The notes under the pieces were generated by a model that saw nothing but the letters and a program-made list of their open reading frames with translations, was not told where the DNA came from and made no database searches. Both the position numbers and the translations under genes were made by a program. DNA of 63,106 nt, filler included, from Candidatus Eiseniibacteriota bacterium (GTDB lineage Bacteria > Orphanbacterota > Orphanbacteria > Orphanbacterales > Orphanbacteraceae): assembly GCA_043809585.1 (NCBI GenBank). It is 9 parts of 8 records of this genome, joined end to end, with 100 filler letters (N's around TTAATTAATTAA, not from the genome) between each part and the next. Parts side by side here need not be neighbours in the genome. Positions count along the whole stretch, not along the records: positions 1 to 3,761 come from JBDROZ010000007.1; 8 more parts are not named here. One strand, 5' to 3'. Of this stretch, positions 1 to 63,106 are shown piece after piece (positions within the stretch are counted from its first letter, which is position 1; each line of letters begins with the position of its first letter).

Positions 1-5
1 GACAG

Positions 6-35
6 AAAAGCCCGGCCGGGGATTCCCGGCCGGGC
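6..35 (-). terminator. Intrinsic terminator after the cohesin-like/CTD gene
   Basis: 11-bp perfect GC stem (10-20/25-35) with a 4-nt loop, followed by TTTTC on the minus strand. Confidence 0.75.
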
Positions 36-74
36 ACGATCTCGATCGCGCGCTTCACGCGCGCCCGTTCTTCC

Positions 75-842
75 CTACCGAATCAGCGTCATCCGCTTCG
101 ACTCGGAGAACTCCCCCGCCTGAAGACGGTAGAAGTACACCCCCGAGGAGACCGAAGCCCCCCCGTCGTCCCGGCCGTCCCACGTCACCGCGTGGGATCC
201 CGCCGAAAGGGCGCCCGACGAAAGCGTCCGCACCCGCTGACCGCTCACGTTGTAAACCTCCAGGCTCACCGGAACCCGATTCGAAAGATCAAAACGGATC
301 TCCGTCACCGGATTGAACGGGTTCGGCACGTTCCCGAGAAGACGCGTCGTCGTCGGGACCGCCCCCCCCGCCGTCACCGGGTTCTCGTAGGAAACCTGCG
401 TCTCCACCTGCCACGAATCATCCGCCGTCTGGAAAGAGACGATCCGAACCTCCGCATCGCTCTCGTCCACCACGCGGAATCGAATCACCCCGACTTCCCC
501 CTCCGGAGAGCTCACCGCCCCCGTCAGGGTCGCCGTCGTCACGTCCACCACCGAACGGTCCGTCCGGTCGAAAGGACCGAGTACCAGCGGATCCGCGAAG
601 AGGTCCCCCGCCGTGAAGTCCACGAACTCCAGGCCCGCACCATGCTCCACGTCCACGTGAACCGCGTTCACCGCGACGAAGCCCTGTCCCCCCACCCGCA
701 CTTCCAGGTAGGGCGAGTCTTTCGTAAGGGCGCCGTCCATGCCGCCCGCCGTCTTCACATACGGGCTCACTCCCCCATTCACCCCGGCCGACGCCGCGGA
801 GACCAGAAGGAGACTCGTCATCAAGGCCAACAAGATCTTCAT
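75..842 (-). CDS. Secreted protein: signal peptide, cohesin-like beta domain, FlgD-Ig/T9SS-like C-terminal domain
   Basis: Signal peptide MKILLALMTSLLLVSAASA; C-terminus NVPNPFNPVTEIRF..VYNVSGQRVRTL..WDGRDDGG..SSGVYFYRL is the classic FlgD_ig/CTD pattern; middle domain has GLEFV..GDL and GEVGVIRFRV, cohesin-like (tentative); AGGAG RBS. Confidence 0.8.
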   Translation of the reverse strand: MKILLALMTSLLLVSAASAGVNGGVSPYVKTAGGMDGALTKDSPYLEVRVGGQGFVAVNAVHVDVEHGAGLEFVDFTAGDLFADPLVLGPFDRTDRSVVDVTTATLTGAVSSPEGEVGVIRFRVVDESDAEVRIVSFQTADDSWQVETQVSYENPVTAGGAVPTTTRLLGNVPNPFNPVTEIRFDLSNRVPVSLEVYNVSGQRVRTLSSGALSAGSHAVTWDGRDDGGASVSSGVYFYRLQAGEFSESKRMTLIR

Positions 843-864
843 CTCTCTTCTCCTCCTCTCGCCT

Positions 865-3363
865 CTACGGGCACTGGGCGGCGGCGGCCAGGAACGACAG
901 GTATTTCGCCGTGTCGAAGAAGTTCACCACGCCGTCCGCGCTGTTGTTCAGGTTGCCGCAATAACCCGTCCCCGCGTTCAGCGCGGGCAGGAACAGGAAC
1001 GTGTCGAAGAAGTTGACCTCTCCGTCCCCGGTGAAGTCCGGGCTCTTCATCTCCGCCGACGCGCCGCCCGCCAGGGTCACCGACCCCACCGAGCAAGTCA
1101 GGTCGACGGTCCCACAGCCGCCGGCGTTCGTCACCTCGATCACGCACCGTCCGTCGGCGTCCGTCGGGGCATCGCCGCTGAAGACGGCCGTTCCCGACCC
1201 GCTCCCGCAGAAGATGATGTCCTTCCCGAGAGAGGAAACGCCGCTGGCCGTAACCTGGATCGCGGAACCGGGCACGCCGGCCAGCGGGAGTCCCGCGCCG
1301 TCCAGGAGGGTGACGACGATGGTCATGGTCGAGTCGCCGCTCCCGTCGGGCGACAGCACCAGATCGTCGTTCACGGCGATCGAGGAGAGATAGGGATCAC
1401 AGGAGATGGAACTCTCCACGGGAACCGTCGTGATGAAAGGGATCGCGTTGAACGACGTGACCGTGAGCGTCAAGTCCTCTCCCTCGGGCAGCGTCCCGAC
1501 GACGGATATGCTGGCGCTCCCGCCCCCGTCGGTGAACGCCGACCCGAAGTACGCGCCGTTGTACGAGAGCGCACAGAGGGCTCCGGGCACGCCGGCCACG
1601 GAGACCTCGAAGGCCGTCGCGTCCGGCTCGATGTTGTCCGCGTGGGTCACCGCGAGGGAAGACGGCGTGTCGGTCCGCACCCGCACCGACGGATCGCCGA
1701 AGATGATCCACGTTCGGAACATGTTGATCCCGTCGGCGCCGTACTCGTCCATCATCCGGCACGAGCCGTTGAAGGCGAGACCGCCCATGGTCCGCTTCGC
1801 CTCCGCCACGAGGAGGTCGTTCATCTCGTCCTGGCCGCACATGGGGGAGTTCCACGATTGGTTGATCGACGACGCGTACATCGCGATCGCCCCCGTCGGC
1901 GTGGAGCCGTTGGTGGCCCGGAGCCACGCCTCGGCGAAGCAGGCGCCGTAGGAGAAGTCGCCGTTCACGCAGGCCACGCTGAAGATGAACGGGAGCATGT
2001 TGTTGTTGACGAGACTGTTCACGTGGCTGACCGAGAATCCGGTCGAGCTCCAGGCCAGGGTCGAGCCGTGGCCGCAGTAGTTGATGATGCTCCGGCCCTG
2101 GTTCAGTGCCGTCGTCACCTGGGCGGCGGTCCCGTAGGGATCGTAAATACCGTCCACCAGCGTGTAGGTGAACCCGAGCAGGTCGGTCCGGATGTTGCCG
2201 ATGTGGACGTTATCGTACTCCCCGTCGTCTCCGGGACCCTGGTTCGAGGCGATACCGACGCCCCTGTGGTACCAGTCGCCGGCCGGCATCGGATCACGCT
2301 CGTAGGTGACCGTCCGCGCCACCTGGGTCTGCACATGGGAGACCGTGCTCGCCGAGAAGCGCCCGACGAAGATCTCCGGATAGCTGTCGGTTCCCGCCAG
2401 CAGCGCGTAGGACGGGTCCGACTCGCCGCCCGCATAGGTGGGCGTGGCGATCTGGGCCAGGTCGCCCACGAGGAGGACGAAGGCCAGGTCGCGGGTGTTG
2501 TAGAAACCCTGGATGTAGTTCTTGATCGCCGTCGAGTTGTTGCCGATCGTGGAGACGTCCACCATGGTCGTCTTCACGCCCATCTGGTTCTTCCAGTCCA
2601 CCATGGGCTGCATTTCGGCCATGAAGGCGCCGTCGGAGACGATCAGCATCTCCCCCACTTCCCCGACCGGGGCGTAGCGGGTCTCGCTGAAGTTCAGGAA
2701 ATGATCCCGGTAGATCTGGTAGAACTCGGCGTTCATCCGGTCCCGGCGGTTCGCTTCGAGAACGTTGATCTCGCCCGCGCCCGATGTCGTCACCTCCACG
2801 ACCATTTGGGTGTAGATCCGGAGGGTCTGGGTCGCCGGGTTGTACTGGAACGGCTGGGCCACCACGCAGAGGCCCCGGAAATCGCGCAGGATGTAAGGAT
2901 CCCGGGCCCACACGAGATCCCGCGGATACCACTGGTCGCCCGCGTAGAACGGATCGAACGTGTAGGGCACGTCGGCGGGATCGTTGGTCCGGTCGAAGAC
3001 CCCCTTCGAAGGCGCCACCGGCACGCCGTGGATCTCCTCGTACGACGAGGAGACGACGCGGATCTCCATCTTGGCGTCGTCGGGAATGATCACGCTCCGG
3101 GCGACGTGGGGCAAATCGGGCATCCCCGCCTCTTCGATGGGGCTCTCCCCCGGGAGGGTGATCAGATTCCATGGCTCGCCGGCGATGTCCACCGTCGAAC
3201 GTTCGAAGGCGCCGATCTCGAACTCGAGCAGGATCGTCTGTCCGCTCGACTCGAGGACGCGCACCGCGAGTTCCTCTCCGCCGGCACCGACGGTCACCTT
3301 CTCGGCGAACCCGGGCACCGCGACGAGGAGCAACGCGGCCGTGAGTAGCGCTAGCCGTTTCAT
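865..3363 (-). CDS. Gingipain-like cysteine peptidase (C25) with propeptide, Ig domains and a C-terminal dockerin-like module
   Basis: Start at MKRLALL (AGGAGG RBS, signal peptide); C25 motifs FVLLVGD, EIFVGRFS, NYCGHGS (His), SVACVNG (Cys), IFGDPS; tail DFTGDGEVNFFD...NSADGVVNFFD. Confidence 0.92.
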   Translation of the reverse strand: MKRLALLTAALLLVAVPGFAEKVTVGAGGEELAVRVLESSGQTILLEFEIGAFERSTVDIAGEPWNLITLPGESPIEEAGMPDLPHVARSVIIPDDAKMEIRVVSSSYEEIHGVPVAPSKGVFDRTNDPADVPYTFDPFYAGDQWYPRDLVWARDPYILRDFRGLCVVAQPFQYNPATQTLRIYTQMVVEVTTSGAGEINVLEANRRDRMNAEFYQIYRDHFLNFSETRYAPVGEVGEMLIVSDGAFMAEMQPMVDWKNQMGVKTTMVDVSTIGNNSTAIKNYIQGFYNTRDLAFVLLVGDLAQIATPTYAGGESDPSYALLAGTDSYPEIFVGRFSASTVSHVQTQVARTVTYERDPMPAGDWYHRGVGIASNQGPGDDGEYDNVHIGNIRTDLLGFTYTLVDGIYDPYGTAAQVTTALNQGRSIINYCGHGSTLAWSSTGFSVSHVNSLVNNNMLPFIFSVACVNGDFSYGACFAEAWLRATNGSTPTGAIAMYASSINQSWNSPMCGQDEMNDLLVAEAKRTMGGLAFNGSCRMMDEYGADGINMFRTWIIFGDPSVRVRTDTPSSLAVTHADNIEPDATAFEVSVAGVPGALCALSYNGAYFGSAFTDGGGSASISVVGTLPEGEDLTLTVTSFNAIPFITTVPVESSISCDPYLSSIAVNDDLVLSPDGSGDSTMTIVVTLLDGAGLPLAGVPGSAIQVTASGVSSLGKDIIFCGSGSGTAVFSGDAPTDADGRCVIEVTNAGGCGTVDLTCSVGSVTLAGGASAEMKSPDFTGDGEVNFFDTFLFLPALNAGTGYCGNLNNSADGVVNFFDTAKYLSFLAAAAQCP

Positions 3364-3544
3364 AAGAGCCTCCTGCGGCCTTAAGGGGCGGCCGCCGCTG
3401 GAAGAAACGCAGCGATCCATCGAATCGCACCGTACCTGCGAGTGGTTCCGCCTGGCCCTCACCTTATCCGTTCCGCCCGGCGTGAAACCGACTCCATACC
3501 CTCCGGATCTACACCATTTCCGTAATTAAGTTAACTCTGTTCTC

Positions 3545-3575
3545 AGAAGAAGACGGACTCCTCCCGGAGCCCGTC
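3545..3575 (-). terminator. Possible terminator after the upstream CTD paralog
   Basis: Minus-strand hairpin GACGGGCTCC-ggga-GGAGTCCGTC followed by TTCTTCT. Confidence 0.45.
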
Positions 3576-3619
3576 CATCGTCCGTCAGGTCTCTCGTCCG
3601 CTCCAATCGCCCGCCCCCG

Positions 3620-3761
3620 TCAACGAATCAGCGTCATCCGCTTCGACTCGGAGAACTCCCCCGCCTGAAGACGGTAGAAGTACACCCCCGAGGAGACCGA
3701 AGCCCCCCCGTCGTCCCGGCCGTCCCACGTCACCGCGTGGGATCCCGCCGAAAGGGCGCCC
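3620..3761 (-). CDS. 3' end of a second FlgD-Ig/CTD protein, truncated by the contig end
   Basis: 3624-3761 is identical to 79-216 (138 bp) and encodes ...WDGRDDGGASVSSGVYFYRLQAGEFSESKRMTLIR; stop is TGA rather than TAG. Confidence 0.85.
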
Positions 3762-3861
3762 NNNNNNNNNNNNNNNNNNNNNNNNNNNNNNNNNNNNNNN
3801 NNNNNTTAATTAATTAANNNNNNNNNNNNNNNNNNNNNNNNNNNNNNNNNNNNNNNNNNNN
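3762..3861. other. Artificial contig spacer
   Basis: N44-TTAATTAATTAA-N44, stops in all six frames. Confidence 0.99.
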
Positions 3862-4001
3862 CACGCCATCTGCGACAGTGCTCGCATTCACCAATGCTCA
3901 CATATCGTTGGATATGCTCTGCTTGGTGAATGCTGCGCGCTGCCGCATCTGACGCACTCTCACGCGTTTGCTCTCGAGATTTTATGAAAGATCAAGGCTA
4001 A
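3862..4001. repeat. Palindromic MITE/REP-like element, family A copy 1 (partial)
   Basis: Near-identical to 17377-17517 and 27790-27930; long imperfect hairpin centred on CATATC-GTTG-GATATG. Confidence 0.85.
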
Positions 4002-4060
4002 GAGAATAGGGACAGTCACCTGTTTCCCGGGGCAGGCTCCGCGGGGATGATAATCATGAT

Positions 4061-4236
4061 CGGCGGGGCAGGGGATCGGAGGAGGGAGGGGGATGGGGCG
4101 GACTGGAACGCTCGTCGTGCCGCAGGGGAGAAAGCCCTCCCATTCTCCGGACTCGCGGCGACTGCGGGGCGGAGGTCAAGAAATCGCTCCCCGGTTATGC
4201 CCCGCCCCCTCCCGATACCGATCCCCCGTCCCGCCG
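4061..4236 (+). ncRNA. Putative structured non-coding element, copy 1 (family unknown)
   Basis: Long closing stem; core GACTGGAACGCTCGTCGTGCCGC..CCCTCCCATTCTCCGG..CCGGTTAT shared with 13361-13531; G-U pairs favour the + strand; GATAAT just upstream. Confidence 0.5.
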
Positions 4237-4276
4237 GGCTCTTTCAAGCAGTGCGTGGTACAACACGCACTCCCCC

Positions 4277-5059
4277 CTACTCGTACTTCAGCTCCGACCC
4301 GAACATCGAATGAGGAATCAGGAAGATCACGAACGTCACCACCGCCGCTCCGAAGATCCACCACCTCGGGTGTCCCCGCCCCCGCATCTTCAAGAGCGCG
4401 ACCCCCCACGCCAAGAACGCGATCAGCGTCTTGTTGTCCGTCAGGTCCCATCCGTAGGGGACCCCGGTCCAGAGCGCGCCGAACGCGTACTTCTGCACGA
4501 TCGGCCCGAAGATCATTCCCCCGAGCGTGAGGAGCGCCGCCGACCAGAGCGCGTAGACCCGCATCTTCTCGCCGTTCCGGAGCGCCTCCAAACCCGCCCG
4601 GTTCGAGAAGAGCATCCCGGCGAACATGGCCAGGATGTGGGGAAGGAGAACCGCCGCCGGCACCCCCCCCTTGAAGCGGGCGACCGTCGTTCCGTGATTC
4701 GGCAACATCCCCGACTCCGCGCCGTCCCGGATCACCACCTTGTATTCCAGCTTCCCCGCCGGCGGTTGGTGAGGGAGCGCCGCCGTCAGCCGGCCGTCCC
4801 CCTCCCGGGACATGTCGATCGACCGGAACTGCTCGGTCGCCCTGTAACGCCGCCAGAACAGGCGCCCCGTCGCCTCCGGACCCGCCCCGTCCACCACCAC
4901 CGGCAGGTCCCCTTCCCCTTCGTGGGACCGGAGCAGTTCGGCGTGGGCCTGGTACCCGCCGACCCCCGCGGTCGCTTGCTCCGGGTACGTGGGCCCGGTT
5001 GTTCTCTGGTAGTAGGCCGCCCCCACTGTGACGAGGAGCGCGAGGATCCAGTGCAGCAT
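4277..5059 (-). CDS. Conserved hypothetical membrane protein
   Basis: N-terminal TM (AYYQRTTGPTYP), soluble domain, then about four TM helices with QKYAFGALWTGVPYGWDLTDNKTL; start at MLHW (GGAGG RBS). Confidence 0.75.
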   Translation of the reverse strand: MLHWILALLVTVGAAYYQRTTGPTYPEQATAGVGGYQAHAELLRSHEGEGDLPVVVDGAGPEATGRLFWRRYRATEQFRSIDMSREGDGRLTAALPHQPPAGKLEYKVVIRDGAESGMLPNHGTTVARFKGGVPAAVLLPHILAMFAGMLFSNRAGLEALRNGEKMRVYALWSAALLTLGGMIFGPIVQKYAFGALWTGVPYGWDLTDNKTLIAFLAWGVALLKMRGRGHPRWWIFGAAVVTFVIFLIPHSMFGSELKYE

Positions 5060-5236
5060 GGGTTTCCTCCGTCTGAGACGTGCGTGTCCGATCGACCGCA
5101 CGGAGCATACCGGAACCCCGCCCTCCCCACAAGACCGTTCCAAATCACCCTCGACGGATCCGGCCGCTCGACTATACTGTCGGAAACGTCCCGCCCGGCC
5201 GCCGGGCTTCCGAATCAGCCGCCCCCGGGGATCGAA

Positions 5237-6007
5237 ATGAACTCGCCGCGCCGCCCCTCATCGACGACGCTTCTTCCCCTTCTCGCGGCTCTGCTCTGCT
5301 TTCTTCCCGTGCCCACGCCCGCCTCCCCCACGGCGAGGGAGATCCTCGACGCCGTCGACGACCTTTACCGGGGGGAGTCGAGCCGGGGCGTGATGATCAT
5401 GACCATCACCACCGCCCACTGGACCCGGACCCTCTCCATGGATTTCTGGTCGAAGGGAAAGGAACGGAGCTTGATTCGCATCACGAGCCCGAAAAAGGAG
5501 CGGGGGACCGCGACCCTCCGCTCGGACCGGGACATGTGGAACTACCTTCCCAAGGTGAACCGGGTGATCAAGCTCCCGAGTTCCATGCTCTCCTCGTCGT
5601 GGATGGGGAGCCACTTCACCAACGACGACCTGGTGAAGGAGAACCGGATGACCGAGGATTACGACTTCTCCGTCACCGGCGAGGGCGTCCTGGGCGGCGA
5701 TCCCACGGTGGAGCTGACCTGCGTGCCGAAGGAAGACGCCGCGGTGGTCTGGGGGAAGGTGGTGTTCACGATCCGGCAGAAGGACATCATGCCCCTCGCG
5801 GTCCGCTACTTCGACGAGGACATGAGGCTCGCCCGGACCCTCACGTTCTCCGACTACCGGACCGTCGGCGACCGCCTCGTCCCGGTCCGCATGGAAGTGG
5901 AGCCCGTCGACGATCCGGGGGAGAGCACGGTGGTCGTCTACGACGAGATCGAGTTCGACGTGGAGCTCCCGGACGACCTCTTCTCGATTCGAAGCCTCCA
6001 ACGATAG
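5237..6007 (+). CDS. LolA-like outer-membrane lipoprotein-sorting family protein
   Basis: Signal peptide; motifs SPKKERGTATL, MWNYLPKVNRVIK, SWMGSHFTNDDL, DLFSIRSL. Confidence 0.85.
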   Translation: MNSPRRPSSTTLLPLLAALLCFLPVPTPASPTAREILDAVDDLYRGESSRGVMIMTITTAHWTRTLSMDFWSKGKERSLIRITSPKKERGTATLRSDRDMWNYLPKVNRVIKLPSSMLSSSWMGSHFTNDDLVKENRMTEDYDFSVTGEGVLGGDPTVELTCVPKEDAAVVWGKVVFTIRQKDIMPLAVRYFDEDMRLARTLTFSDYRTVGDRLVPVRMEVEPVDDPGESTVVVYDEIEFDVELPDDLFSIRSLQR

Positions 6008-6014
6008 GGCCGCC

Positions 6015-7232
6015 ATGACCCTCCTCCGTCACGCGTGGCTCAATCTCTGGCGGAACCGGAAGAGGACCGGGATCACCCTCGCGGCGATCGCCCTGAACAC
6101 GGCGATTCTCGTCGCCGCCTACTCGCTCATGGACGGCCTCTTCCAGCGGGCCGTGAGCTACGCCACGGACCTGATCGTCGGCGAGGGGCAGGTGCACGCC
6201 CCCGGCTACCGGAAGGACCGGTCCGTCTACAAGTCGATCGAATCGCCCGAGACGGTTCTCGCCCGCGCCGAAAAGGAGGGGATCGGCGCCGTGGCCCGGA
6301 GCTACGTCTACGGGCTCGCGTCGACCGGATCCAAATCGGCGGGCGCCCTCTTCTGGGGCGTCGACCCGGCCCGGGAGCGGCGGGTTTTCGATCTCGCCGG
6401 GCATGTCGATCAGGGGAGCTTCCTGGGGGACAAGGCGACGGGGCGGATCGTCCTCGGCCGCAAGCTCGCCAACTCCCTCCACGCCCGCATCGGATCGGAA
6501 ATCGTGGTGATCCTCCAGGCCGCGGACGGCTCCCTCGGGAACGATCTATACACGGTGGCGGGTATCTTGAAAGCTTCGGGGGAGGGGTTCGACCGGTCCG
6601 CGGCGATCCTCCACATCGACGATCTCCAGGAGATCGCGGTGCTCGGAGGGCGGATCCACGAGATCGCCCTGAACACGCGGGGAAAGCGGACGCCGGGCGA
6701 GATCGGCGAAGCGATCGCCCCCGCCCTCGGCGGCGCCGAGTTCCGGACCTGGCGGGACATCCTTCCCACGCTCTCGGACATGGTGAACCTCTCGGGCGTG
6801 GCCATGTGGATCTTCGGCGCCATCTTCATGCTCGCCGGCGCCCTCGGCGTCATGAACACCATGCTCATGGCGACCTACGAGCGGTTCCGGGAGTTCGGCA
6901 TCCTGAAGGCGATCGGCACGACCCCCGCCCGAATCATGCGGGACGTCGCGGCGGAGGCCTTGGTTCTCGTGCTCGTCTCCACCGCTCTCGGCGCGGCGAT
7001 CGGTCTCGCCGGGGCTTGGTACTTGAAGGTCGTCGGGATCGACACCTCCTCGTGGGGACCGACCCTCTCCGCGGCGGGGGTCGCTTTCGATCCGGTCTGG
7101 CGGGCGGCGATCTCGTTCGGCGGGGTGGCGGGACCGGTCGTGATCATGTGGGTGGTTTGCGTGGCCGCCGCCCTCTACCCCGCGTCGATCGCGGCCCGGC
7201 TCGACCCGGCCGAAGCGATACAGAAGGGATAG
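6015..7232 (+). CDS. ABC transporter permease (FtsX/MacB/LolC-E type)
   Basis: AWLNLWRNRKRT start, periplasmic domain, NTMLMATYERFREFGILKAIG motif, four TM helices. Confidence 0.9.
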   Translation: MTLLRHAWLNLWRNRKRTGITLAAIALNTAILVAAYSLMDGLFQRAVSYATDLIVGEGQVHAPGYRKDRSVYKSIESPETVLARAEKEGIGAVARSYVYGLASTGSKSAGALFWGVDPARERRVFDLAGHVDQGSFLGDKATGRIVLGRKLANSLHARIGSEIVVILQAADGSLGNDLYTVAGILKASGEGFDRSAAILHIDDLQEIAVLGGRIHEIALNTRGKRTPGEIGEAIAPALGGAEFRTWRDILPTLSDMVNLSGVAMWIFGAIFMLAGALGVMNTMLMATYERFREFGILKAIGTTPARIMRDVAAEALVLVLVSTALGAAIGLAGAWYLKVVGIDTSSWGPTLSAAGVAFDPVWRAAISFGGVAGPVVIMWVVCVAAALYPASIAARLDPAEAIQKG

Positions 7233-7235
7233 GGA

Positions 7236-8491
7236 ATGGGCGTTCTCCGAAGCCGCATGATCAAGCGCCTGGCGTGGCGGAGCATCTGGCGGAACCGGCG
7301 GCGAACGATCATCACGATCTCCTCCATCGCCCTCGGGCTCACCTTCGCGATCTTTCTCGTCGCCCTCGGCGAGGGAATCTACGAGCAGATGATCGAAAAC
7401 GCCATACGGATGCAGGCGGGGCACATCGTGCTCGAGAATCCGGAATACCGGGACGCGCCGGCCACGGACCTCTGGATCGCCCCCTCCGAGGAGTTCCGGC
7501 GCCGGATCGAATCGATCGAGGGCGTCGAGTCGGTTCGTTCCGTCATCACCGGTCAGGGATTGGTCCGCTCCGGCTCGGGCGCGGTGGGCGTGCTCCTTTT
7601 CGGGGTCGAGCCGTCGAAGGAGAAGCCGACGTCACCCATGGCGAAGAACCTGGAAGCGGGGGCGTACCTCGCCGAGGGGGACGGAGCGTTCGTCGTGATC
7701 GGCGCGGACCTCGCCGAACAGCTCGACGTGGACGTCGGCAAGAAGCTGGTCCTCTCGGCGAACGACACGGAGGGGAACCTCCGGGAGGAGCTCTGCCGGG
7801 TGAAGGGGATCTTCCGCACCGGCGCGGAGGAGGTGGACGGCTACCTCGTGCAGGCGCCCCTCGGGTTCGCCCGGAACCTGTTCGCCCTCCCCGAGGACGG
7901 GACGACTGAGCTGGCCGTGGTGCTCCGCCGGTCGAAGGACCAGGAGAGGGTCCTCCGGGAGGTCCGGACGATCTTGGGGGGGGGCGGGGGGGGCGGGGGC
8001 GCCGTCGCCCTGCCGTGGCAGGAAGTGCTCGTCGAACTGGCGGCGTACATCCGCATGGACCGCTACTCGAACTGGACATTCCAGGGCCTTCTCGTCGTGA
8101 TCATCCTCTTCACCATCTTCAACACCATCCTCATGTCCGTGCTCGAGCGGAAGCACGAGTTCGCCGTGCTCCTCGCCCTCGGCACGCCGCCGGGCCAGAT
8201 CCGGCGGCAGGTGATGGTCGAGACCGCCTTTCTCGGACTCGTCGGCTGCGGCGCGGGCTTGCTTCTCGGGGGCGTGGTATCGTATGTGTTCCAAGTCCAC
8301 GGGGTCGACATCCGCCTCTTCTATAAGGAGGGGCTCTCCATCTCGGGGCTCGGTATCGCGGACGAGCTCCGGACGAGGGTGACGATCCCGATGCTGCTTT
8401 GGATCGGCGGCATCGTCTACGGGGCGACCTTGCTTCTCGGCCTCCTGCCGATGCGGCACGCGGTCGGCCACTCGATCACGGACACATTGCG

Positions 8492-8495
<4 letters not shown>
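7236..8495 (+). CDS. ABC transporter permease (FtsX/MacB/LolC-E type)
   Basis: LAWRSIWRNRRRT; NTILMSVLERKHEFAVLLALG. Confidence 0.9.
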
Positions 8496-9211
<716 letters not shown>

Positions 9212-10483
9212 GCGAAGGGGGGCGGCCCTCCTCGCGGCGGCGGCGATTCTTTCCCTTCCCGGCACGGCGCTGCCGATCGCCGGCGACCCGGCGGGCCCCA
9301 TCGGCCTGGACGGGAGCTTCCGCGCCATCCCCCTCTACCTGGACAACGAAGACGTGCCGGCCCTCTTCGGCGCGGACGACACGGAACGGCGATTGACGAA
9401 CACGCTCCGCCTCGTTCTCTCCGGCCGTCCCCGGAGGAACGTCGCCTACGAGATCCACGGCCTTCTGAACGTGGAACGTCGGAGCGATGGGGGCGGGCTC
9501 TTCGATCAGACCGCCGCGGTGATCGCGGGGGGGGCCGGGCGCCACAGGGGGATGGACCTCACGTACTACACGGACCGGGACGAGGAGTGGACCGGCGATC
9601 TATCCGCGGACCGTCTTCTCCTCCGGATCTCCCGGGGGCGGGCGGACCTCACCGTGGGGAGACAGGCGGTCACCTACGGCAAGGCGTGGTTCTGGAACCC
9701 CCTCGACGTCTTCGCCCCCTTCGATCCGCGGCGTTTCGACAGGGACTACAAGAGCGGCGTCGACGCCGCGAGGCTCGACATGGCCCTCGGCCTGACGTCG
9801 GGAGTGACCGTGGTCGGCGCCGCCGGAGAGAAGGACGGCGAGGGGAGCGACGACTTCTGGAACGGGTCGAACTACGGATCTTCCCTCCTCGGGCGGGTGT
9901 TCACCACGGTCCTCGGTTTCGACGTCGCGGCCCAGGGGGGGAAGGTGTACGGCGGCTACCAGTGGGGGGGCGCGGCGTCGGGGGAGATCGGCCCTCTCGA
10001 GGCGCGCGCCGAATGCGCGTGGTTCGACGCCCGGGACCCGGACCCGCTCCCCTGGCCCCTCGAGGGGGACGAGCTGGAGGACCGCGCCACGTGGGTCGCC
10101 GGCGTGGGGCGATGGTTCGAGAGCGGCCTCGATCTGCAGCTGGAGTACCTCGACCAGGGGCTCGCGGATCCGGACGACCGGAACGCCTCTCTCGCCCGGG
10201 TCGCCGCGGGCCACGCCTTCCACATGAGCCGGCGGCTCCTGGGGGGCCTCGCCTCGTACGACATCCTGCCGATCGTGACCGGAAGCGTGGCGGGCCTCGT
10301 CTCCTTGGACGACGGTTCGTTCCAGGTGCAGCCGGGGGTGCGCTGGTCGACGGGGGATGATTCGGAGTTCGTCCTCGGGGGGATCGTGAACTTCGGCGAC
10401 GAACCCCGGGGGAACACGGTGGACCCCGGGATCCGGAGCGAGTTCGGGACCTATCCCCACGTCCTCTACATGGAGTTCAAGAT

Positions 10484-13172
10484 CTACTTCTGACCGGATG
10501 CCTTCGACGTGTCGGGAGCGGTCTTCTTCTTCGATCCCCCACCGAGAAGCCCTTCCAGCGAAGGCGTCTTCCCGCCGAGAAGGTCGCCGATCGCCTTCTG
10601 GACGTTCTCGTCTTTTTGGATGTCGTCGATCACCTTGTCCAGGCCTTCGATGCCGGCCCGCGAGGCGGTCTTCGACGCGTCGAGGGTGATCGCGGGCCGG
10701 TCCGTCGTCCCGCCGACCTTCACGTCGAGCACGACCCGCCCGCTCGGGTCGGTGAACAGGCTCGTCAGGGCCGACTTCTTCCGGTACGCCGCGGAATTCG
10801 CCTCGGAAAGGGTGATGGTCAGGGCGTAGTCGAGGGTCCCGTCGAAACCGACCGACCCGGCCGCGTTCCAATCGGCGTTCTTCCCTCGGACCAAGAGATC
10901 GTCGAAGCGGACCCGCCCCTTGTCTACGGCGAACTTGGACCAGAACTCCCGGAACTCGATCTGCCCCATTTCCTTCATGCCGAGGAGGTCGGCCGCCCGG
11001 TCCAGGGCGGTCAGATTGCGGATCCGGCCTTCCGCGGCCTTCATGGTCCCGTTGGCGGAGAGGCTCGCGAGAAGCTCCTTCTCCGTCAGTCCCCGCCCCT
11101 CCCAGGCCGACTCGAGACGGAACCTCCCGTAGAGAATGTCCTTCGCGGGCGTCAGATTCGTCAGGAAGTCGTTCGCTTCCACGTTCTCCGCGCGGGCGGC
11201 GAAGCGGTAGGTCGCGCCTCCCGGCTCGTTCAGCCTGACCGAGGCGTCCCCCGCCACGGTCCCCTCCCACACGTTCGCGGTGACGCCGTCCAGGTTCACC
11301 ACCCCCTCGGGCGTCAGTGCGATCTTCCCGCGGATCGACGTGAGGGGCACCCGGTAGGCGAGGGCCTCCTTCGCCGTGAGATCGCCGGACAGGGTCCCCC
11401 CTTCCACGCGGAGGTCGCCGACCGCTTCCTTCACGGCAACACCGCCGAAGAGCCCCCGGGCCATCCGGATCCGAATCGTCCCCTCACCGTTCTTGACGTC
11501 GAGGGTCGCTTCCGCCCCCGTCAGAACGTTGACGCCGGTGATCACCGTGTCCGCCTTCACCGTCGCCGCGAGGGTAATCGGCGGGAGCGGGGGAAGCACG
11601 ATGGGGGGCGGATCGGCGGCCGTCCCCGGAGAGGGGCTTCCTCCCTCACCCTCGGGCGCGGAGGGGAGGAAGGCGTTGAAATCGATCTTCCGCGTCACCA
11701 GATTCGCGGTCGCCCGGAGATCGCCGAGGGGGTCGGTCACCTTGCCGGTCAGTGTGGTGGGCGAGCCGTTCAGATCGAACCGGAGGTTCTTGATCTCGGC
11801 GGAGCGCCCCGAGAGGGCGATCTCCCCCGACGCGTTCGCCGCCTCCACGGGGGGATCGGCCAGGGCAAGCCGGGCGGTGACGATCTTCACGGAACCATCG
11901 AGACCCACACCGTTCGGATCGGCGACGCGACCCCGGGCGCGGACGTCCGCGCTGAGCCCGCCGGAGAGCGTGGTCCCTTCCGGAAGAAGCCCGGCCCGGC
12001 CGAGGGCGGCGAGGTCGAGATCGGCCTTCACCGCGAGATCCACCGCGGGATCGGCGAAACTCTCGACCGATCCGTTCACACGGAAAGGCCTGCCCCCGAT
12101 CGACCCCGCGATCTCTTCGAGGCGGACCGCCGATTCCGTCGCCTCGATCCGCCCTTTCAGGCCGGTGATCGACTCGGAGAACTTCTTGTTCCGGACGTCG
12201 ATCCCGCCGAGCCGGGCGGCCACGCGGAACGTCGGAGGCCCCCCGGGGGCGACGTGAAGCTCCCCCTCGACGGAAAGGGGCCCGGACCCCTCGAAGTCGG
12301 AGGCCCCTTTCGCCGCCGTTTCGGCCGGGAGGAGGGAGAGGAGATCGGCCAGCTCGACCCTCTCCGTCGCGAGGGTGAGGGAGGCCCGGAGCGAGTCGGG
12401 AATCCCGATCGCCTCCCCCCCGGAGATCGACGGCGAGACGGGCGAGAGTGAACCGGAGGCTCCGGATCTCGGCGGCACCCGCTCCGGGGTCGTAGCGGAG
12501 ATCGTAGTCGATCGCGAGGTCCCGGAAGCCCTCGCCGAAACCGAGGGACCGGACCGACGGCCCGGCCAGGCTTCCGATCCAGACCCCTCCCTCGGCGGCG
12601 ACCCTTCCGTCCCGTTCGAGCCCGAGGGATGTCTTGGCATCCAAGCCGCCGAGTTCATAGGCGGCGCCGGCCGCCCGGTCGATGTACGTCACGGTGGCGT
12701 TCTCCACCTCCGCCGACGAGAGGAGGAGGGCGAAGGAGGCGCCCCCCTTTTTCGCCTCGCCGGGGGCGGTCTCCGCGGGCACCGGACCGGTCTCCCCTTC
12801 CCCTTCCGGCGACGGGGGCCTCTCCACTTGGACCAGGTGGATCACCGGGTCCCGCAGGAAGACACGGGCCATTTCGACCCGGCGGGAGAGGAGGGGGAGG
12901 ATCTTGACCGATACCGTTCCTTCCGGGAGTTCGAGGAGGGGGGGTTCCCCCTCGACCGGATTGCCGACGACCAGGCCCGCGACGGAAGCGCCGAGGGGAT
13001 AGATGGAGACCTTCGCCTCTTCCACCGTGACCGGAGCGCCGACCGCCTCGGACACCTTCTCGATGATGAGGGCCCGCACCTTCTCGGGCGGATAGAGGAG
13101 CCGCGCCGTCACGACGGCGGCGACAACGACAACGATGACCGAGACGGCGACGACGGCGATCCACTTGCGCAT
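10484..13172 (-). pseudogene. AsmA-like protein split by a +1 frameshift in a G7 run (12415-12421)
   Basis: N-terminal AsmA domain (TM anchor, VSVKILPLLSRRVEM) is in one frame and the AsmA_2-like C-terminus (GSVGFDGTLDY) in another; removing one G gives continuous LAVDLRGEAIGIPD. Confidence 0.75.
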
Positions 13173-13360
13173 GATTCGATCTCCCCGGAGTTCCTGTTTT
13201 GGACGGACTCTCCCTAATTCAACACCGAAAGGGCGTTTGTGCATCAGAAAAAATGAGGAGGGGGAGAATTCGGGGGAGGGAGCCGAAGTTCAAGTTCCTT
13301 TGAAATCCTCTTCTGCACCCTGGAATGATCGTGTTGGTCGGCGATATCCGTCCGGAGGGA

Positions 13361-13531
13361 GGCGGGACGGTGGTCCGGCTCCGGGAGGGATGCGGGTTAG
13401 ACTAGGACGCTCGTCGTGCTGCGGGAGCAAACCCTCCCATTCTCCGGCCTCGTAGACGAGGCGCTCAGGAAGGCGGCAACAGCTGCCCGGTTATGACCCG
13501 ATCCCTCCCGGAGCCGGACCACCGACCCGCC
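13361..13531 (+). ncRNA. Putative structured non-coding element, copy 2 (family unknown)
   Basis: Perfect 24-bp inverted repeat 13368-13391/13501-13524 enclosing the same conserved core as 4061-4236. Confidence 0.5.
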
Positions 13532-13680
13532 GGTGATCGTGGCCGGCCGGAGGCCTGTCCTCCGTAGGACCGAAGGTTCGTATCGAAGGGCTCGGAGTGT
13601 ATCTGTCTCCCTCTCATTCCAAAGCGATGAACTCGGTATGATCCCGTGTGTTATCCTGAATCCGAAAGGAGGAACGCGCC

Positions 13681-13983
13681 ATGCCGACATTCGTTCTCAT
13701 GACCCGCCTCTCCCCCGAAGCTCTCAAGAACGCGGAGGGCCGCCGCGCCATGGGCAAGGAGTGGCTGCAGAAGGTGAAGGGCTCCTGTCCGGACGTGAAG
13801 TGGATCGCCCATTACGCCCTGCTGGGGCCCTACGACTTCATGGACATCTATGAGGCGTCCGACTTGGAGACGGCCCACAAGGTCTCCCTCATCTCCCGAA
13901 GCGAGGGGGCCCTCACCGCCGAGAGCTGGGAGGCGATGGGGTACGACCGTTTCCTGGAGCTCATGGAGCAGGTGGACGGTTGA
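13681..13983 (+). CDS. GYD domain protein
   Basis: MPTFVLMTRL..YALLGPYDF..YEA pattern; AGGAGG RBS. Confidence 0.85.
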   Translation: MPTFVLMTRLSPEALKNAEGRRAMGKEWLQKVKGSCPDVKWIAHYALLGPYDFMDIYEASDLETAHKVSLISRSEGALTAESWEAMGYDRFLELMEQVDG

Positions 13984-14504
13984 GCGGAGACGCCCCGGCG
14001 GCCGATTTCGGGCGGGCCCTCGTCGCCGAGACGAAGCGGCGCCTCCTGGGCGAGTCGTTTCCCCGGCTCCGGAAGTGCCTCGATCTCCTGGACGACAAGG
14101 CGATCTGGCGACGGCCGAACCCGAGCATGGCGAGCGTGGGCAACCTGACGCTCCACGTCCTCGGGAACGCCCGGCAGTGGTTCGTTTCCGGACTCCTCGG
14201 CGAACCGGACGACCGGGACCGGACCGCGGAGTTCGCCGAGCCGGGCCCCCTGCCGAGAGAGGAGCTCTTCCGGCGGATCGCCGAGACGGAGCGGGAGTGC
14301 CGCCGCGCCCTGGAAGCCGTGGATCCCGGTACGCTCCTCGAGACCCGGCGGGTTCAGGTCTTCGAGGAGAGCGGCCTCTCGGTTCTCGTCCACGTGGTCG
14401 AGCACTTCTCCTATCATGTCGGGCAGATCGCCCGGGCGACGAAGGCGAAAGAGAACGTGGACCTCGAGTTTTACGGCGGCATCGACCTGGAAGTCGGGCG
14501 CTGA
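13980..14504 (+). CDS. DinB/DUF1572 family protein
   Basis: IWRRPN..SVGNLTLHVLGN..RDRTAEF and HVVEHFSYHVGQI. Confidence 0.85.
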   Translation: MSGDAPAADFGRALVAETKRRLLGESFPRLRKCLDLLDDKAIWRRPNPSMASVGNLTLHVLGNARQWFVSGLLGEPDDRDRTAEFAEPGPLPREELFRRIAETERECRRALEAVDPGTLLETRRVQVFEESGLSVLVHVVEHFSYHVGQIARATKAKENVDLEFYGGIDLEVGR

Positions 14505-14525
14505 CGGCCGCCCGGGAGGAGAGCA

Positions 14526-14948
14526 TTGAAATCGACGACCGAACGGCTGACCTTTCACGTGCCGGAGCGGATGGGCTTCATCAACGTCACGCCCCAGGTG
14601 GAAGCGATCGTCGCGAAGAGCGGCGTCAAGGAAGGCCTCTGCCTCGTGAACGCCATGCACATCACGGCATCGGTGTTCATCAACGACGACGAACCGGGGC
14701 TTCACGAGGACTACAAGAGGTGGCTCGAGGAGCTCGCCCCCTTCGACGCCTCGCCCGCGCGGTACCATCACAACCGGACCGGGGAGGACAACGCCGACGC
14801 CCACCACAAGCGCCAGATCATGGGGCGCGAGGTCGTGGTGGCGATCACCAAAGGGCGCCTCGACTTCGGCCCTTGGGAGCAGATCTTCTACGGCGAGTTC
14901 GACGGCCGGCGGCAGAAGAAGGTGTTGGTGAAGGTGATCGGCGAATAG
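14526..14948 (+). CDS. yjbQ: YjbQ/UPF0047 family protein
   Basis: [42 protein letters not shown]. Confidence 0.9.
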
Positions 14949-15094
14949 CCGTGACCGCGGCTCATCCGGAAAACCCGAACAATGGAGTCGAGGGAAGAAG
15001 CCGCTGATCGTCTTCCTGGAAGATGGTCTCGATCTCCGCCTACGCCGCGACCCTCTCCCGATCGTTCCGAGACCTCGCCCCCCGCGGACCTCCC

Positions 15095-15123
15095 TTGACG
15101 CCGCCCCCGGCCTCCGGTACCCT
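15095..15123 (+). promoter_or_regulatory. Sigma70-type promoter for hutH
   Basis: TTGACG-17 bp-TACCCT. Confidence 0.55.
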
Positions 15124-15198
15124 CTTTCCATCGATCGCGCCCGGCGCGACCAACCCGAACTTTCAATTCCGTCTTTGTTCTTTTGTCGGAGGAATATC

Positions 15199-16722
15199 AT
15201 GGCCATAACGGTCCGCGGATCGGGTATGACGATCGAGGAAGTGGTGCGGGTGGCCCGCGGGCGAGAGTCGATCTCCCTGGACGCGGACGCGGTGAAGCGC
15301 ATCGAACGGTGCCGCGCCATGCTCGAAGAGAAGATCCAGGCCCGCGAGATCATGTACGGCGTGAACACGGGGATCGGTGAGCTCTCGGAAGTGGTGCTCT
15401 CCCCCGAGCAGGTGGAGAGCTTCCAGCGCTATCTGATCTACAGCCACACCGCCGGCTGGGGGGAACCGTTCCCGGAGGAAGTGATCCGGGCGGCGATGCT
15501 CTCGCGCACCAACGTCCACGCCCACGGCAATTCGGGCAACCGGCCGATCGTCACCCGGACCCTCGTGGAGATGTTGAACAAGGGCGTGACGCCGGTGGTC
15601 TGCTACAAGGGCTCGGTCGGCGCCTGCGGCGACCTCTCGCCGATGGGACAGATGGCCCTCGTGCTCATCGGTGAGGGGGAGGCGTTCTATAAAGGCAAGC
15701 GGATGCCGGGCAAGGAGGCGATGGACGCGGCGGGCATTCCGACCATCGTCTTCGAAGCGCGGGATGGGCTTGCCGTCATCAACGGCTCGAACGTCACACT
15801 CGGATTCGGCTGCCTCATGATCGACGAGACGGACAAACTGCTCCGGACCGCCGAGATCGCCGCGGCCATGACCCTCGAGGCGCTGAACGCGAACATGAGG
15901 CCTTACGACGAGCGTCTCCACAAGCTGCGCGGATTCCCCGGCGCCGCCGCGAGCGCCCGGAACATCATGAAGGTGGTGGCGGGGGGCGAGTTCTTGACGG
16001 CGAAGACGAAGAAGGTGCAGGACGCCTACTCGATGCGCTCCACGCCCCAGGTGCTCGGCTCGCTCCGGGACGCCATGAAGTACGCGAGGGAGCAGTTCCT
16101 GATCGAGCTGAACGGGGTGGGCGACAACCCGGTGTTCATCCCCGAGGACGACCTGGTCCTGACGGGGGCGAACTTCCAGGGGACGCCGATCGCATTGCCC
16201 CTCGAGCTCCTCACGATCGGGGTCACGACGGTGTGCGTGATGTCGGAGCGGCGGATGAACCGTCTCATGAATCCGGCCCTCAGTGTCGGGCTGCCGGCGT
16301 TTCTGACGGCGAACGCGGGAATGATGTCGGGGCTCATGTTGTCGCAGTACACGGCGGGGGCGCTGATCTGCGAGCAGAGGATCCTCTCCCACCCGGCGGC
16401 GACGGGTTCGATTTCGGCGGCGGCGGACCAGGAGGATTTCGTCAGCATGGGGATGACGACGGCCCACAAGATGCGGACGGTGCTGGACAATGCGTATGGG
16501 GTGCTCGCCATCGAGCTGATCTCGGCGGCCCAGGCGCTCGACTTCCGGGAGGCGAAGTCGGGGCCGGGGGTGAAGGCGGCGTACGACGTGATCCGGAAGC
16601 ATGTGGCCCATCTGCAGGAGGACCGGCCGCTTCATAACGACAACAACCGAATGACGGCGGCGGTGCGGAGCGGGGAGGTGCTGGAGGGGGTGGAAGCGGC
16701 GGTCGGGAGGCTGGAGTCGTAG
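15199..16722 (+). CDS. hutH: Histidine ammonia-lyase (aromatic amino acid lyase family)
   Basis: YGVNTGIG, LIYSH (HAL-type SH pair), GSVGACGDL, GLAVING, VQDAYSMR, GANFQG, QEDFVSMG; GGAGG RBS. Confidence 0.88.
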   Translation: MAITVRGSGMTIEEVVRVARGRESISLDADAVKRIERCRAMLEEKIQAREIMYGVNTGIGELSEVVLSPEQVESFQRYLIYSHTAGWGEPFPEEVIRAAMLSRTNVHAHGNSGNRPIVTRTLVEMLNKGVTPVVCYKGSVGACGDLSPMGQMALVLIGEGEAFYKGKRMPGKEAMDAAGIPTIVFEARDGLAVINGSNVTLGFGCLMIDETDKLLRTAEIAAAMTLEALNANMRPYDERLHKLRGFPGAAASARNIMKVVAGGEFLTAKTKKVQDAYSMRSTPQVLGSLRDAMKYAREQFLIELNGVGDNPVFIPEDDLVLTGANFQGTPIALPLELLTIGVTTVCVMSERRMNRLMNPALSVGLPAFLTANAGMMSGLMLSQYTAGALICEQRILSHPAATGSISAAADQEDFVSMGMTTAHKMRTVLDNAYGVLAIELISAAQALDFREAKSGPGVKAAYDVIRKHVAHLQEDRPLHNDNNRMTAAVRSGEVLEGVEAAVGRLES

Positions 16723-16772
16723 GGGGAAGCGGGGCGGCGGATCTGGGTCCGGGCGACGCGTTGTATCGTATT

Positions 16773-16896
16773 GTCGCCGGATGCTCGAATCCGGCTACGA
16801 GGCTTGCCCGTCCCGTCACTCGCTGGGGAAGCCCGCTTCCGCTGGGCAAACGCTCGTGAGGGACGGGCGGTGCCTCGACCACCAAGCACCGGCGAC
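16773..16896. repeat. Long imperfect intergenic hairpin
   Basis: Nested pairings GTCGCCGG/CCGGCGAC, CGAGGC/GCCTCG, GCCCGTCCC/GGGACGGGC. Confidence 0.55.
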
Positions 16897-17184
16897 GGGA
16901 TTTCGGAAGCGCCGCCCCCCGTTCCCTCCCACCGCAAGAGGAAGAGGATGGCGTCCGCCCATCCGGGTAAGTGGGCTCCTCATCGGTCATACCGCGTTCA
17001 TGGCTTCGGAGTGAGTGGGGGACTGGTTCCGCCCGAGCCTCCGGCTCGGAAGACTTCAGTCTGACCTCAGCGGACCCTGTCCCCCTCAGGACGGGTACCG
17101 CGCGCGAGCACAACCACTCCAAGGTGCAGAGGAGGAGTCCGAGGAAGATAGCCACTTTGGAATAAGCCGATGCATTGCTCAGCC

Positions 17185-17276
17185 GGAAATCCGGGGACAT
17201 GATACGTATTACAGGCAACGGAAGAACAATCCCGGGGACCGAATACCGGTAATAAGTATCATGTCCCCGGATTTCC
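17185..17276. repeat. 28-bp inverted repeat at a contig end (GGGGACA...TGTCCCC type)
   Basis: 17185-17212 matches the reverse complement of 17249-17276 at 27/28 positions. Confidence 0.8.
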
Positions 17277-17376
17277 NNNNNNNNNNNNNNNNNNNNNNNN
17301 NNNNNNNNNNNNNNNNNNNNTTAATTAATTAANNNNNNNNNNNNNNNNNNNNNNNNNNNNNNNNNNNNNNNNNNNN
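17277..17376. other. Artificial contig spacer
   Basis: N44-TTAATTAATTAA-N44. Confidence 0.99.
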
Positions 17377-17517
17377 CACGCCATCTGCGACAGGGCGCGG
17401 CATTCACCAATGCTCACATATCGTTGGATATGCTCTGCTTGGTGAATGCCGCGCGCTGCCGCATCTGACGCACTCTCACGCGTTTGCTCTCGAGATTTTA
17501 TGGAGAATCAAGGTTAA
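17377..17517. repeat. Palindromic element, family A copy 2 (partial)
   Basis: Identical to 27790-27930; 19/20-bp arms CAGGGCGCGGCATTCACCAA/TTGGTGAATGCCGCGCGCTG; terminal TTAA overlaps the RND stop codon. Confidence 0.88.
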
Positions 17518-20500
17518 GCGGAAAACTGCCCCTCCGCTTCCGCTTCACCACCTCCATGCCGGCCGAGGAGTCGGGCCGCGCCTCTCCGGACGTCTTCCAT
17601 GATCTGATATCCCGTGGGAATCAGCACGAGGGTGACGAACGTGGAGAAGACCACGCCGAAGGCGAGGGAGATCGCCATGGGAATCAGGAACTGGGCCTGC
17701 ACGCTCCGCTCGATGATGAGCGGGCTGAGGCCGGCGAAGGTGGTGATCGACGTGAGGATGATCGGCCGGAACCTGAGCTCTCCGGCGAGGCGGATCGCCT
17801 CCCCCACCGGACGGCCCTCCAGGCGCAGGCGGTTCACCTTGTCGACAAGAACGAGGCTGTCGTTCACGACCACGCCGGTGAGCGCCACCATCCCGAACAT
17901 GGAGAGGATGGTCAGGTCCTTCCCCATGAGCAGGTGGCCCCAGATCGCGCCGACCACCCCGAAGGGGATCGCCGCCATCACGAGGGCGGGCTGCCAGTAC
18001 GAGCGGAAGGGGATCGCCATCAGCCCGTAGATGACGAGAAGGGCGACGAGAAAACCGCGGCCGAGACCGGCCATCGACTTCCGCTGCTCCCGCTGGGCCC
18101 CCTCGAAGCTGTAGCTCACGCCGTCGTGGTCCGCCAGAATGCCGGGCAGCACGCCCGATTGAAGATCGGCGAGGATCTCGCCCGCGTTCCCGCGGGCCGG
18201 GTCCACCTCGGCGGTCACCGTCACCGTGCGCCGCCGGTCGACCCGCCGGATGCTCGCGTAACCCCGCCCCTCCTCCACGTCGGCCACCTCGAGGAAGGGG
18301 ACCTCACCCCCCGCGGGGGTGCGGATCCGCATGTTCTCCACGTCCGCGACCGAGCGCCTCTCCTCCCTCGGGTAGCGGACCATGACGCGCACGTCGTCCC
18401 GCCCCCGCTGGATCCGCTGCGCCTCGGCGCCGTAAAAACCGGACCGCACCTGGCCCGCCAGATCGGCGAGGGTGAGGCCGAGGGGTTCCGCGGCGGGGCG
18501 GATGCGGAGCTTCATCTCCCGCTTTCCGGGACGGAAGGAGTCGGAGATGTCGGTCACCCCGGGGTACTCGGCGAGCCGGGCTTTCAGTTCCACCGCCGCC
18601 CCCCGGAGCACGTCCATGTCGAGTCCCGTGAGCTGCACTTCGATGTCCGCCCCCGGAGAGAAGATGGACGACGTGTAGGCAAGCTCGAGAGCGTCGGGGA
18701 TCGGGCCCGTCTCCTCCCGCCACCGCCTCGCGAAATCGGCGCTCGAGAAGCTCCTCTCCTCCGAGCGAGGGAGCTCGACCACGACCTCGCCGAGGTGGGC
18801 GCCCACGTTCGAGGTCTGCCGCCCGCCGGGGCCGCTCCCCTGCTGCCTCGTCTTGAACGGCTGGTCGCCCGTGGAGGAGAGGATATGAAGGATCGCCCGG
18901 TCCTCCCCGTTCTCCTCCTCGATCCGGGCGCCGAGACGCCTCACGGCGCCTTCGATCTCCTCCACCGCGGCGCCGGTCACGGCGACCGGGGTTCCCTGGG
19001 GCATGGTGATCTGGGCGGCGACGTAGTCGGCGTCGACCCGGGGGAAGAAGACGAAGTGGATGTGACCGCCGGCGACGAGGCCGACCGTGACGATGAGCGT
19101 CATCAATCCCCAAGCGACCGTGAAGTAGCGCCACCGGAGCCCGAAGTCGAGGGAAGGGCGGTACGCCTTCTCGATGAACCGCTGCAGGAGCTCGGCGAAG
19201 CCCTTCTGGGCGCGGCGCCACCCCCCGGACATCCCCGCCGGGACGGCGGCCCGCCTCTTCTTGTGCGAGAGGTGGCGCGGCAGGATGAAGAGCGACTCGA
19301 CGAGGGAGATGAGGAGGACGGGGACGACGATGAGGGGAATCACGCCCATCACCTTGCCGATCGAACCCCCCACCGCGAGGAGGGGCGCGAAGGCGGCGAC
19401 GGTGGTGAGCACCGCGAAGATCACGGGCGTGGCCACTTCCTGGGCGCCGGAGACGGCGGCCTTCATCGGGTCGTCCTCCCGCTCCTGGTGGCTGAAAATG
19501 TTCTCGCCCACCACGATCGCGTCGTCCACCACGATGCCGAGCACGATGATGAACGCGAAGAGGGAGATCAGGTTGATCGAGACGTCCATGGCCGGCAGGA
19601 GCATGAACGCCCCGAGGAAGCTGATCGGGATGCCGAGGCTCACCCAGAAGGCGAGACGGAACCGGAGGAAGAGGGCGAGGGCCGCGAAGACGAGAAGGAA
19701 CCCGTTCCGGCCGTTACGGAGGAGGAGGCTCAGCCGGTCCCTGAGGACGATGCTGTTGTTCTGCCAGACCGTCACGGAGATCCCCTCGGGCAGGTTGTCC
19801 CCGGACCGCTTCACGTACTCGTTCACTTTCCTGGAGATGTCGAGCACGCTCTGATCGCCGACCCGGAAGACCTGGAGAAGCACCGCCGGCTTCCCGTCGA
19901 ATAGGGAGGTCTGGTCCGTGTCCTCGAATCCGTCGACCACGGTCGCCACGTCGCCGACGAGGAGGCGGGTGCCGTCGGGGCGTGTCATCACCACCAGATC
20001 CTCGAACTCGGCCCCCCGGTACGCCTGGCCTTTCGTGCGGAGGAGGATTTCTCCCCCCTCCGCCTTGACCGAACCGCCGGGCATGTCGAGGGAGGACCGT
20101 CTCATGGCGCGGGCCACGTCGTCGAAGGTGATGCCGTACCGGCGGAGCGCCTCTTCCGAGACCTCGACGGAGATCTCGTAAGGCCGCACGGCGTAGAGGT
20201 CGACGAGGGTGATCCCTTCGATTCCGAGGATCTCGTCACGGATGCGCTCGCCCAACTCCTTCAGGACCGCCTCGTCCGTCTCCCCCGAAAGGGCCACCGA
20301 GAGGACCTCGCGGCGGCGGACCACCTCCTGGACGATCGGCTTCTCCGTCTCCACGGGGAAGGTGTCGATCGCGTCGACCCGGGTCTTGATATCGTTGTAG
20401 AGACGGCTCGGGTCCGCCCCCGAGGCGAGCTCCACGGTCACGGCCCCCAGACCCTCGGCGGCCACGGAGGTGAGACGCTCGATGCCGTCGAGGCCCTGCA

Positions 20501-20714
20501 GTTGCTCTTCGATCCGGACGCAGACCCCCTCCTCCACTTCCGACGGCGCCGCCCCCCGGTAGACCACCGAGATCGTGACGATGTCGAGAGAGAACTCGGG
20601 GAAGGTCTCCTGCTTGATGCGGGTCATCGTGAGAAGACCGGACCCGATGATGGTGATCACGAGGAGGTTCGCCGCCACGGGATGGCGGGCGAACCATTCG
20701 ATGGCCCGGTTCAC
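17514..20714 (-). CDS. RND efflux transporter permease (AcrB family)
   Basis: 1066 aa; LGIVVDDAIVVGENI, GVVVNDSLVLV, RFRPIILTSITT. Confidence 0.95.
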   Translation of the reverse strand: MNRAIEWFARHPVAANLLVITIIGSGLLTMTRIKQETFPEFSLDIVTISVVYRGAAPSEVEEGVCVRIEEQLQGLDGIERLTSVAAEGLGAVTVELASGADPSRLYNDIKTRVDAIDTFPVETEKPIVQEVVRRREVLSVALSGETDEAVLKELGERIRDEILGIEGITLVDLYAVRPYEISVEVSEEALRRYGITFDDVARAMRRSSLDMPGGSVKAEGGEILLRTKGQAYRGAEFEDLVVMTRPDGTRLLVGDVATVVDGFEDTDQTSLFDGKPAVLLQVFRVGDQSVLDISRKVNEYVKRSGDNLPEGISVTVWQNNSIVLRDRLSLLLRNGRNGFLLVFAALALFLRFRLAFWVSLGIPISFLGAFMLLPAMDVSINLISLFAFIIVLGIVVDDAIVVGENIFSHQEREDDPMKAAVSGAQEVATPVIFAVLTTVAAFAPLLAVGGSIGKVMGVIPLIVVPVLLISLVESLFILPRHLSHKKRRAAVPAGMSGGWRRAQKGFAELLQRFIEKAYRPSLDFGLRWRYFTVAWGLMTLIVTVGLVAGGHIHFVFFPRVDADYVAAQITMPQGTPVAVTGAAVEEIEGAVRRLGARIEEENGEDRAILHILSSTGDQPFKTRQQGSGPGGRQTSNVGAHLGEVVVELPRSEERSFSSADFARRWREETGPIPDALELAYTSSIFSPGADIEVQLTGLDMDVLRGAAVELKARLAEYPGVTDISDSFRPGKREMKLRIRPAAEPLGLTLADLAGQVRSGFYGAEAQRIQRGRDDVRVMVRYPREERRSVADVENMRIRTPAGGEVPFLEVADVEEGRGYASIRRVDRRRTVTVTAEVDPARGNAGEILADLQSGVLPGILADHDGVSYSFEGAQREQRKSMAGLGRGFLVALLVIYGLMAIPFRSYWQPALVMAAIPFGVVGAIWGHLLMGKDLTILSMFGMVALTGVVVNDSLVLVDKVNRLRLEGRPVGEAIRLAGELRFRPIILTSITTFAGLSPLIIERSVQAQFLIPMAISLAFGVVFSTFVTLVLIPTGYQIMEDVRRGAARLLGRHGGGEAEAEGQFSA

Positions 20715-21928
20715 GGCCGCTCCCCCCCGGCGCCGGCGGCCGACCCTTCACCCCCCTCGCCCGGGATCCGGACCTTCATGCCGTCCACGGCGACATCCAT
20801 GGGAGAGAGGATCACGAGATCCCCTTCCGCGAGGCCCGAGTCGACGAACACCTCGTCCCGGCCCGCCCGGAGAACCGACACCTCCCGGTATCGGAGCCGG
20901 CCCTCCTCGTAGAGATAGACCCGGTCTCCGTGGCGGAGCGCCGGCCGGGGGAGCCGTACGACGCCATCGAAGGTCCGCCCCTCGATCGTCGCCTGCACGA
21001 AGAGGCCCGCGGCGAGCGGGAACCGGCCGGGATCGTCCCCCGCCCCCGCGCCGTACGGATCGACGACGCGGGCCACGGCGTGGACCATGCGGCTCATCGG
21101 ATCGATCTCCCCCTCGACGCGGACGACGCGCCCCCGCCAGACCGGCTCGGCGCCCGCCACCCGGGCCGTGAGCGTGACCGCCGGGCCCTCCGCCGATTCC
21201 CTCTCCCCCCGGTGACCGATGGGGAGATCGAGATAGGCGAGGTCGTCGTCCGGCAGAGGGAGGCGGACCTCGGCGTAGTCGACGGCGTAGATCACGGCCA
21301 CCGCCGCCCCTTTGCCGACGTACTGGCCCACGTCGGCCAATTTCTTCCGCACCCGGCCCGCGAAGGGGGCGCGAATGAGGGCCCGTTCCAGATCGAGCTC
21401 GGCCTGGGTGAGAGCGGCCTCCGCATTGGCGACGATGGCCCTCGCCTCGGCGAGCTGGGGCTCCCGGAGGGTGAGGGACGAGGGTTCCCCTTCGCCGAGG
21501 GATTCCCACTCCTTCCGGGCCAGTTCCGATTCCGCCTTCTCCCTCGCGAGGAGGACCTCCGCCTGGGCCACCTGGCTCCGGGCGCGGATCACGGCGAGTT
21601 CGTAGTCCCGGGCGTCCACGCGGACGAGCACGTCCCCTTTCTCGAAGAACCCGCCGCTCTCGAACGAAGGGGCGGCGGAGACGATCCTCCCCGGCGATTC
21701 GGCGACCAGAGTGATCTCCGTTCGGGGCTCGACGGTGCCTTGGCTCGGGATGTCGATGCGCACGCCCGCGAGCCGGACCTCGGTCACGCGAACGAGCGGG
21801 CCGGGGGGGGTGGGCGTCGTGCGTTCGACCTCGGGACGGGTCGCGATCAGGATGCGCGCGACGACGACCGCGAGCACGACAAGGCCGAGCGGGAAGAGCG
21901 TCTTCCGGTGGCGGCGGATCCAGTTCAT
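20711..21928 (-). CDS. RND periplasmic adaptor (MFP)
   Basis: N-terminal TM, lipoyl/hairpin motifs GTVEP..GGFFEKGDVL, IRAPFAGRV, RVEGEIDPMSR. Confidence 0.93.
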   Translation of the reverse strand: MNWIRRHRKTLFPLGLVVLAVVVARILIATRPEVERTTPTPPGPLVRVTEVRLAGVRIDIPSQGTVEPRTEITLVAESPGRIVSAAPSFESGGFFEKGDVLVRVDARDYELAVIRARSQVAQAEVLLAREKAESELARKEWESLGEGEPSSLTLREPQLAEARAIVANAEAALTQAELDLERALIRAPFAGRVRKKLADVGQYVGKGAAVAVIYAVDYAEVRLPLPDDDLAYLDLPIGHRGERESAEGPAVTLTARVAGAEPVWRGRVVRVEGEIDPMSRMVHAVARVVDPYGAGAGDDPGRFPLAAGLFVQATIEGRTFDGVVRLPRPALRHGDRVYLYEEGRLRYREVSVLRAGRDEVFVDSGLAEGDLVILSPMDVAVDGMKVRIPGEGGEGSAAGAGGERP

Positions 21929-23400
21929 CGGGCTTGGACCTCCGTTTCCGTGGTCGGTGCCCGTTCGCCGGCGAATCGGTCGGCGAGGGCCCGGTCGAAG
22001 TCGAAGCCGCCGCCGAGAGCGAGGTGGAGATCCACCCGGGCGTCGAGGCGGAGGCGGCGTACGTTCAGGAATTCGCTCTCGGCGGCGAGCGCCTGGCGTT
22101 GCGATTCGAGGACGGTGACGATGTCGGCGAGGCCGGAGCGGTAGCGCTCATCCGCGAGATCCCGGGCGGCGACCGCCTGTTCCGTGGCGCGGCGGAGGGC
22201 CTCCTCCCGGGCGGCGAGGAACTCCTCGGAGGCGAGGGCGGATTCGACTTCCGCGAAGGCGCGAAGGACGGCGGAGGCGTAGGCGGCCAGGGCCTGGCGG
22301 GAGCGGGCTTCGGCGAGATCCACGTTCGCCCGGAGCTTTCCCCCCTGGAAAAGGGGTTGAAGCAGATTTCCCGCGATCGACCAGACCGTGTAGTCGCCGT
22401 CCAGGAGGTCCTTGATCTCCTCGCTCGAGCGGCCGCCGCTCGCCGTGAGGCGGATGCCGGGAAGGAGCGCCCGTTTCGCCCCTCGCACCCGTGCGTCCGA
22501 TGCGGCGACCCGGCGCTCGGCGGCCACCAGATCGGGGCGCCGCCCGAGAAGCTCGTCGGGAAGACCGGCGGGCACCGGAGCGCCGGCCGCGGGGAGCTCT
22601 TCCGGAAGGGCTTCGTCTCCCCGGGGGTAGCGGCCGAGGAGGATCTCGAGCTGCCGCACCGCCCGGTCGTATTGCCCCCGCCGGAGCTCTACGAGCGCTT
22701 CCGAGGCGGCGAGACTGGCGAGGGCGAGGCGGAGATCGAGGGAGGATCGTATCCCCCGCTCGAACCGGGAGCGGATCCGGTCGGCCGAAAGCCGGTAGTT
22801 CTTCGAGGTGACCCGGGCGAGGCGGAGCTGCTGCTGCGCCTCCACGGCGGCGAAGTAGGCCTTGGCGGTCTGGGCGGCGATGGAGAGACGGGTGCCCCCG
22901 AGATCGGCAAGCGTCGCTTCCGCTTCGGCGGCGGCGGCCGACTTCCCGGCGCGGACCCGGCCCCACAGGTCGATCTCCCATCCCGAGTTCAACGAGACTC
23001 CGTGGGAGTTCGAGGTGGTGCGGGCCACACCCCCGTCGCCGCCGAAGCTCGGGAAACCGATGAAGTTCCTGCGCGATCGCGACGCGGCGTAGGAAAGGTC
23101 GAGGCTCGGCCAGAGGCCGGCCCCCGCCACGCGCGCCTCCGCGGCGGCGGCGTCAAGACGGGCGAGGGCGGCGGCGAGATCGTAGTTCCGGGCGAGGGCG
23201 GCCGGCACGAGGGAGTCGAGGACGGGGGACCCGAAGCCGCTCCACCAGGCGTCGACGGCCTCCTCTTCCGCCGGGACACCGGCGGTCCAGACCGGGGGCA
23301 CCGTCAGGTTCGTCTCGGGGGTGGCCCGTTTCGGCGCCGAGCCGCATCCTGCGAGGAGGATGAGGGAGAACGAGGCGGATGCGATGAGGATCCTGCTCAT
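21925..23400 (-). CDS. Outer-membrane efflux lipoprotein (OprM/NodT/TolC family)
   Basis: Lipobox LAGC, WWSGFGSPVL, WEIDLWGR, LLGRRPDLVAAERR, LALGGG. Confidence 0.93.
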   Translation of the reverse strand: MSRILIASASFSLILLAGCGSAPKRATPETNLTVPPVWTAGVPAEEEAVDAWWSGFGSPVLDSLVPAALARNYDLAAALARLDAAAAEARVAGAGLWPSLDLSYAASRSRRNFIGFPSFGGDGGVARTTSNSHGVSLNSGWEIDLWGRVRAGKSAAAAEAEATLADLGGTRLSIAAQTAKAYFAAVEAQQQLRLARVTSKNYRLSADRIRSRFERGIRSSLDLRLALASLAASEALVELRRGQYDRAVRQLEILLGRYPRGDEALPEELPAAGAPVPAGLPDELLGRRPDLVAAERRVAASDARVRGAKRALLPGIRLTASGGRSSEEIKDLLDGDYTVWSIAGNLLQPLFQGGKLRANVDLAEARSRQALAAYASAVLRAFAEVESALASEEFLAAREEALRRATEQAVAARDLADERYRSGLADIVTVLESQRQALAAESEFLNVRRLRLDARVDLHLALGGGFDFDRALADRFAGERAPTTETEVQAR

Positions 23401-23620
23401 CGGGCGACTCCTTCCCCGGGGCTCCGCGATTTCGTGCGCCGGATGCCGGCGGCCATGAAGTCGACGAGCCGATCGATCATCTCGTCGTGATCGTGGGCGC
23501 CGCAGGAATCACACCAGAGGGAGTGGAAGGCGGCGGGGGCGCCCATGGCGTGAATCATGGCTCGGCGAAGAGCTCCTCCGCCACGTCCATGATCCTATCC
23601 TCCGTGTCCGACGTCGGCAT
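23397..23620 (-). pseudogene. TetR-family (PsrA-like) regulator with an internal deletion
   Basis: Start MPTSDTEDRIMDVAEELFAE (TetR helix 1) hits a stop at once; another frame gives a TetR-type C-terminus MIDRLVDFMAAGIR ending in an ATGA overlap with the efflux gene. Confidence 0.75.
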
Positions 23621-23638
23621 GGGGCTTCTCCGATTTCA

Positions 23639-23667
23639 TCAAACAACGATTTGAATCATACGTTTAA
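23639..23667. promoter_or_regulatory. Tandem TetR/PsrA-like operator palindromes
   Basis: TCAAACAACGATTTGA and TGAATCATACGTTTAA in an AT-rich patch directly upstream of the TetR start. Confidence 0.55.
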
Positions 23668-23923
23668 TCTCCGCCGGGCGCAAAGCAAAACGGGGGACAC
23701 TGGAATCGGTTTCACAACCTCCTTCGTCGCGAGATCGAGCGAAAGGTCCGGCGGCAAGGATCAAGGGTGAAAACGCCCGGAGGTGGCCTAAGAAGGCCAT
23801 TGAGGACGATTTTACCCGAGTACGCAGCCGCCGGGCCTTGCAGCCGATCGCAGTAGAATGGAGGTTGTGAAACCGGTTCTAGGGTCTACCCCCGGGATGG
23901 GACGGAGCGTACACTCTACCGCC

Positions 23924-24877
23924 ATGGAAACGACGCCGTGGGGAGAGCTGGCCGCGGTCGGAGCGGCGATGATCTGGGCGGGAACGTCGATCATCTTCAC
24001 CCATGCGGGGAAGAGGGCGACACCTCTGGCGGCGAACACCTTCAAGACCGTCCTCGGCTCCCTCCTCTTTGCCCTGGTCCTGACGATCCGCGAAGGCGTG
24101 CCCTACGGGCGGGGCATCGCCCCCTTCGATTGGGGAATGCTCGCCCTCTCCGGAGTCGTCGGCCTCTCCCTCGGCGACTCGCTTCTCTTCAAGGGGTTCG
24201 TCATCCTCGGCACCCGCCGCGCCATGCTCGTCTTCTCGTTGAATCCGGTGATCGGTGCCGTGGCGGGCTACCTCTTTCTCGGCGAGCGGCTCGGGTGGAA
24301 GGCGATCCTCGGCATGGCGGTCGCCCTCGCGGGGGTCGCGCTCGTCATCGGGGAGAAGCGTCCCCCCGCGCCGGACGGACTCACGCCGCCCCCCGACCCC
24401 ACCCCCCTTCGCCCGGGCCGCGGCTCGCTGATCGCCCGCCACGTGACGCTCTTCGGCATTCTCTTCGCCCTCGGCGGCGGCTTCGGTCAGGCGATCGGAG
24501 CGATCCTCGCCAAGTCCTCGCTCCAGAGAGTCGACACGCTTCCGGCCACGGCGATTCGCATGAGCGCCGCCTCCCTCGGGCTCGTCATTCTCGGGCTCGT
24601 TACCGGAAAGCTCCATCATTGGACCCGCCTGATCATCCAAGGGCGCCTGGCCGCGAGAATGGCCCTCGCGAGCTTCTTCGGCCCCTTCCTCGGCGTCTAC
24701 CTCATGGTCCTCTCCCTCGATCTCGCGCCGACCGGGGTGGCCCTCACCCTTCTGGCCACGTCGCCGATCTGGCTCCTCCCCCTCGGCGCCTGGTTCCAGG
24801 GGGACCGCCCGTCCAAGAGGGAGGCGATCGGCGCTTTCGTCGCCCTCGCCGGCGTGGCGCTGCTCATGCTGCGGTAG
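23924..24877 (+). CDS. DMT/EamA family transporter
   Basis: About ten TM helices; LALSGVVGLSLGD, YLFLGERL repeat pattern. Confidence 0.88.
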   Translation: METTPWGELAAVGAAMIWAGTSIIFTHAGKRATPLAANTFKTVLGSLLFALVLTIREGVPYGRGIAPFDWGMLALSGVVGLSLGDSLLFKGFVILGTRRAMLVFSLNPVIGAVAGYLFLGERLGWKAILGMAVALAGVALVIGEKRPPAPDGLTPPPDPTPLRPGRGSLIARHVTLFGILFALGGGFGQAIGAILAKSSLQRVDTLPATAIRMSAASLGLVILGLVTGKLHHWTRLIIQGRLAARMALASFFGPFLGVYLMVLSLDLAPTGVALTLLATSPIWLLPLGAWFQGDRPSKREAIGAFVALAGVALLMLR

Positions 24878-24896
24878 ACGGGAATCTCGGAGGCGA

Positions 24897-25205
24897 ATGA
24901 TGACAATGGGCGAGATGTTCGAGAAGCTGCTGAAGAAACCCTATCTCGAGATCGGCCCGAACGACCTGGCGGCCCTCCTCGCCCAGACGAAGCCGGTGCG
25001 CGAGGAAACGCCGGGGGGCCGGGGGCCGATTCGCCTGTTTCGTTCGGGCGGCCGGTTTCTGTTCCAGGAGACGAGCGACAAGGGCGAGATCCTCGTCCGC
25101 TCGTTCCCGAGCCGGGAGGAAGCAGACCGGTTCGTCGAGAATCGCCTCGACCTGTACGACATGATGTGGGACGGTTGCGGCTGCAAGATCGACTACTACG
25201 AGTGA
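24897..25205 (+). CDS. Conserved hypothetical protein ending YDMMWDGCGCKIDYYE
   Basis: GGAGG RBS, typical codon usage, follows the EamA gene. Confidence 0.65.
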   Translation: MMTMGEMFEKLLKKPYLEIGPNDLAALLAQTKPVREETPGGRGPIRLFRSGGRFLFQETSDKGEILVRSFPSREEADRFVENRLDLYDMMWDGCGCKIDYYE

Positions 25206-27659
25206 TCAGCGGGCATCGAGATTCCGCGCGGCATCCTCTACGGTTCCTTCGATATCGAGGAAGAAGCCGTGCTCCCCCCGGTGAAGGAGCGTGTCGTTCG
25301 CCACCTCTCCGGAAGCGTACACGTCCTCCGCGCCCCCTTCGTCGACGAAGAGGGAGAAGCTCGTCCCCCCGTGGTAGTCGTTCCCTCCGGCCAAGGCCGG
25401 ACCGGGCGGGTAGCGGTACTCGTCCCGCCCCCCCCGGTCGAGGAAGAAGCAAAAGCTGTTGTGGGCCGACGCCCCCTCGGAGAAGAAGCCCCCTCCCTCG
25501 TACACGTCGTTCCCCCCCTCGTCGATGAAGAGCGTGACGCACTCGTCCCAGGCGAGGCCCTGGGCGACGCCGTGCCGGGTCGTGTAGAGGTCGTTCCCCC
25601 CTTCCTCCAGGAAGACCCCGACCGCCTGGTGGGCGGAGAACCCCTGGTTGTAGCGGGAGCCGACGTACACATCGTCCTCCTTTCCCTCCGCCCGCACGAT
25701 CCCCATTCCGTAGTAGTAGCCGCCCCCCTGGGAGAAGTTCCCCGCCTCCATCCGGTCCGCGCCCCCGCCGTCGACGAGGATGCCGATCCCGCCGGAGGCG
25801 AGGGTCCGGAAGCCGACGCCGCACCCCTGGGACCAGGCGTCGAAGATGCCCGGCGTGCCGTAGCCGGTCGGGTAGTGCCCCTTCGCGTAGTACTCGTCGT
25901 TCCCCGCCCGGTCGGAGAGGGCGCCGATCCCCCGCGGCATGCCGACCCCCTGCACGTGCCCATCCCCCTCGTACCGGTCGTTCCCGTTCTCGTCGATCAG
26001 GAACCCCATGCCGAAGAGCCCGACCCCCTGGCAGAAGGTCCGTCCCCGGTAGGTATCGTCTCCCGCGACGTCGTGAAGGAGGCCGACGCCGAAGTAGCCC
26101 GTTCCCTGGGCCCACGACGTCCCGATGTACATGTCGTCCCCCTCGAGATCGAGAAGCATGCCGACGCCGAGAGTCCCCGACCCCTGCGACCCGGGCTCGG
26201 TGGCTTCGTAGGAGTCGTTCCCCGAGACGTCGATGCAGACCGCGACCGGCAGATCCGGCCCCCGGGCGCCCCCCGCGTTGCCGAGATAGAGGTCGTCGCC
26301 GCCGAGGTCGATCAGGAACGCGACATTTTGGCGAGTGTGCCGGTTACTCCCCGTCCCCGCGATCACGATCCGGCCGTACTCCGTCTCCTTCTCGAAGAGG
26401 ATCTCCTTCTCGAGCGAGTCGGCGTAGAGGACGCGGAGGGAGTCGGCGAGGGCCCGGGCCCAATCGAGCTCGACAAGGGGGTTCGCGTGGACGGCGCCGT
26501 TGATCGTCGAACTCGGAGGATGGCTTAGCGCCAGGGCGATCATTCTTCGGTTTCTCTCGTATCGTTCCCGGTCCCGATCGAAATGGATGTAGATGTCTTC
26601 GGCGAACACCTCGGTCAAGTCGCGAAGACTCTCCTCGAGCATCCGCCGGTCCTCCGGCCGCCATCCCTGGAAGCCGCCCTCGAGGCTCTCCGAAACCACC
26701 GCGATCCGATCTTCGACGCTGTCGAGAACGGGACTGATTCGCTCGTTCGGGGGTCCCGAGTCGAGGAATCGGAGAGGATTCAACGGTGCCGCTTGGATGA
26801 CGTACTTACGAATCCGGCGGGCACCGTAGAGATCGGAGAGGCCAGGCAGATCGATCCGGGTCGAGCCGCCGTTCACGACCGCTTCGAGATGCTCGACCAG
26901 GCCTTCTAGGGAGAGCGGTTCCCGGTGGCCCGCCATCACCAGCGGGGATCGCTCCGGATCAGGATGCCAGTGACACCGCCGCAATCGCCACGAGAGATCG
27001 TCCGTCTCCTCCTCGATCCCGTATCGTTCGACGAGAATTCGGACGAGGGGTGCGAAGTCTCCCTCGTCGATCGAGGCCTCGGCGTCGATCTCCGCGTTCC
27101 ACATTCCCGCCGGCCATTTCGCCTCCGGCCGGGGGCCGAGGACGATCGGAAGGTCGAGCACCTCCTGCGCGACCCTGGCCGACGCGACGAGCGAATCCCC
27201 CGCTTCCAACGAATCGACGACTCGTGAGGGCTCGAACCAGAACCGGATCGAATCGATGCGCGACGCCGGCCCGCCCGCGAAGCGAAGATCCCGCTTCACG
27301 CCGGTCCGGACGATCCGCATCGGGCACGGCTCCCCCCGCTTCTTTCCCTCCAACGTCCGGCGGTAGACCGCCGTGACGCTCTCCTTCGGGCAGGCGAACG
27401 GCTCCCCGCAGATCGACACGATCACGTCACCTACGAGAAGCCCCCCTTCTTCTGCGGGCGAGAAGGGGAAGACCGCCGTCACCAGGAGACCCGACGTTGC
27501 GCCGAAGAGCGCCCCCTCCCCGCCAAGACGTTCCTCCACCACGGGCAACGAGTCGACCGGCTCCGTGTAGATGCCGAGCCACCCCCGGTCCTCGACGGGC
27601 GGTTCCTCGGAGAAAGCAGGGGCGGACGCAATGAAAAGGAGGAGAAGGATGAGGATCAT
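25206..27659 (-). CDS. Secreted PDZ-domain protein with C-terminal Gly/Asp-rich (LIDxxGxDxY) repeats
   Basis: Signal peptide; GWLGI..VFPFSPAEEGGLLVGDVI (PDZ); about ten repeats such as LIDLGGDDLY, LLDLEGDDMY, FIDEGGNDVY; start is close to the contig end. Confidence 0.8.
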   Translation of the reverse strand: MILILLLLFIASAPAFSEEPPVEDRGWLGIYTEPVDSLPVVEERLGGEGALFGATSGLLVTAVFPFSPAEEGGLLVGDVIVSICGEPFACPKESVTAVYRRTLEGKKRGEPCPMRIVRTGVKRDLRFAGGPASRIDSIRFWFEPSRVVDSLEAGDSLVASARVAQEVLDLPIVLGPRPEAKWPAGMWNAEIDAEASIDEGDFAPLVRILVERYGIEEETDDLSWRLRRCHWHPDPERSPLVMAGHREPLSLEGLVEHLEAVVNGGSTRIDLPGLSDLYGARRIRKYVIQAAPLNPLRFLDSGPPNERISPVLDSVEDRIAVVSESLEGGFQGWRPEDRRMLEESLRDLTEVFAEDIYIHFDRDRERYERNRRMIALALSHPPSSTINGAVHANPLVELDWARALADSLRVLYADSLEKEILFEKETEYGRIVIAGTGSNRHTRQNVAFLIDLGGDDLYLGNAGGARGPDLPVAVCIDVSGNDSYEATEPGSQGSGTLGVGMLLDLEGDDMYIGTSWAQGTGYFGVGLLHDVAGDDTYRGRTFCQGVGLFGMGFLIDENGNDRYEGDGHVQGVGMPRGIGALSDRAGNDEYYAKGHYPTGYGTPGIFDAWSQGCGVGFRTLASGGIGILVDGGGADRMEAGNFSQGGGYYYGMGIVRAEGKEDDVYVGSRYNQGFSAHQAVGVFLEEGGNDLYTTRHGVAQGLAWDECVTLFIDEGGNDVYEGGGFFSEGASAHNSFCFFLDRGGRDEYRYPPGPALAGGNDYHGGTSFSLFVDEGGAEDVYASGEVANDTLLHRGEHGFFLDIEGTVEDAARNLDAR

Positions 27660-27689
27660 GGGGAAACAGTAGCGAGAGAACGGGGAACT

Positions 27690-27789
27690 NNNNNNNNNNN
27701 NNNNNNNNNNNNNNNNNNNNNNNNNNNNNNNNNTTAATTAATTAANNNNNNNNNNNNNNNNNNNNNNNNNNNNNNNNNNNNNNNNNNNN
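27690..27789. other. Artificial contig spacer
   Basis: N44-TTAATTAATTAA-N44. Confidence 0.99.
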
Positions 27790-27930
27790 CACGCCATCTG
27801 CGACAGGGCGCGGCATTCACCAATGCTCACATATCGTTGGATATGCTCTGCTTGGTGAATGCCGCGCGCTGCCGCATCTGACGCACTCTCACGCGTTTGC
27901 TCTCGAGATTTTATGGAGAATCAAGGTTAA
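27790..27930. repeat. Palindromic element, family A copy 3 (partial)
   Basis: Identical to 17377-17517. Confidence 0.88.
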
Positions 27931-28039
27931 CTGGTATTACGAGCCGGCGGAGAACTTGTGACCGATCGGCGCAACATCGAGAATGCTCGTGGAATTGAGC
28001 GGGCCTTTTCGTTAACGAGGCGAAGTGTCGGGTGGCGCC

Positions 28040-30286
28040 CTATCCTCTGCGGCTGATCATGATGATGCCGCAGTTCGTGGAGCGGGCGATGCGGAGGGCG
28101 AGGTCGCCGAACGCCCTCTGCCTGCGGCCGAGGCGCTGGAGGCCGAGGACGACGAGGTCCGACTTCGCGGCGTAGCTCACGACCGTCTCGGCCACCGCGT
28201 CGCTCCGGACGATCTCGATGCGGTGGGGCCCGAGCAACTCGTCTTGCGCGAGCCTCTCGAGAAGGCGGCGGGAGCGGGACTCCGCGTCGGCCGGGAGATC
28301 GGTCGGCAGGACCTGCAAGAGGGTCACCTCCCGTTCCCCCGTCCGGTGGAGACTGCCGAGAAGCCGGGCCCGCAACTCGTCGTGCCTTCCCCGCCCGCCG
28401 ACGGGAACCAGGATTCTCTTCACTTCCGAGAACCGCCACCCGGGAAGGGCGCGGAGCACGACCACGTCGGAGTGGACCGCGCTCATGAGCGCCTCGAGGT
28501 GCACGCTCACGTTCTTGTCGGCGAGACGGGTCAAACCGAGAAGCAGGCTCTCGCAATGGTAGGTGCGGGCGACCCGCACGATCTCGGGCCACGGCTTCCG
28601 GGCTACCGTCGTGAGCGCCTCGGGCGAGAGCCCCGCGTCGAACGACGCGGCGAGCGAGTTCCGGAGCACCCTGAGGACGCTCTCGAGCCGGATGGCCGTC
28701 TCGGCCGTTACCTGGTCGTCTTTCCGGGGAACCACCGAGAGCAGGAGCACCCGGCCGACCACGGGAGGGGCAAGGGCGTTCGCCACGGCGACCATCGCCA
28801 CCGCGTTCGCCGGATTGGCGATCGGCACGAGCACCCGCGGGCTTCGCCCCCGGAGTCTGATGAGCCGCGGGTCATGGGCCTCCGCGACCGCGTCGACCAC
28901 CCGCGCCCGGCGGCCGAAAAGGGCGATGTAGAGGATGCCCCCGAGCCCGAGCCAGAAGAGCGCGAGAAGACCCGCCGACGGCACCGCGAAACTCTGGAAC
29001 AGGGCGAGGGCGACGCAGGCCGCGCCCCCCGCGACGGGGACCGCCGGGAACCAGGGCGACCGGAAGGGGGGAGGGTGGTCTGCCCCGGCCCGGCGCCGCG
29101 CCAGAACGCTCATCCCGTGGGTGAGGGCGAAGGAGACGAGGAAGATGAGACTCGCCGCCGCCCCCGCCGACGCCACGTCGCCGACGACGAGAACGATCGT
29201 CCCCACCGCGAAAGCGCTCGTCAGGATCGCGAGGGTCGGAGTCCCGCTCCCTTCCCGGGTCTCGGCGAGCTGCCTCGGAAGCGTTCGGTCCCGGGCCATG
29301 GCGAGTACGATCCGGGAAGCGGCGAAGAGGTTCGCGTGGAGCGCCGAGAGCATGGAGAGGAGCGCCGCGACCACGACGATCCAGAATCCGGCCGGCCCCA
29401 AGTAGTTTTGGGCGGCCACGGCGATGAGCGCCTCCGGATCGCGCCGGGCGAGGCCCCCCACCGTCTCGCCCGGCCCCGCGCCGATCACCGTGACGAGGAA
29501 GAGTAGGGGAATGTAAATCGCCAGGGCCGCGCCGAGGGAGAGGAACATGGAGCGCGGAATGACGCGGGCCGGGCTCCGCACCTCCCCGGCGCCCGCGGCG
29601 ATCAGGTCGAATCCCTGGAGGGCGATAAAGGTGAACCCCATCGCCCGGAAGAGCCCGAGGGACCCCTCCGGAAGGAAGGGGACCATGGTCCCCGTGATGT
29701 CGGGCGGAAAGCGGCGGAGAAGAACAACGATCCCGCCCACGATGAGCACGCCGAAGGCGACCACCTTCCCGATGTTCGCCGCCTGCCCCCCGCCCGGACC
29801 TTTTCGGGAGAGGCTCATTGCGTAGAGCCCGATGGCGGCGAGGGCGAAGGCGGGCACGAGACCGGGAGAGGCGAACCACGCCGGCGCTCCGCCGAAAAGG
29901 GCGCGGCAGAGACGGCCCAGGAAAATCACGGCGTAGGCGCCGAAGCCGATCGCGTAGAGAACGCCCGCCACGATCGACGCGAACCAGACCACCCACCCGA
30001 CGGCGAAGGCGGCACGGACCGAAAGGACCTTTTTCGCGTAGGTGTAGGAGCCGCCCGACTGGGGGAAGGCGCTCGCCATCTCGGCGAAACTGAGCGCCGT
30101 CAGCAGGGCGATGACGCCGTTCAGCGCGAAGGCGAGAATCGCCCCCGGTCCGGCGGAGGCGAAGGCGACGCCCGCGAGGGCGAGAATGCCCCCCCCCACG
30201 ATGGCGCCCACGCCGACCCCGGTCGCACCGAGGAGACCCAGGGTCCGGCCCTCGCCCATTTCCCGGTTCGATGCGGTCGAGTCCAT
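28040..30286 (-). CDS. APC-family amino acid permease fused to two USP-like domains
   Basis: RTLGLLGATGVGVGAIVGGGI, FAEMASAFPQSGGSY, GFDLI..GEV; C-terminal VLVPIANP and RILVPVGG..DLVVLG. Confidence 0.88.
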   Translation of the reverse strand: MDSTASNREMGEGRTLGLLGATGVGVGAIVGGGILALAGVAFASAGPGAILAFALNGVIALLTALSFAEMASAFPQSGGSYTYAKKVLSVRAAFAVGWVVWFASIVAGVLYAIGFGAYAVIFLGRLCRALFGGAPAWFASPGLVPAFALAAIGLYAMSLSRKGPGGGQAANIGKVVAFGVLIVGGIVVLLRRFPPDITGTMVPFLPEGSLGLFRAMGFTFIALQGFDLIAAGAGEVRSPARVIPRSMFLSLGAALAIYIPLLFLVTVIGAGPGETVGGLARRDPEALIAVAAQNYLGPAGFWIVVVAALLSMLSALHANLFAASRIVLAMARDRTLPRQLAETREGSGTPTLAILTSAFAVGTIVLVVGDVASAGAAASLIFLVSFALTHGMSVLARRRAGADHPPPFRSPWFPAVPVAGGAACVALALFQSFAVPSAGLLALFWLGLGGILYIALFGRRARVVDAVAEAHDPRLIRLRGRSPRVLVPIANPANAVAMVAVANALAPPVVGRVLLLSVVPRKDDQVTAETAIRLESVLRVLRNSLAASFDAGLSPEALTTVARKPWPEIVRVARTYHCESLLLGLTRLADKNVSVHLEALMSAVHSDVVVLRALPGWRFSEVKRILVPVGGRGRHDELRARLLGSLHRTGEREVTLLQVLPTDLPADAESRSRRLLERLAQDELLGPHRIEIVRSDAVAETVVSYAAKSDLVVLGLQRLGRRQRAFGDLALRIARSTNCGIIMISRRG

Positions 30287-30477
30287 CACCCGCGCCTCCC
30301 CCACCCGGGCCGCCAGGCGGCGAACGAGCGTCGCCGCCATTGTAACAGGGAAGAGAGGCCGGGAGTATGGGGACTTCCGGCGGACCGCCCTCTGCAAGAA
30401 TCCCCTTGGCGGGGGGGCGGCCGGGCCTCACAATGGGCGTAAAGAGATTCCCACTGAAACTCGACTCGGGAGGTATT

Positions 30478-31146
30478 ATGAGCAGCGCCACCACGGGACC
30501 CGGCCAGGAGCGCAATCTGGCCGTGTTCCTCGACTTCGAGAATCTCGCCCTCGGCTTCACCGGCCGCAGGGAGAAGGCGTTCGACATCCAGCGTGTCCTC
30601 GACCGGCTCCTCGACAAAGGAAAGGTCCTCGTCAAGACCGCCTACGCCGACTGGGGGCGATTCCGCGAGTACACCCAGCCTCTCCACGAGGCGGGCGTCG
30701 AACTCGTGGAGATCCCCAAGCGGTCGTCGACGGGCAAGAACTCGGCGGACATCCGCCTCTGCGTCGACGCCATGGACCTCAGCTACAGCAAGGAGCACAT
30801 CAACACGTTCGTCGTCGTCTCGGGGGACAGCGACTTCTCGCCGCTCGTGTCGAAACTGAAGGAGAACGGCAAGTACGTCATCGGCCTCGGGATGAAGAAG
30901 TCGACGTCCAAGCTCCTCTCCGACAATTGCGACGAATTCCTCTACTACGAGGAACTGGATCAGGCGGAAACGACCGAGACCGTGTCGACGGGCACCAAGA
31001 AGATCCCCACGACGAAGCGTGAGGTCTATTTCCTTCTCTTCGACGCGATCCGCGCCCTGCAGCGGGAGAACTGGGGCGTGATCTACTCGTCCCTCGTGAA
31101 GGACACGATGAAGGGGAAGCGCCCCTCCTTCAACGAGTCGAGCTAC
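30478..31146 (+). CDS. NYN domain (LabA/DUF88) protein, truncated by the contig end
   Basis: AVFLDFEN, AYADW, GKNSADIRLCVDAMD, VSGDSDFSPLV; start of an OST-HTH-like region (SLVKDTMKGKRPSFNE). Confidence 0.9.
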
Positions 31147-31246
31147 NNNNNNNNNNNNNNNNNNNNNNNNNNNNNNNNNNNNNNNNNNNNTTAATTAATT
31201 AANNNNNNNNNNNNNNNNNNNNNNNNNNNNNNNNNNNNNNNNNNNN
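31147..31246. other. Artificial contig spacer
   Basis: N44-TTAATTAATTAA-N44. Confidence 0.99.
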
Positions 31247-31840
31247 TTCCATCGCCGCTTCCTCGACATAGCTTCGGCTATGCCTCCGGGAGCGGCTCGT
31301 CCAAGTCGGCCTCTCGCCTCGTGAGCCGACCCCTCGCGACGAGATCCCGTGCCACCCACAGGCCAGGGGGCACCGGAATCGGGCGGATCCTGCTGCGACC
31401 GGAGATCGAGGGCTGCGAGGACCGTCCTCCTTCGCCGCCGTCCTCGACGGGGCTATGGCCCCGCCTCCGGGCGGCGGCTCGTCCGGACGAACCTCTCGCC
31501 GCTCTCCTCTCGGTCTCGCGACGAATCCGGCCGACCCCGACGACCCAACTGCGAGATACCGGGGAATCGAGACCGTTCGAATGGTCTCGAAGGGTAAATG
31601 TCGGCCTCTCGACGAGATCCCGTGCCACCCACAGGCCGGGGGGCGCCGAAACCGGCCGGATACGGAACTCGAAGCCCCGACGACCCAACTGCGAGATATC
31701 GGGGAATCGAGACCGTTCGAATCGTCTCGAAGGGTGAAAGTCGGCCTCGCGCCTCGTGAGCCGACCCCTCGCGACGAGATCCCGTGCCACCCTCAGGCCA
31801 GGGGGCAGCGGAATCGGCCGGATCCGGAACTCGAAGCCCC
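31247..31840. repeat. Mosaic intergenic repeat cluster
   Basis: Three copies of CGACGAGATCCCGTGCCACCC(A/T)CAGGCC, two of CCCCGACGACCCAACTGCGAGATA..GAGACCGTTCGAAT..TCTCGAAGGGT, and two hairpin units at 31253-31302 and 31433-31483. Confidence 0.85.
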
Positions 31841-32014
31841 CCCCGAGTCCCTTTCAATGTGTGGACCGGACACCCCCGGATGGGGTATAAGGGGAGAATT
31901 GAGATGGAAATCCCCTCCCGGCGGGGGGGGAATCGAACAGGAAGAACGAGGAGAACCGGGAGAGGCGAGACCGCCCGTGGGCGGGCCCGCCATTCCGTCG
32001 ATAGGAGGACGATC

Positions 32015-32563
32015 GTGAAACAGCGGAAACTTCGAGACCTTCTCGCGGGCATCTCGGCGCTCGCGCTCGCGGCGTTCCTCGGCGCCGCCCCCGCGGCGGC
32101 CGACGACGCCAAGATCGGTTACATCGACTCGGCCCGCATCTTCGCCGAATACAGAGGGACCGAAGACGCCCAGCGCTCCTTCGATCAGGAAGTGGAGGCG
32201 TGGGAGAAGCAGGCGGAGGGGATGAAGGCGGATCTCGACTCCCTCCAGAAAGAATACCAGGCCCAGAGCCTGATTCTCTCCGACACGCGCAAGCAGGAGA
32301 AGCAGCAGGAGATTCTGGCCAAGCAGAGCGCCTACGAGACCTTCGTCCAGTCCGTCTGGGGCCCCCAGGGAAAACTGGCTTCGAAGAACAGCGAACTGGT
32401 GCAGCCCATCATCGAGAAGATCAACCTCATTCTCCAGAAGATCGGCGACGAAGAGGGATTCACGATCGTCTTCGACGCCGCCGTCGGCGGGATCGTGTAC
32501 GCGTCGGACGGCATCGACCTGACCGCCCGGATTCTCGAGGAGCTGAACAAGGGCCTCGAATAG
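32015..32563 (+). CDS. skp: OmpH/Skp periplasmic chaperone
   Basis: Signal peptide, KIGYIDSARIF, coiled coil, GFTIVFD..IVYA..DLT; upstream of lpxD; GTG start after AGGAGG. Confidence 0.92.
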   Translation: MKQRKLRDLLAGISALALAAFLGAAPAAADDAKIGYIDSARIFAEYRGTEDAQRSFDQEVEAWEKQAEGMKADLDSLQKEYQAQSLILSDTRKQEKQQEILAKQSAYETFVQSVWGPQGKLASKNSELVQPIIEKINLILQKIGDEEGFTIVFDAAVGGIVYASDGIDLTARILEELNKGLE

Positions 32564-32688
32564 GAAATCCGGACCGAGCGCCGGGCGCCCCGCATCCCGT
32601 GCCGTTCCCGCCGGGGGCCGCCGCGGCAAACCGGTAGCTAACTGATTCCATTTCATGGAATTGAGAAGAAGAGCGAAGGAAAAAACGC

Positions 32689-32717
32689 TTGACGGGGCCC
32701 GGACGCGTCGTTAGGAT
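32689..32717 (+). promoter_or_regulatory. Sigma70 promoter for lpxD (near-leaderless)
   Basis: TTGACG-17 bp-TAGGAT with an A-tract upstream; ATG lies 9 nt after the -10 box. Confidence 0.65.
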
Positions 32718-32726
32718 TTCGCTATT

Positions 32727-33776
32727 ATGAAGTTAAGCGAGATCGCGGAGCGCGTCGGCGGCCATATCGTCGGCGACGGCTCCACAGAGATCACCGGCGT
32801 CGCCGGGATCAAAGAGGCGAAGGTGGGGGACATCACCTTCTTCGCCAATCCCCGCTACGAGACCCATCTCCAGTCGACATCGGCCTCGGCGATCATCCTC
32901 GCGAAGAACGGTCCCCAATCGGTGGAGGGGAAGAACCTCCTCGTCAATCCGAACCCGTACGTCGCCTTCCTCAGGGTGATCGAGCTCTTCGCGCCCCGGG
33001 ACTACGAGAGGACCCAGGGGATCCACCCGACCGCCGTGATCGGCCGGAGCGTGACCCTCGGGTCGTCGATCACGATCGGTCCCCACGTGGTCGTCGAGGA
33101 TGACGCCGTCATCGGTGACGGGTCCCGGATTCTCGCGGGAAGCTACGTCGGATTCCGCGCGAGAATCGGCCGCGACTGCCTCCTCTATCCGAACGCTTCG
33201 GTCCGGGAGGATTCGGAGATCGGCGACCGGGTGATCCTGCACTGCGGGGCGGTGATCGGGAGCGACGGATTCGGGTTCACGAAGAACGGCCCGAGCCACA
33301 TCAAGATTCCCCAGATCGGCCGGGTCGTGATCGAGAACGACGTCGAGATCGGGGCGAACACGACCATCGACCGGGCCACGGTGGGCGTCACGCTGATCAA
33401 GCGGGGGACGAAGGTCGACAATCTGGTTCAAATCGCCCACAACGCGGTGATCGGCGAAAACAGCATCATCGTCGCCCAGGTGGGCGTTTCGGGGAGCACC
33501 GAGATCGGCAACAACGTCACCGTAGCGGGTCAGGCCGGCATCGTGGGGCACATCAAGATCGGCGACAACGTGAGGGTCGGGGCCCAGGCGGGCGTGACCA
33601 AGTCGGTCCCCCCGAACACCGCCGTCTCCGGCTATCCGGCGCGGGAGCACAGTCTTTCCCGGCGAATTTACGCGGGTATCACGAAGATTCCGGACCTGAT
33701 CCGGAAGGTCGCGAGTCTCGAGAGGCGGATGGAGCAAGTGGAGAAGAACCACCTCCGAGACGAGGAAGGCCGATGA
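32727..33776 (+). CDS. lpxD: UDP-3-O-acylglucosamine N-acyltransferase
   Basis: Hexapeptide repeats, GSDGFGF, KIPQIG, TIDRAT, KVDNLVQIAHN. Confidence 0.97.
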   Translation: MKLSEIAERVGGHIVGDGSTEITGVAGIKEAKVGDITFFANPRYETHLQSTSASAIILAKNGPQSVEGKNLLVNPNPYVAFLRVIELFAPRDYERTQGIHPTAVIGRSVTLGSSITIGPHVVVEDDAVIGDGSRILAGSYVGFRARIGRDCLLYPNASVREDSEIGDRVILHCGAVIGSDGFGFTKNGPSHIKIPQIGRVVIENDVEIGANTTIDRATVGVTLIKRGTKVDNLVQIAHNAVIGENSIIVAQVGVSGSTEIGNNVTVAGQAGIVGHIKIGDNVRVGAQAGVTKSVPPNTAVSGYPAREHSLSRRIYAGITKIPDLIRKVASLERRMEQVEKNHLRDEEGR

Positions 33777-35101
33777 GCACGCGGGTGCGGCAGCGGACCA
33801 TCGCCCGCCCGGTCCCGATGTCCGGGGTCGGTCTTCACACGGGGAAGAAGGTCAACATGACTTTCCGTCCCGCGCCGGTCAACACGGGCGTCCGTTTCGT
33901 GCGCACCGATTTCGACAAGCCTGTCGAGATCGTCGCGGACATCACGTATGCCGCCGACATGGTGGGGAGCGTCCGCCGGACGATCCTCGAGAACGGCGAC
34001 GTCAGGATCAACACGGTGGAGCACGTCCTCGCGACGCTCGCCGGTCTCGGCATCGACAACCTCTACATCGACATGGACTCGGAAGAGCCCGCCGAGCCGG
34101 ACGGGAGCGCGCTCCCCTATGTCAAGCTCCTCACCGAGGCGGGCATCGAACCCCAGGACGCGGAGCGTTTCTACCTCCGCATCGACCGGCCCGTGGCGCT
34201 CCAGGAGAACGGCATCGAGCTGATCGCCCTTCCCCACGACGGGCTCCGGATCAGCTTCACCATCCAGTACGACAACCCCCTCATCGGCACCCAGCACGTC
34301 GATCTCGACATCGACGAGGAGTCCTTCGTCAGGGAGATCGCCCCGGCCCGGACCTTCGCGCTCCAGACGGAGGTGGACCGCCTCCGGGAGATGGGGTTGA
34401 TCAAGGGAGGCTCCTACGCGAACGCCATCGTCGTGGAGAAGGAGAAGGTCGCGAGCGAGGAGAGCCTCCGCTTCCACGACGAGTTCGTGCGGCACAAGGT
34501 CCTCGATCTCCTGGGCGATCTCTTCCTCGTGGGGCTCCCGATCAAGGGGCACATCCTCGCCCACAAGGCCGGCCATTCGGCGAACGTGAAGCTCGCCCAT
34601 CTTCTCCGGAGTTACGCGGACGAGAAGCACGGGCCGACCCTCAAACTCCGCCACGAGACCCTCTCCGCGTCGAACGTGGACATCAATTTTATCATGAAGA
34701 TCATGCCCCACCGTTACCCGTTCCTCCTGGTGGACCGGATCATCGAGCTCACGGAGAAGCGGGTGGTGGGCATAAAGAACGTGACGATCAACGAGCCCTT
34801 CTTTATCGGCCATTTTCCGGGTCACCCGATCATGCCCGCGGTGCTCATCATCGAGGCGATGGCCCAGACCGGCGGGATCCTCCTGCTCAGCTCCGTGGAC
34901 AATCCGGAGGGCAAACTCGTCTACTTCATGGGCATCGACGGCGCGAAATTCCGGAAGCCCGTGCTCCCCGGAGACACCCTCCGGTTCGAGCTCGAACTCC
35001 TCCGGCTCAAGACGCGGACGTGCAAGATGAGGGGACGGGCCTACGTGGGCGACGACCTCGTCGCCGGGGCGGATCTTCTCTCCATGATCGTCGACCGATA
35101 G
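33773..35101 (+). CDS. lpxC/fabZ: Bifunctional LpxC deacetylase / FabZ dehydratase
   Basis: QRTI..GVGLHTG, TVEHVL, EIAPARTF, RHKVLDLLGD, then PHRYPFLLVDR, GHFPGHPIMPAVLIIEAMAQ. Confidence 0.96.
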   Translation: MSTRVRQRTIARPVPMSGVGLHTGKKVNMTFRPAPVNTGVRFVRTDFDKPVEIVADITYAADMVGSVRRTILENGDVRINTVEHVLATLAGLGIDNLYIDMDSEEPAEPDGSALPYVKLLTEAGIEPQDAERFYLRIDRPVALQENGIELIALPHDGLRISFTIQYDNPLIGTQHVDLDIDEESFVREIAPARTFALQTEVDRLREMGLIKGGSYANAIVVEKEKVASEESLRFHDEFVRHKVLDLLGDLFLVGLPIKGHILAHKAGHSANVKLAHLLRSYADEKHGPTLKLRHETLSASNVDINFIMKIMPHRYPFLLVDRIIELTEKRVVGIKNVTINEPFFIGHFPGHPIMPAVLIIEAMAQTGGILLLSSVDNPEGKLVYFMGIDGAKFRKPVLPGDTLRFELELLRLKTRTCKMRGRAYVGDDLVAGADLLSMIVDR

Positions 35102-35128
35102 GGCGGCGGGGCGAAGCAAGGAGAAAGC

Positions 35129-35173
35129 ATGGGCACCGAACCCGAGGTCCTGACCGGCCGGATTCATCCGACC
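35129..35173 (+). CDS. lpxA: Probable 5' end of lpxA (truncated)
   Basis: AGGAG RBS, MGTEPEVLTGRIHPT (IHPT is the typical LpxA start), position after fabZ. Confidence 0.55.
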
Positions 35174-35273
35174 NNNNNNNNNNNNNNNNNNNNNNNNNNN
35201 NNNNNNNNNNNNNNNNNTTAATTAATTAANNNNNNNNNNNNNNNNNNNNNNNNNNNNNNNNNNNNNNNNNNNN
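35174..35273. other. Artificial contig spacer
   Basis: N44-TTAATTAATTAA-N44. Confidence 0.99.
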
Positions 35274-35813
35274 ACTCCAAAGCGCTGAGCGCGGTGAGAC
35301 TGATGAGGAGCCCCGGGGGCCCGGGTGGGCGAACGCCATCATCCCTCCCTCTGCGGGGGCGGGGAGGGCAACCGCGACTCGGACTGTTCTCCGATCGGCA
35401 GTCCTTGCTGATCATCCGAAACCGCAGGCGGGTGGCCGGGGCAGGGGCGATAGGCGAGGAGCGCAGGCACCAGGCGCCAGATCCCGAATGCCCATGCATC
35501 ATCGAGAACGATACGTGCGGTTCACAACAAGCGGATAGGAGAAGACCAGAGCGCGACTGCCGGGCACTGCAGCGGACAGCCCCGGTCAGGCCCTGCCCGA
35601 ACGAGTTCTTGTAGCCCGATGCCGGAACACGGGCATACCGGGTCCTCCCCCGCCCCCGCATCCCCTTCCCCCGCAACCACTTCAGAAATCACTTGAAGCT
35701 CTTGCCGCCCTCGCGATTCTAACCTCCCCTTTTCATTGACCCTAACCGCGGGAGGTGATACTTTGGTCGAAGTCCCGACCGGATCGGGATTCATCCACCA
35801 GGAGAACTTCCCC

Positions 35814-37127
35814 ATGTCCCTTCCCGTGGTCGCCCTCGTGGGCCGCCCCAACACCGGCAAGTCGACCCTCTTCAACCGCTTCGTCGGTGGGCGCCGGGCC
35901 GTCGTCTCGGACCAGGCGAAAACCACACGGGACCGGAACTACGGCGAGATCGTATGGAACGACCGGCGCTTCCTCCTCGTCGACACCGGGGGTCTCATGC
36001 CGGAGCGGGAGACGGACGCCATGGATCGTCTCGTCGTCCGTCAGGTTCAGGCGGCCACCGCCGAGGCCGATCTCGTCCTCTTTCTCGTGGATGCCAAGAC
36101 CGGCGCCGTGACGACGGACGTGGAGCTCGCCCGGGACATCCGGAAGAGGAACGGCGATTCGATCCTCGTGGCGAACAAAATCGACTCGGCCGGCGCGGAT
36201 CCCGAGCTCTACCGCCTCCTCGAGCTCGGCCTCGGCGAGGCCTTCCCCGTCTCCGCCGCCCACGGCACGGGGGTCGGCGACCTCCTCGACGAGGTCGTCC
36301 GGCGCATCCCGGAGAAGGGCCGTGCCGACGCCGAGGAGGAGGGGCTCCGCATCGGCATCGTCGGCCGCCCGAACGTGGGGAAGTCGTCCCTCGTGAACGC
36401 CTACCTCGGCCGGGAGCAGATGATCGTGAGCGAGATTCCCGGCACGACAAGGGACTCCATCGACTCGGCGATCCGTTGGCGGGAGCGCCGGATCGTGCTG
36501 GTCGACACGGCGGGGCTCCGGCGGCGGAGCCGGGTCCACGACGACGTCGAATACTATTCGACCCTCCGGGCCGTGAGGGCGATCGAACGGAGTCACGTCG
36601 TCTTCCTGCTCCTCGACGCCTCCGAACCGATCGGCCACCAGGACGCACACATCGCCTCCATGGCGGAGAAGCTCGGCCGGGGAATCGTGCTCCTCCTGAA
36701 CAAGACCGATCTCGAACTCGACCAATCGACGGAGGAGCTGAAAGCGCGGGTCCTCTACAAGATGCCCTTTCTCTCCTTCGCCCCCGTCCTCGCCGTCTCG
36801 GCGACCACGCGAAAGTCGATCGGCAAGGCCCTCGACACGGCCCTGGCCGTCGACGAGGAGATGAACCGGACCATCCCGACGGCGCAGCTGAACAAGCTCG
36901 TGGAGGCGGCGGTCGCGAGGAACGCGCCCCCCGTCGGGCGCCGCCCGAACCAGGTCTACTACGCCGTGCAGACCGGGACTCGCCCCCCCACGTTCCTCTT
37001 CTTCGTGAAAGAGGCGGGGGCGATCACGCCGGCGTACCGGCGTTACATCATCCGTTCGATCCGGGAGAAGTACCCGTTCCGGGGGGCGCCGGTGGTCGTC
37101 CACATCCGGGAGAAGAAGAGCCGATGA
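35814..37127 (+). CDS. der: Ribosome biogenesis GTPase Der
   Basis: Two GTPase domains (GRPNTGKST..DTGG; GRPNVGKSS..GTTRD..DTAG) and a KH-like C-terminus. Confidence 0.97.
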   Translation: MSLPVVALVGRPNTGKSTLFNRFVGGRRAVVSDQAKTTRDRNYGEIVWNDRRFLLVDTGGLMPERETDAMDRLVVRQVQAATAEADLVLFLVDAKTGAVTTDVELARDIRKRNGDSILVANKIDSAGADPELYRLLELGLGEAFPVSAAHGTGVGDLLDEVVRRIPEKGRADAEEEGLRIGIVGRPNVGKSSLVNAYLGREQMIVSEIPGTTRDSIDSAIRWRERRIVLVDTAGLRRRSRVHDDVEYYSTLRAVRAIERSHVVFLLLDASEPIGHQDAHIASMAEKLGRGIVLLLNKTDLELDQSTEELKARVLYKMPFLSFAPVLAVSATTRKSIGKALDTALAVDEEMNRTIPTAQLNKLVEAAVARNAPPVGRRPNQVYYAVQTGTRPPTFLFFVKEAGAITPAYRRYIIRSIREKYPFRGAPVVVHIREKKSR

Positions 37128-37744
37128 CGGTGATCCTCCCCATGCTTCTGGCCTACGCCGTCGGATCGATACCGGTCGGATACCTGGTGCCGAAACTCGC
37201 ATCCGGGATCGACATCCGGCGCGTCGGGAGCGGCAATCCGGGCTTCACGAACGTCTACCGGGCGGCCGGCGCGGGGCCGGGGGTGGTGGTTCTTGTCGCC
37301 GACATCGGCAAAGGCATTCTCGCCGTCCTGCTCGCCCGTTCCTTCGGGGCGGGGGAAACAGGTTCGGTACTCGCGGGCCTCGCGGCGATCGCCGGACACG
37401 TGACGACACCCTTCCTCGGATTCCGTGGAGGGAAGGGAGTCGCGACGACGGTAGGCGTCTTCTTCACGCTCCTCCCGCTGGAGACGGTGATCTGTCTCCT
37501 CCTGTTCGGCGCCGTGGTCGCCGCAACGAGGTACGTATCTCTCGGCTCGGTCGTCATGGCGATCGCGCTCCCCCTGCTCACCGGCCTGGTCCCGGCGCTT
37601 AGGGGGAGGCCTTTCCGGACGGCCCACTTCGTGATGGCCGCGGCGGTGGCGGTGATGATCGTCGTGCGGCACCGGGCGAATCTGGGAAGGCTGAGGGCGG
37701 GGAAAGAAAACCGGTTCTCCTTCCGGAGACGGAAGGAAACATAA
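37124..37744 (+). CDS. plsY: Glycerol-3-phosphate acyltransferase PlsY
   Basis: YAVGSIP, DIRRVGSGNPGFTNVYR, FRGGKGVAT, RHRANLGRL..GKE; ATGA overlap with der. Confidence 0.95.
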   Translation: MTVILPMLLAYAVGSIPVGYLVPKLASGIDIRRVGSGNPGFTNVYRAAGAGPGVVVLVADIGKGILAVLLARSFGAGETGSVLAGLAAIAGHVTTPFLGFRGGKGVATTVGVFFTLLPLETVICLLLFGAVVAATRYVSLGSVVMAIALPLLTGLVPALRGRPFRTAHFVMAAAVAVMIVVRHRANLGRLRAGKENRFSFRRRKET

Positions 37745-37867
37745 AGAGCGGGGGCGCCGGTAGGCGCCCCGACATCGGTCCGGAAGCGAAGGCCGGACCG
37801 GAACGGACGGGTGGTGCCGGGTTCCGTGCGTAGGGAGGACCGATCGCGGCCCCGGGGAGAGCGAGGG

Positions 37868-38218
37868 ATGATGAAGCTGCCGGAAGGAAAAGTCTACTAC
37901 TCGATCACGGAGATCGCCGATCTCACCAAGGTGAAGCCCCACGTCCTGCGCTACTGGGAATCGGAATTTCCCGCCCTCTCCCCACGGAAGAACCGGGCCG
38001 GAAACCGCGTTTACCAGGGGAAGGACATCAAGCTCATCTTCCTCATCAAGCACCTCCTGTACGAGGAGGGCTACACGATCGCGGGGGCGAAGAAGAAGCT
38101 GAGCAAGAAGGGGATCCTCGAAGATCAAAAAGAGGAGGCGGTGATCGAGACCCGCAAGGCGGGCCTGATCGAGGCGCTCGAGCAGGACCTCCAGCGGATC
38201 CTCAAGATTCTCTCCTGA
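37868..38218 (+). CDS. MerR-family HTH regulator (type usually found before tRNA-Pro)
   Basis: KVYYSITEI..VKPHVLRYWESEF..LLYEEGYTIAGAKK. Confidence 0.92.
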   Translation: MMKLPEGKVYYSITEIADLTKVKPHVLRYWESEFPALSPRKNRAGNRVYQGKDIKLIFLIKHLLYEEGYTIAGAKKKLSKKGILEDQKEEAVIETRKAGLIEALEQDLQRILKILS

Positions 38219-38311
38219 TACTTGTTGGCGGGCGGCGTGCTTTGCTATACTCCCCCCTCGAAGGGGTCCCGGCCGGTCCGGGGCCCCGGACCATGAGTAC
38301 CCCTCATCGGT

Positions 38312-38690
<379 letters not shown>

Positions 38691-38746
38691 TCGAGGACAA
38701 CAGGGACCGAGATTCGGTCCTGTTTTTGTTTCTCGCGATTATCGCC

Positions 38747-38846
38747 NNNNNNNNNNNNNNNNNNNNNNNNNNNNNNNNNNNNNNNNNNNNTTAATTAATT
38801 AANNNNNNNNNNNNNNNNNNNNNNNNNNNNNNNNNNNNNNNNNNNN
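38747..38846. other. Artificial contig spacer
   Basis: N44-TTAATTAATTAA-N44. Confidence 0.99.
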
Positions 38847-38987
38847 ACCAGTTTCGCCGCCCCTCACGGTCCCTGGCTTCGTTGCTCTTCCTCGATGTAC
38901 CTATTGGTACGCCGTCGTCATCGCACCTCGCCAGGAATCGCGATGATCTGCCGAAATCGACAACGAACTTCTAATTCGGAACACTAG
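38847..38987. repeat. Palindromic element, family B (partial), ending in CTAG
   Basis: Long imperfect hairpin centred on GTACC-TATT-GGTAC; terminal CTAG overlaps the HNH stop codon. Confidence 0.65.
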
Positions 38988-39922
38988 TTCCGGAAGACCT
39001 CCTCATAGTGCCACTCGAGGAGACGCGAGTCCGGTTTCAGCTCCGGTTGCGTGGGAACGTGGATGAGGCGGCCCTCGAAGGGGTAGTAGGTTGCACCGTT
39101 CTTCCACTCCTCTCGAAGGCGGTTGCTGACGTGGAATCTTAGATCGGGCGTCACGCTGACATAGCCCTTGTCGAAGAGGCGGTGGATATCGGCGCGGAGG
39201 AGTAGACCGTTCCTGTACTCATGCTTGCCGGACTTCTCGTAGGGTCGAATATGAGCGGCCTCGAGGACGGGAAGCGAATGCTCCGTGGTCACTGCGCACG
39301 ATCTCCCGTACGCATCGAGGATGGCTGCACGGAACGACCCCTGACCCAAGCGTGGGCGGACCGGGACGGGCTTGCCAAACCGGGCTCCCTCGTGGATCTC
39401 CCGGAGCACCGGATCTTCCTTCCACTCTGCTCGGAGGTCCGCGGCGCAGGTGAGGCACTCCTGCCAGACACGGAGGCCCTCGCCCTTGGAAATGTCATAT
39501 CCGGTGCCCTGTACGGCATGGATGGGCCAATCCACGGGTTGTAGAACCCATGCCGTCTTCGGAAAGAATACGACTTGCCCGACCATGAGACAGCCGATCA
39601 CCGGGTCTTCGTGCGGCCCCGGTGCGGTGGTACGATAGCGCAAGATCCTGCTCAGCATCTCCTCGAAGGAGGGTGCGCCGTTCATTTCCCCGAACGTCTC
39701 CCACGCGAGGGACGCCGGCAGGCGGGATGCGTGCGAAAAGAAACCGAACCCACCGATCGCGTTGTGCGGGCTCTTCAGCTTGAAGAGGAAAGGCGCACCG
39801 GGGGGAACCCGGTGGAAGTCCCTCGACCCCGACGGCTGCCAGAAGTTCACCTCGTCCAGGTCCGGTTTCGAGCTCAGGAAGCGATACCAGTCGTAGTCCG
39901 TGTTCGCAATGTATGCGTCCAT
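38984..39922 (-). CDS. HNH endonuclease (putative restriction endonuclease)
   Basis: RLGQGSFR..YGRSCAVT..LEAAHIRPY..NGLLLRADIHRLFDKG; N-terminal domain TDYDWYRFL..EVNFWQPSG..FLFKL; start at MDAYIANTD. Confidence 0.9.
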   Translation of the reverse strand: MDAYIANTDYDWYRFLSSKPDLDEVNFWQPSGSRDFHRVPPGAPFLFKLKSPHNAIGGFGFFSHASRLPASLAWETFGEMNGAPSFEEMLSRILRYRTTAPGPHEDPVIGCLMVGQVVFFPKTAWVLQPVDWPIHAVQGTGYDISKGEGLRVWQECLTCAADLRAEWKEDPVLREIHEGARFGKPVPVRPRLGQGSFRAAILDAYGRSCAVTTEHSLPVLEAAHIRPYEKSGKHEYRNGLLLRADIHRLFDKGYVSVTPDLRFHVSNRLREEWKNGATYYPFEGRLIHVPTQPELKPDSRLLEWHYEEVFRN

Positions 39923-40279
39923 GAGCCATGCCTCTGATTGGAGGTTAGTGGTTAGACTCTTGAGATTGTAGCCGATGCCGGAACTGCCTGTCGACCAAAG
40001 AGAAGGCGGGGCGGAGACAAGGCTTACCGACAAGGTAGCATGGCAACGAAGTTCCCCGAGGGCCCCATGGCCGGTAGGGGGAACCGCCGTCACACCCCTT
40101 TCTCTGAATAAGGCCGACCCCTTTCGTGACGTCAATTCCCAACCAGATACCCTATTTCTCCGCTATCCTAACCAGATACTCCCATTCCCCATCTTCCCCG
40201 GATTCTTGTCGGCGGGGGAGCCCCGCATCCGAAGGGATGAAGTGAGCCGGAGGTGGTCGTGATTCCCGATGGCCGGTCC

Positions 40280-41455
40280 ATGTTCGACTGTGACGTCCTC
40301 GTGATCGGGGGGGGGGCGGCGGGGCTCTTTTGCGCTGCCGTCGCCGGGGGGCGGGGCCGGTCGGTGGTCGTCCTCGAGCGGGCGTCCCGGATCGGGAACA
40401 AGATCCGGATCTCCGGCGGCGGGCGGTGCAACTTCACGAACGTGAACGCCGGGCCGGAGAACTTCGTCTCCGAGAACCCCCACTTTTGCAGGAGCGCCCT
40501 CGCCCGTTTCACCGCCGCCGATTTCGTCGCCCGGATCGAGGGGCGGGGCGTCGCCTGGCACCAGGAGAAGAAAGGGCAGCTCTTCTGCGACGAGGGCTCG
40601 CGGGAGATGATCCGCTTTCTCGAGGAGGAGTGCCGGGATTCCGGAGTCCGGATTCTCGTGAACGTCGAGATCGGGGCGGACGGGATCGAGAAGGGGGACC
40701 GCTTCGACGTGTTCACGAGCCTCGGCGTCTTCCGGGCGCCGTCGGTCGTTATCGCCACGGGGGGCCTGTCGATACCAAAGATGGGGGCCACCCCCTTCGG
40801 CCTCGAGATCGCGGAGCGATTCGGGCACCGGATCGTCCCCTGCCGCCCGGCCCTGGTCCCCCTCCTCTGGAACCGGGAGGACCGGGAGACGTTCGGAGGC
40901 CTCGCCGGGGTCTCCCTGGACGCCCTGGTCCGCCTCGGCGCCCGGGAGTTCCACGATCCGATCCTCTTCACCCACCGGGGCCTCAGCGGGCCCGCCATCC
41001 TCCAGATCTCGACCTACCGGACCGGGGAGGAGCCGATCGAGATCGACCTCCTGCCGGGGAGGGACCTCGGGGAGGAGCTCCTCGCCGCCCGGGGCCGGGG
41101 GGCCGACCTCGGGTCGTTCCTCGCGAAGAGGCTCCCGAAGCGGTTCGCGAAGATCTGGGTCGACGCCGTTCTCGGCCCGAAGCCCCTCGCCCGCCGGTCC
41201 GACGCCGAGCTCGGGGCGATCGCCGCCCGCCTGAAGGGGTGGCGGATCTTCCCGGCGGGGGACGAAGGGTACGCGAAGGCCGAGGTGACCGCCGGAGGCG
41301 TCGATACCCGCGAACTCTCGTCGAAGACCATGGAGAGCGGGAAAGTCCCGGGGCTCTTTTTCATCGGCGAGGTGGTCGACGTGACCGGCTGGCTCGGCGG
41401 CTATAATTTCCAGTGGGCCTGGTCCTCCGGATTCGCTGCCGGGCAGTACGCCTGA
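40280..41455 (+). CDS. HI0933/YhiN/BaiN-family flavoprotein
   Basis: VIGGGAAG, KIRISGGGRCNFTN, ATGGLSIPKMG, LFTHRGLSGP, GWLGGYNFQWAW. Confidence 0.95.
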   Translation: MFDCDVLVIGGGAAGLFCAAVAGGRGRSVVVLERASRIGNKIRISGGGRCNFTNVNAGPENFVSENPHFCRSALARFTAADFVARIEGRGVAWHQEKKGQLFCDEGSREMIRFLEEECRDSGVRILVNVEIGADGIEKGDRFDVFTSLGVFRAPSVVIATGGLSIPKMGATPFGLEIAERFGHRIVPCRPALVPLLWNREDRETFGGLAGVSLDALVRLGAREFHDPILFTHRGLSGPAILQISTYRTGEEPIEIDLLPGRDLGEELLAARGRGADLGSFLAKRLPKRFAKIWVDAVLGPKPLARRSDAELGAIAARLKGWRIFPAGDEGYAKAEVTAGGVDTRELSSKTMESGKVPGLFFIGEVVDVTGWLGGYNFQWAWSSGFAAGQYA

Positions 41456-41720
41456 CCCTCCCGGTGGGGAAGGAGACCCTGCCCTCCCCCGCCCGTTCCC
41501 CGCGGGCCGCTCTCTGATTTCCTGCCCCCCGACAGAAATTTTCGAATTTAACCATTGCCTCTGGTTAACGGACTGAGGTATATTCCCCCTTGAGCCCCGA
41601 GGAAGGGCCGGATCGACGATCCCCCCTCCACAAGTGGGATGGGATGACGCCGGGACCGATCCCGAGGGCGCCCTCTCCTCTCGCACCCGAACCCAAAGGA
41701 TTCGAACGGAGGTCTTGCCA

Positions 41721-42509
41721 GTGAGAAAGTCGCTACTTACGACGATCTGTGTTCTGCTGCTCCTCGCCCCCGCCGGAGGCGCGTTCGCCGAGATGACCAA
41801 CACCGGCGTCGACCGGACCCACGTGTCCGGCGGCAACGTCCTGACCGACCCGCTCCTCCCGGTCGTGGGCCGCATCCTGTACGCCCCCTCCGAGGCGGAT
41901 GATCCGGCCCTTCGTGCCGCCATCTCCGTCGCCGCGGGCGGAGCGGTCGTCGACTACTTCGATGCCACCGCCGGTGTCCCGACCGTCAGTCTCCTGAGTA
42001 CATATGACTGTGTGTACACCTGGGCCAACTTCGGCTACCTCGACAACGTCGCGTTCGGCGACAACCTGGCCGCCTACGTGGACGGCGGCGGTTCGGTCGT
42101 TCTGGGCGCCTTCTGCACCTTCACGCTCGGCAACTTTCTCTCCGGGGCGATCATGGGCGCGGGCTACTCTCCCGTCTACTCCCCGTCGGGATCGAACTGG
42201 TTCTCCAGCGCCGCCTACAGCGGCGACGGGACCACCTGCATCCACAACGACGTCGGCACCTACGAGTGCTTTTACCGTGACGATCTCGCCCTCCAGGGCA
42301 CCGGCGCGGTGGACGGCACCTACACGGACGGCGTGATCGCCCATGCGTACCGCTCCGACTACAAGGTGATCTACAGCAACGGCTCGGGCGCGGTCCAGCT
42401 CGGCTGCTCCGGCGATTGGGCTCTGCTCGTCGCGAACGCCTGCGCGTGCGAGGGCGCGACCTCGACCAGTTCTTCGAGCTGGGGCACCGTGAAGACCATG
42501 TTCCGGTAG
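41721..42509 (+). CDS. Secreted hypothetical protein ending SWGTVKTMFR
   Basis: GTG start after GGAGG; signal peptide; LAAYVDGGGSVV (class I GATase-like fold hint); Ser/Thr linker before the terminal motif. Confidence 0.8.
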   Translation: MRKSLLTTICVLLLLAPAGGAFAEMTNTGVDRTHVSGGNVLTDPLLPVVGRILYAPSEADDPALRAAISVAAGGAVVDYFDATAGVPTVSLLSTYDCVYTWANFGYLDNVAFGDNLAAYVDGGGSVVLGAFCTFTLGNFLSGAIMGAGYSPVYSPSGSNWFSSAAYSGDGTTCIHNDVGTYECFYRDDLALQGTGAVDGTYTDGVIAHAYRSDYKVIYSNGSGAVQLGCSGDWALLVANACACEGATSTSSSSWGTVKTMFR

Positions 42510-42549
42510 ATTCGAAGGATCGGATCGAGAATCGAGTCCGACGATTCGA

Positions 42550-42583
42550 GGGCGGCTTCCCGACCGGGAGGCCGCCCCTTTCT
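42550..42583 (+). terminator. Intrinsic terminator
   Basis: GGGCGGCTTCCC-gacc-GGGAGGCCGCCC followed by CTTTCT. Confidence 0.65.
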
Positions 42584-42697
42584 CGTTCCCGGCCCGGGCC
42601 ACGACGCGTCCCTCCCGGGAGACCGGGAATCCCCCGATCCCCTTTCCTCCATGACAGGCGCCTCGCCCCTCCGCTATGATCCGGCCGGGAGGGGTCC

Positions 42698-43927
42698 ATG
42701 CTGAATAAGATCTGGGCCGGGTTCTTCCTCGTCGGCTTCGTGGCGGCCTGCGTGCAGGCGCTCTTCCTCGGAAGCCCGGGGATCTTCGGCGACGTCGTGG
42801 GCGCCACGTTCGACATGGCGAAGACCGGTTTCGAGATCGCCCTCGGCCTCACGGGGATCATGTGCCTCTGGCTCGGCATCCTCCGCCTCGGCGAGGCGGG
42901 GGGAGCGGTCGCGTGGATCGGCCGCCTCTTCCGTCCCCTTTTTCGCCGCCTCTTCCCCTCCATCCCCGCGGGCCATCCGGCGGAGGGATCGATCGTGATG
43001 AACATGGCGGCGAACGTGCTCGGCCTCGACAACGCGGCCACCCCGATCGGCCTGAAGGCGATGGCGGAGATGCACGGGCTGAATCCGGACAAAGAATCGG
43101 CGAGCGATGATCAGATCCTCTTCCTCGTGATCAACACGTCGTCGGTTACGCTCCTTCCGGTCACGATCTTCACCTACCGGGCACAGATGGGGGCCGCGGA
43201 CCCGACGGATGTCTTTCTCCCGATCCTGATCGCGACCTACTGCAGCACCCTGGTGGGGCTTCTGGTGACCTCCTTGGTGCAGCGCCGCAGCCTCCGGGAC
43301 CCGGTGATCCTCGCCTATCTCGGCGGGATGACCCTCTTCGTGGCCGCCCTGGTCGGCTACTTCGCCCGTCTCGACCAGGCGACCATGGAATCCCGCTCCT
43401 CCCTCATCGCCAATTTCGTGATCCTCTCGGTGGTCGTGGCCTTCTTGGGGGCCGCCCTCCGGCGCCGGGCCCCGGTCTACGAGGTCTTCGTCGACGGCGC
43501 CAAGGAAGGTTTCCGGGTCGCCGTCGGGATCATCCCGTACCTCGTGGCCATGCTCGTCGCCATCGGCGTCTTCCGGGCGAGCGGCGCCCTGGACCTGCTT
43601 CTGGGCGGGGTTCGCGCCGGGGCGGACGGCCTCGGTCTCGACACCCGCTTCGTCGACGGCCTCCCGACGGCGTTCATGAAGCCCCTCTCGGGAAGCGGCG
43701 CCCGGGGGATGCTGATCGAGACCATGAAGATCCACGGCGCCGACTCCTTCGCGGGGCGCCTCGCGAGCGTCGTCCAGGGGAGCACGGAGACCACCTTCTA
43801 CGTGCTCGCCGTCTACTTCGGCTCCGTCGGGATCAAGCGGACCCGGCACGCCGTCGGGTGCGGGCTCGCCGCCGATCTCGCCGGCGTCGTGGCCGCCATC
43901 CTGGCGAGCTACTTCTTCTTCGGATAG
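42698..43927 (+). CDS. SpmA/SpmB fusion, nucleoside-recognition (Gate) membrane protein
   Basis: MNMAANVLGLDNAATPIGLKAM, FLVINTSS, KPLSGSGARG, QGSTETTFYVLAVYFG. Confidence 0.92.
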   Translation: MLNKIWAGFFLVGFVAACVQALFLGSPGIFGDVVGATFDMAKTGFEIALGLTGIMCLWLGILRLGEAGGAVAWIGRLFRPLFRRLFPSIPAGHPAEGSIVMNMAANVLGLDNAATPIGLKAMAEMHGLNPDKESASDDQILFLVINTSSVTLLPVTIFTYRAQMGAADPTDVFLPILIATYCSTLVGLLVTSLVQRRSLRDPVILAYLGGMTLFVAALVGYFARLDQATMESRSSLIANFVILSVVVAFLGAALRRRAPVYEVFVDGAKEGFRVAVGIIPYLVAMLVAIGVFRASGALDLLLGGVRAGADGLGLDTRFVDGLPTAFMKPLSGSGARGMLIETMKIHGADSFAGRLASVVQGSTETTFYVLAVYFGSVGIKRTRHAVGCGLAADLAGVVAAILASYFFFG

Positions 43928-43935
43928 GAGAGGGA

Positions 43936-45129
43936 ATGGGGGCGCGCCGTCTTCTCGAGAACCTCCTCTTCTTCTTCCTTCTGATGTTCTTTCTCGCCGC
44001 GCCGGCGTCGGTGGCCTACTCGGAGATCGCCCTCGGGGTCGCGGCCCTCCTCTTCGCCGCCCGGCGTCTCGTCCGGCGCCCGGAGCCGCTCTTTCCGAGA
44101 CCGGTCCCGTCGTGGAGGACCCTCGCCCTCCCCGCCGCCGGCTGGGTCGTCGCCTACGGGATCGCCGCCCTCTTCGCCCGGGAGAAAGGGGCAAGCGCGG
44201 CCAAGCTTCTGAAGCTGACCCCCATGATCCTCCTCTTCCTCCTCCCGGCCCTTCTCTGGAACGAGAAGCGGCTCCGCCACGCCGCCGCGGCCCTCCTCCT
44301 CGGCGGCGCGATCACGTCCGCCTACGGCATCGCGTATTGGCTGGACGACCCGTCGACCCGTCTGGGCGGATTCATCGGCTTCTACATGAGCACGGCCGGG
44401 ATTCTCATGATGATCTCCCTCGTCGGCTTCGCCCTTCTCTTCACGAGAGGATTGGGAGGCGCGCTCCGGTGGATCGCCGTCGCCGTCCTTCCGGTCATCC
44501 TCTTCGCCCTCTACCTCACCGACACCCGGGGGGCGTGGCTCGGGCTGGTCGCGGGCCTCGTCGTCCTCGTGGTCTCCGTCGACCGGAGGCTCGTCGCCGT
44601 ACCGGCGCTGCTCATAGGGCTCCTCCTTCTCGCGCCGGGGGACGCGCGCCGGACCGCCCTCTCCGCGTTCGATCCGGGCCATCCGAGAAACCGGGAGCGG
44701 ACGTTCATGTGGAAGGCGGGGTGGCGCATCTTTCTCGATCACAAGTGGACGGGGGTCGGTCCGGCGGGGATGGGCGAGGTTTATCTCGAGTACATGGACC
44801 GTGACGCGAAGGAGAAGGCGAAGCACCTCCACAGCGTGCCGGTTCACGTCCTCGCGAGCCTCGGCCTCTTCGGCTTCGCCGCGTGGGCGTGGCTCTTCGC
44901 CGCCCTTCCGGTCTGGATCGTCCGGCGGACCGGGCCGGTCCGCCGCCGGGGCTCTCCCGCGTCCCGGGGGCTCCTCGCGGCCGGTCTTGCCGTGTGGGCG
45001 GGGTTCGTCGTGAACGGTCTCGGAGAGTGGAACCTGGGCGACGTGGAGGTGATCACCCTCTTCTGGTCGGTCCTCGGCCTCGCGGCGGCCTCCGCCGCGG
45101 CGTCAAACGAAAGGGGACGGGCCGACTGA
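43936..45129 (+). CDS. O-antigen ligase (WaaL/Wzy_C) family membrane protein
   Basis: Multiple TM helices; LTDTRGAWLG, ERTFMWKAGW..TGVG, HLHS motif. Confidence 0.85.
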   Translation: MGARRLLENLLFFFLLMFFLAAPASVAYSEIALGVAALLFAARRLVRRPEPLFPRPVPSWRTLALPAAGWVVAYGIAALFAREKGASAAKLLKLTPMILLFLLPALLWNEKRLRHAAAALLLGGAITSAYGIAYWLDDPSTRLGGFIGFYMSTAGILMMISLVGFALLFTRGLGGALRWIAVAVLPVILFALYLTDTRGAWLGLVAGLVVLVVSVDRRLVAVPALLIGLLLLAPGDARRTALSAFDPGHPRNRERTFMWKAGWRIFLDHKWTGVGPAGMGEVYLEYMDRDAKEKAKHLHSVPVHVLASLGLFGFAAWAWLFAALPVWIVRRTGPVRRRGSPASRGLLAAGLAVWAGFVVNGLGEWNLGDVEVITLFWSVLGLAAASAAASNERGRAD

Positions 45130-45138
45130 CCCGTCCCC
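45110..45138 (-). terminator. Terminator between convergent genes
   Basis: GGGGACGGG/CCCGTCCCC stem with TTTC on the minus strand. Confidence 0.55.
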
Positions 45139-45162
45139 CGGACGATTCGTCCGATTCGAGAC

Positions 45163-45897
45163 CTACCGGAAGTTGCTCTTGATGGTTCCCCACGTGGTCG
45201 GCCGGGTCGACGTGGGCGGAACCCGATACTCGATCTCGCCGATCGCGCCGCTCATGTAGAGGTCGACTTCCATGCGCGTGATCGCTTCGTACTGGGAGAG
45301 GTCGATGGTCTGGGCCGAGTTGTCGCCGTAGGTCGCGGCGTAGACCGTGGCCACCAGGCTCTTGGCTGCGTCGTAGAGGCGGATTGCCGCCCCCTCGCCG
45401 TCGTCCATGTCGACGATCTTGATCCAGAAGATCGTGGTCGGCTCGATGAAGTCGAAGCCGATCACGCCGCCGCCCGCCTCGTCGTCCGGGTCGTCGACCA
45501 GGCCGTCTCCGCCGACGTCGATGATGTCCTCGGCGACGATCAGCAGGTTGCCGAGGGCTACGTCGTTCTGGCCGGGCATGCCCAATCCGCCGCCCGGTCC
45601 GACGCCCGGTCCGCCGAAGTCCTGGTTCGGCGTGCCGAGATCGTCATCCCCCCCCGTCGGGGCGGAGGAGTTGAACAAGATCGCCGACGATGGTCCGCCC
45701 CCGTTGTTCACCACGTCGAGGGTGAAGTCGGGAAAGAGGTTCCCGGGGGAAGTGCCGCCGCCGGGGAGAAGGCCGGCCACGACCGTACCCGCGGGAAGGC
45801 TGTTGAAGTCCTGGGTGACCGCCGGCGCAACCGTCGCCGCCGCCAGGATCGCGAGGGCCCCGGCCCACGGGCCGAGGGAGAGTCCGTGAATCTTCAT
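45163..45897 (-). CDS. Secreted hypothetical protein ending TWGTIKSNFR
   Basis: Start MKIHG after GAGGAG; signal peptide; Asp/Gly-rich beta domain; Pro/Thr linker before the terminal motif. Confidence 0.8.
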   Translation of the reverse strand: MKIHGLSLGPWAGALAILAAATVAPAVTQDFNSLPAGTVVAGLLPGGGTSPGNLFPDFTLDVVNNGGGPSSAILFNSSAPTGGDDDLGTPNQDFGGPGVGPGGGLGMPGQNDVALGNLLIVAEDIIDVGGDGLVDDPDDEAGGGVIGFDFIEPTTIFWIKIVDMDDGEGAAIRLYDAAKSLVATVYAATYGDNSAQTIDLSQYEAITRMEVDLYMSGAIGEIEYRVPPTSTRPTTWGTIKSNFR

Positions 45898-46202
45898 CTT
45901 CGATCTCCTCTGGGTTGTGTGAGTCAACGTTCTTTGACACAATGAGTTATGGTGTTTCTCTTTTTGAGGACGAGCCGCCCGCGGCCACGAACGGATCTTC
46001 CCCTTGTCCCGTCGATCCTCTTATCGGCAGTCGAGTTTCGGGGCTTCAGCGGAAAAAAAGGGGGGGGCTTCGCTTCTTGATTCCGGATCGTGCTGGTGGT
46101 CTCGCGCCGGCGGGGATAGATTGAGAGGGACCATCGGAGGATCTACGTAATCGGGGGCCGTCCTTGCAGCCGGCCGAAACTCACGGGCGAGGAGAGGACG
46201 AC

Positions 46203-46541
46203 ATGAAAATCAAGGAGCGAAAAAACGGCGACGTGGTGGTGCTCGAGATCTCGGGAAGGATCGAAGGGGGGCCGGACGCGGAGATCTTCCGGGGAAAGAT
46301 CGGGGACCTGATCGTACGGGAGGCGAAGAAGGTGATCTTCGAGCTTTCCGAGGTCCCTTGGATGAACTCGACGGGCGTCGGGATCATCATCTCCGGTTTC
46401 ACGTCGATCCGGAAGTCGGGGGGGGAGGTGAAGCTCCTGAACGTGAAGGAGCGGGTGAAGAGCATCTTCATGATCACCCGTCTCCTCACGGTGCTCGAGA
46501 GTTATTACGAGGAAGAGGAGGCCGTGAAGAGCTTCAAGTAG
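46203..46541 (+). CDS. STAS-domain anti-sigma factor antagonist
   Basis: DVVVLEISGRI..VPWMNSTGVG..GGEVKL. Confidence 0.9.
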   Translation: MKIKERKNGDVVVLEISGRIEGGPDAEIFRGKIGDLIVREAKKVIFELSEVPWMNSTGVGIIISGFTSIRKSGGEVKLLNVKERVKSIFMITRLLTVLESYYEEEEAVKSFK

Positions 46542-46644
46542 GGCGGGCTATTCCGGGTACGAATCGATCACGGTCCGGGTGATCCTGCCGTTCTCGACCT
46601 TCCATTTGCAGGATGGCCGCCCCCTCGCGATCCGCCCTCCCGTC

Positions 46645-47976
46645 CTACCCGTGGTCCTCGGCGAACCGGGCGAGCCTCTCCTCGAGCATGGGGATCATGT
46701 CGGGGGTGGTGAGGGAGGTGCACGCCCGGAGACCCTCGGTCCGGACGCTCCCGGCGGAGGCGAGGGTGATGGCGCTCACCCCGTAATGGAGAAGTTCCCT
46801 GATCAGTTCCCACCCTTCGGCGAACTTCGGGTGGCGGATCGTGAAGTAGAATCCGTCCGCGAGGGGCTCGCCGAGATCGTTGTCGTAGACGAGCTCGAAC
46901 CCGTGATCGAGGAAGGCCTTCTTCATGGCCGCCGCCCTCCGGCCGTACTCCCGGACGTCCTGGAGGAAAGGGACCTCGCCGTCGTTCACCGCCTTCAAGA
47001 GCGCCGCGAGACCGTGCTGGGGCCCCTCCGGAGTGCACGCCGTGTTCAGATAGATGCCCCCGTGAATGAACGCGTAGCCGACCCTGCGGGTGCCGTGATG
47101 GGCCAGGAGGTGCGGCGATTCCTCGCTTAGAAGGGCCGGCGAGACGTAGGTGATCGCCACCCTCTGTCCCGCGTAGCTGAACAGCTTCGAACTCGACATG
47201 ATGACGAACCACCGCTTGGCGTAGCGGGCCACCGTCGGCTGGTAGGGGGGCTCGCCGGGTTTGGAGTAGTCCTTCCGGAAGTCCATTCCGAAGTAGGCGA
47301 GGTCTTCGATGGCGATGACGCCGTGCCTGTCGAGCACTTCGCCGATGCCCGCGAGTTCCTCTTCGGAGAGGATGATCCAGGCCGGATTGTTCGGGGAGGA
47401 CCAGAGGACCGCGGCCACGTCCCCCTTCGCGAGACGCTCGTCCAGGGCCCGCACCAGCGTCTCCCCCCGGCAGTCGTACACGTCGATGCGGTCGTACGAG
47501 AGCCCGAGGAAACGGCACTGCTGCTTGTTCACGGGGAAGCCGGGCTCGAGGAAAAGCACGGTCCGGCGGGCGGGATCGACGTGGCCCGCCACGGCGAGGC
47601 TCATGAAGCACCCCTGCATGGCCCCCACGGTGGGGACTGAGCAGGCGGGAGTGAGATCGATGTTCATGAAGAGCTTCGCGAACCGGGCCGCCTCCGCCTT
47701 CAGCTCCGGAATGCCGTCGAAGGGGGCGTACCTGTTGGCGAGGCCTTTGTCCCTCAGGGCCTCGATCTCGGCGTTCACGGCGACCGGATTCGCCGGAAGG
47801 CCGGGTATGCCGAACTCCATCCGGATGAACCGGACGTCCAGTGCCTCTTCGATCTCGTTCACGATCCTGTTCATCTCCCGGATCGACGCCGTACTGAGAT
47901 CGATCCGCCCGTCCCGGACGATCCGGCCCACGACCTCTCGATCGAAGGGCACCATCACGCTCGTCGTGCCGCTCAT
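46645..47976 (-). CDS. PLP-dependent aminotransferase class I/II
   Basis: SPNNPAW, EDLAY, SSSKLFSYAGQR (PLP lysine). Confidence 0.9.
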   Translation of the reverse strand: MSGTTSVMVPFDREVVGRIVRDGRIDLSTASIREMNRIVNEIEEALDVRFIRMEFGIPGLPANPVAVNAEIEALRDKGLANRYAPFDGIPELKAEAARFAKLFMNIDLTPACSVPTVGAMQGCFMSLAVAGHVDPARRTVLFLEPGFPVNKQQCRFLGLSYDRIDVYDCRGETLVRALDERLAKGDVAAVLWSSPNNPAWIILSEEELAGIGEVLDRHGVIAIEDLAYFGMDFRKDYSKPGEPPYQPTVARYAKRWFVIMSSSKLFSYAGQRVAITYVSPALLSEESPHLLAHHGTRRVGYAFIHGGIYLNTACTPEGPQHGLAALLKAVNDGEVPFLQDVREYGRRAAAMKKAFLDHGFELVYDNDLGEPLADGFYFTIRHPKFAEGWELIRELLHYGVSAITLASAGSVRTEGLRACTSLTTPDMIPMLEERLARFAEDHG

Positions 47977-48031
47977 CTCGTCACCTCCCGAATGTCGTCC
48001 GGGGCTGAAGACCGATGGGAACCGCCGGGGG

Positions 48032-49834
48032 TCAGGTTAGTTCCAGTTCGAAGATCGCGACCGGGGCGTTGATCCCGAAATTCTCGAGCACCTCGGGGTG
48101 GACCTCGCCGGCGGCGCCGATCTCCCGCCCGCCGACCGAAAGAACGGCCCCCCGTCCCTCGAGAAAGAGCGCATCCGTCGACGGGCGGAACTCGAGGGAC
48201 CAACCGATCTCCCGGGCGAGGGCGACCACCACCGACTTGATGTCCGCGAACCCGGCCGCCTTGTCCTGAATCACCGCGGCGACCCGGAGCTTCTCCTCCG
48301 GCTCCTCGCGGTCTTCCACGATCCGGAGCACGTCGTCCGCCTCGAAGAGACGGTGGGCGAGGCCGGCCCCCCGGTTCCTCCCGAGCAGGCGGAGCAGGCC
48401 GGGCCCGAGGGCGGTGCGGAGGACGGTCTGGTCCGACGACGCCGGATTCTCGGCGCGCACCGCGTCTCCCGGATCGACGGCGCGCACGTTTTCGTAAAGG
48501 TCCTTCTCGCCGGTCAGCATGAGGCTCATGGCCTCCCGGAACCCGAGGCCGATCATGGCCGCCCGGGCCAGGGCCTGAAGCACGCGCTCCGGACGCTCCT
48601 TCCCAAGGGTGAAGCTCGGAATGAGGACCCGCGGGATCTCGTCGTACCCGATCGCCATCGCCACGTCCTCGATCAGGTCCACCTCGTGGAGGATGTCGTT
48701 CCGGAAGGCGGGGACCCTCACCCTCACCCGGTCGCCCTCCACGGCGCCCCCGTGGCGCATCGCCTCGAGACGCATCACCGCCTCGGCGGCGTTCACCGGC
48801 ACGCCGACGATCCGGGTCGCCTCGGCGGGGGAGAGGAGGAACTCGGCGGGCGTGAGATCGGGCGTCTCCGTACGGCCCTCGTCCCCCCGCGCGATCGCCA
48901 CCTTCTCGATCGCGGCGCCGGAGAAGAGTTCGGCGAAGGAGGTGACGAGCACGTTCAGCGCCTTCCGGACCGGCCGCTCCTCGATGCCGGTCACGTCGAT
49001 GAAGAGGTCCGTCGACTCGGGCCGGAGCGCCGTCTCCTGGCTGTTGATGATGGGAGGCATGGAGAGGACCCGACCCTTCCCGTCGTGGAGGAGCGGGTAC
49101 CTCGCCATACCGTCCAAGAGGTGCCTGTACCCCATCCCTTTCGGGTGCGTCTCCAGGATCGCCCGGGGGGTTCGGGCCTTTCCGTCGATCGACGCGAGGG
49201 GGACGAACTCGATCTCCTCCGGTCCCACAGGACGGTAGCGGAAGGGGCCTTCGAGGGTGCCCAGATCGTAGACACCGATGGAGGCGAATTTCCGGTCCCG
49301 GCCGAGGGCCCAGTGGAGGTCTTCCTGGAGTTTCATCACCGCCCGGATCGCGAAGTCGTCGAGCGCGACGCCCCGCACCACGGCGCATTCGATGTAGGGC
49401 CGGTACGAATCCGGGTTCCCCATCGCGGGGTCCACGCGCACTTCGTAAACCGCCTCTCGAAGCTCGTACCGGGGGAGGCCGGTCTCGATGCCGAGCAATC
49501 CCCGGAGCGCCCGGGCGAGGCCCCCCGCGTCGAAGAGGTCGGGCCGCACCGGAAGGAGGTCCATGCGGATCGCGTTTTCCGTGCCGAGATCCTCCCAAAA
49601 CCGGTCGATGTCTTCCCCCGCGCCCGTGAGGCACTCGGGACAGGCGCCGGGGAGTTCCCCCTTCTCGGTCCTTTCCACGATGGACCGGCAGGCGGAGCAA
49701 CGGATGCGGCGGACCGGGGCGAACCCCTCCACGTCGCACCCGAGACCTTCGAGAAGGTCCGAGAGCCTCTGGTCGTCCACGTCGAGACCGACGATTCGGC
49801 GGAGCGGCTCGGTGGGGATGGCGATCACAGGCAC
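48032..49834 (-). CDS. pheT: Phenylalanine-tRNA ligase beta subunit, archaeal/eukaryotic type (600 aa)
   Basis: GTG start MPVIAI overlapping the pheS stop; RPDL, LQEDLH..GRDRKFASIGVYDL, VLSMPPIINS, RNDILHEVDLIEDVAMAIGY, GEVHPEVL; no bacterial OB (B2) or anticodon (B8) domain. Confidence 0.93.
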   Translation of the reverse strand: MPVIAIPTEPLRRIVGLDVDDQRLSDLLEGLGCDVEGFAPVRRIRCSACRSIVERTEKGELPGACPECLTGAGEDIDRFWEDLGTENAIRMDLLPVRPDLFDAGGLARALRGLLGIETGLPRYELREAVYEVRVDPAMGNPDSYRPYIECAVVRGVALDDFAIRAVMKLQEDLHWALGRDRKFASIGVYDLGTLEGPFRYRPVGPEEIEFVPLASIDGKARTPRAILETHPKGMGYRHLLDGMARYPLLHDGKGRVLSMPPIINSQETALRPESTDLFIDVTGIEERPVRKALNVLVTSFAELFSGAAIEKVAIARGDEGRTETPDLTPAEFLLSPAEATRIVGVPVNAAEAVMRLEAMRHGGAVEGDRVRVRVPAFRNDILHEVDLIEDVAMAIGYDEIPRVLIPSFTLGKERPERVLQALARAAMIGLGFREAMSLMLTGEKDLYENVRAVDPGDAVRAENPASSDQTVLRTALGPGLLRLLGRNRGAGLAHRLFEADDVLRIVEDREEPEEKLRVAAVIQDKAAGFADIKSVVVALAREIGWSLEFRPSTDALFLEGRGAVLSVGGREIGAAGEVHPEVLENFGINAPVAIFELELT

Positions 49835-51345
49835 AGGGGGGTCTCCTCCAGCCAGCGGATGTCGCTCCAGTAGAGCTTGCGGATGTCGCTGATGCCGAAC
49901 CGTTTCATGGCGAGCCGCTCGAGGCCGAGTCCCCAGGCGAGGACGGGGACGTCGACGCCGAAGGGACGGGTCACCTCGGGGCGGAAGACTCCGGCGCCGC
50001 CGAGCTCGAACCAGCCCCCCTTCCCCTCCATGTGCGCGAAAACGCCGACGCTCGGTTCGGTGTAGGGGAAGAAGTCGGGGCGGAATTTGATCTGCTCGAA
50101 TCCCATCTGCCGGTAGAACTCGGCGAGCGTGCCGAGCAGAGTCGAGAGGCTCGCCTTCTCGTCCACGATGATGCCGTCCACCTGGTGGAACTCGGGGAGA
50201 TGCTTGTAGTCGATCTTCTCCCTCCGGAAGACGCGGCCCACGAGGAAGACCTTGCGCGGCGGCTTCGGGTTCTCCTTTAGGGCGTAGACCGTCGCCGCCG
50301 TCGTGTGGGTGCGGAGGACGACCCGTCTCGCCTCCTCTTCGCTCCACCGGTAGCGCCAGCCGATCGAGCCGGTGTCTCCCCCGTTCTCATGGGTCGCCTT
50401 CACCCGCTCCACCAGCTCCTTCTCGGGGAGCTCGAAGCGGCCGGGACGGTCGACGTAGAACGTGTCCTGCATCTCCCGGGCCGGATGGTCCTGGGGTTGG
50501 AAGAGGGCGTCAAAGTCCCAGAAGGCGCTTTCCACGTAGGGCCCGCGGATCTCTTCGAATCCCATGTTCAAAAAGGCGCGGCGTGTCTCCTCCAGTATGC
50601 GGCGGAGGGGGTGGGGTTTGGTGGGGTGCGCCTCCGCCGCGTCCAACGTGACGTCGTAGGGGCGGAAGACGACCTCCCGCCAGGCGCCGTCGACGAGAAG
50701 ATCGGGATCGAGCCGGTTCCGCTCCCGCTTCTCCTCGACGCCGGCCTCGACGGCCGCCCGCCCCTCGCCGGTGAGCGCGGCGCTCCGCCGTGTGCGGGGC
50801 CGGTTCTTCGCGTAGCCCCGGGCACGGAGCTCGCCGAGGGCGGCGGCGAACTTCTTCGACTCATCGCCGGAGAGTTCGATGGGGACGCCGCCCGATTCCC
50901 GGAACCGCTCGAGGAGGGCCAGATCGTCCCCTCCGGACGGTTTCGTTCCTGTCGGTTCGAGAACGCCTCCCGATTTCTTGGCGAGGTTTTTCGAAAAGAG
51001 GAAGCGGAGCAGCTTGCCCGCCTCCTTTGGGTCGAGGCCGGCGCGGGCCGCCAGATCGGGGAGGGGGAGGGGACCTTCCGCGGCGAGTATCTCGCCCATC
51101 CGGACCTCGGGGAGCTCCTCCCCTGAACCGAGGAACGCCCGGCCCTCGTCCAGGAGCTCGACCTCCTCGAAGGGCTCCTCCTCCACCCGCACCCAGCCCC
51201 GCTCCTGGAGTTCCAGGGCCCCGGCGGCGACGAGGGACTGGCCGACGCCGGTCGACGAGGCGATCTCGTCCAGCAGCAGGGCGCCCTCCGCCTTCGCCAG
51301 ATGGGTCAGGAGAGCGTACTGGTGTGTTGGTAGGGACGTGGTCAC
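49825..51345 (-). CDS. pheS: Phenylalanine-tRNA ligase alpha subunit, archaeal/eukaryotic type (506 aa)
   Basis: Long wHTH-like N-terminus; FWDFDALFQPQDHPAREMQDTFY, HENGGDTGSIGW, VLRTHTT, FFPYTEPS, AWGLGLERLAM. Confidence 0.95.
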   Translation of the reverse strand: MTTSLPTHQYALLTHLAKAEGALLLDEIASSTGVGQSLVAAGALELQERGWVRVEEEPFEEVELLDEGRAFLGSGEELPEVRMGEILAAEGPLPLPDLAARAGLDPKEAGKLLRFLFSKNLAKKSGGVLEPTGTKPSGGDDLALLERFRESGGVPIELSGDESKKFAAALGELRARGYAKNRPRTRRSAALTGEGRAAVEAGVEEKRERNRLDPDLLVDGAWREVVFRPYDVTLDAAEAHPTKPHPLRRILEETRRAFLNMGFEEIRGPYVESAFWDFDALFQPQDHPAREMQDTFYVDRPGRFELPEKELVERVKATHENGGDTGSIGWRYRWSEEEARRVVLRTHTTAATVYALKENPKPPRKVFLVGRVFRREKIDYKHLPEFHQVDGIIVDEKASLSTLLGTLAEFYRQMGFEQIKFRPDFFPYTEPSVGVFAHMEGKGGWFELGGAGVFRPEVTRPFGVDVPVLAWGLGLERLAMKRFGISDIRKLYWSDIRWLEETPLCL

Positions 51346-51427
51346 TCGGGTGCGCTCCTGCTCAGAAGGGTCCGGGTCCGAACCGCCATCGTAGCACAGG
51401 TTGGAGCCCCGAGCATAGTACAGCGCC

Positions 51428-51772
51428 CTACTTCATGAAGTAGAGAAACCGTCCGCAATGGGGGCAGGTGAGGATCTCCTGGTTCTTGTCCACCTGGGCG
51501 AGCTGGGTGGGGAGGCGCTGGAAGCATCCGTAGCAAACGCCGTCGAAGACGGGGGCAATCACCTTGCCGTATTTCTCGCGGATCCGATCGTAGCGCCGGA
51601 GGAACGTGGGGTTGCATTTCTCGCGGGTCCGATTCCGGGCGTCCTCGAGCTGCCCTTTCCGGCTGACGTCGAACCCGAGTTCTTTCTCGATCGCGTCGTT
51701 TCCCTTGCCGAGGTCGTCGAGCATCAGGTCGATGTCGTTCAGAATGACCAGGAACTCCAGATCTTCCTTCAA
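51428..51772 (-). CDS. C4-type zinc-ribbon protein (DUF164-like, short)
   Basis: YDRIR..GVCYGCFQRLP..ILTCPHCGRFLY. Confidence 0.85.
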   Translation of the reverse strand: MKEDLEFLVILNDIDLMLDDLGKGNDAIEKELGFDVSRKGQLEDARNRTREKCNPTFLRRYDRIREKYGKVIAPVFDGVCYGCFQRLPTQLAQVDKNQEILTCPHCGRFLYFMK

Positions 51773-51784
51773 CGGTTCTCTCCT

Positions 51785-52246
51785 CTACGCCGTCAGGTCG
51801 TCGATCAGGTTCAGAACCTCCGCCTTCGAATCGATCTCGGCGAGCTTCTTCCTGTTCTTCGCAAGCCGAACGAGCTGGACGATCTTCGCCAGGATCGGGT
51901 GGTACAGGTTCGAGGGATCGATGGGAGGGGAGGCGACCAGAAAGAAATGGTTCACCTTGCCTCCATCGACGGCGTCGAAGTTGATTCCCTTCTCGGAACG
52001 GCCGTAGGCGAGAGTGATGTTCGAAAAGATCGTGGAGCGGACGTGGGGGATGGCGATCCCCTTTCCGATGCCGGTGGAACCGAGCTTCTCCCGGGAGACG
52101 ACGAGCTCGAGGGCGATGCCCCGGGAGCCCGGGTCGATGGGGAGGAGCCCCACGAGCTCTTCGAGCACCTCGCTCTTGTTCTTGGCCTTCAGGATCAGTT
52201 CGATGGAGGATGGATCGAGATAATCGGACAGGTGGATCGGTACCAT
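51785..52246 (-). CDS. PTS IIA domain protein (PtsN/EIIA-Ntr-like)
   Basis: REKLGSTGIGKGIAIPH, GINFDAVDG. Confidence 0.9.
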   Translation of the reverse strand: MVPIHLSDYLDPSSIELILKAKNKSEVLEELVGLLPIDPGSRGIALELVVSREKLGSTGIGKGIAIPHVRSTIFSNITLAYGRSEKGINFDAVDGGKVNHFFLVASPPIDPSNLYHPILAKIVQLVRLAKNRKKLAEIDSKAEVLNLIDDLTA

Positions 52247-52408
52247 GCACGACCTCACTCGGGTCAAAAAGCCTCGCACACCAATCGTACCCCTGAGGGT
52301 AGCTTCTCCGGAACCGCGGGGCAACCGGAAAATGCCCCCCCTCTTGACCGGAACCGGACGGGTTCGATACATTACCCCGCGGGAGGGAACAGGTTGGAAA
52401 AGGCGAAG

Positions 52409-53281
52409 ATGATGACCAAAGGAGAGCGGTCCGCCCTCAGGGCCGGAGCCGCCGAAGCGGTGGCCGGCCTTTCGGCGGAGCAGGGGGACGAGGCCGCGCG
52501 CCGTCTCCTGCCCCTGATCCTGCCCGACCCGAAAGCCCCCGTCAGCCGGGGGGGGCTCCGGGTGAGCCGGGATGTGATCCTCGAAGTGGTCGACACCCTG
52601 GGCAAGAAGATACGGAGCAAGGAGAAGCTCCGGGCGGTCACCGACGGGCTTTGGGGTCTCGAAGCCGACGAGGCCCGGACCGCCGCCGCCCTCGCCCTGG
52701 GCCCCCTCCTCCCCACGGGGGACGACGAATCGGAGGCCCGATCCGTGCAGTGGGTGAAGGAGCTCGCCGCCTCCACCTCGTCGCCGGTGGTGCTCGACGC
52801 CCTCGCCGACACGCTCTCGAGGGAGATGGAGAGGGGCGCCACCGACTCGTGGGCCCGGGCTTTCAAGGTGTGGCGGAAGGACCCGGACCGGCGTTTCCGG
52901 ATCCTCGGTCTCGGCTCGTTCACCCATCTCCTCTCCCGGGGGCGGACCCCGGAGAAGCTCTTCGACGCTTTCATGCTGGGCCGCCGGCTCGCCGGGGACG
53001 GTGACGATGAGGTTCGGCACGCCGTGGTCGGCCTTTTCGTCACCGGGGGACGAAAGCAGCCCCGGGCGGCCCGCCGCTTTCTCGATCGGATGGAAGAGGA
53101 CGGGCGGGAGGAAGTGAAGGGCGTCGTCGAGGAGGCGCGGGCCAAGATCCCCGAACCGGAAGAGGAAGGGGCCGCCATCGCCGGCGGGGAGACGGATACG
53201 GACGCGGATACCGACGCCGGGACCGATTCGGACACGGATAGGGAGCGGCCGGCGGCCGCGGAGTTCGGCGACTTGCCGTGA
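52409..53281 (+). CDS. HEAT-repeat-like helical protein (AlkD/DNA alkylation repair-like), acidic tail
   Basis: All-helical pattern with WRKDPDRRFR and LAGDGDDEVRHAV repeats; start uncertain. Confidence 0.55.
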   Translation: MMTKGERSALRAGAAEAVAGLSAEQGDEAARRLLPLILPDPKAPVSRGGLRVSRDVILEVVDTLGKKIRSKEKLRAVTDGLWGLEADEARTAAALALGPLLPTGDDESEARSVQWVKELAASTSSPVVLDALADTLSREMERGATDSWARAFKVWRKDPDRRFRILGLGSFTHLLSRGRTPEKLFDAFMLGRRLAGDGDDEVRHAVVGLFVTGGRKQPRAARRFLDRMEEDGREEVKGVVEEARAKIPEPEEEGAAIAGGETDTDADTDAGTDSDTDRERPAAAEFGDLP

Positions 53282-53439
53282 CGCCGGGAAGGCGCCGGAA
53301 GGCACTTTTTCCCCCCCTCCTCCTTCTCGCGCCCTGCCGGTCCCGGACGCCCCTCCGCCGGCGGACCCGGGGGACGGCCTTGATCCCCCCCCGTCCGACT
53401 CCCTCTCCGGGACCGGAACGCCTCCGTGAGCGCCCTTTC

Positions 53440-53469
53440 TTGACACCCGATCGGACCCCGTGATACGAT
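53440..53469 (+). promoter_or_regulatory. Sigma70 promoter for the EF-G paralog
   Basis: TTGACA-18 bp-TACGAT with extended TG. Confidence 0.65.
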
Positions 53470-53511
53470 TCCTTTTCTATAGTAACCGGCATCGGCAGAA
53501 GGAGATGCGCC

Positions 53512-55584
53512 GTGAAAACCTATGAAACCGAAGCGCTCCGCAATCTGGCCCTCATCGGCCACGGGGACTCCGGCAAAACATCCCTGGCGGAGGCCTTTCT
53601 CTTTCTCGGGAAGGTAACCAACCGGCTGGGAAAGGTCGATGAGGGGACCTCGCACTTCGATTACGACGAGGAGGAGAAGAGGAGGGGGGTCACGATCCGG
53701 GCGAGTCTCGGATTCGTGGAGTGGAAGAAGCGGAAGATCAACTTCATCGACACGCCGGGGTACGACGATTTCGTCGGTGAAGTGGTCGCCGGTGTCCACG
53801 TGTCGGACGCCGTGGTGGTGATGATCGATTCCCAGTCGGGCGTCGAGGTCGGCACCCAGCGGGTCTGGACCCACGCGAGAAGCCGGAGCCTTCCCGCGTT
53901 CTTCTGCGTGAACAAGATCGACCGGGAGCACTCCGACTACTTCAAGGCTCGCGATGCGGTCCACGACCGGCTCGCGCCGGGGGCCGTGTCCGTGACGATC
54001 CCTCTGAACGAAGGGGAAGGCTTCGACGGCGTGATCGACGTTCTCCACATGAAGGCCGTGAAGTATCCGGCCGACGGCTCGGGGGCCGGTGTCGCGGGGG
54101 AGATCCCGGCGGACCGGATGGACGCCGCGAAAGCGGCCCGGGAGCGCCTCGTCGAGCAGGTCGCCGAGACGGACGACTCCTTGGTGGAGAAGTACCTCGA
54201 TCGGGGTGAGCTGTCGGACCAGGAGATTCTCCTCGGACTGAGGAAGGGGATCGCCGCGGGGACGGTTCAACCCGTGTTCGCCGTCGCCACGGGGAAGAAC
54301 ATCGGTATCGACATTCTCCTCGACACGATCGCCGAGTCGGGTCCGTCCCCTCTCGACGCGCCGGAGGTGGAGAGCAAGGATGGGGGCGAGAAGCGCGGAC
54401 CGAAGACGGGAAAGACGGCGGCGCTCGCCTTCAAGACCACGTCGGAAGCCCACATGGGCGACATGACGATCTTCCGCGTTTACAGCGGCTCCCTCGACTC
54501 GGGAACCGATTTCCAGAATCCGCGAAAGGGCAAGACCGAGCGGGTCGGCCAGCTCTACTTCCTGCAGGGGAAGGACCGGGTCGACACGTCCACGCTCCCC
54601 GCCGGCGACCTCGGCGCGGCGGTCAAGCTGAAGGAGATCAAGACCGGCGACACCCTCTGCGAGTCGGGTGGATCCTTCATACTCGGCGAGATCCCCTTCC
54701 CGGCGCCGGTCATCCGCGCCGCGGTGGTGGCCAAGAAGGAGGGGGAGGAAGACAAGATCGGCAACGGCCTCGCGAGGCTCCAGGAAGAGGACCCGACGCT
54801 CAAGGTCCTCCACGACGGAGACGTTCATCAGACCATCATCAACGGCATGGGCGAGCTTCACCTCGACATCGTGGTGAAACGGCTGAAGGAGCGGTTCAAC
54901 GTCGAGGTGGAGCTGATCAAGCCGCGCATCGCCTACCGGGAAACGATCCGCGGGAAGGCGGAGGTCAACGGCCGGTACAAGAAGCAGACCGGGGGCCGGG
55001 GGCAGTTCGGGGACGTCTGGCTCCGCCTGGAGGCGGTGGAGCGGGGGACCGGCTTCGAGTTCGTCAACGGCATCGTCGGCGGCGTCGTGCCGGGCAAGTT
55101 CATCCCCGCCGTCGAGAAGGGCGTCATCGCGACCATGGAAGACGGCGTGCTCGCCGGCTACAAAGTGGTGGACGTGAAGGTCACTCTCTACGACGGCTCC
55201 CATCACGCGGTGGACTCCTCGGAAAACAGCTTCAAGGTGGCCGGCTCCATGGCGTTCAAGAAGGCGTTCCTCGAGGCGAATCCGGTTCTCCTCGAGCCGA
55301 TCTACGTGGTGAAGGTGACGGTGCCGGAGGAGTTCATGGGCGACGTGATGGGCGACCTCTCCTCACGCCGGGGCAAGATCCTCGGCATGGAATCGGAGGG
55401 ACCCTTCCAGATCGTGCGCGCCCTGGTGCCTTTGGCCGAATTGTACAAGTACTCGACGAACCTCCGCTCTCTTACCCAGGGGCGGGGCATCCACGAGCGG
55501 GAATTCGACCACTACGAGGAAATGCCCCGGGACCAGGCCGAGAAGGTGGTCGCCGAGGCGCAGGCGGAGAAGGCGGAAGCGTAG
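53512..55584 (+). CDS. fusA: Elongation factor G paralog (EF-G2 type, outside the str operon)
   Basis: [50 protein letters not shown]. Confidence 0.93.
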
Positions 55585-55663
55585 GCTGCCCCCGCTCTCG
55601 GGGGGTGTGTTAGACTCAGGCCGTCGCAGGGGGCCCAGACGCCCCGTGCGGACGAGGTGGGCC

Positions 55664-55994
55664 ATGTCCGGGCATTCGAAATGGTCGACGATCAAGCGGA
55701 AGAAGGGGAAGGCCGACGCCGAGCGGGGTAGAATTTTCACACGCCTCATCCGGGAAAACCCCGTGGCCGCGAGGAACGGGGGGGGGGACGTCACCGCCAA
55801 CCCGCGTCTTCGCACCGCCGTCGAAGCGGCGAAGCAGAACAACATGCCCGCCGCGAACATCGACAGGGCGATCAAGAAAGGAACGGGCGAGCTTCCGGGC
55901 GTGACGTACGAGGAGGTCGTCTACGAAGGGTACGGGCAGGCGGGCGTGGCGATGCTGATCGAGGCGGTGACGGACAACCGGAACCGGACCACCG
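55664..55994 (+). CDS. yebC: YebC/PmpR family protein, truncated
   Basis: [31 protein letters not shown]. Confidence 0.95.
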
Positions 55995-56094
55995 NNNNNN
56001 NNNNNNNNNNNNNNNNNNNNNNNNNNNNNNNNNNNNNNTTAATTAATTAANNNNNNNNNNNNNNNNNNNNNNNNNNNNNNNNNNNNNNNNNNNN
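55995..56094. other. Artificial contig spacer
   Basis: N44-TTAATTAATTAA-N44. Confidence 0.99.
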
Positions 56095-56127
56095 CCGCAC
56101 CTTCGGGTTCTCTCTTTTCGTTTTGGG

Positions 56128-57177
56128 GTGGTGGGGTCGTCTATGGCCCGGTCGGGGCGCGGGCCTCCCGGCCGCCCCCCGTCTCTTTCGAGGAGGGGAG
56201 GCGCGATGATCGCTCGAACCCGATCGTGGGCACCCCTCGCCGCGATCGCCCTTCTTCCGGCGGCGGTCGTCGCCGGCTTCGGTCCCATGGTCTGGTCGCC
56301 GAACGGCGAGTTCGTGGTCTCTTGGCACCGGGCGCGGATCGCCTCCATGCCTCTCGCCGAGTCGAAAGCGGTCTGGCTCACCGACTCGCTCCCCCCGCCC
56401 CCGGCGATCGCCGTCTCCTGGGAAAACTCGACCCTCTTCGTCCCCGCGGGGGGGGATGGCGGGTCCCCGGCCCGTGTCGACCGGTATTCGCCGGAGGAGA
56501 GCGGCGCGGAAGTCTGTCTCGTCGGGTTCAAGACGCTCCCCTCCCTGCTCCTCCTCCGGGAGGGCCGGGCGATGGTCGCCGGCCCGGGCTACTGTGACGT
56601 CCGGGACCCGGTGTCGGGGGCTCTTCTCGACTCCCTCCGATGGAGCCCCCCGGTCCCCCCCCGGGGCCTCAGGCCCTGGGAGGGGGGATGCGCCCTTCTT
56701 CTCGAGGACCGCCTTGTTGTCATAGACGGGGAGCCCGGCTTTCGCTCCCTGCCCGCCTCGAGTACCGGGATCGCCCTCGCGCCCTTCCAAGAGGGGCCGG
56801 CCCTTCTTGTTCTCCGGGAAGGATCGATCATTCTCGCCGGTCCGGGCGATCGAGAACGCCTGGTCGGGAATCTCGAACCAGGGGAAATCGTTATCGGAGC
56901 AGATGTTACGCCTGATGGTCATCTGGCGGCCCTCGCGATACGGGTCGATCCGGGCTCGGCAGCCCCATACCCCTCCCGGATCGATGTCCGGGTGACGGAC
57001 ACGGGGGACCTCGCCAAGCGTTTCCGCTCCGCCCGGATTCTCTCTGGGGAGAAGGACTTCGAGGTCCCGGTCGCCGCCGCCTTCGATCCCTCCGGGCGGT
57101 TTCTCGCCCTCTCCTGGCCCTCCTCGGGGACCCAGATTTGGGCGGTCGAGGATTGGTCCCTTCATTCCCTCTATTGA
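56128..57177 (+). CDS. Hypothetical protein, possibly a beta-propeller
   Basis: WSPNGEF, VTPDGHLAAL and AFDPSGRFLAL blade-like motifs; start uncertain. Confidence 0.55.
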   Translation: MVGSSMARSGRGPPGRPPSLSRRGGAMIARTRSWAPLAAIALLPAAVVAGFGPMVWSPNGEFVVSWHRARIASMPLAESKAVWLTDSLPPPPAIAVSWENSTLFVPAGGDGGSPARVDRYSPEESGAEVCLVGFKTLPSLLLLREGRAMVAGPGYCDVRDPVSGALLDSLRWSPPVPPRGLRPWEGGCALLLEDRLVVIDGEPGFRSLPASSTGIALAPFQEGPALLVLREGSIILAGPGDRERLVGNLEPGEIVIGADVTPDGHLAALAIRVDPGSAAPYPSRIDVRVTDTGDLAKRFRSARILSGEKDFEVPVAAAFDPSGRFLALSWPSSGTQIWAVEDWSLHSLY

Positions 57178-57200
57178 CAAAGGCCTTTTCCATTTTCCTC

Positions 57201-57229
57201 TTGGGATCGAACCTCAGATATGCTAGAAT
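57201..57229 (+). promoter_or_regulatory. Sigma70-type promoter upstream of the metallopeptidase
   Basis: TTGGGA-17 bp-TAGAAT with extended TG. Confidence 0.5.
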
Positions 57230-57442
57230 CCCAAAGAGATAGGAGGTCTCCTGGACGTGATCGGGGTGACTCGTCCCCGCTCGGGCCCTCCCCCCCCGCC
57301 CGATCAGACCGAAACGAAACCGAAGCGAAGACGTGAAGCGCCGTCGTCGCGGATTGCGCACGGCACGGTCTCACGTAGGATGCGACGCCTCCCCACGTCG
57401 TCGTGAATCACAACCCGAGAATCCCCCAGTGAAGGAGTTCCC

Positions 57443-60367
57443 ATGGGAATGGCTTTGAGATCGCGACCTTTCGTCGCTCTCTCGGCGGCCCTTTGGCTGA
57501 TGGCCGGTTCGGCGGCGGCCTTCGTGCCCACGCCGGATCACGACACCTATGAAATCTTCCTGGCTGGTGAGCGGACCGCGATGGAGTGGCGCACCGTTTC
57601 CCTGGCGGAGGCGAAGGCGTTTTCCGGCGCCCCGGATTTCGCCGCCCGTTACGGCGGATCTTGGCGGGTGCAGTGGAACGACGCCACCGCCACGGCCCAC
57701 CAGCTCTTCGGGAGCGGTACCTCGGTGACGAGCGCTCCGGTGACGACCGCCGGAGAGGCGGAGCGGATCGCCCGCCGGTTTCTCGGGGCGAATCCGGGCC
57801 TTTTCGGAACCGTCGACGCCGGTCTCGAAACGCGAACTTCGACACGGGCGGCGGGGAAGTGGTCGATCGTCTTCGGCCAGACCCGTGAGGGTATTCCGGT
57901 GCGGGGGGGACGGGCCCATGTCGTCATGACCGAAGAGGGCCGCCTCTTCGGGGCCGGCTCCGACCTCCATTCGGACATCTCCGTCTCCACGGTCCCCTCG
58001 ATCACCGGGGAGGAGGCGACGGCGATCGCCGCTTCCGATCTCGGCTTCAACGACGCCACGGACGCCGCCCAGGGCGCGGCCCTCGAGATCCTTCCGGTCG
58101 TGGAGGGCGCGGCGGCCACGTACCGGCTCGTCTACAACGTGCAGCTCCGGATGGAGAATCCCCTCGGTCTCTGGGAGACCCTGGTGGACGCCTCCTCGGG
58201 CGAGATCGTCCGGCGGGTGAACTTGATCCGTTTCTTCGACGTGAACGGCAACGTGGACGCCGACCTCTACGATCCCCACTACTGCGGGAATCCCCTGGTC
58301 CTCCGGGAGATGCCGAACCATTACGTCACCCTCTCGGGGGTCGGCACCGCGACGACCGGCGACGACGGGAACTTCACCGCCACCGGCGCGTCGGGGACCG
58401 TTTCGTGGTCCGCCCTGCTCCAGGGGATCTGGGCGAACGTGCAGAACTACTCCGGCGCCGAGGCGTACGAGTCGGGAAGCGTGACGGAGGGGCAGTTCCT
58501 GCAGGTCCATTGGGACAACACGAACTCCCGGGCGGACGAGCGCACCTGCTACTACCACCAGAGCGTCGTTCACGACTACATTAGGGACGTCGATTCCGGT
58601 CCGGGGCTCGCCGACATCGACTACCAGATGCTCGTCACCGTGGCGCGGACCGACGGCTACTGCCCCGGCAACGCCTGGTACGACTACTCGGGCATCAACT
58701 TCTGCGTGGGCAACGCGAGCTACGGGAACACGGGCGAGATGGCCGACGTGATCTACCACGAGTTCGGCCACGGAATCACGCACCGGATCTACAACGTCAC
58801 CGGAAATCCCCCCGGCGACCTCCACGAGGGGAACTCGGATGTCATAGCGAACCTGCTCACCGGCGAGTCGATCATCGGCCTCGGGTTCTACCTGAACAAC
58901 TGCACGTCGGGCATCCGGAACTCGGACAACAATCTGCAGTATCCGGCCGACTGGACGGGCCAGAACCACTACAGCGGGCAGATCATCGCCGGCGTCGTGT
59001 GGGACGCGTGGCAGGAGCTGAAGATCAGCCTCGGCGACGCGGCCGCCCTGGACCAGATCGGCAATGTCTGGCACTACGGACGGTCGCTCATGCTGCCGGA
59101 GACGCAGCCGGACCAGGTGCTCTCCATGCTGATCGCCGACGACGACGACGGCAACCTCGTGAACGGAACCCCCCACTACGCCGAGATCTGCCAGGGGGCC
59201 GCGAACCACGGCTTCGACTGCGCGGGCCTGATCGGGACGTCCCCGGAGATCGCCTACTCGCCGGTCTCCTTCGACGAGACCCTGAGCGCGGGCAGCCAGA
59301 CCACGGCCGGGCTCTACATCGAGAACATCGGAACCGGCGTTCTCACCTACTCGCTGGCCGGCGTGCAGACCACCCTCGCCAAGGCGACGGCCGCGACCGA
59401 CGCCGCCCGGGGGGCCGGGAGCCGGGAGATGTCCACGGACAACTCCCGCACCCTCGAGTTCCTCCGCAGGAGCGCGTCCGCGGGCAAGACCGCGGCGGTG
59501 ATCTTCTCCGACGACATGGAAGGGGGCGTGAACGGCTGGACCACGACGGTCCACGACGGAACGTCCTCGGACCTCTGGCATCAGGTCACCACGAACGCCA
59601 ACTCGCCGACCCACTCGTGGTGGTGCGGGCTGGACGGGAGCGGTACCTACGACACGGGCGCCCGGATCTCGAACGCCCTCGTCTCGCCGAGCATCGATCT
59701 CTCGAGCGGCACCCCCCCCCTCACGCTCGAATTCTACGAGAACTACACCACCGAGTCGGGATGGGACTTCTGCAACGTGGACATTTCCACCAACGGCGGG
59801 GGGACCTGGACGAACCTCCGGACCGCGTCCGGATCGAGCGGCGGGTGGACCCTGTCGTCCGTCGATCTCTCCGCCTATGCGGGGGGGACGGTCAATATCC
59901 GGTTCCACTTCGACACGACCGACGGCCTCTACAACAGCTATCCCGGCTGGTTCGTCGACGACGTGTCGGTGAACGCCACCGGCGTTTCCTGGCTCGTCTT
60001 CGCCCCGATGAACGGCGCGGTGCCGGCGGGAGAGACGGACACGGTGGAGGTCACGTTCGACGCCGGAGCCCTCGCGCCCGGCGACTACGAGGCGAACATC
60101 CGGATCACCTCGAACGACCAGTCGAACCCGACCGAGATCGTTCCGGTCGCGCTTCATGTCGGGGGCGGGATCGATCCGTTCTACTCGACGATCGCCGTGA
60201 ACGACGATCTGATGCTGTCGCCGGATGGCGGCGGCGATTCGACGATGACCATCGTCGTCACCGTCAAGGACGGGAACGACGACCCGATCGTGGGCGTGCC
60301 CGCCGGGGACGTGGCCGTCACGCTGAGCGGCACCTCGTACATCGGGGCGAGCGTCCGGTTCTGCCAG
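57443..60367 (+). CDS. Secreted M4/M36 (thermolysin/fungalysin-like) zinc metallopeptidase, multidomain, truncated by the contig end
   Basis: Signal peptide; FTP/PepSY-like propeptide (LVDASSGEIV); NAWY, YHEFGHG, LHEGNSD; MAM/InhA-like domain (FSDDMEGG..GWFVDDV); last ~65 aa match the gingipain C-terminal module. Confidence 0.9.
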
Positions 60368-60467
60368 NNNNNNNNNNNNNNNNNNNNNNNNNNNNNNNNN
60401 NNNNNNNNNNNTTAATTAATTAANNNNNNNNNNNNNNNNNNNNNNNNNNNNNNNNNNNNNNNNNNNN
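60368..60467. other. Artificial contig spacer
   Basis: N44-TTAATTAATTAA-N44. Confidence 0.99.
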
Positions 60468-60599
60468 CTCACCGGGGCTAAGGCCCCGCCTCCGGAAACC
60501 GGCTCGTCCGAACCGGCCTCTCGCCGCACGATCCGAATCCTCGTGACGAATCCCCTCGCGCCGAACGAATCTTCTTCGGAACCGGAGAAGGACCGGGGC

Positions 60600-60750
60600 A
60601 AAACAGGAACAGGACAGGAACAGGACAGGAATAAGAGAGGAACTAAGACGGGAACAGGACAGGAATAGGACAGGAACAGGACAGGAACAGGAATTCCGAA
60701 CCGGAAGAGGGACCCGGAGAAAGACCGGAAGCGGAGAGGAGTCGGAAGGG
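60600..60750 (+). repeat. Purine-rich (CAGGAA/CAGGA)n simple repeat upstream of dnaX
   Basis: Repeated ACAGGAACAGG units decaying into CGGAAG/CGGAGA units. Confidence 0.8.
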
Positions 60751-60757
60751 GGCGCGC

Positions 60758-62389
60758 GTGTCTTACCTCGTTCTCGCAAGGAAGTGGCGGCCGTCCCGGT
60801 TCGGGGATCTGGTCGGGCAGGAGCACGTGGCCCGGACGCTGGAGAACGCCATTCGACAGGACCGGGTGGCCCACGCCTACCTCTTCACCGGTCCCCGGGG
60901 CGTGGGCAAGACGTCGACGGCCCGCATTCTCGCCGCCGCCCTCAACTGCGACAAAGGACCGACGCCGGAGCCGTGCGGCGAGTGCGGCTGCTGCAAGGAG
61001 GTGGCCGCGGGGCGGAGCCTCGACGTCCTCGAGATCGACGGCGCCTCGAACCGGGGGATCGACGAGATCCGAGACCTCCGGGAGAGCGTCCGCTACATGG
61101 CCTCGGCGGGCAAACGGAAGATTTACATCATCGACGAGGTCCACATGCTCACGGGGGAGGCGTTCAACGCGCTGTTGAAGACCCTCGAGGAGCCCCCCTC
61201 CCACGTCCTTTTCGTCTTCGCCACCACCCGGCCGACCAAAGTGCCCACGACGATCCTCTCCCGGGTCATCCGCTTCGACTTCCGGAGGATCGACGCCAAG
61301 GCGATCGTGGGCCGGCTGAAGATGATCACCGGGGCGGAGAAGATCGAAGCCGACGAGAAGGCCCTGCACCTGGTCGCCCGCGCGGCGGACGGGAGCATGC
61401 GGGACGCCCTCTCCCTGCTCGAGCAGGCCCGCGCCTACGGCGGCGGAAGACTCGTGGCCGGCGAGACGGAAGAGGCCCTCGGCGTCGTCGACGATGCCCA
61501 GCTCTTCGCCATCTCGAAGGCGGCCCGGGAGGGGGATACCCTCGCGGCCATGGAGACGGTGAACGAGATGGTGAACCGGGGACGCGACCCCCTCGATTTT
61601 TTGCTCGCCCTGGAGGAGCACTTCCGGGACCTGCTCGTGGCGCGGGTGAGCAAAAACCCGGAGGGGCTCATCGACGCGGCGGAAGAGACGATCGCTCTCT
61701 ATAAAGAAGAAGCCGGCCGCTTCGAGCCGGACGACCTGATCCGGATGCTGACGCTCCTCGGCGAAGGGGCGAGGGAGATGCGTTTTTCGCCGAAGCCCCG
61801 TCTCGTTCTGGAAATGCTCCTTCTCCGGCTCGTCCGTATGGACTCGACGGTGCCGCTCGCGGAGATTCTCTCCCGCCTTTCGAAGGGGACCCCCGCCCCC
61901 GCGGCGGCGCACCGGAAGCCGGCGGCTCCCCCCGCCCCTCCCGGGCCGGTGGTCCCCCCGAAGCCGCCGGCCCCGGCGAGGACCGCCGCGCCTCGGAAGA
62001 AGAAGGCCGCCGGTTCGAAGGCGCCCGCCCCCACCGACGCCGATCCCCGTCTCTTCAAGTCCCGCTGGGGGGAGTTCGTGGAGCACCTCCGCAAGGAGAG
62101 CCCCTCCCTCGCCTCGCTGCTCGACGGCGCGCTCCCCGGAAAGGCGACGCCCGACGCTTTCGAGATCGCATTCCCGAAGGGGGCGACCTTCCAGATGGAA
62201 CAGGCCCTCGGCCGGGAAAACAAGGAAGAGCTCGAGCAGGTCTTCTCCGGTTTCTTCCGCTCCCCCCGCCGCATCCGGGGCACTCTCGGCTCCCACACCA
62301 TGGAAACCGCCCGGGACAAGAAGACGGCCATCAAGGACGATCCCCGCATCGGCCGCCTCCTCGACGCGCTGGACGGGGAAATCCTCTGA
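60758..62389 (+). CDS. dnaX: DNA polymerase III subunit gamma/tau
   Basis: YLVLARKWRP, GPRGVGKTS, C4 zinc site, EIDGASNRG, IIDEVHML, FNALLKTLEEPP, GSMRDALSLL. Confidence 0.97.
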   Translation: MSYLVLARKWRPSRFGDLVGQEHVARTLENAIRQDRVAHAYLFTGPRGVGKTSTARILAAALNCDKGPTPEPCGECGCCKEVAAGRSLDVLEIDGASNRGIDEIRDLRESVRYMASAGKRKIYIIDEVHMLTGEAFNALLKTLEEPPSHVLFVFATTRPTKVPTTILSRVIRFDFRRIDAKAIVGRLKMITGAEKIEADEKALHLVARAADGSMRDALSLLEQARAYGGGRLVAGETEEALGVVDDAQLFAISKAAREGDTLAAMETVNEMVNRGRDPLDFLLALEEHFRDLLVARVSKNPEGLIDAAEETIALYKEEAGRFEPDDLIRMLTLLGEGAREMRFSPKPRLVLEMLLLRLVRMDSTVPLAEILSRLSKGTPAPAAAHRKPAAPPAPPGPVVPPKPPAPARTAAPRKKKAAGSKAPAPTDADPRLFKSRWGEFVEHLRKESPSLASLLDGALPGKATPDAFEIAFPKGATFQMEQALGRENKEELEQVFSGFFRSPRRIRGTLGSHTMETARDKKTAIKDDPRIGRLLDALDGEIL

Positions 62390-62502
62390 TCCGCGATCCG
62401 AACCCGGTCCTGCTGCGGAGACGCGGCGCGGGCTGCGAGGGCGCTTCTCCTTCGTCGCCGTCCAGGTTGTCTGGGTCCCGGACCCTGCCGTTCATCACCC
62501 CG

Positions 62503-62548
62503 CCGTTCGTCCTGAGTGGCTCGAGCGGAGCGAGAGCTGTATCGAAGG
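62503..62548 (-). repeat. REP-like repeat upstream of GIY-YIG (inverted orientation)
   Basis: Reverse complement CCTTCGATACA-hairpin-CACTCAGGACGAACGG matches the downstream copies. Confidence 0.8.
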
Positions 62549-62585
62549 ATGAACCGGCGGAAGGAAATGGAGTTGAAGAAGACGG

Positions 62586-62876
62586 ATGAAGCCGTTTTGG
62601 ACCTACATGGTCTTGTGTGGCGACGGCACGTACTATGTCGGACACACAGACAATCTGGAAAGAAGAATCGCCGAACACAATGAAGGTGTCGTTCCCGGTT
62701 ACACCAGGAAGAGAAAGCCGGTTACACTTGTTTGGGCCGGGGAGTTTCCTACCCGTATCGATGCCTTGGAGAGGGAAATGCAAATCAAGGGATGGAGCCG
62801 GAAGAAGAAGGAATCGCTGATTCGGGGTGATTGGGACCGGCTATGCGATTCCGCCAAAAAGCGATTCAATAGGTAG
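62586..62876 (+). CDS. Small GIY-YIG nuclease (UPF0213/YhbQ-like)
   Basis: WTYMVLCGDGTYYVGHTDNLERRIAEH, YT..RKPVTLV, ALEREMQIKGWSRKKKESLI; visibly lower GC than the flanks. Confidence 0.93.
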   Translation: MKPFWTYMVLCGDGTYYVGHTDNLERRIAEHNEGVVPGYTRKRKPVTLVWAGEFPTRIDALEREMQIKGWSRKKKESLIRGDWDRLCDSAKKRFNR

Positions 62877-63106
62877 TGGCCCTTCCCCCGGTTCGACCCT
62901 TCGATACACCGCCTCCCTTCGGTCGGCGGCACTCAGGGCGAACGGGGGATGGTGAGCGCGGCACAGTCAGAGGACGGGGATCCCGCCCCCAAGCGGGTAG
63001 TGGCCCTTCCCCCGGTTCGACCCTTCGATACACCGCCTCCCTTCGGTCGGCGGCACTCAGGGCGAACGGGGGATGGTGAGCGCGGCACGGTCAGAGGACG
63101 GGGATC
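62872..63106 (+). repeat. 124-bp tandem repeat (2 units, second cut by the window end) containing a REP-like hairpin
   Basis: 62872-62995 versus 62996-63106 with one mismatch; core CCCTTCGATACACCGCC..TTCG..GGCGGCACTCAGGGCGAACGG. Confidence 0.9.

Follow-up and report, generated by a model that had tools for sequence, protein, structure and literature searches.

Two adjacent genes described here likely encode a two-part surface-display unit, in which a protease would be held non-covalently on a monovalent cohesin-CTD anchor. Because the gene for a protease with a dockerin-like tail adjoins the gene for a protein that joins a cohesin domain to a type IX secretion system (T9SS) anchor, the protease is probably clipped to the cell surface. 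An earlier note on this DNA had made the underlying observation and offered this interpretation; we confirm the observation, and the interpretation is supported, since no refutation test that was run refuted it.

Organization of the locus

The window, by which we mean the whole 63-kb stretch of DNA analysed, consists of about nine contigs with N spacers between them, and positions 1-3761 are a single short contig, probably derived from Candidatus Eisenbacteria, carrying the two co-oriented genes (coordinates are those of the window, and features lie on the minus strand unless marked otherwise). The C25 peptidase gene (865..3363) encodes 832 aa (P0034) from an ATG at 3363 with GGAGG upstream; the longest ORF (865..3462, 865 aa) begins at a GTG at 3462, and the ATG is likely the true start. 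A 22 bp spacer (843..864) containing a Shine-Dalgarno-like GGAGGAG leads to the anchor protein gene (75..842), whose 255 aa comprise a signal peptide, one cohesin domain and a FlgD-Ig/T9SS type A CTD. Because the spacer is short and lacks a terminator, the two genes are probably co-transcribed. The earlier note had placed the second gene 22 bp away and ahead of a common terminator, and indeed no terminator-like site was found between the genes; a hairpin of 11 G-C pairs followed by the T run TTTTCTGTC lies downstream of the anchor gene at 10..35, in a scan that was a consensus match only and returned 3 sites versus 1.7 expected. Upstream of the peptidase, and outside the pair, a further FlgD-Ig CTD gene is represented by its 3′ end (3620..3761; 46 codons and a TGA stop). 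Over 3624-3761 it shows 100% identity to 79-216, but since the last Arg codon and the stop codon differ it is a paralogue in its own right; this repeat is probably where the contig broke, and position 3761 is a contig end and not a biological boundary.

The peptidase and its C-terminal tail

The protease is a member of peptidase family C25, with a pro-domain and a full catalytic domain that keeps the GHGS and VACVNG stretches. In the 865-aa ORF, residues 66-231 (2770..3267) match the C25 propeptide (PF08126, Propeptide_C25; E 2.8e-31), residues 272-595 (1678..2649) the catalytic domain (PF01364, Peptidase_C25; E 7e-57, covering the whole profile, 1-374 of 374), and residues 600-680 (1423..1665) the C25 C-terminal Ig-like domain (PF03785, Peptidase_C25_C; E 6.7e-11). 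The protein aligns with gingipain R2 (RgpB) over the mature domain (4ief_B, E 2.7e-93) and the pro-domain (E 1.4e-30), and the alignment to 4ief_B shows retention of GHGS and VACVNG, which we take to carry the catalytic His and Cys. A Sec signal is present and an outer-membrane export signal is absent; consistent with the prior claim that the enzyme has no CTD of its own, a Pfam scan of the peptidase found no FlgD_ig or Por_Secre_tail match.

The protein ends instead in a conserved tail of 176 aa, an Ig-like domain followed by a dockerin-like module. The Ig-like domain, the second in the protein (1045..1395), occupies the first half of the tail, contains two invariant Cys, matches Big_1 weakly (E 0.002), and is kept in all 14 tails; AF2 places its strands within tail residues 5-117 (pLDDT 90.1). 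Dockerins are built from a duplicated ~22-residue segment, in which a Ca loop with D/N at positions 1, 3, 5 and 9 and D at 12 is followed by a helix. The same duplication of Ca loop and helix that defines Dockerin_1 (PF00404) is found at 868..1044, where the loops DFTGDGEVNFFD (1003-1038) and NNSADGVVNFFD (913-948), spaced 30 residues apart, are the only stretches picked out by a dockerin-loop regular expression across all six frames of the whole window, and each is followed by an AF2 helix (tail residues 129-141 and 159-170). The architecture previously described for this end of the peptidase is therefore present. The module has its own peculiarities: positions 10-11 of the loops are Phe-Phe, the linker contains one of the four invariant Cys of the tail, and the chain terminates in Cys-Pro.

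Identification of this module as a dockerin is indirect. There is no Pfam Dockerin_1 match at E ≤ 0.001 in the window tail or in 17 close relatives, a PDB profile search with the tail gave only insignificant EF-hand matches, and Foldseek with the model of the whole tail gave Ig-like folds alone, without a dockerin and without any match at E ≤ 0.001. NCBIfam NF041540 aligns over profile positions 4 to 62..66 of 67, at 15.5 bits for the window protein and 13.3-18.3 bits for 8 of the 17 relatives, all under the cut-off of 29, and the top PDB sequence matches are two dockerin-bearing Ruminococcus chains, also weak (E about 0.23). Further indications come from neighbourhood in sequence space: 25 of 30 named neighbours of the tail in the language-model-based ESM Atlas are Dockerin_1 clusters (score 0.95), and a profile of the tail retrieves 538 proteins at E ≤ 1e-3. 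We scanned the 148 newly listed among these; nine carry Pfam Dockerin_1 (e.g. P0128, P0146, P0159, P0147, P0182), and in the multi-dockerin proteins among them the match falls on profile positions 117-176 (P0128, E 1.1e-11). The proposal of a dockerin tail is thus upheld by the loop-helix repeats, profile links and Atlas neighbours and not by a direct PF00404 match, and the module appears to be a divergent dockerin, assigned by indirect homology. Because 31 of the 148 proteins, some of them C25 peptidases (P0089, P0116), have their own FlgD_ig CTD, the Ig-dockerin unit is not simply a CTD substitute.

The anchor protein

The cohesin domain of the anchor spans 378..770 (about residues 25-155). 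The window copy has no Pfam Cohesin match, even at E 10, and its membership therefore rests on its 33 orthologues (46-87% identical to the window protein), of which 27 match PF00963 at E ≤ 0.01 (best 5e-9), together with structural modelling. The AF2 model has a pLDDT of 87.5, exceeding 90 over most of the domain, and the single-domain Foldseek matches are solved cohesins, with TM values, measured on the target, of 0.64 (2xdh), 0.66 (2ccl_A), 0.62 (5nrk_A) and 0.60 (2b59_A); the first match of the anchor model is 2w1n, a cohesin-FN3 structure (E 1e-7). By orthology and predicted structure the middle domain is a cohesin fold, as the note had suspected from its cohesin-like motifs.

The C-terminus (78..350, about residues 165-255) is a T9SS type A sorting domain by TIGR04183 (36.9 bits, cut-off 23) and PF13860 FlgD_ig (52.5 bits, cut-off 27); PF18962 scores 23.2 bits, under its cut-off of 27. 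The N-terminus is signal-peptide-like and a ribosome-binding site precedes the gene, so that the architecture first proposed, of signal peptide, beta domain and FlgD-Ig/CTD, holds. The 33 stand-alone cohesin-CTD homologues are about 250 aa long, and most of the full-length ones start with a signal-peptide-like stretch in an alignment read by eye; no anchor homologues of 448-2000 aa were found, which is weak evidence. A scan of 41 ORFs from the remaining contigs of the window, which as a whole represents about 63 kb of the bin, revealed no T9SS component, and we found no literature linking Eisenbacteria with T9SS.

Conservation of the gene pair and natural fusions

A survey of related genomes for such gene pairs, suggested in the note, was positive. 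In all five related loci, which come from three other genomes, the same tail ends the gene directly upstream of a cohesin-CTD gene, so that with the window the protease and anchor are paired 1:1 in an operon in six of six loci, the protease heads being C25, S8 or M36-like. Twelve other tail-bearing proteins include five C25, one S8 and at least three M36/InhA-like members, with the remainder unassigned, and all assignable heads are peptidases. A second tail-bearing protease lies on another contig of the window (57443..60367, plus strand). This M36-like metallopeptidase carries a MAM domain of InhA-like type and is truncated by the contig end inside the tail Ig domain; it has 60% identity to tail residues 1-63, and 81% nucleotide identity over 132 nt.

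Two relatives, P0058 and P0056, contain the Ig-dockerin unit, a linker, the cohesin and the CTD in one chain, and P0058 matches PF00963 above the cut-off (E 9.7e-9, 36 bits; cut-off 24.1). Because their linkers contain no signal peptide these are true fusions and not read-throughs.

A predicted complex between tail and cohesin

Complex prediction for the window pair, proposed in the note as a check, returned an interface. The median ipSAE is 0.81 (runs 0.68, 0.82 and 0.81) versus 0.02 for the best of three controls, with partner pLDDT of at least 94 and 100% agreement of contacts between runs. In a calibration that did not include user-supplied alignments or accompanying ligands, 116 of the 157 solved complexes attained the mark used for this score, as did 2 of the 215 mismatched pairs. 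In the model both dockerin helices (tail interface residues 132-170) sit on a conserved cohesin face formed by anchor residues 59-146. Conservation of the cohesin interface is 0.84 versus 0.70 for the rest of the domain (one-sided Mann-Whitney p 0.006), and that of the dockerin interface is 0.76 versus 0.70, without significant excess (p 0.27). The score may be explained by likeness to, or memory of, solved cohesin-dockerin structures. The model predicts that the dockerin tail binds the cohesin of the neighbouring anchor.

Proposed assembly and alternative readings

We propose that the C25 peptidase leaves the cytoplasm through Sec, carrying the Ig-like domain and putative divergent dockerin where Porphyromonas gingivalis gingipains have a CTD. 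The 255-aa anchor would likewise be exported by Sec, then recognized by the type IX secretion system through its FlgD-Ig/type A CTD and attached so as to display one cohesin domain at the cell surface. There, the two dockerin helices, presumably Ca-stabilised, would engage the cohesin beta-sandwich on its conserved face, holding the protease non-covalently on a monovalent anchor; the S8 and M36-like proteases of the lineage would be arranged in the same way, each with its own downstream cohesin-CTD gene.

One departure from this scheme, which we regard as unlikely, concerns where the two parts meet. The cohesin-CTD protein could be a detachable secretion tag that captures the folded protease by its dockerin tail while still in the periplasm, the heterodimer then crossing the type IX translocon on a single CTD before being held at the surface or released. 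The protease has a Sec signal and no outer-membrane export signal, the organism is diderm (LpxC, LpxD and OmpH are encoded on other contigs of the window), the natural fusions place an enzyme-dockerin-cohesin chain straight on a CTD, and strict 1:1 operonic pairing suits stoichiometric escorts better than a shared scaffold. Folded proteins are transported by the T9SS, according to the available text of PMC9251779. In the literature seen on piggy-back export, however, no such use of the T9SS is described; the protease could be exported by type II secretion or another route, and sequence does not tell periplasmic from surface assembly.

Still less probable is a reading in which the tail serves as a Ca-binding stabilising or ligand-binding module with no affinity for its neighbour, and the anchor has some other role tied to the protease, as an adhesin, substrate-binding protein, inhibitor or maturation factor. 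Loops of the form Dx[DN]xDG occur in many unrelated Ca-binding contexts, as the accessible part of PMC3123361 documents, the tail has no direct Pfam dockerin match, and many proteins combine the Ig-dockerin unit with a CTD of their own; against this, the predicted complex passes against controls and its interface is made of the most conserved cohesin residues, dockerin-cohesin fusions exist, and the pairing is constant across three kinds of protease head. A last reading, which widens the local lesion named in the note, makes the split a lesion or an assembly artefact of a single protease-Ig-dockerin-cohesin-CTD gene. Such a gene is imaginable from the two fused representatives and from the short contig ending in a repeat, but the anchor has its own signal-peptide-like N-terminus and ribosome-binding site, the fused forms have no internal signal peptide, and recurrence of the split in five of five related loci, together with the 33 stand-alone homologues, largely refutes this reading, which we consider very improbable indeed. 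Surface display of the protease on a separate one-cohesin anchor is thus the reading that we favour.

Comparison with known systems

In clostridial cellulosomes an enzyme carries a C-terminal duplicated Ca-loop/helix dockerin that binds a cohesin beta-sandwich on its flat face, and single-cohesin anchoring scaffoldins couple a cohesin to a cell-surface module; the hosts are monoderm, the anchors are of SLH or sortase type, the cargo is glycoside hydrolases and the scaffoldins are multivalent. As in clostridial type I/II pairs (2ccl, 2b59, 5nrk), both dockerin helices touch the cohesin in our model, but unlike clostridial dockerins the tail fails the Pfam Dockerin_1 model. With one cohesin per protein, no CBM, and only peptidases among the assignable heads, the pair would work like a cellulosome anchor but is no cellulosome. 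The pro-domain, C25 catalytic and Ig-like domains align full length with P. gingivalis RgpB (4ief, 1cvr); RgpB carries its own T9SS CTD, whereas here a second protein carries the CTD and the C-terminus of the peptidase consists of Ig and dockerin-like domains. The best structural matches of the anchor, the Archaeoglobus fulgidus cohesin (2xdh) and the Clostridium perfringens GH84C cohesin-FN3 (2w1n), are also cohesins outside cellulose degradation, but with other partners and anchoring and no T9SS CTD. The tail resembles NF041540, the 'GC-type dockerin domain-anchored protein', whose C-terminal dockerin-like ~67 aa its curators regard as an anchoring domain, although the tails score only 13-18 bits; we found no use of 'GC-type dockerin' in the literature.

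A close parallel is the cellulosome-like complex predicted for Candidatus Stygibacter (Cloacimonadota; Williams et al. 2021, PMC8542988), which in the portion of that paper available is likewise inferred from MAGs only, in a diderm FCB-group lineage. It has signal-peptide enzymes with C-terminal dockerins, including S8 serine and gingipain-like C25 peptidases, and a non-catalytic cohesin protein with a T9SS-type CTD for attachment to the surface of the cell that makes it. That protein is a single 3,755-aa scaffoldin with tandem cohesins and CBM2/CBM3, serving many enzymes including glycoside hydrolases; here a 255-aa single-cohesin protein without CBM follows directly downstream of each enzyme, the assignable heads are all proteases, and a fixed Ig-like domain precedes the dockerin. 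For freshwater Planctomycetes (Nemodlikiaceae), a 'planctosome' has been put forward (Andrei et al. 2019, PMC6461901), in which cohesin-dockerin modules would also bring peptidases together at the outer membrane, to degrade polypeptide and not cellulose, but as set out in the accessible text its anchor is a lamin-tail-domain protein with an adaptor, its peptidases belong to M12B and M14, and there is neither a T9SS CTD nor 1:1 gene pairing. The general concept, which the note had thought undescribed, has therefore already been proposed for other uncultured bacteria and is not new (PMC8542988, PMC6461901, in the parts seen); the novelty lies in the lineage and in the 1:1 pairing of each protease gene with an adjacent gene for a one-cohesin anchor.

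Gene organization and the C25 peptidase

The window is composed of about nine contigs joined by eight N spacers, each made of two runs of 44 N (sixteen in all), at positions 3762-3861, 17277-17376, 27690-27789, 31147-31246, 35174-35273, 38747-38846, 55995-56094 and 60368-60467, and arguments from gene neighbourhood are therefore valid only within a single contig. Contig 1 (1-3761) carries two genes in full, each encoded on the minus strand. The upstream one encodes a gingipain-like C25 peptidase, for which an ORF scan gives 865..3462 as the longest reading frame. The public call of this protein (P0034, 832 aa) and an adjacent upstream GGAGG point to the ATG at 3363 as the probable start, and the N-terminus read from there, MKRLALLTAALLLVAVPGFA, has the appearance of a typical signal peptide. 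Pfam analysis identifies Propeptide_C25 (E 2.8e-31), the entire Peptidase_C25 profile (E 7e-57) and the C25 Ig-like domain (E 6.7e-11), with no match in the peptidase to FlgD_ig or Por_Secre_tail. Against the PDB the closest correspondence is to the mature domain of gingipain R2 (4ief_B, E 2.7e-93) and to its pro-domain (E 1.4e-30); the alignment shows that GHGS and VACVNG stretches are retained, which we take to be the sites of the catalytic His and Cys.

The second gene (75..842, minus strand) begins 22 bp past the peptidase stop, and the spacer includes GGAGGAG. A strong terminator-like hairpin of 11 G-C pairs followed by a T run lies past this gene at 35..10, and scans of contig 1 revealed no terminator-like site between the two genes and no sigma-70 promoter sites. 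The earlier note's description of a C25 peptidase lacking a CTD, a 22-bp gap and a shared terminator is thereby borne out as stated. A small hairpin followed by a T-rich run is also present at 3412-3428 (minus strand), in the leader directly 5′ of the peptidase start codon and within a 256-bp intergenic region in which G+C falls to about 0.56; it is possibly a regulatory element.

The anchor protein contains a cohesin

The 255-aa product of the second gene, referred to here as the anchor, has a signal-peptide-like N-terminus and a C-terminal domain that scores 52.5 bits against FlgD_ig (cut-off 27) and 36.9 bits against TIGR04183 (cut-off 23), which is the T9SS type A sorting domain of NCBIfam; Pfam Por_Secre_tail scores 23.2 bits on the same domain, slightly below its cut-off of 27. 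Between these is a domain that the earlier note had likened to cohesins. The isolated domain (121 aa) finds no Pfam family even at an E-value of 10. A word-indexed search with anchor residues 22-168 recovered 33 proteins of 198-261 aa, whose named members are all labelled Candidatus Eisenbacteria, and 27 of the 33 match Pfam Cohesin when scanned singly (E <= 0.01; best 5e-9). Used as a profile against the PDB, the anchor family matched FlgD and, weakly, one cohesin (5g5d_A, E 0.015). An AF2 model of the anchor built on the 33-homologue alignment has a mean pLDDT of 87.5, and its Foldseek matches in the PDB that span one domain are cohesins: the type I cohesin 2ccl_A (TM on target 0.66), the non-cellulosomal cohesin 2xdh of Archaeoglobus fulgidus (0.64), 5nrk_A (0.62) and the type II cohesin 2b59_A (0.60), the best match overall being 2w1n, the cohesin-FN3 pair of Clostridium perfringens GH84C (E 1e-7). 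We regard the middle domain of the anchor as a cohesin, even though the window copy itself has no Pfam match. Longer homologues of this domain (448-2000 aa) were not found in our searches, a result that is weak as evidence.

The peptidase tail ends in a dockerin-like module

The last 176 residues of the peptidase recur with 43-61% identity at the C-termini of 12 other proteins of 540-1172 aa, the heads of which are C25 peptidases in five cases, an S8 subtilase in one and M36/InhA-MAM-like metallopeptidases in at least three, the rest having no family. An AF2 model from 14 tails (pLDDT 90.1, pTM 0.82) consists of an Ig-like beta domain (residues 1-117), a loop-helix (129-141), a linker and a second loop-helix (159-170). 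Four cysteines are invariant across the tails: the Ig domain has two, the linker has another, and the fourth belongs to a terminal Cys-Pro. Such a pattern would fit an extracytoplasmic protein, and disulfides may form among these residues.

The earlier note had read the two loop-helices as a dockerin, and the evidence for this is of several kinds. A dockerin-loop pattern scanned across all six frames of the window matches only the tail loops DFTGDGEVNFFD and NNSADGVVNFFD. Neither the window tail nor any of 17 relatives matches Pfam Dockerin_1 (PF00404), and the isolated tail (80 aa) finds no Pfam family at an E-value of 10; NF041540, the NCBIfam 'GC-type dockerin', aligns end to end with the window protein and 8 of the 17 relatives at 13-18 bits, below its cut-off of 29. 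In the PDB, the best matches of the single tail sequence are two Ruminococcus dockerin-bearing chains (E ~0.23), a six-tail profile gives only insignificant armadillo-repeat and calmodulin matches, and Foldseek with the tail model returns Ig-like folds only. Among the language-model neighbours of the last 66 residues, 25 of 30 that are named belong to dockerin clusters (top score 0.95, with 172 of 256 features in common).

We also searched 1.84 billion representatives exhaustively with HMMER using the 14-tail profile, recovering 538 proteins at E <= 1e-3, of which 95 reach <= 1e-10 and 14 reach <= 1e-30. Nine of 148 newly listed matches scanned contain Dockerin_1 (Pfam E <= 1e-4), and some of the 148 match through the Ig part only (invasin-like multi-Ig proteins) and are uninformative on the dockerin. 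Among the Dockerin_1 carriers are repeated-dockerin proteins whose match falls in the dockerin portion of the profile (P0128, P0146 and P0159), P0128 aligning with profile positions 117-176 in six stretches (E 1.1e-11); other carriers, such as P0147 and P0182, are small Ig-plus-dockerin proteins and match the profile end to end. From direct evidence that is weak and indirect evidence that is better, our conclusion is that a divergent dockerin forms the end of the tail: the duplicated loop-helix and the profile's recovery of Dockerin_1 proteins uphold the earlier reading, but the comparison with PF00404 that the note proposed as a check gives no match for the window tail.

The same collection includes other architectures. 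Proteins of about 200-245 aa (for example P0061, P0064, P0068, P0071, P0075, P0079, P0080 and P0112) match the profile from about residue 45 to near the C-terminus, and judged by their lengths would have room for little but an N-terminal leader, the Ig domain and the dockerin, with no enzyme head. P0128, P0146, P0159 and an additional protein, P0088, have five to eight tandem dockerin repeats; P0128 also carries a T9SS Por_Secre_tail and would therefore be a 'reverse scaffoldin', presenting dockerins instead of cohesins.

Recurrence of the gene pair and natural fusions

A scan of species-representative genomes identified five loci in three MAGs, two of them Eisenbacteria and one labelled Gemmatimonadetes, and at all five the cohesin-CTD gene follows, after a gap of 9 to ~30 bp, a gene whose product has this tail at its C-terminus. 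The heads of these upstream genes are M36-like/InhA-MAM in three cases and without family in two. The split pair that the earlier note proposed looking for in related genomes thus recurs, and counting the window the pairing of tail-protease and cohesin-CTD genes is seen at six of six loci. Two of the MAGs have two pairs each (loci L001 and L003 in one, L002 and L004 in the other).

There are signs of a second pair in the window genome as well. On another contig, an M36-like metallopeptidase gene (57443-60367, plus strand) encodes an FTP/PepSY-like propeptide, an HEFGH motif, an InhA-like MAM domain and an Ig domain. The contig stops partway through the Ig domain of the tail and truncates this gene, which represents a second tail-bearing cargo. 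The far end of contig 1 (3620-3761) holds the last 46 codons of another FlgD-Ig CTD gene, and a 138-nt direct repeat with 100% identity (79-216 and 3624-3761) lies at opposite ends of the contig. We considered whether this repeat is an artefact of a circular or tandem assembly and rejected this explanation: the copies diverge directly past the repeat, and the final Arg codon and stop of the 3620-3761 copy differ from those of the anchor gene. The repeat is probably the trace of a second cohesin-CTD paralogue and the reason that the assembly broke here. Because both the M36-like tail gene and the second CTD end are present, the bin probably contains at least two pairs, with the assembly broken at their repeats, and we infer that the M36-like gene lies directly upstream of the second CTD gene. 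Motif and tblastn searches for further pairs elsewhere in the window turned up nothing beyond the truncated M36-like gene and the incomplete CTD copy.

The two partners also occur as single proteins. Searching the 162 proteins gathered with the tail (P0034-P0195) with an HMM of the anchor-family cohesin identified two, P0058 (E 1e-23) and P0056 (E 4.8e-18), in which the dockerin is succeeded by a cohesin and then by a FlgD_ig CTD; a third, P0105, is weak. The linkers of P0056 and P0058 contain no signal peptide, and these are therefore real fusions rather than read-through. In both, the dockerin could bind either the cohesin of the same chain or one in an adjacent molecule.

Predicted cohesin-dockerin complex

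In our model of the complex the cohesin was represented by residues 22-168 with an alignment of 33 rows and the tail by its 176 aa with one of 14 rows, and two Ca were included. The runs give ipSAE values of 0.68, 0.82 and 0.81 (median 0.81), against 0.02 for the best of three controls, although this score may reflect likeness because many cohesin-dockerin complexes have already been solved. The partners have pLDDT >= 94 and the contacts agree 100% across runs. Of 157 solved complexes 116 attain the same mark, as do 2 of 215 mismatched pairs, counts which are only an approximate calibration because user-made alignments and a ligand went in. The model shows that tail and cohesin look like a cohesin-dockerin pair and predicts the interface envisaged in the earlier note, actual binding being a prediction.

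Both dockerin helices contribute predicted contacts (tail residues 132, 136, 139-140, 159-160, 162-164, 166-167 and 169-170), and the cohesin contributes residues 59-62, 86-91, 102-108 and 136-146; H62, F91 and W144 of the cohesin and F159, F160 and T162 of the tail are among these predicted contacts. The idea that the Ig domain acts as an X-module contacting the cohesin was rejected, there being zero Ig residues in the predicted interface. Cohesin interface positions are more conserved than the remaining domain (0.84 vs 0.70, p 0.006); for the dockerin, interface positions are not significantly more conserved (0.76 vs 0.70, p 0.27). Across ten pairs, in four of which the pairing itself is inferred solely from contigs of equal length, there are about three clade-level co-changes at the interface, such as cohesin T102Q and Q138E with dockerin F160Q and P167Q, and with about three events this constitutes an anecdote rather than a test. 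Within one MAG, moreover, the two pairs have different residues at the predicted interface in both partners, a hint from the model of private, orthogonal recognition between pairs within one genome.

Proposed export and surface attachment

The organism is a diderm, since LpxC, LpxD and OmpH are encoded on other contigs. An ORF at 33773-35101 (plus strand) has an LpxC match (E 9.6e-94) and a FabA/FabZ-like dehydratase domain, and is by its domain content an LpxC-FabZ fusion; it adjoins LpxD and OmpH, and the organism therefore makes lipid A. Elsewhere, a 565-aa ORF at 4310-6007 (plus strand) has a LolA-like domain at residues 383-565 only and is followed by two MacB/FtsX-type permease genes (6015-8495); because the LolA-like part is confined to the C-terminus and the ORF overlaps long opposite-strand ORFs, its true start is probably much later.

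The most likely pathway is that Sec takes both peptidase and anchor into the periplasm, and that the type A CTD would export the anchor and fix it on the surface, presenting one cohesin to which the dockerin of the protease would bind, perhaps in a calcium-dependent manner. The result would be a monovalent, non-covalent counterpart of the way in which gingipains are attached covalently through their CTD. The protease itself lacks a signal for export across the outer membrane, and it may leave by another route or be carried out by its partner. In the latter case the cohesin-CTD protein would be a detachable type IX signal, capturing the dockerin of the folded protease in the periplasm and taking it through the translocon with one escort per enzyme; the strict 1:1 operonic pairing of protease and anchor genes and the naturally cis-fused forms both speak for such an escort, which we nonetheless regard as rather unlikely. 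A Pfam search of 41 ORFs of the other contigs found housekeeping and envelope genes and no T9SS parts. A simple reading in which the dockerin replaces the CTD is weakened because 31 of the 148 scanned tail-profile matches have a FlgD_ig domain of their own, among them C25 peptidases (P0089 and P0116) that have Ig-dockerin and CTD in a single chain.

If the predicted binding is true, no natural display unit of the cohesin-dockerin type in a diderm bacterium is smaller: the anchor has 255 aa, bears a single cohesin and a T9SS tag, and is encoded 1:1 beside each protease. An abundant uncultured phylum of soils and sediments would in this way equip its surface with proteases of gingipain-like, subtilisin-like and fungalysin-like types. 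The pair also raises the question for type IX secretion as to whether CTD-less cargo can be exported or anchored in trans, for which the natural fused and split forms offer a ready comparison, and such compact and possibly orthogonal pairs would be useful surface-display parts for T9SS-bearing hosts.

Comparison with known systems

Non-cellulosomal cohesins and dockerins are reportedly the subject of Peer et al. 2009, which both Williams et al. and Andrei et al. cite. Literature searches for Eisenbacteria with dockerin, for Eisenbacteria with T9SS and for the term 'GC-type dockerin' found no paper. The idea of protease-dockerin/cohesin association is already in print for other lineages. Williams et al. 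2021 (PMC8542988) describe enzymes of Candidatus Stygibacter (Cloacimonadota), including an S8 peptidase and a gingipain-like C25 peptidase, with C-terminal dockerins inferred to dock on a scaffoldin of 3,755 aa, which combines cohesins in tandem with CBMs and with a CTD that would attach it to the surface, and Andrei et al. 2019 (PMC6461901) propose a 'planctosome' in which peptidases are assembled via cohesin-dockerin contacts. The interpretation offered in the earlier note is supported computationally, but its claim to novelty is reduced, these proposals for Cloacimonadota and Planctomycetes having come before. Set against the two papers, whose supplementary tables might list similar small cohesin-CTD proteins, the arrangement described here differs in its minimal anchor with a single cohesin, in the 1:1 pairing of that anchor in an operon with each enzyme, in the fixed Ig-dockerin unit with its Cys-Pro end, and in its protease-only cargo, natural fused forms and different lineage.

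Follow-up and report, generated by a model that had tools for sequence, protein, structure and literature searches.

The gingipains RgpB and Kgp of Porphyromonas gingivalis bear their own sorting domain. The single-cohesin anchors OlpA and OlpC of Clostridium (Acetivibrio) thermocellum (PDB 3ul4 and 4dh2), whose partners are glycoside hydrolases, are anchored by an SLH module on the Gram-positive wall. Non-cellulosomal cohesin-dockerin pairs were reportedly described by Peer and colleagues in 2009, and the non-cellulosomal cohesins of Clostridium perfringens GH84C and GH33 (2w1n, 2vo8, 2jh2) and of Archaeoglobus fulgidus (2xdh) are without a T9SS link.

A cellulosome-like system has been predicted in Candidatus Stygibacter of the Cloacimonadota (Williams et al. 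2021, PMC8542988). According to excerpts of that report, which concerns a system in an uncultured FCB-group bacterium inferred from genomes only, as in the present case, the dockerin-tagged secreted enzymes include a gingipain-like C25 peptidase as well as an S8 peptidase, and a cohesin protein with a T9SS-type C-terminal domain was proposed as the attachment to the cell's own surface, both of which resemble what is described here.

The locus described here was analyzed in a window of 63,106 nucleotides, which consists of nine contigs from one binned Eisenbacteria genome joined by N/TTAATTAATTAA linkers, and it is a good example of a display system of the kind already predicted for Cloacimonadota. 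Whereas the excerpts describe a single Stygibacter scaffoldin of 3,755 residues with tandem cohesins and carbohydrate-binding modules, the present anchor protein has 255 residues, one cohesin and no such modules; moreover, the anchor gene lies directly behind individual protease genes, apparently in several near-identical copies, and the enzyme partners found are all proteases. Compared with RgpB/Kgp and PorU of P. gingivalis, the protease here has no sorting domain, which is placed on a separate cohesin adaptor. OlpA and OlpC, at 12-16% sequence identity to the present anchor, are not T9SS-anchored, while a T9SS sorting domain on the outer membrane is predicted here, and the cohesins of C. 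perfringens and A. fulgidus do not occur in enzyme/anchor gene pairs, unlike the present ones. The locus is most likely a surface display system for proteases, in which cohesin-dockerin binding is predicted from the sequences.

Gene content of the locus

The features of the locus are listed below by window coordinates and strand.

1..141, minus: junction 141-mer K, with the last 63 coding bases of gene A, its TAG stop and a 3' flank with a terminator hairpin (35-10)
75..842, minus: gene A, 255 aa, TAG stop; signal peptide, cohesin at about residues 20-160, T9SS type A sorting domain/FlgD_ig at about residues 170-255
79..216, minus: repeat copy 1, the final 46 codons of gene A minus the last base
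843..864, minus: 22-nt spacer from the gingipain stop to the gene A start, with a GGAGG ribosome-binding site
865..3363, minus: gingipain-1, 832 aa; signal peptide, C25 propeptide, C25 catalytic domain, C25 Ig-like domain, Big_1-like domain, dockerin-like module
868-1068, minus: dockerin-like module of gingipain-1 (motif, alignment)
1054-1419, minus: Big_1-like domain of gingipain-1 (weak match in a profile search)
3364..3619, minus: intergenic region from the A' stop to the gingipain-1 start; weak terminator-like hairpin at 3428-3412, GGAGG before the ATG at 3363
3620..3761, minus: 3' end of A', a putative second anchor gene; TGA stop, 46 codons protein-identical to the end of gene A, plus one base, cut by the contig end
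3624..3761, minus: repeat copy 2 (repeat search)
57443..60367, plus: M36-a, M36-like metalloprotease on contig C15; 975 aa visible, Big-like domain cut by the contig end

The N-terminal signal of gene A is hydrophobic. Its C-terminus was matched by TIGR04183 with 36.9 bits (cut-off 23) over residues 173-251 of 255, and gene A was also matched by FlgD_ig PF13860 with 52.5 bits (cut-off 27) and by PF18962 with 23.2 bits, which is under the cut-off of 27. The N-terminal domain by itself gave no Pfam match, even at E 10; PF00963 was matched by 32 of the 38 aligned family members at E <=0.01 (best 5e-9), the family profile matched the cohesin 5g5d_A (E 0.0057), and the domain was found to adopt a nine-stranded beta-sandwich cohesin fold. 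The family matches, the fold and the TIGR04183 score thus agree with the sequence-only reading, in which the gene downstream of the gingipain had been proposed to combine a cohesin with a CTD. For the cohesin part, 35 homologues of about 250 residues were obtained, and those bearing a name belong to Candidatus Eisenbacteria. By their layout, gingipain-1 and gene A look co-transcribed.

A dockerin consists of two calcium-binding loops (D-x-N/T-x-D-G-x-V-N-x-x-D) with a helix after each. Gingipain-1 was matched above cut-offs by PF08126 (108.8 bits), PF01364 (193.9 bits) and PF03785 (42.4 bits), and its translation contains the stretches CGHGS and SVACVNG, which we take to be the equivalents of the catalytic His/Cys dyad. 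No sorting domain was found in a profile search of the protein. Its tail of 65 residues carries two D-x-x-x-D-G-x-V-N-F-F-D loop-helix repeats conserved in 19 sequences, in which D16, G19, D20, D27, F55, D57 and T58 are invariant; the two loops are DFTGDGEVNFFD and NNSADGVVNFFD, with a predicted helix after each, and the motif is that of a putative dockerin with two calcium-loop and helix repeats. Profile matches were weak. PF00404 did not match the 78-residue tail at E <=10, and its genome-wide search matched three other genes, the proteases with the dockerin-like tail not being among them. The tail profile matched the dockerin region of Ruminococcus bromii Amy12 weakly (E 0.017) and other dockerins at E 0.4-2.4, and hhalign against the canonical dockerins of this genome gave a probability of 23.7%. 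The structural model of the tail was poor (pLDDT 56.7), and the top six of its 12 Foldseek matches were dockerins, each with an E of at least 1.7. The earlier suggestion that the gingipain ends in a dockerin was upheld as a dockerin-like module, identified by its motif and by weak matches to solved dockerins, in a protein without a sorting domain.

Gingipain-2 (contig C70), an S8 subtilase (C52) and two proteins of 235 aa (C23 and C66) end in the same dockerin-like tail. The latter two (L092:4134-4838; L093:4245-4949, minus strand) are paralogous, secreted and cysteine-rich, without a Pfam family and with a short extra tail after the module, and they may be non-enzymatic passengers of the display system. 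The S8 subtilase gene (L091:2886-5594) has no anchor gene behind it; its orthologue in the metagenome contig L096 (66%) is followed by a cohesin-sorting-domain gene. Canonical PF00404 dockerins occur in frames of 1,335-2,451 aa (C106:855-1007, C106:12785-12937, C88:41444-41644), and further cohesin-like domains occur in large proteins (C64:10488-16165, C109:43638-44853; one above the Pfam cut-off), which form a second, separate cohesin-dockerin set.

The repeat and the contig ends

Positions 79-216 and 3624-3761 are 100% identical over 138 nt at a spacing of 3545, and they formed the single two-copy family in the repeat search. The copies diverge at position 78 (c) versus 3623 (a), which corresponds to CGG-TAG versus CGT-TGA on the minus strand; that is, they part at the third base of the final Arg codon (CGG and CGT both encode Arg), followed by the stop TAG or TGA. 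Minus-strand translation of 3620-3760 and 75-215 gave 46 residues alike and a stop in each. The remaining 100% matches to the repeat in the 4.24-Mb genome are contig-end overlaps only (C95:33201-33341 and C70:1-141), and the other sorting-domain genes show at most 77% identity to it in alignments of at least 100 nt. The repeat is not due to chance. Contig C7 corresponds to window positions 1-3761, and its last base, 3761, falls inside the repeat, with the N/TTAATTAATTAA linker after it. The identity over 138 bp, the break-off at the last codon and stop and the contig end within the repeat, all noted in the sequence-only reading, were reproduced from the sequence and the repeat search, as was the claim that a CTD-type gene precedes the gingipain in the same orientation: an in-frame 3' end with its own stop lies 257 nt upstream of the gingipain start.

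Numerous contig ends throughout the genome have an overlap of exactly 141 nt with another contig, as expected for a de Bruijn assembly at k=141; the assembler was probably MEGAHIT-like. K is the start of C7, the end of C95 and the reverse-complemented start of C70; past K, a further 16 bases, one of them mismatched, are common to C70 and the reverse complement of C95 before the two separate. C7 ends with a 141-mer (3621-3761) that is found nowhere else in the bin and stops three bases before the merging node with 79-219. The end of C7 would thus be a dead end within a repeat that reads failed to bridge, since a k=141 assembler could not span it. C7 has no branch where A and other copies should diverge, and graph pruning or collapse must therefore be assumed. 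C15 (window 56095-60367) and C35 have a common terminal 141-mer, the last 141 nt of M36-a being the start of C35 in reverse complement, and no successor contig to this 141-mer is present in the bin. With its overlaps, the missing stretch of about 1 kb would give a contig of some 1.3 kb, below the smallest contig in the bin (2,023 nt), and would probably have escaped binning. A tblastn search of the bin for a second copy of the gene A cohesin returned A alone. Two proteins from contigs of about 1 kb, P0002 and P0003, were considered as A' and rejected: they are 85% and 84% identical to A over the cohesin part (BLASTP), or 87% each over the aligned whole protein, and have three and four mismatches to A, respectively, in the last 46 residues, where A' has none.

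Another three-way junction was observed at the starts of C9 and C10 (window 17377 and 27790), which share one 141-mer that is also the end of C16, and the 141-nt end overlaps could serve to scaffold many contigs. Dispersed intergenic repeats of about 100-300 nt with 70-95% identity were also found (window 4059-4236, corresponding to C8:198-375; C70:335-911; reverse-complement C95:197-752) and occur on dozens of other contigs, so that most contigs of the genome carry them, often at contig ends. They look like MITE- or REP-like elements and are a main cause of the assembly fragmentation.

Four public runs (X1-X4) were available only as k=31 contigs at a depth of 2-8. In X1, which may be the sample behind the genome assembly, a k=31 contig covers 3504-3653 with zero differences and passes the 3623/3624 boundary by 30 nt, the maximum for such a contig; this support for the boundary thus does not depend on the assembler, although it may draw on the same data. 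One X1 contig runs from exactly 79 to 290 and another from 292 to 693; between them, position 291 shows A and G in similar depth, which is also the case in X2. In X1 and X4, a variant of 783-933 has changes only at 880-909, inside the end of the dockerin gene, which are in frame and mostly synonymous. These contigs fit at least two anchor copies that differ in only a small part of the gene, and strain variation is an equal alternative. The X1 depths contradict one another (6-7.6 for the gingipain pieces, 5-5.3 for gene A and 2-2.2 for the flank) and are not usable for copy number. No extension past 3761 was found in the k=31 contigs of the four runs, and the junction, as an exact 35-nt pattern, had 0 matches in JGI metagenome contigs.

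Related loci and the upstream copy

In all 12 distinct related loci with upstream sequence present, a gene with a dockerin-like tail was found directly upstream of the cohesin-sorting-domain gene on the same strand; only four loci came from metagenome contigs by the cohesin profile. The upstream genes are of the following types.

M36-a type, n=4: L013, L111, L113, L115
M36-b type, n=4: L011, L012, L112, L114 (= L098)
Gingipain-1 type, n=2: L116, L099
S8 type, n=1: L096
Cut by the contig start, n=1: L097

The metagenome contig L097 has the order dockerin end, cohesin-sorting domain, gingipain N-terminus, and its gingipain may be of type 2. The proposal of an array of protease-dockerin and cohesin-CTD units is thus supported as far as the pairs in the 12 relatives and the order in L097 are concerned, while the upstream cohesin in the present genome is predicted from a copy with 46 visible codons.

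Downstream flanks also differ by locus type. Three of the four M36-a flanks match only C70, from 4930 onward, and two of the three M36-b flanks match only the reverse complement of C95, from 844 onward; two M36 flanks match neither, and cross matches are absent. These matches suggest that two loci end in K, one running into C70 and the other into C95, and two loci sharing one gene end would explain the three-way junction at 1-141. In the related genome G006, some 150 nt separate the M36-a orthologue (67%) from the gingipain-1 orthologue (66%) downstream of it, which places gingipain-1 in the M36-a locus. From this evidence we infer the order C15, gap, reverse-complement C7, C70, with a third anchor copy (A'') between C35 and C95. 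The join of 56095-60367 to 3761, which had been put forward in the sequence-only reading, is accordingly favored by the synteny in G006 but is bridged by no read or contig, and C35, with the same terminal 141-mer, is an alternative partner. In relatives of genus g6, the M36-a dockerin and gingipain-1 are direct neighbors. Both G006 and G008 lack an anchor gene in the gap, of about 150 and 290 nt, that separates the upstream dockerin gene from the gingipain-1 orthologue, implying that A' is either an addition in this lineage or a remnant.

The metalloproteases of C15 and C35 are 37% identical overall as proteins, whereas the last 186 nt of their genes differ at three positions (98% DNA identity). 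In G006, the two M36 genes share 97.8% identity across 540 nt at their Big-dockerin ends. A tree computed from 12 anchor proteins separates the M36-a anchors from the M36-b anchors in genera g2, g4 and g5, the two types sharing 40-50% identity inside one genome, while this genome's anchors group with those of genus g6 irrespective of the neighboring gene. The high DNA identity of the 3' modules against the low protein identity fits gene conversion, or concerted evolution, in this lineage, and homogenization, as suggested earlier, was seen directly in both M36 paralogues here and in G006. Concerted evolution would also account for the assemblies of G003, G006, G007 and this genome breaking at or just beside anchor genes; contig C26 of G008 extends 72 nt beyond its anchor gene. 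Since the same repeat breaks assemblies at this place in several related genomes, anchor genes are under-counted in binned genomes. The locus provides a clear case of within-genome homogenization of plug and socket modules.

In genera that lack gingipains, both M36 paralogues come with an anchor gene of their own (L011/L111 in G002; L013/L112 in G005; L012/L115 in G001), and the two anchors share only 40-50% identity. The dockerin tails of the two M36 paralogues of G002, the sole pair examined, differ by eye. Such diverged anchors, as those of g2 and g5, may form private cohesin-dockerin pairs, in contrast to the homogenized set of this genome.

Taken together, the repeat is probably the 3' end of a second, near-identical anchor gene, A', in a dockerin-protease locus with the display mechanism described below and gene conversion. 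The order of the locus would be M36-a with its dockerin (C15), A', gingipain-1 with its dockerin, A, a repeat-rich spacer of about 1 kb and gingipain-2 with its dockerin (C70), and the third copy, A'', would stand behind the second metalloprotease (C35), with C95 after it. Anchor genes and the Big-dockerin ends of protease genes would be kept alike within the genome by gene conversion, which would explain the DNA identity of the copies and its ending where homology ends, at the stop codon.

It is unlikely that A' is a truncated relic, namely a sorting-domain part left when a rearrangement brought gingipain-1 in, with no functional cohesin gene. Although only 46 codons of A' are visible and G006 and G008 have no anchor gene between the upstream dockerin gene and the gingipain-1 orthologue, the frame of A' is intact, with its own stop and zero substitutions in 138 nt, and both C15 and C35 enter a shared missing cassette. 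In addition, a complete cohesin-sorting-domain gene immediately precedes a gingipain gene in L097, and the k=31 contigs of X1 are unbranched from 79 to 693 though the run contains both 3' flanks. The overlap of the end of C7 with its own beginning, at a 3545-nt period, is as in collapsed tandem repeats, and C7 might accordingly be a collapsed tandem duplication of gingipain-1 plus A, in which A' is the anchor of a preceding identical unit and not the metalloprotease partner. We regard this as very unlikely: the last codons, stops and flanks differ between the copies, tandem gingipain-1 copies occur in no relative and M36-a lies upstream by synteny, whereas the high k=31 depth of the gingipain pieces, the highest in X1, comes from figures unfit for ranking genes. 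There is only a slim chance that the upstream gene is an ordinary enzyme whose own T9SS sorting domain was converted by gene A, or that the contig end is a chimeric mis-extension. Such genes are common, considering the approximately 158 sorting-domain matches in the genome, and 3654-3761 is supported by a single assembly; against this, no other sorting domain exceeds 77% identity over at least 100 nt, a k=31 contig crosses the boundary by 30 nt, as far as possible, and in 12 of 12 relatives it is a dockerin rather than a sorting domain that terminates the enzymes of such loci.

Proposed secretion and surface display

The genome also encodes components through which the anchors could reach the surface. 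SprA was found as a 2,058-aa frame (SprA_N, 53.4 bits), together with two PorU (551 and 520 bits; cut-off 420), a PorV (62.7 bits) adjoining a PorU, and about 158 sorting-domain matches in a whole-genome search. A search of the genome for GspD of type II secretion gave four secretin-like frames, all below cut-off. The protein encoded by gene A would be exported by Sec and then, via its sorting domain, through the T9SS, and the PorU sortase would fix it on the cell surface, where its cohesin would hold the dockerin-tagged proteases (C25, M36 and S8) in a calcium-dependent manner. Such an arrangement suggests how a diderm bacterium may display proteases lacking their own outer-membrane sorting signal via a small T9SS-exported cohesin adaptor.

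The proteases carry a Sec signal and no T9SS sorting domain. T9SS substrates cross the outer membrane folded, as stated in an excerpt of PMC9251779, which leaves room for the passage of an adaptor-carried protease through the translocon. A speculative and rather doubtful idea is that the cohesin-sorting-domain adaptor acts as a secretion signal in trans, the proteases binding it in the periplasm and passing SprA folded as passengers. The adaptor gene 22 nt behind the protease gene would then give matched amounts, and gene conversion would keep adaptors and dockerins interchangeable in this lineage. The literature search returned no paper on Eisenbacteria and dockerin and, among the matches listed, none on passenger export through the T9SS, which, if true, would widen the range of known T9SS cargo. 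As a further observation, both full-length PorU paralogues are located on one contig (C39:1357-4836 and C39:109688-113119), both are above the NCBIfam cut-off, and one adjoins PorV.

What the first reader, a model, noticed from the sequence alone, without database searches (positions are those of the whole stretch)
42464..45210. Shared C-terminal motif (S/T)WGT(V/I)KxxFR on two unrelated secreted proteins: candidate sorting signal
Seen: 41721..42509 ends ATSTSSSSWGTVKTMFR* and 45163..45897 ends PTSTRPTTWGTIKSNFR*. Both have signal peptides, dissimilar bodies and a Ser/Thr/Pro linker before the motif. Established: PEP-CTERM, LPXTG, GlyGly-CTERM and the T9SS CTD are C-terminal tags reused on unrelated secreted proteins, but this ~10-aa amphipathic motif has no TM segment and matches none of them. 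Inference: a short tag for export, surface anchoring or binding to a common scaffold. From memory similar termini recur in candidate FCB/Poribacteria proteomes, and I know of no assigned machinery.
Basis: partly seen in the sequence, partly recalled or inferred. Interest (0 to 1): 0.8.

Follow-up and report, generated by a model that had tools for sequence, protein, structure and literature searches.

The report
Short C-terminal sorting tag, Eisenbacteria-like bacteria
About sixty unrelated secreted proteins in this uncultured bacterium end in the same 16-residue peptide, which sits where related proteins carry known surface-sorting signals, so it looks like an undescribed sorting or anchoring tag whose reading machinery is still unknown.

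Summary
Both window genes end in ..T-S-T-x-x-x-(S/T)-W-G-T-(V/I)-K-x-x-F-R-stop. In the whole 4.24 Mb genome, 47 ORFs end in the strict motif and about 62 do so with variants. Chance expects 0.0002. The bodies fall into 30 unrelated clusters, and 42 of 55 have a signal peptide against 12% of other genes.

The tag occurs in 10 of 10 genomes of the window's phylum. It also occurs in 40 of 41 sampled genomes of a second phylum, whose reference MAG is labelled Krumholzibacteriota. It was absent from 36 other genomes at E<=0.001.

No Pfam or NCBIfam model covers it, and no paper was found. Homologous bodies carry a T9SS C-terminal domain, IPTL-CTERM or PEP-CTERM at the same junction.

I read it as a new C-terminal sorting/anchoring tag (about 0.9). 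The mechanism is inferred. It is most likely a minimal, linear signal tied to the type IX secretion pathway (about 0.45), because tag and T9SS domains share a nearly exclusive (L/M)-hydrophobic-R terminus and a conserved lysine.

The parts
41721..42509 (+). Tag-bearing secreted protein 1 (262 aa plus stop). The body is alpha/beta, class-I glutamine-amidotransferase/ThuA-like.
   Evidence: ORF and terminus. No Pfam or NCBIfam family. AF2 pLDDT 88.9. Foldseek best TM 0.57/0.60 to 2gk3 and E 5.7e-6 to GatD. 226 homologues found.
41721..41789 (+). Signal peptide of protein 1 (MRKSLLTTICVLLLLAPAGGAFA|E).
   Evidence: Sequence. AF2 helix at residues 2-19. The cleavage site is inferred from the AxA pattern.
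42459..42506 (+). C-terminal tag of protein 1: TSTSSSSWGTVKTMFR (linker plus core), followed by a TAG stop at 42507-42509.
   Evidence: AF2: linker residues 247-252 have pLDDT <50 and residues 254-260 form a short helix at pLDDT about 53.
45163..45897 (-). Tag-bearing secreted protein 2 (244 aa plus stop). The body is a CBM-like jelly-roll beta-sandwich.
   Evidence: ORF and terminus. AF2 pLDDT 92.3. Foldseek hits to CBM4, CBM32 and gingipain cleaved-adhesin domains, E 3e-5 to 1e-3, TM 0.3-0.6. 309 homologues found.
45166..45213 (-). C-terminal tag of protein 2: TSTRPTTWGTIKSNFR, followed by a TAG stop at 45163-45165.
   Evidence: AF2 helix at residues 236-241, pLDDT 74-79.
45808..45897 (-). 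N-terminal signal-peptide region of protein 2 (MKIHGLSLGPWAGALAILAAATVAPAV..). The exact cleavage site is uncertain.
   Evidence: Sequence. AF2 helix at residues 9-19.
42698..43927 (+). Context only: membrane protein with two Gate (nucleoside recognition) domains, lying between the two tag genes.
   Evidence: Pfam PF07670, E 2e-20. No link to the tag was shown.
43858..45129 (+). Context only: Wzy_C / O-antigen-ligase-like membrane protein between the two tag genes.
   Evidence: Pfam PF04932, E 1.3e-21. The adjacency was seen at this locus only and was not tested further.

Best explanation
The peptide (P)-T-(S/G/A)-T-E-x-x-(S/T)-W-G-x-(V/I)-K-x-(L/M)-(F/Y)-R-COOH is a modular C-terminal sorting/anchoring tag. 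It is joined by a flexible linker to small Sec-exported surface-type proteins: adhesin-like beta-helices, CBM-like domains, VWA, LTD and 'choice-of-anchor' domains. Shown: the tag is strictly C-terminal and is attached to unrelated bodies that have signal peptides. It is conserved across two candidate phyla. It occupies the junction where paralogues and homologues carry a T9SS C-terminal domain, IPTL-CTERM or PEP-CTERM. Inferred mechanism: after Sec export the free C-terminus is read by the type IX secretion pathway or a component shared with it. The elements read would be K at -5, (L/M) at -3, F/Y at -2 and R-COOH at -1. On this reading the tag is a linear minimal equivalent of the last strand (motif E) of the type A CTD. 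It would take small cargo across the outer membrane or onto its outer face. The conserved T-E linker is a possible cleavage or attachment site. Confidence that it is a sorting/anchoring tag is about 0.9. Confidence in the T9SS-linked mechanism is about 0.45, and that is the figure given below.
For: Tag level:
- 47 strict and about 62 variant termini, against 0.0002 expected.
- 30 body clusters, 24 of them singletons.
- Strict signal-peptide rule: tag genes 42/55, other genes 352/2838, Fisher p 1.6e-26.
- W and K are invariant and G nearly so (56 of 56 in the motif-selected alignment; five tails found later carry T or S there). Third codon positions vary and nothing is conserved after the stop, so the constraint is on the protein.
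- 10/10 genomes of the phylum carry 15-57 copies. 40/41 genomes of a second phylum carry 1-27 copies.
- 0 hits at E<=0.001 in 31 unrelated genomes, 3 Bacteroidota-labelled and 2 Planctomycetota genomes.
- 216 cluster representatives among 1.84 billion proteins. 140 of the best 150 have the motif within 2 residues of the end.
- Three cargo score above cut-off for NCBIfam choice-of-anchor A, W and X domains.

Anchor swap:
- 20 of 62 tag bodies have a paralogue in the same genome that carries a T9SS CTD instead. The alignments run to the same junction.
- Homologues of protein 1 carry IPTL-CTERM (TIGR04174, 25.1 bits, cut-off 20.5).
- Homologues of protein 2 carry PEP-CTERM (26.1 bits, cut-off 16) or a T9SS CTD (42.2 bits, cut-off 23).

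T9SS link:
- The terminus [LM][FYLIVM]R-COOH ends 40/55 tag genes and 96/164 CTD genes.
- It ends only 10/2838 other genes, and 6 of those 10 are variant tags.
- CTDs here end T-(R/K)-(K/R)-h-(V/T)-L-h-R.
- In type A CTDs an almost invariant, functionally important Lys lies near the C-terminus (PMC10994853, passages).
- The last 13 residues of the CTD are required for secretion, and the last 22 residues of the HBP35 CTD suffice to secrete GFP. PorU cuts at T/E/D/N|G/A/S (PMC10202324, passages).
- The genome has 141 CTD matches, 2 full-length PorU genes and 9 PorV/PorQ-family genes above cut-off.
- T9SS CTDs were searched in 47 genomes and found in all, 46 of them tag-bearing.
- One tag protein family ends a locus conserved in 5 genomes: TonB-dependent receptor, a 1101-aa protein, a PorV-like barrel, a glycoamylase with CTD, then the tag protein.
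Against: - The solved translocon binds a folded beta-sandwich by shape, through mainly hydrophobic contacts (PMC10994853, passages). A 16-residue peptide cannot fill that pocket.
- The conserved W-G is not a CTD feature. No CTD model matches the tag: 0 of 164 CTD genes overlap tag genes.
- Tag genes are not enriched near PorV or PorU genes: 5/62 lie within 10 kb, against 6.5% of other genes.
- PorV-family copy number does not track the tag: 5-11 in tag genomes and 5 in a tag-free Bacteroidota-labelled MAG.
- T9SS-bearing Bacteroidota-labelled MAGs lack the tag (0 of 3). A lineage-specific reader would therefore still be needed.
- The linker differs between families (TSTE against NATE) while the CTD linker motif TG[VI] stays the same, so there is no co-variation.
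- Co-occurrence with T9SS does not discriminate, because every genome in both phyla has a T9SS.
- The genome also has 4 secretins, so other outer-membrane routes exist.
- Four tag proteins of one family look like lipoproteins, which is unusual for T9SS cargo.
- AF2 models the tag as a short helix rather than a strand, at low to moderate confidence.
Confidence: 0.45

Rival explanations
1. The tag is read by a dedicated, still unknown machinery unrelated to the T9SS, such as a C-terminus-binding receptor, a peptidase or transpeptidase, or an outer-membrane acceptor. It sends a class of small proteins to a destination different from that of CTD cargo.
For: The W-G-x-(V/I)-K core is conserved in two phyla yet absent from CTDs. 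That fits a specific protein reader. The tag and the CTD are mutually exclusive (0 of 164). Tag proteins are much smaller, with a median of 258 aa against 751 aa, which suggests a separate class. There is no gene linkage to PorV or PorU. T9SS-bearing Bacteroidota-labelled MAGs lack the tag.
Against: No candidate gene emerged. The recurrent neighbours were generic families with 3 instances each: PMT_2/TPR, spermine-synthase/TPR and two-component systems. The nearly exclusive shared (L/M)-h-R terminus with CTDs would then be a coincidence or would reflect a shared downstream factor.
Confidence: 0.3
2. The tag is not a transport signal. It is a non-covalent anchor: a short amphipathic C-terminal peptide (W, V/I, L/M and F on one face, with K and R) that sticks the protein to a membrane surface, LPS, peptidoglycan or a common scaffold protein.
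For: AF2 predicts a short helix after a disordered linker in both window proteins. The spacing W, +4, +7, +8 fits one helical face; this follows from the sequence and is an inference. Some metagenome proteins carry two or three tags in tandem (P0002, P0005, P0064, P0128). That pattern is typical of binding modules and not of cleaved signals. Four tag proteins of one family also look like lipoproteins. The analogy to the MinD membrane-targeting helix is recalled, not tested.
Against: The helical hydrophobic moment is 0.53, against 0.37 +/- 0.17 for shuffles, and is no better than the strand moment of 0.50. The net charge is about zero once the linker Glu and the carboxylate are counted. Membrane-binding helices are usually loosely conserved, whereas W and K are invariant here and G nearly so. 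This reading does not explain how adhesin-type cargo would cross the outer membrane.
Confidence: 0.17
3. The tag directs covalent attachment to peptidoglycan through the invariant lysine, in the manner of Braun's lipoprotein.
For: The tag has an invariant Lys and an aromatic-Arg terminus. One tag family consists of lipoproteins. The Lpp comparison (a C-terminal ..Y-R-K linked through its terminal Lys) is recalled, not tested.
Against: The Lys is at -5, not at the terminus. The cargo are surface-type and choice-of-anchor domains. Homologues carry outer-surface anchors instead.
Confidence: 0.04
4. The shared ending is an artefact: recent paralogy, a repeated DNA element, or stop-codon readthrough into a hidden domain.
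For: Some tag genes are tandem paralogues, for example on contigs C6, C66, C69 and C97.
Against: There are 24 singleton bodies. Synonymous sites in the tag vary and the downstream DNA is unrelated, often a terminator hairpin. Stop-codon and Arg-codon usage are close to the genome background: TAG 60% against 42%, p 0.008. The tag is conserved across two phyla.
Confidence: 0.01

Closest known systems
T9SS type A C-terminal domain (TIGR04183 / PF18962) and its minimal C-terminal signal (last 22 residues of HBP35)
   Same: Both sit at the C-terminus of Sec-exported surface-type cargo. Both occur on the same body families in the same genome. Both have a conserved Lys a few residues from the end and a hydrophobic-hydrophobic-basic terminus. 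Published work shows the extreme C-terminus of the CTD is essential and that 22 residues can suffice (PMC10202324, passages).
   Different: The tag is 16 residues with no fold, against a beta-sandwich of about 80 residues. It has a conserved W-G that CTDs lack. No HMM match was found. It is absent from the Bacteroidota-labelled MAGs searched. T9SS dependence is untested.
PEP-CTERM/exosortase, IPTL-CTERM, LPXTG/sortase and GlyGly-CTERM/rhombosortase sorting signals
   Same: Each is a short signature reused on many unrelated secreted proteins of a lineage. Homologues of the two window proteins carry IPTL-CTERM or PEP-CTERM at the same junction. Cargo include NCBIfam choice-of-anchor domains.
   Different: Those signals consist of a motif, a transmembrane helix and a basic cluster. 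This tag ends 9 residues after its W and has no hydrophobic segment. No model matched any of the 56 tails at E<=10.
C-terminal amphipathic membrane-targeting helices such as that of MinD (recalled)
   Same: Both are peptides of about 10 residues at the extreme C-terminus. Both have aromatic and aliphatic residues on one face plus basic residues. Tandem duplication occurs in a few proteins.
   Different: MinD acts in the cytoplasm and its helix is loosely conserved. Here the proteins are exported and three positions are invariant or nearly so. The amphipathicity is not significant.

Membership tests
T9SS type A CTD (TIGR04183 / PF18962) | C-terminal beta-sandwich domain of about 70-100 residues that matches the family model | tested here: not met
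   No Pfam or NCBIfam hit covers any tail. 0 of 164 CTD genes overlap tag genes. The tag is 16 residues long.
T9SS type A CTD (TIGR04183 / PF18962) | Cargo has an N-terminal Sec signal peptide | tested here: met
   Strict rule: 42/55 tag genes, against 85/164 CTD genes and 352/2838 others.
T9SS type A CTD (TIGR04183 / PF18962) | Conserved Lys near the C-terminus, with extreme C-terminal residues required for secretion | tested here: met
   K at -5 is invariant. The terminus (L/M)-(F/Y)-R is shared almost exclusively with CTDs. The requirement itself comes from PMC10994853 and PMC10202324 (passages).
T9SS type A CTD (TIGR04183 / PF18962) | T9SS machinery present in the genome | tested here: met
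   2 PorU genes above cut-off, 9 PorV/PorQ-family genes above cut-off and 141 CTD matches. SprA and GldKLMN were not searched.
T9SS type A CTD (TIGR04183 / PF18962) | Export depends on the T9SS | not testable with these tools
   Needs genetics or proteomics in a tag-bearing organism.
PEP-CTERM / IPTL-CTERM / LPXTG / GlyGly-CTERM class | Signature motif followed by a hydrophobic transmembrane helix and a basic cluster | tested here: not met
   The sequence ends ..K-x-(L/M)-F-R with no hydrophobic stretch. 0 of 56 tails match any NCBIfam model at E<=10. Homologues that do have IPTL-CTERM or PEP-CTERM score with those models.
PEP-CTERM / IPTL-CTERM / LPXTG / GlyGly-CTERM class | Cognate exosortase, sortase or rhombosortase gene in the genome | not tested
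   No search was run for these enzymes.
Lpp-type peptidoglycan attachment | C-terminal lysine as the linking residue | tested here: not met
   The terminal residue is R in 47 of the 47 tags that end -FR or -YR. No tag in this genome ends in K, and the Lys is at -5. The Lpp feature itself is recalled.
C-terminal amphipathic membrane-targeting helix | Significant helical hydrophobic moment with tolerant sequence | tested here: inconclusive
   The moment is 0.53 against 0.37 +/- 0.17 for shuffles. AF2 predicts a helix at pLDDT 51-79. Invariant or near-invariant W, G and K argue against a tolerant membrane helix.
NCBIfam choice-of-anchor cargo | Body domain known to pair with several different sorting signals | tested here: met
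   choice_anch_A scores 104.3 (cut-off 29), choice_anch_W 165.9 (cut-off 45) and choice_anch_X 34.7 (cut-off 25) on three of the 56 tag proteins. The two window bodies also behave this way.

The most novel reading that the evidence does not exclude
A 16-residue linear peptide replaces the folded 80-residue T9SS C-terminal domain as an outer-membrane export or attachment signal in at least two FCB candidate phyla. If it does not, it marks an entirely unknown pathway for placing about 60 small proteins per genome on the cell surface. In either case it would be a new, portable, very short secretion/anchoring tag for diderm bacteria, with a reader still to be found.
Probability: 0.4. Interest if true: 0.88.

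Novelty: new variant of a known kind. Interest (0 to 1): 0.78.

Why it matters
C-terminal sorting signals define how bacteria build their surfaces, and each one found so far has led to a dedicated machinery. This tag marks roughly 2% of the genes of these genomes: about 62 of about 3,057 crude gene calls. It is conserved across two uncultured phyla. It is unusually short, with no membrane helix and no fold.

If it works through the T9SS, it shows that a linear peptide can replace the folded CTD. That bears on the open question of what the T9SS actually reads. It would also offer a compact export tag.

If it does not work through the T9SS, an unknown sorting system awaits discovery.

In practice, a profile of the tag allows better annotation of the secretome of Eisenbacteria- and Krumholzibacteriota-labelled MAGs, where most cargo have no family assignment: 34 of 56 have no Pfam hit.

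Tried and rejected
- **Loose signal-peptide rule.** It called 53/56 tags positive but also 52% of background ORFs. I replaced it with a stricter rule.
- **DNA repeat, readthrough or codon oddity.** Third positions vary, downstream DNA is unrelated, and TAG and CGG usage are near background. Rejected.
- **Recurrent neighbours.** The largest neighbour cluster (22) shares T9SS CTDs. CTD genes flank tag genes in 6 of 110 positions, against a genome frequency of 5.4%. PMT_2/TPR, spermine-synthase/TPR and two-component families recur 3 times each. No machinery candidate emerged.
- **Proximity to PorV or PorU genes.** No enrichment.
- **PorV-family expansion as a correlate of the tag.** No correlation.
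- **Linker co-variation between tag and CTD.** None. The TG[VI] motif lies 15-19 residues before the CTD in 32 CTD genes and within 35 residues in 40 of 163, against 3.5% of control windows. It only loosely resembles the tag's T-(S/G/A)-T-E.
- **K/R shift at the last residue.** In a second-phylum genome, CTDs end in K 16 times and R 11 times of 28, and some tags end in K. In the window's genome the figures are R 132 and K 16 of 164, and no tag ends in K. The shift is weak and may only reflect base composition.
- **Hydrophobic moment.** Not decisive.
- Run at too strict an E-value and uninformative. Repeated properly.
- **DNA patterns for a public scan.** Designed but not used. The single genome-contig scan went to the search for related loci instead.
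- **The search of earlier findings.** It was closed.
- **Literature searches.** searched six spellings of the motif inside words and found one unrelated paper. One search searched Eisenbacteria with C-terminal and secreted, and found one unrelated preprint judged by its listing. In one search the 15 papers listed had no occurrence of Eisenbacteria or Krumholzibacteri. One search gave one unrelated paper. These searches found no description of the tag. Subscription journals are not covered.

Full report
**Observation.** The two termini are exactly as described.
- The + strand gene runs from 41721 to 42509 and encodes 262 aa ending ATSTSSSSWGTVKTMFR.
- The - strand gene runs from 45897 down to 45163 and encodes 244 aa ending PTSTRPTTWGTIKSNFR.
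- Both begin with typical signal peptides.
- Neither matches any Pfam or NCBIfam family at E<=10.
- The window is a chain of contigs joined by N spacers. Both genes lie on contig C14 of a 4.24 Mb, 123-contig genome.

**Scale within the genome.**
- A six-frame scan of 34,792 ORFs of at least 60 aa found 47 that end in WG.[IVLM]K..[FYW][RK]?.
- Of 59 occurrences of the core motif anywhere, 56 lie within 5 residues of a stop.
- Six further genes end in variants such as SW(T/S)x(V/I)KxLFR. That gives about 62 tag genes among 3,057 crude gene calls. An HMM built from the tails finds 59.
- Composition predicts 0.86 core motifs anywhere and 0.0002 at a C-terminus. Shuffling gave 0.00.
- The aligned tails give the consensus TSTExxSWGxVKxLFR. 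In this motif-selected alignment W, G and K are invariant, and F is present in at least 90%. Five of the variant tails found later carry T or S in place of G.
- Third codon positions vary, nothing is conserved after the stop, and stop and Arg codon usage are close to background. The constraint is therefore on the peptide, not on the DNA.

**What carries the tag.**
- After removal of the last 25 residues, the 56 bodies fall into 30 BLAST clusters, 24 of them singletons. The largest clusters have 12 and 8 members.
- Pfam names 22 of the 56. The families are right-handed beta-helix/PMP repeats, VWA, PPC, lamin-tail domain, fn3, PD40, an ice-binding-like adhesive domain, Lcl_C and InhA-MAM. The other 34 have no family.
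- NCBIfam places three of them, above cut-off, in choice-of-anchor A, W and X domains. These families are named for pairing with different sorting signals.
- A strict signal-peptide rule is positive for 42/55 tag genes, 85/164 T9SS-CTD genes (a positive control) and 352/2838 other genes, p 1.6e-26. An earlier looser rule was too permissive and was dropped.
- Tag proteins are small, with a median of 258 aa against 751 aa for CTD proteins.
- AlphaFold2 with family alignments shows that the two window proteins have different folds. Protein 1 is an alpha/beta class-I glutamine-amidotransferase/ThuA-like fold (pLDDT 88.9). Protein 2 is a CBM-like beta-sandwich (pLDDT 92.3).
- In both models a low-confidence linker precedes a short helix over W-G-x-(V/I)-K. 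The pLDDT of that helix is 51-55 in protein 1 and 74-79 in protein 2.

**Distribution.**
- The tail profile matches all 10 species genomes held for the window's phylum, with 15-57 matches each at E<=1e-4.
- The nearest named proteins are labelled Candidatus Eisenbacteria.
- In the other family of that phylum the linker reads (P)NA(T/V)E instead of TSTE, while the core is unchanged.
- Genomes reached through named records also have the tag: two Krumholzibacteriota-labelled MAGs (14 and 12 matches), a Fibrobacteraceae-labelled MAG (12) and an Eiseniibacteriota-labelled MAG (4).
- In a 41-genome sample of the phylum that holds the first of these MAGs, 40 genomes match, with 1-27 matches each.
- One complete genome from that sample shows (V/I)STExx(S/T)WGx(V/I)KALY(R/K) on signal-peptide proteins.
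- Thirty-one unrelated bacterial genomes gave no match at E<=0.001; two gave single weak matches at E 1.4e-3 and 3.3e-3. Three Bacteroidota-labelled MAGs and two Planctomycetota genomes gave none.
- Among 1.84 billion cluster representatives, 216 pass E<=0.001. Of the best 150, 140 carry the motif within 2 residues of the end. A few carry two or three tags in tandem, or an internal copy in a duplicated two-domain lipoprotein.

**Is it known?**
- None of the 56 tails matches any of 18,950 NCBIfam models at E<=10.
- No Pfam or NCBIfam hit on the full proteins covers the tail.
- Full-text searches for six spellings of the motif, and for the lineages together with secretion terms, found nothing relevant.
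- Within the libraries and papers searched, I take it to be undescribed.

**The tag sits where known sorting signals sit.**
- Within the genome, 20 of 62 tag bodies have a paralogue at BLAST 1e-8 that carries a T9SS type A CTD instead.
- Alignments run to the same junction. There the tag proteins read ..P-(S/T)-x-x-E-x-x-(S/T)-W-G.., and the CTD paralogue begins its linker and domain (..PTGVAE..PNPFNP..).
- Among the best 120 homologues of protein 1, 40 have the tag. Others end in an IPTL-CTERM-like signal, one of them above the TIGR04174 cut-off. Others again end in a different short ending, GVPVELQS(I/F)x(V/I)E, or in further domains.
- The body of protein 2 occurs with several endings. It carries the tag in Eisenbacteria-, Krumholzibacteriota- and other-labelled MAGs. 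It carries PEP-CTERM (TIGR02595 above cut-off) in a Fimbriimonadaceae-labelled MAG. It carries a T9SS CTD (TIGR04183 above cut-off) in a Bacteroidota-labelled MAG. It carries transmembrane-plus-basic tails in archaeal MAGs.
- This is the behaviour expected of an interchangeable sorting or anchoring module.

**Link to the type IX system.**
- The genome is rich in T9SS parts and cargo. It has 141 CTD matches, two full-length PorU sortase genes and nine PorV/PorQ-family genes above cut-off.
- Its CTDs end T-(R/K)-(K/R)-h-(V/T)-L-h-R.
- The ending [LM][FYLIVM]R occurs in 96/164 CTD genes, 40/55 tag genes and 10/2838 others. Six of those ten are variant tags. The last three residues are thus shared almost exclusively by the two classes.
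- Both classes also have a basic residue 5-6 positions from the end, and in the tag it is an invariant Lys.
- Passages read in PMC10994853 say that type A CTDs have an almost invariant, functionally important lysine near the C-terminus.
- Passages read in PMC10202324 say that the last 13 residues are required, that the last 22 residues of the HBP35 CTD suffice to secrete GFP, and that PorU cuts at T/E/D/N|G/A/S.
- The abstract of PMC12618676 describes specialised shuttle proteins for different CTD types.
- One tag family (locus L024 in this genome) is the last gene of a locus conserved in five genomes of both families of the phylum. The locus reads: TonB-dependent receptor, a 1101-aa protein, a PorV-like barrel, a PF10091 glycoamylase with CTD, then the tag protein. 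That fits a surface location beside T9SS cargo.
- T9SS CTDs were searched in 47 genomes and found in all, 46 of them tag-bearing. This does not discriminate, because all genomes of both phyla have them.

**Evidence against the T9SS link.**
- The translocon is reported to bind a folded CTD by shape (PMC10994853, passages).
- W-G is foreign to CTDs.
- Tag genes are not enriched near PorV or PorU genes.
- PorV-family copy number does not follow the tag.
- Linkers do not co-vary.
- The T9SS-bearing Bacteroidota-labelled MAGs searched lack the tag.
- The genome also has four secretins.
- One tag family looks lipoprotein-like.
- The tandem tags and the predicted helix fit a binding module at least as well as a transport signal.

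**Verdict.** It is well supported (about 0.9) that this is a real, undescribed, lineage-wide C-terminal sorting/anchoring tag. How it is read is inferred.
- A T9SS-linked minimal linear signal: about 0.45.
- A dedicated unknown machinery: about 0.30.
- A passive non-covalent anchor: about 0.17.
- Lpp-like peptidoglycan linkage: about 0.04.
- An artefact: about 0.01.

It is a new variant within the known kind 'C-terminal protein-sorting signals'. It is not a member of any family I could test.

Noticed in passing
Proteins P0173, P0181, P0185, P0189, P0195 and others (homologues of window 41721-42509): Many of the 80 tag-less proteins among the best 120 homologues of protein 1 end in a different, equally short and fixed ending..GVPVELQS(I/F)x(V/I)E-stop. 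One is labelled Holophagae. No NCBIfam model matched the three tested. This may be a second undescribed short C-terminal tag in another lineage. It was not found in this genome.
   Followed up: partly
G000 T9SS cargo genes genome-wide, for example C84:33008-34450 and C34:386-1936: A T-G-(V/I)-(A/E/G/D) motif lies 15-19 residues before the projected CTD start in 32 CTD proteins, and within 35 residues in 40 of 163, against 3.5% of control windows. It is also seen in the other family of the phylum. It is a candidate PorU cleavage or attachment site.
   Followed up: partly
G000:C50:39500-49200 (locus L220), with equivalents in L221-L224: A PUL-like locus is conserved in five genomes: a TonB-dependent receptor (CarboxypepD_reg + Plug + barrel), a 1101-aa protein with a CTD-like end, a PorV/FadL-like barrel, a PF10091 glycoamylase with T9SS CTD, and a 262-aa tag protein.
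   Followed up: partly
window 43858-45129 (+): A Wzy_C / O-antigen-ligase-like membrane protein and a Gate-domain membrane protein (42698-43927) lie between the two convergent tag genes. Wzy_C enzymes include O-oligosaccharyltransferases (recalled), and the tag linker is rich in Ser and Thr. Whether this adjacency recurs was not tested.
   Followed up: no
Proteins P0001, P0002, P0005, P0010, P0017, P0023, P0064, P0070, P0128; G000 C88:27728-29374 and C115:42815-43441: Tags are duplicated in tandem at the C-terminus (2-3 copies) in some proteins. In others an internal copy sits between two repeated domains of roughly 400-aa lipoprotein-like proteins. Internal copies often lose the final R.
   Followed up: partly
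G000 contigs C4, C41, C66, C69, C97, C109 and others (loci L003, L019, L030, L033, L034, L047, L048, L053): A 12-member family of secreted proteins of about 182 aa starts ..ELDLDG..GNGPD.. after the signal peptide. All carry the tag and none has a Pfam or NCBIfam family.
   Followed up: no
G000 C39:1357-4836 and C39:109688-113119; PorV-family loci listed: There are two full-length PorU sortase paralogues and 9-11 PorV/PorQ-family barrels per genome throughout the phylum. A Bacteroidota-labelled MAG had 5.
   Followed up: partly
whole genome G000: TAG is the stop codon of 42% of crude gene calls in this 66% G+C genome, against 47% for TGA. This was noted as high from recall, without any comparison.
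   Followed up: no
window 3762-3861, 17277-17376, 27690-27789, 31147-31246, 35174-35273, 38747-38846, 55995-56094, 60368-60467: The window is nine pieces joined by paired runs of 44 N. Gene neighbourhood can only be read within a piece. Both tag genes lie on the piece 38847-55994.
   Followed up: yes
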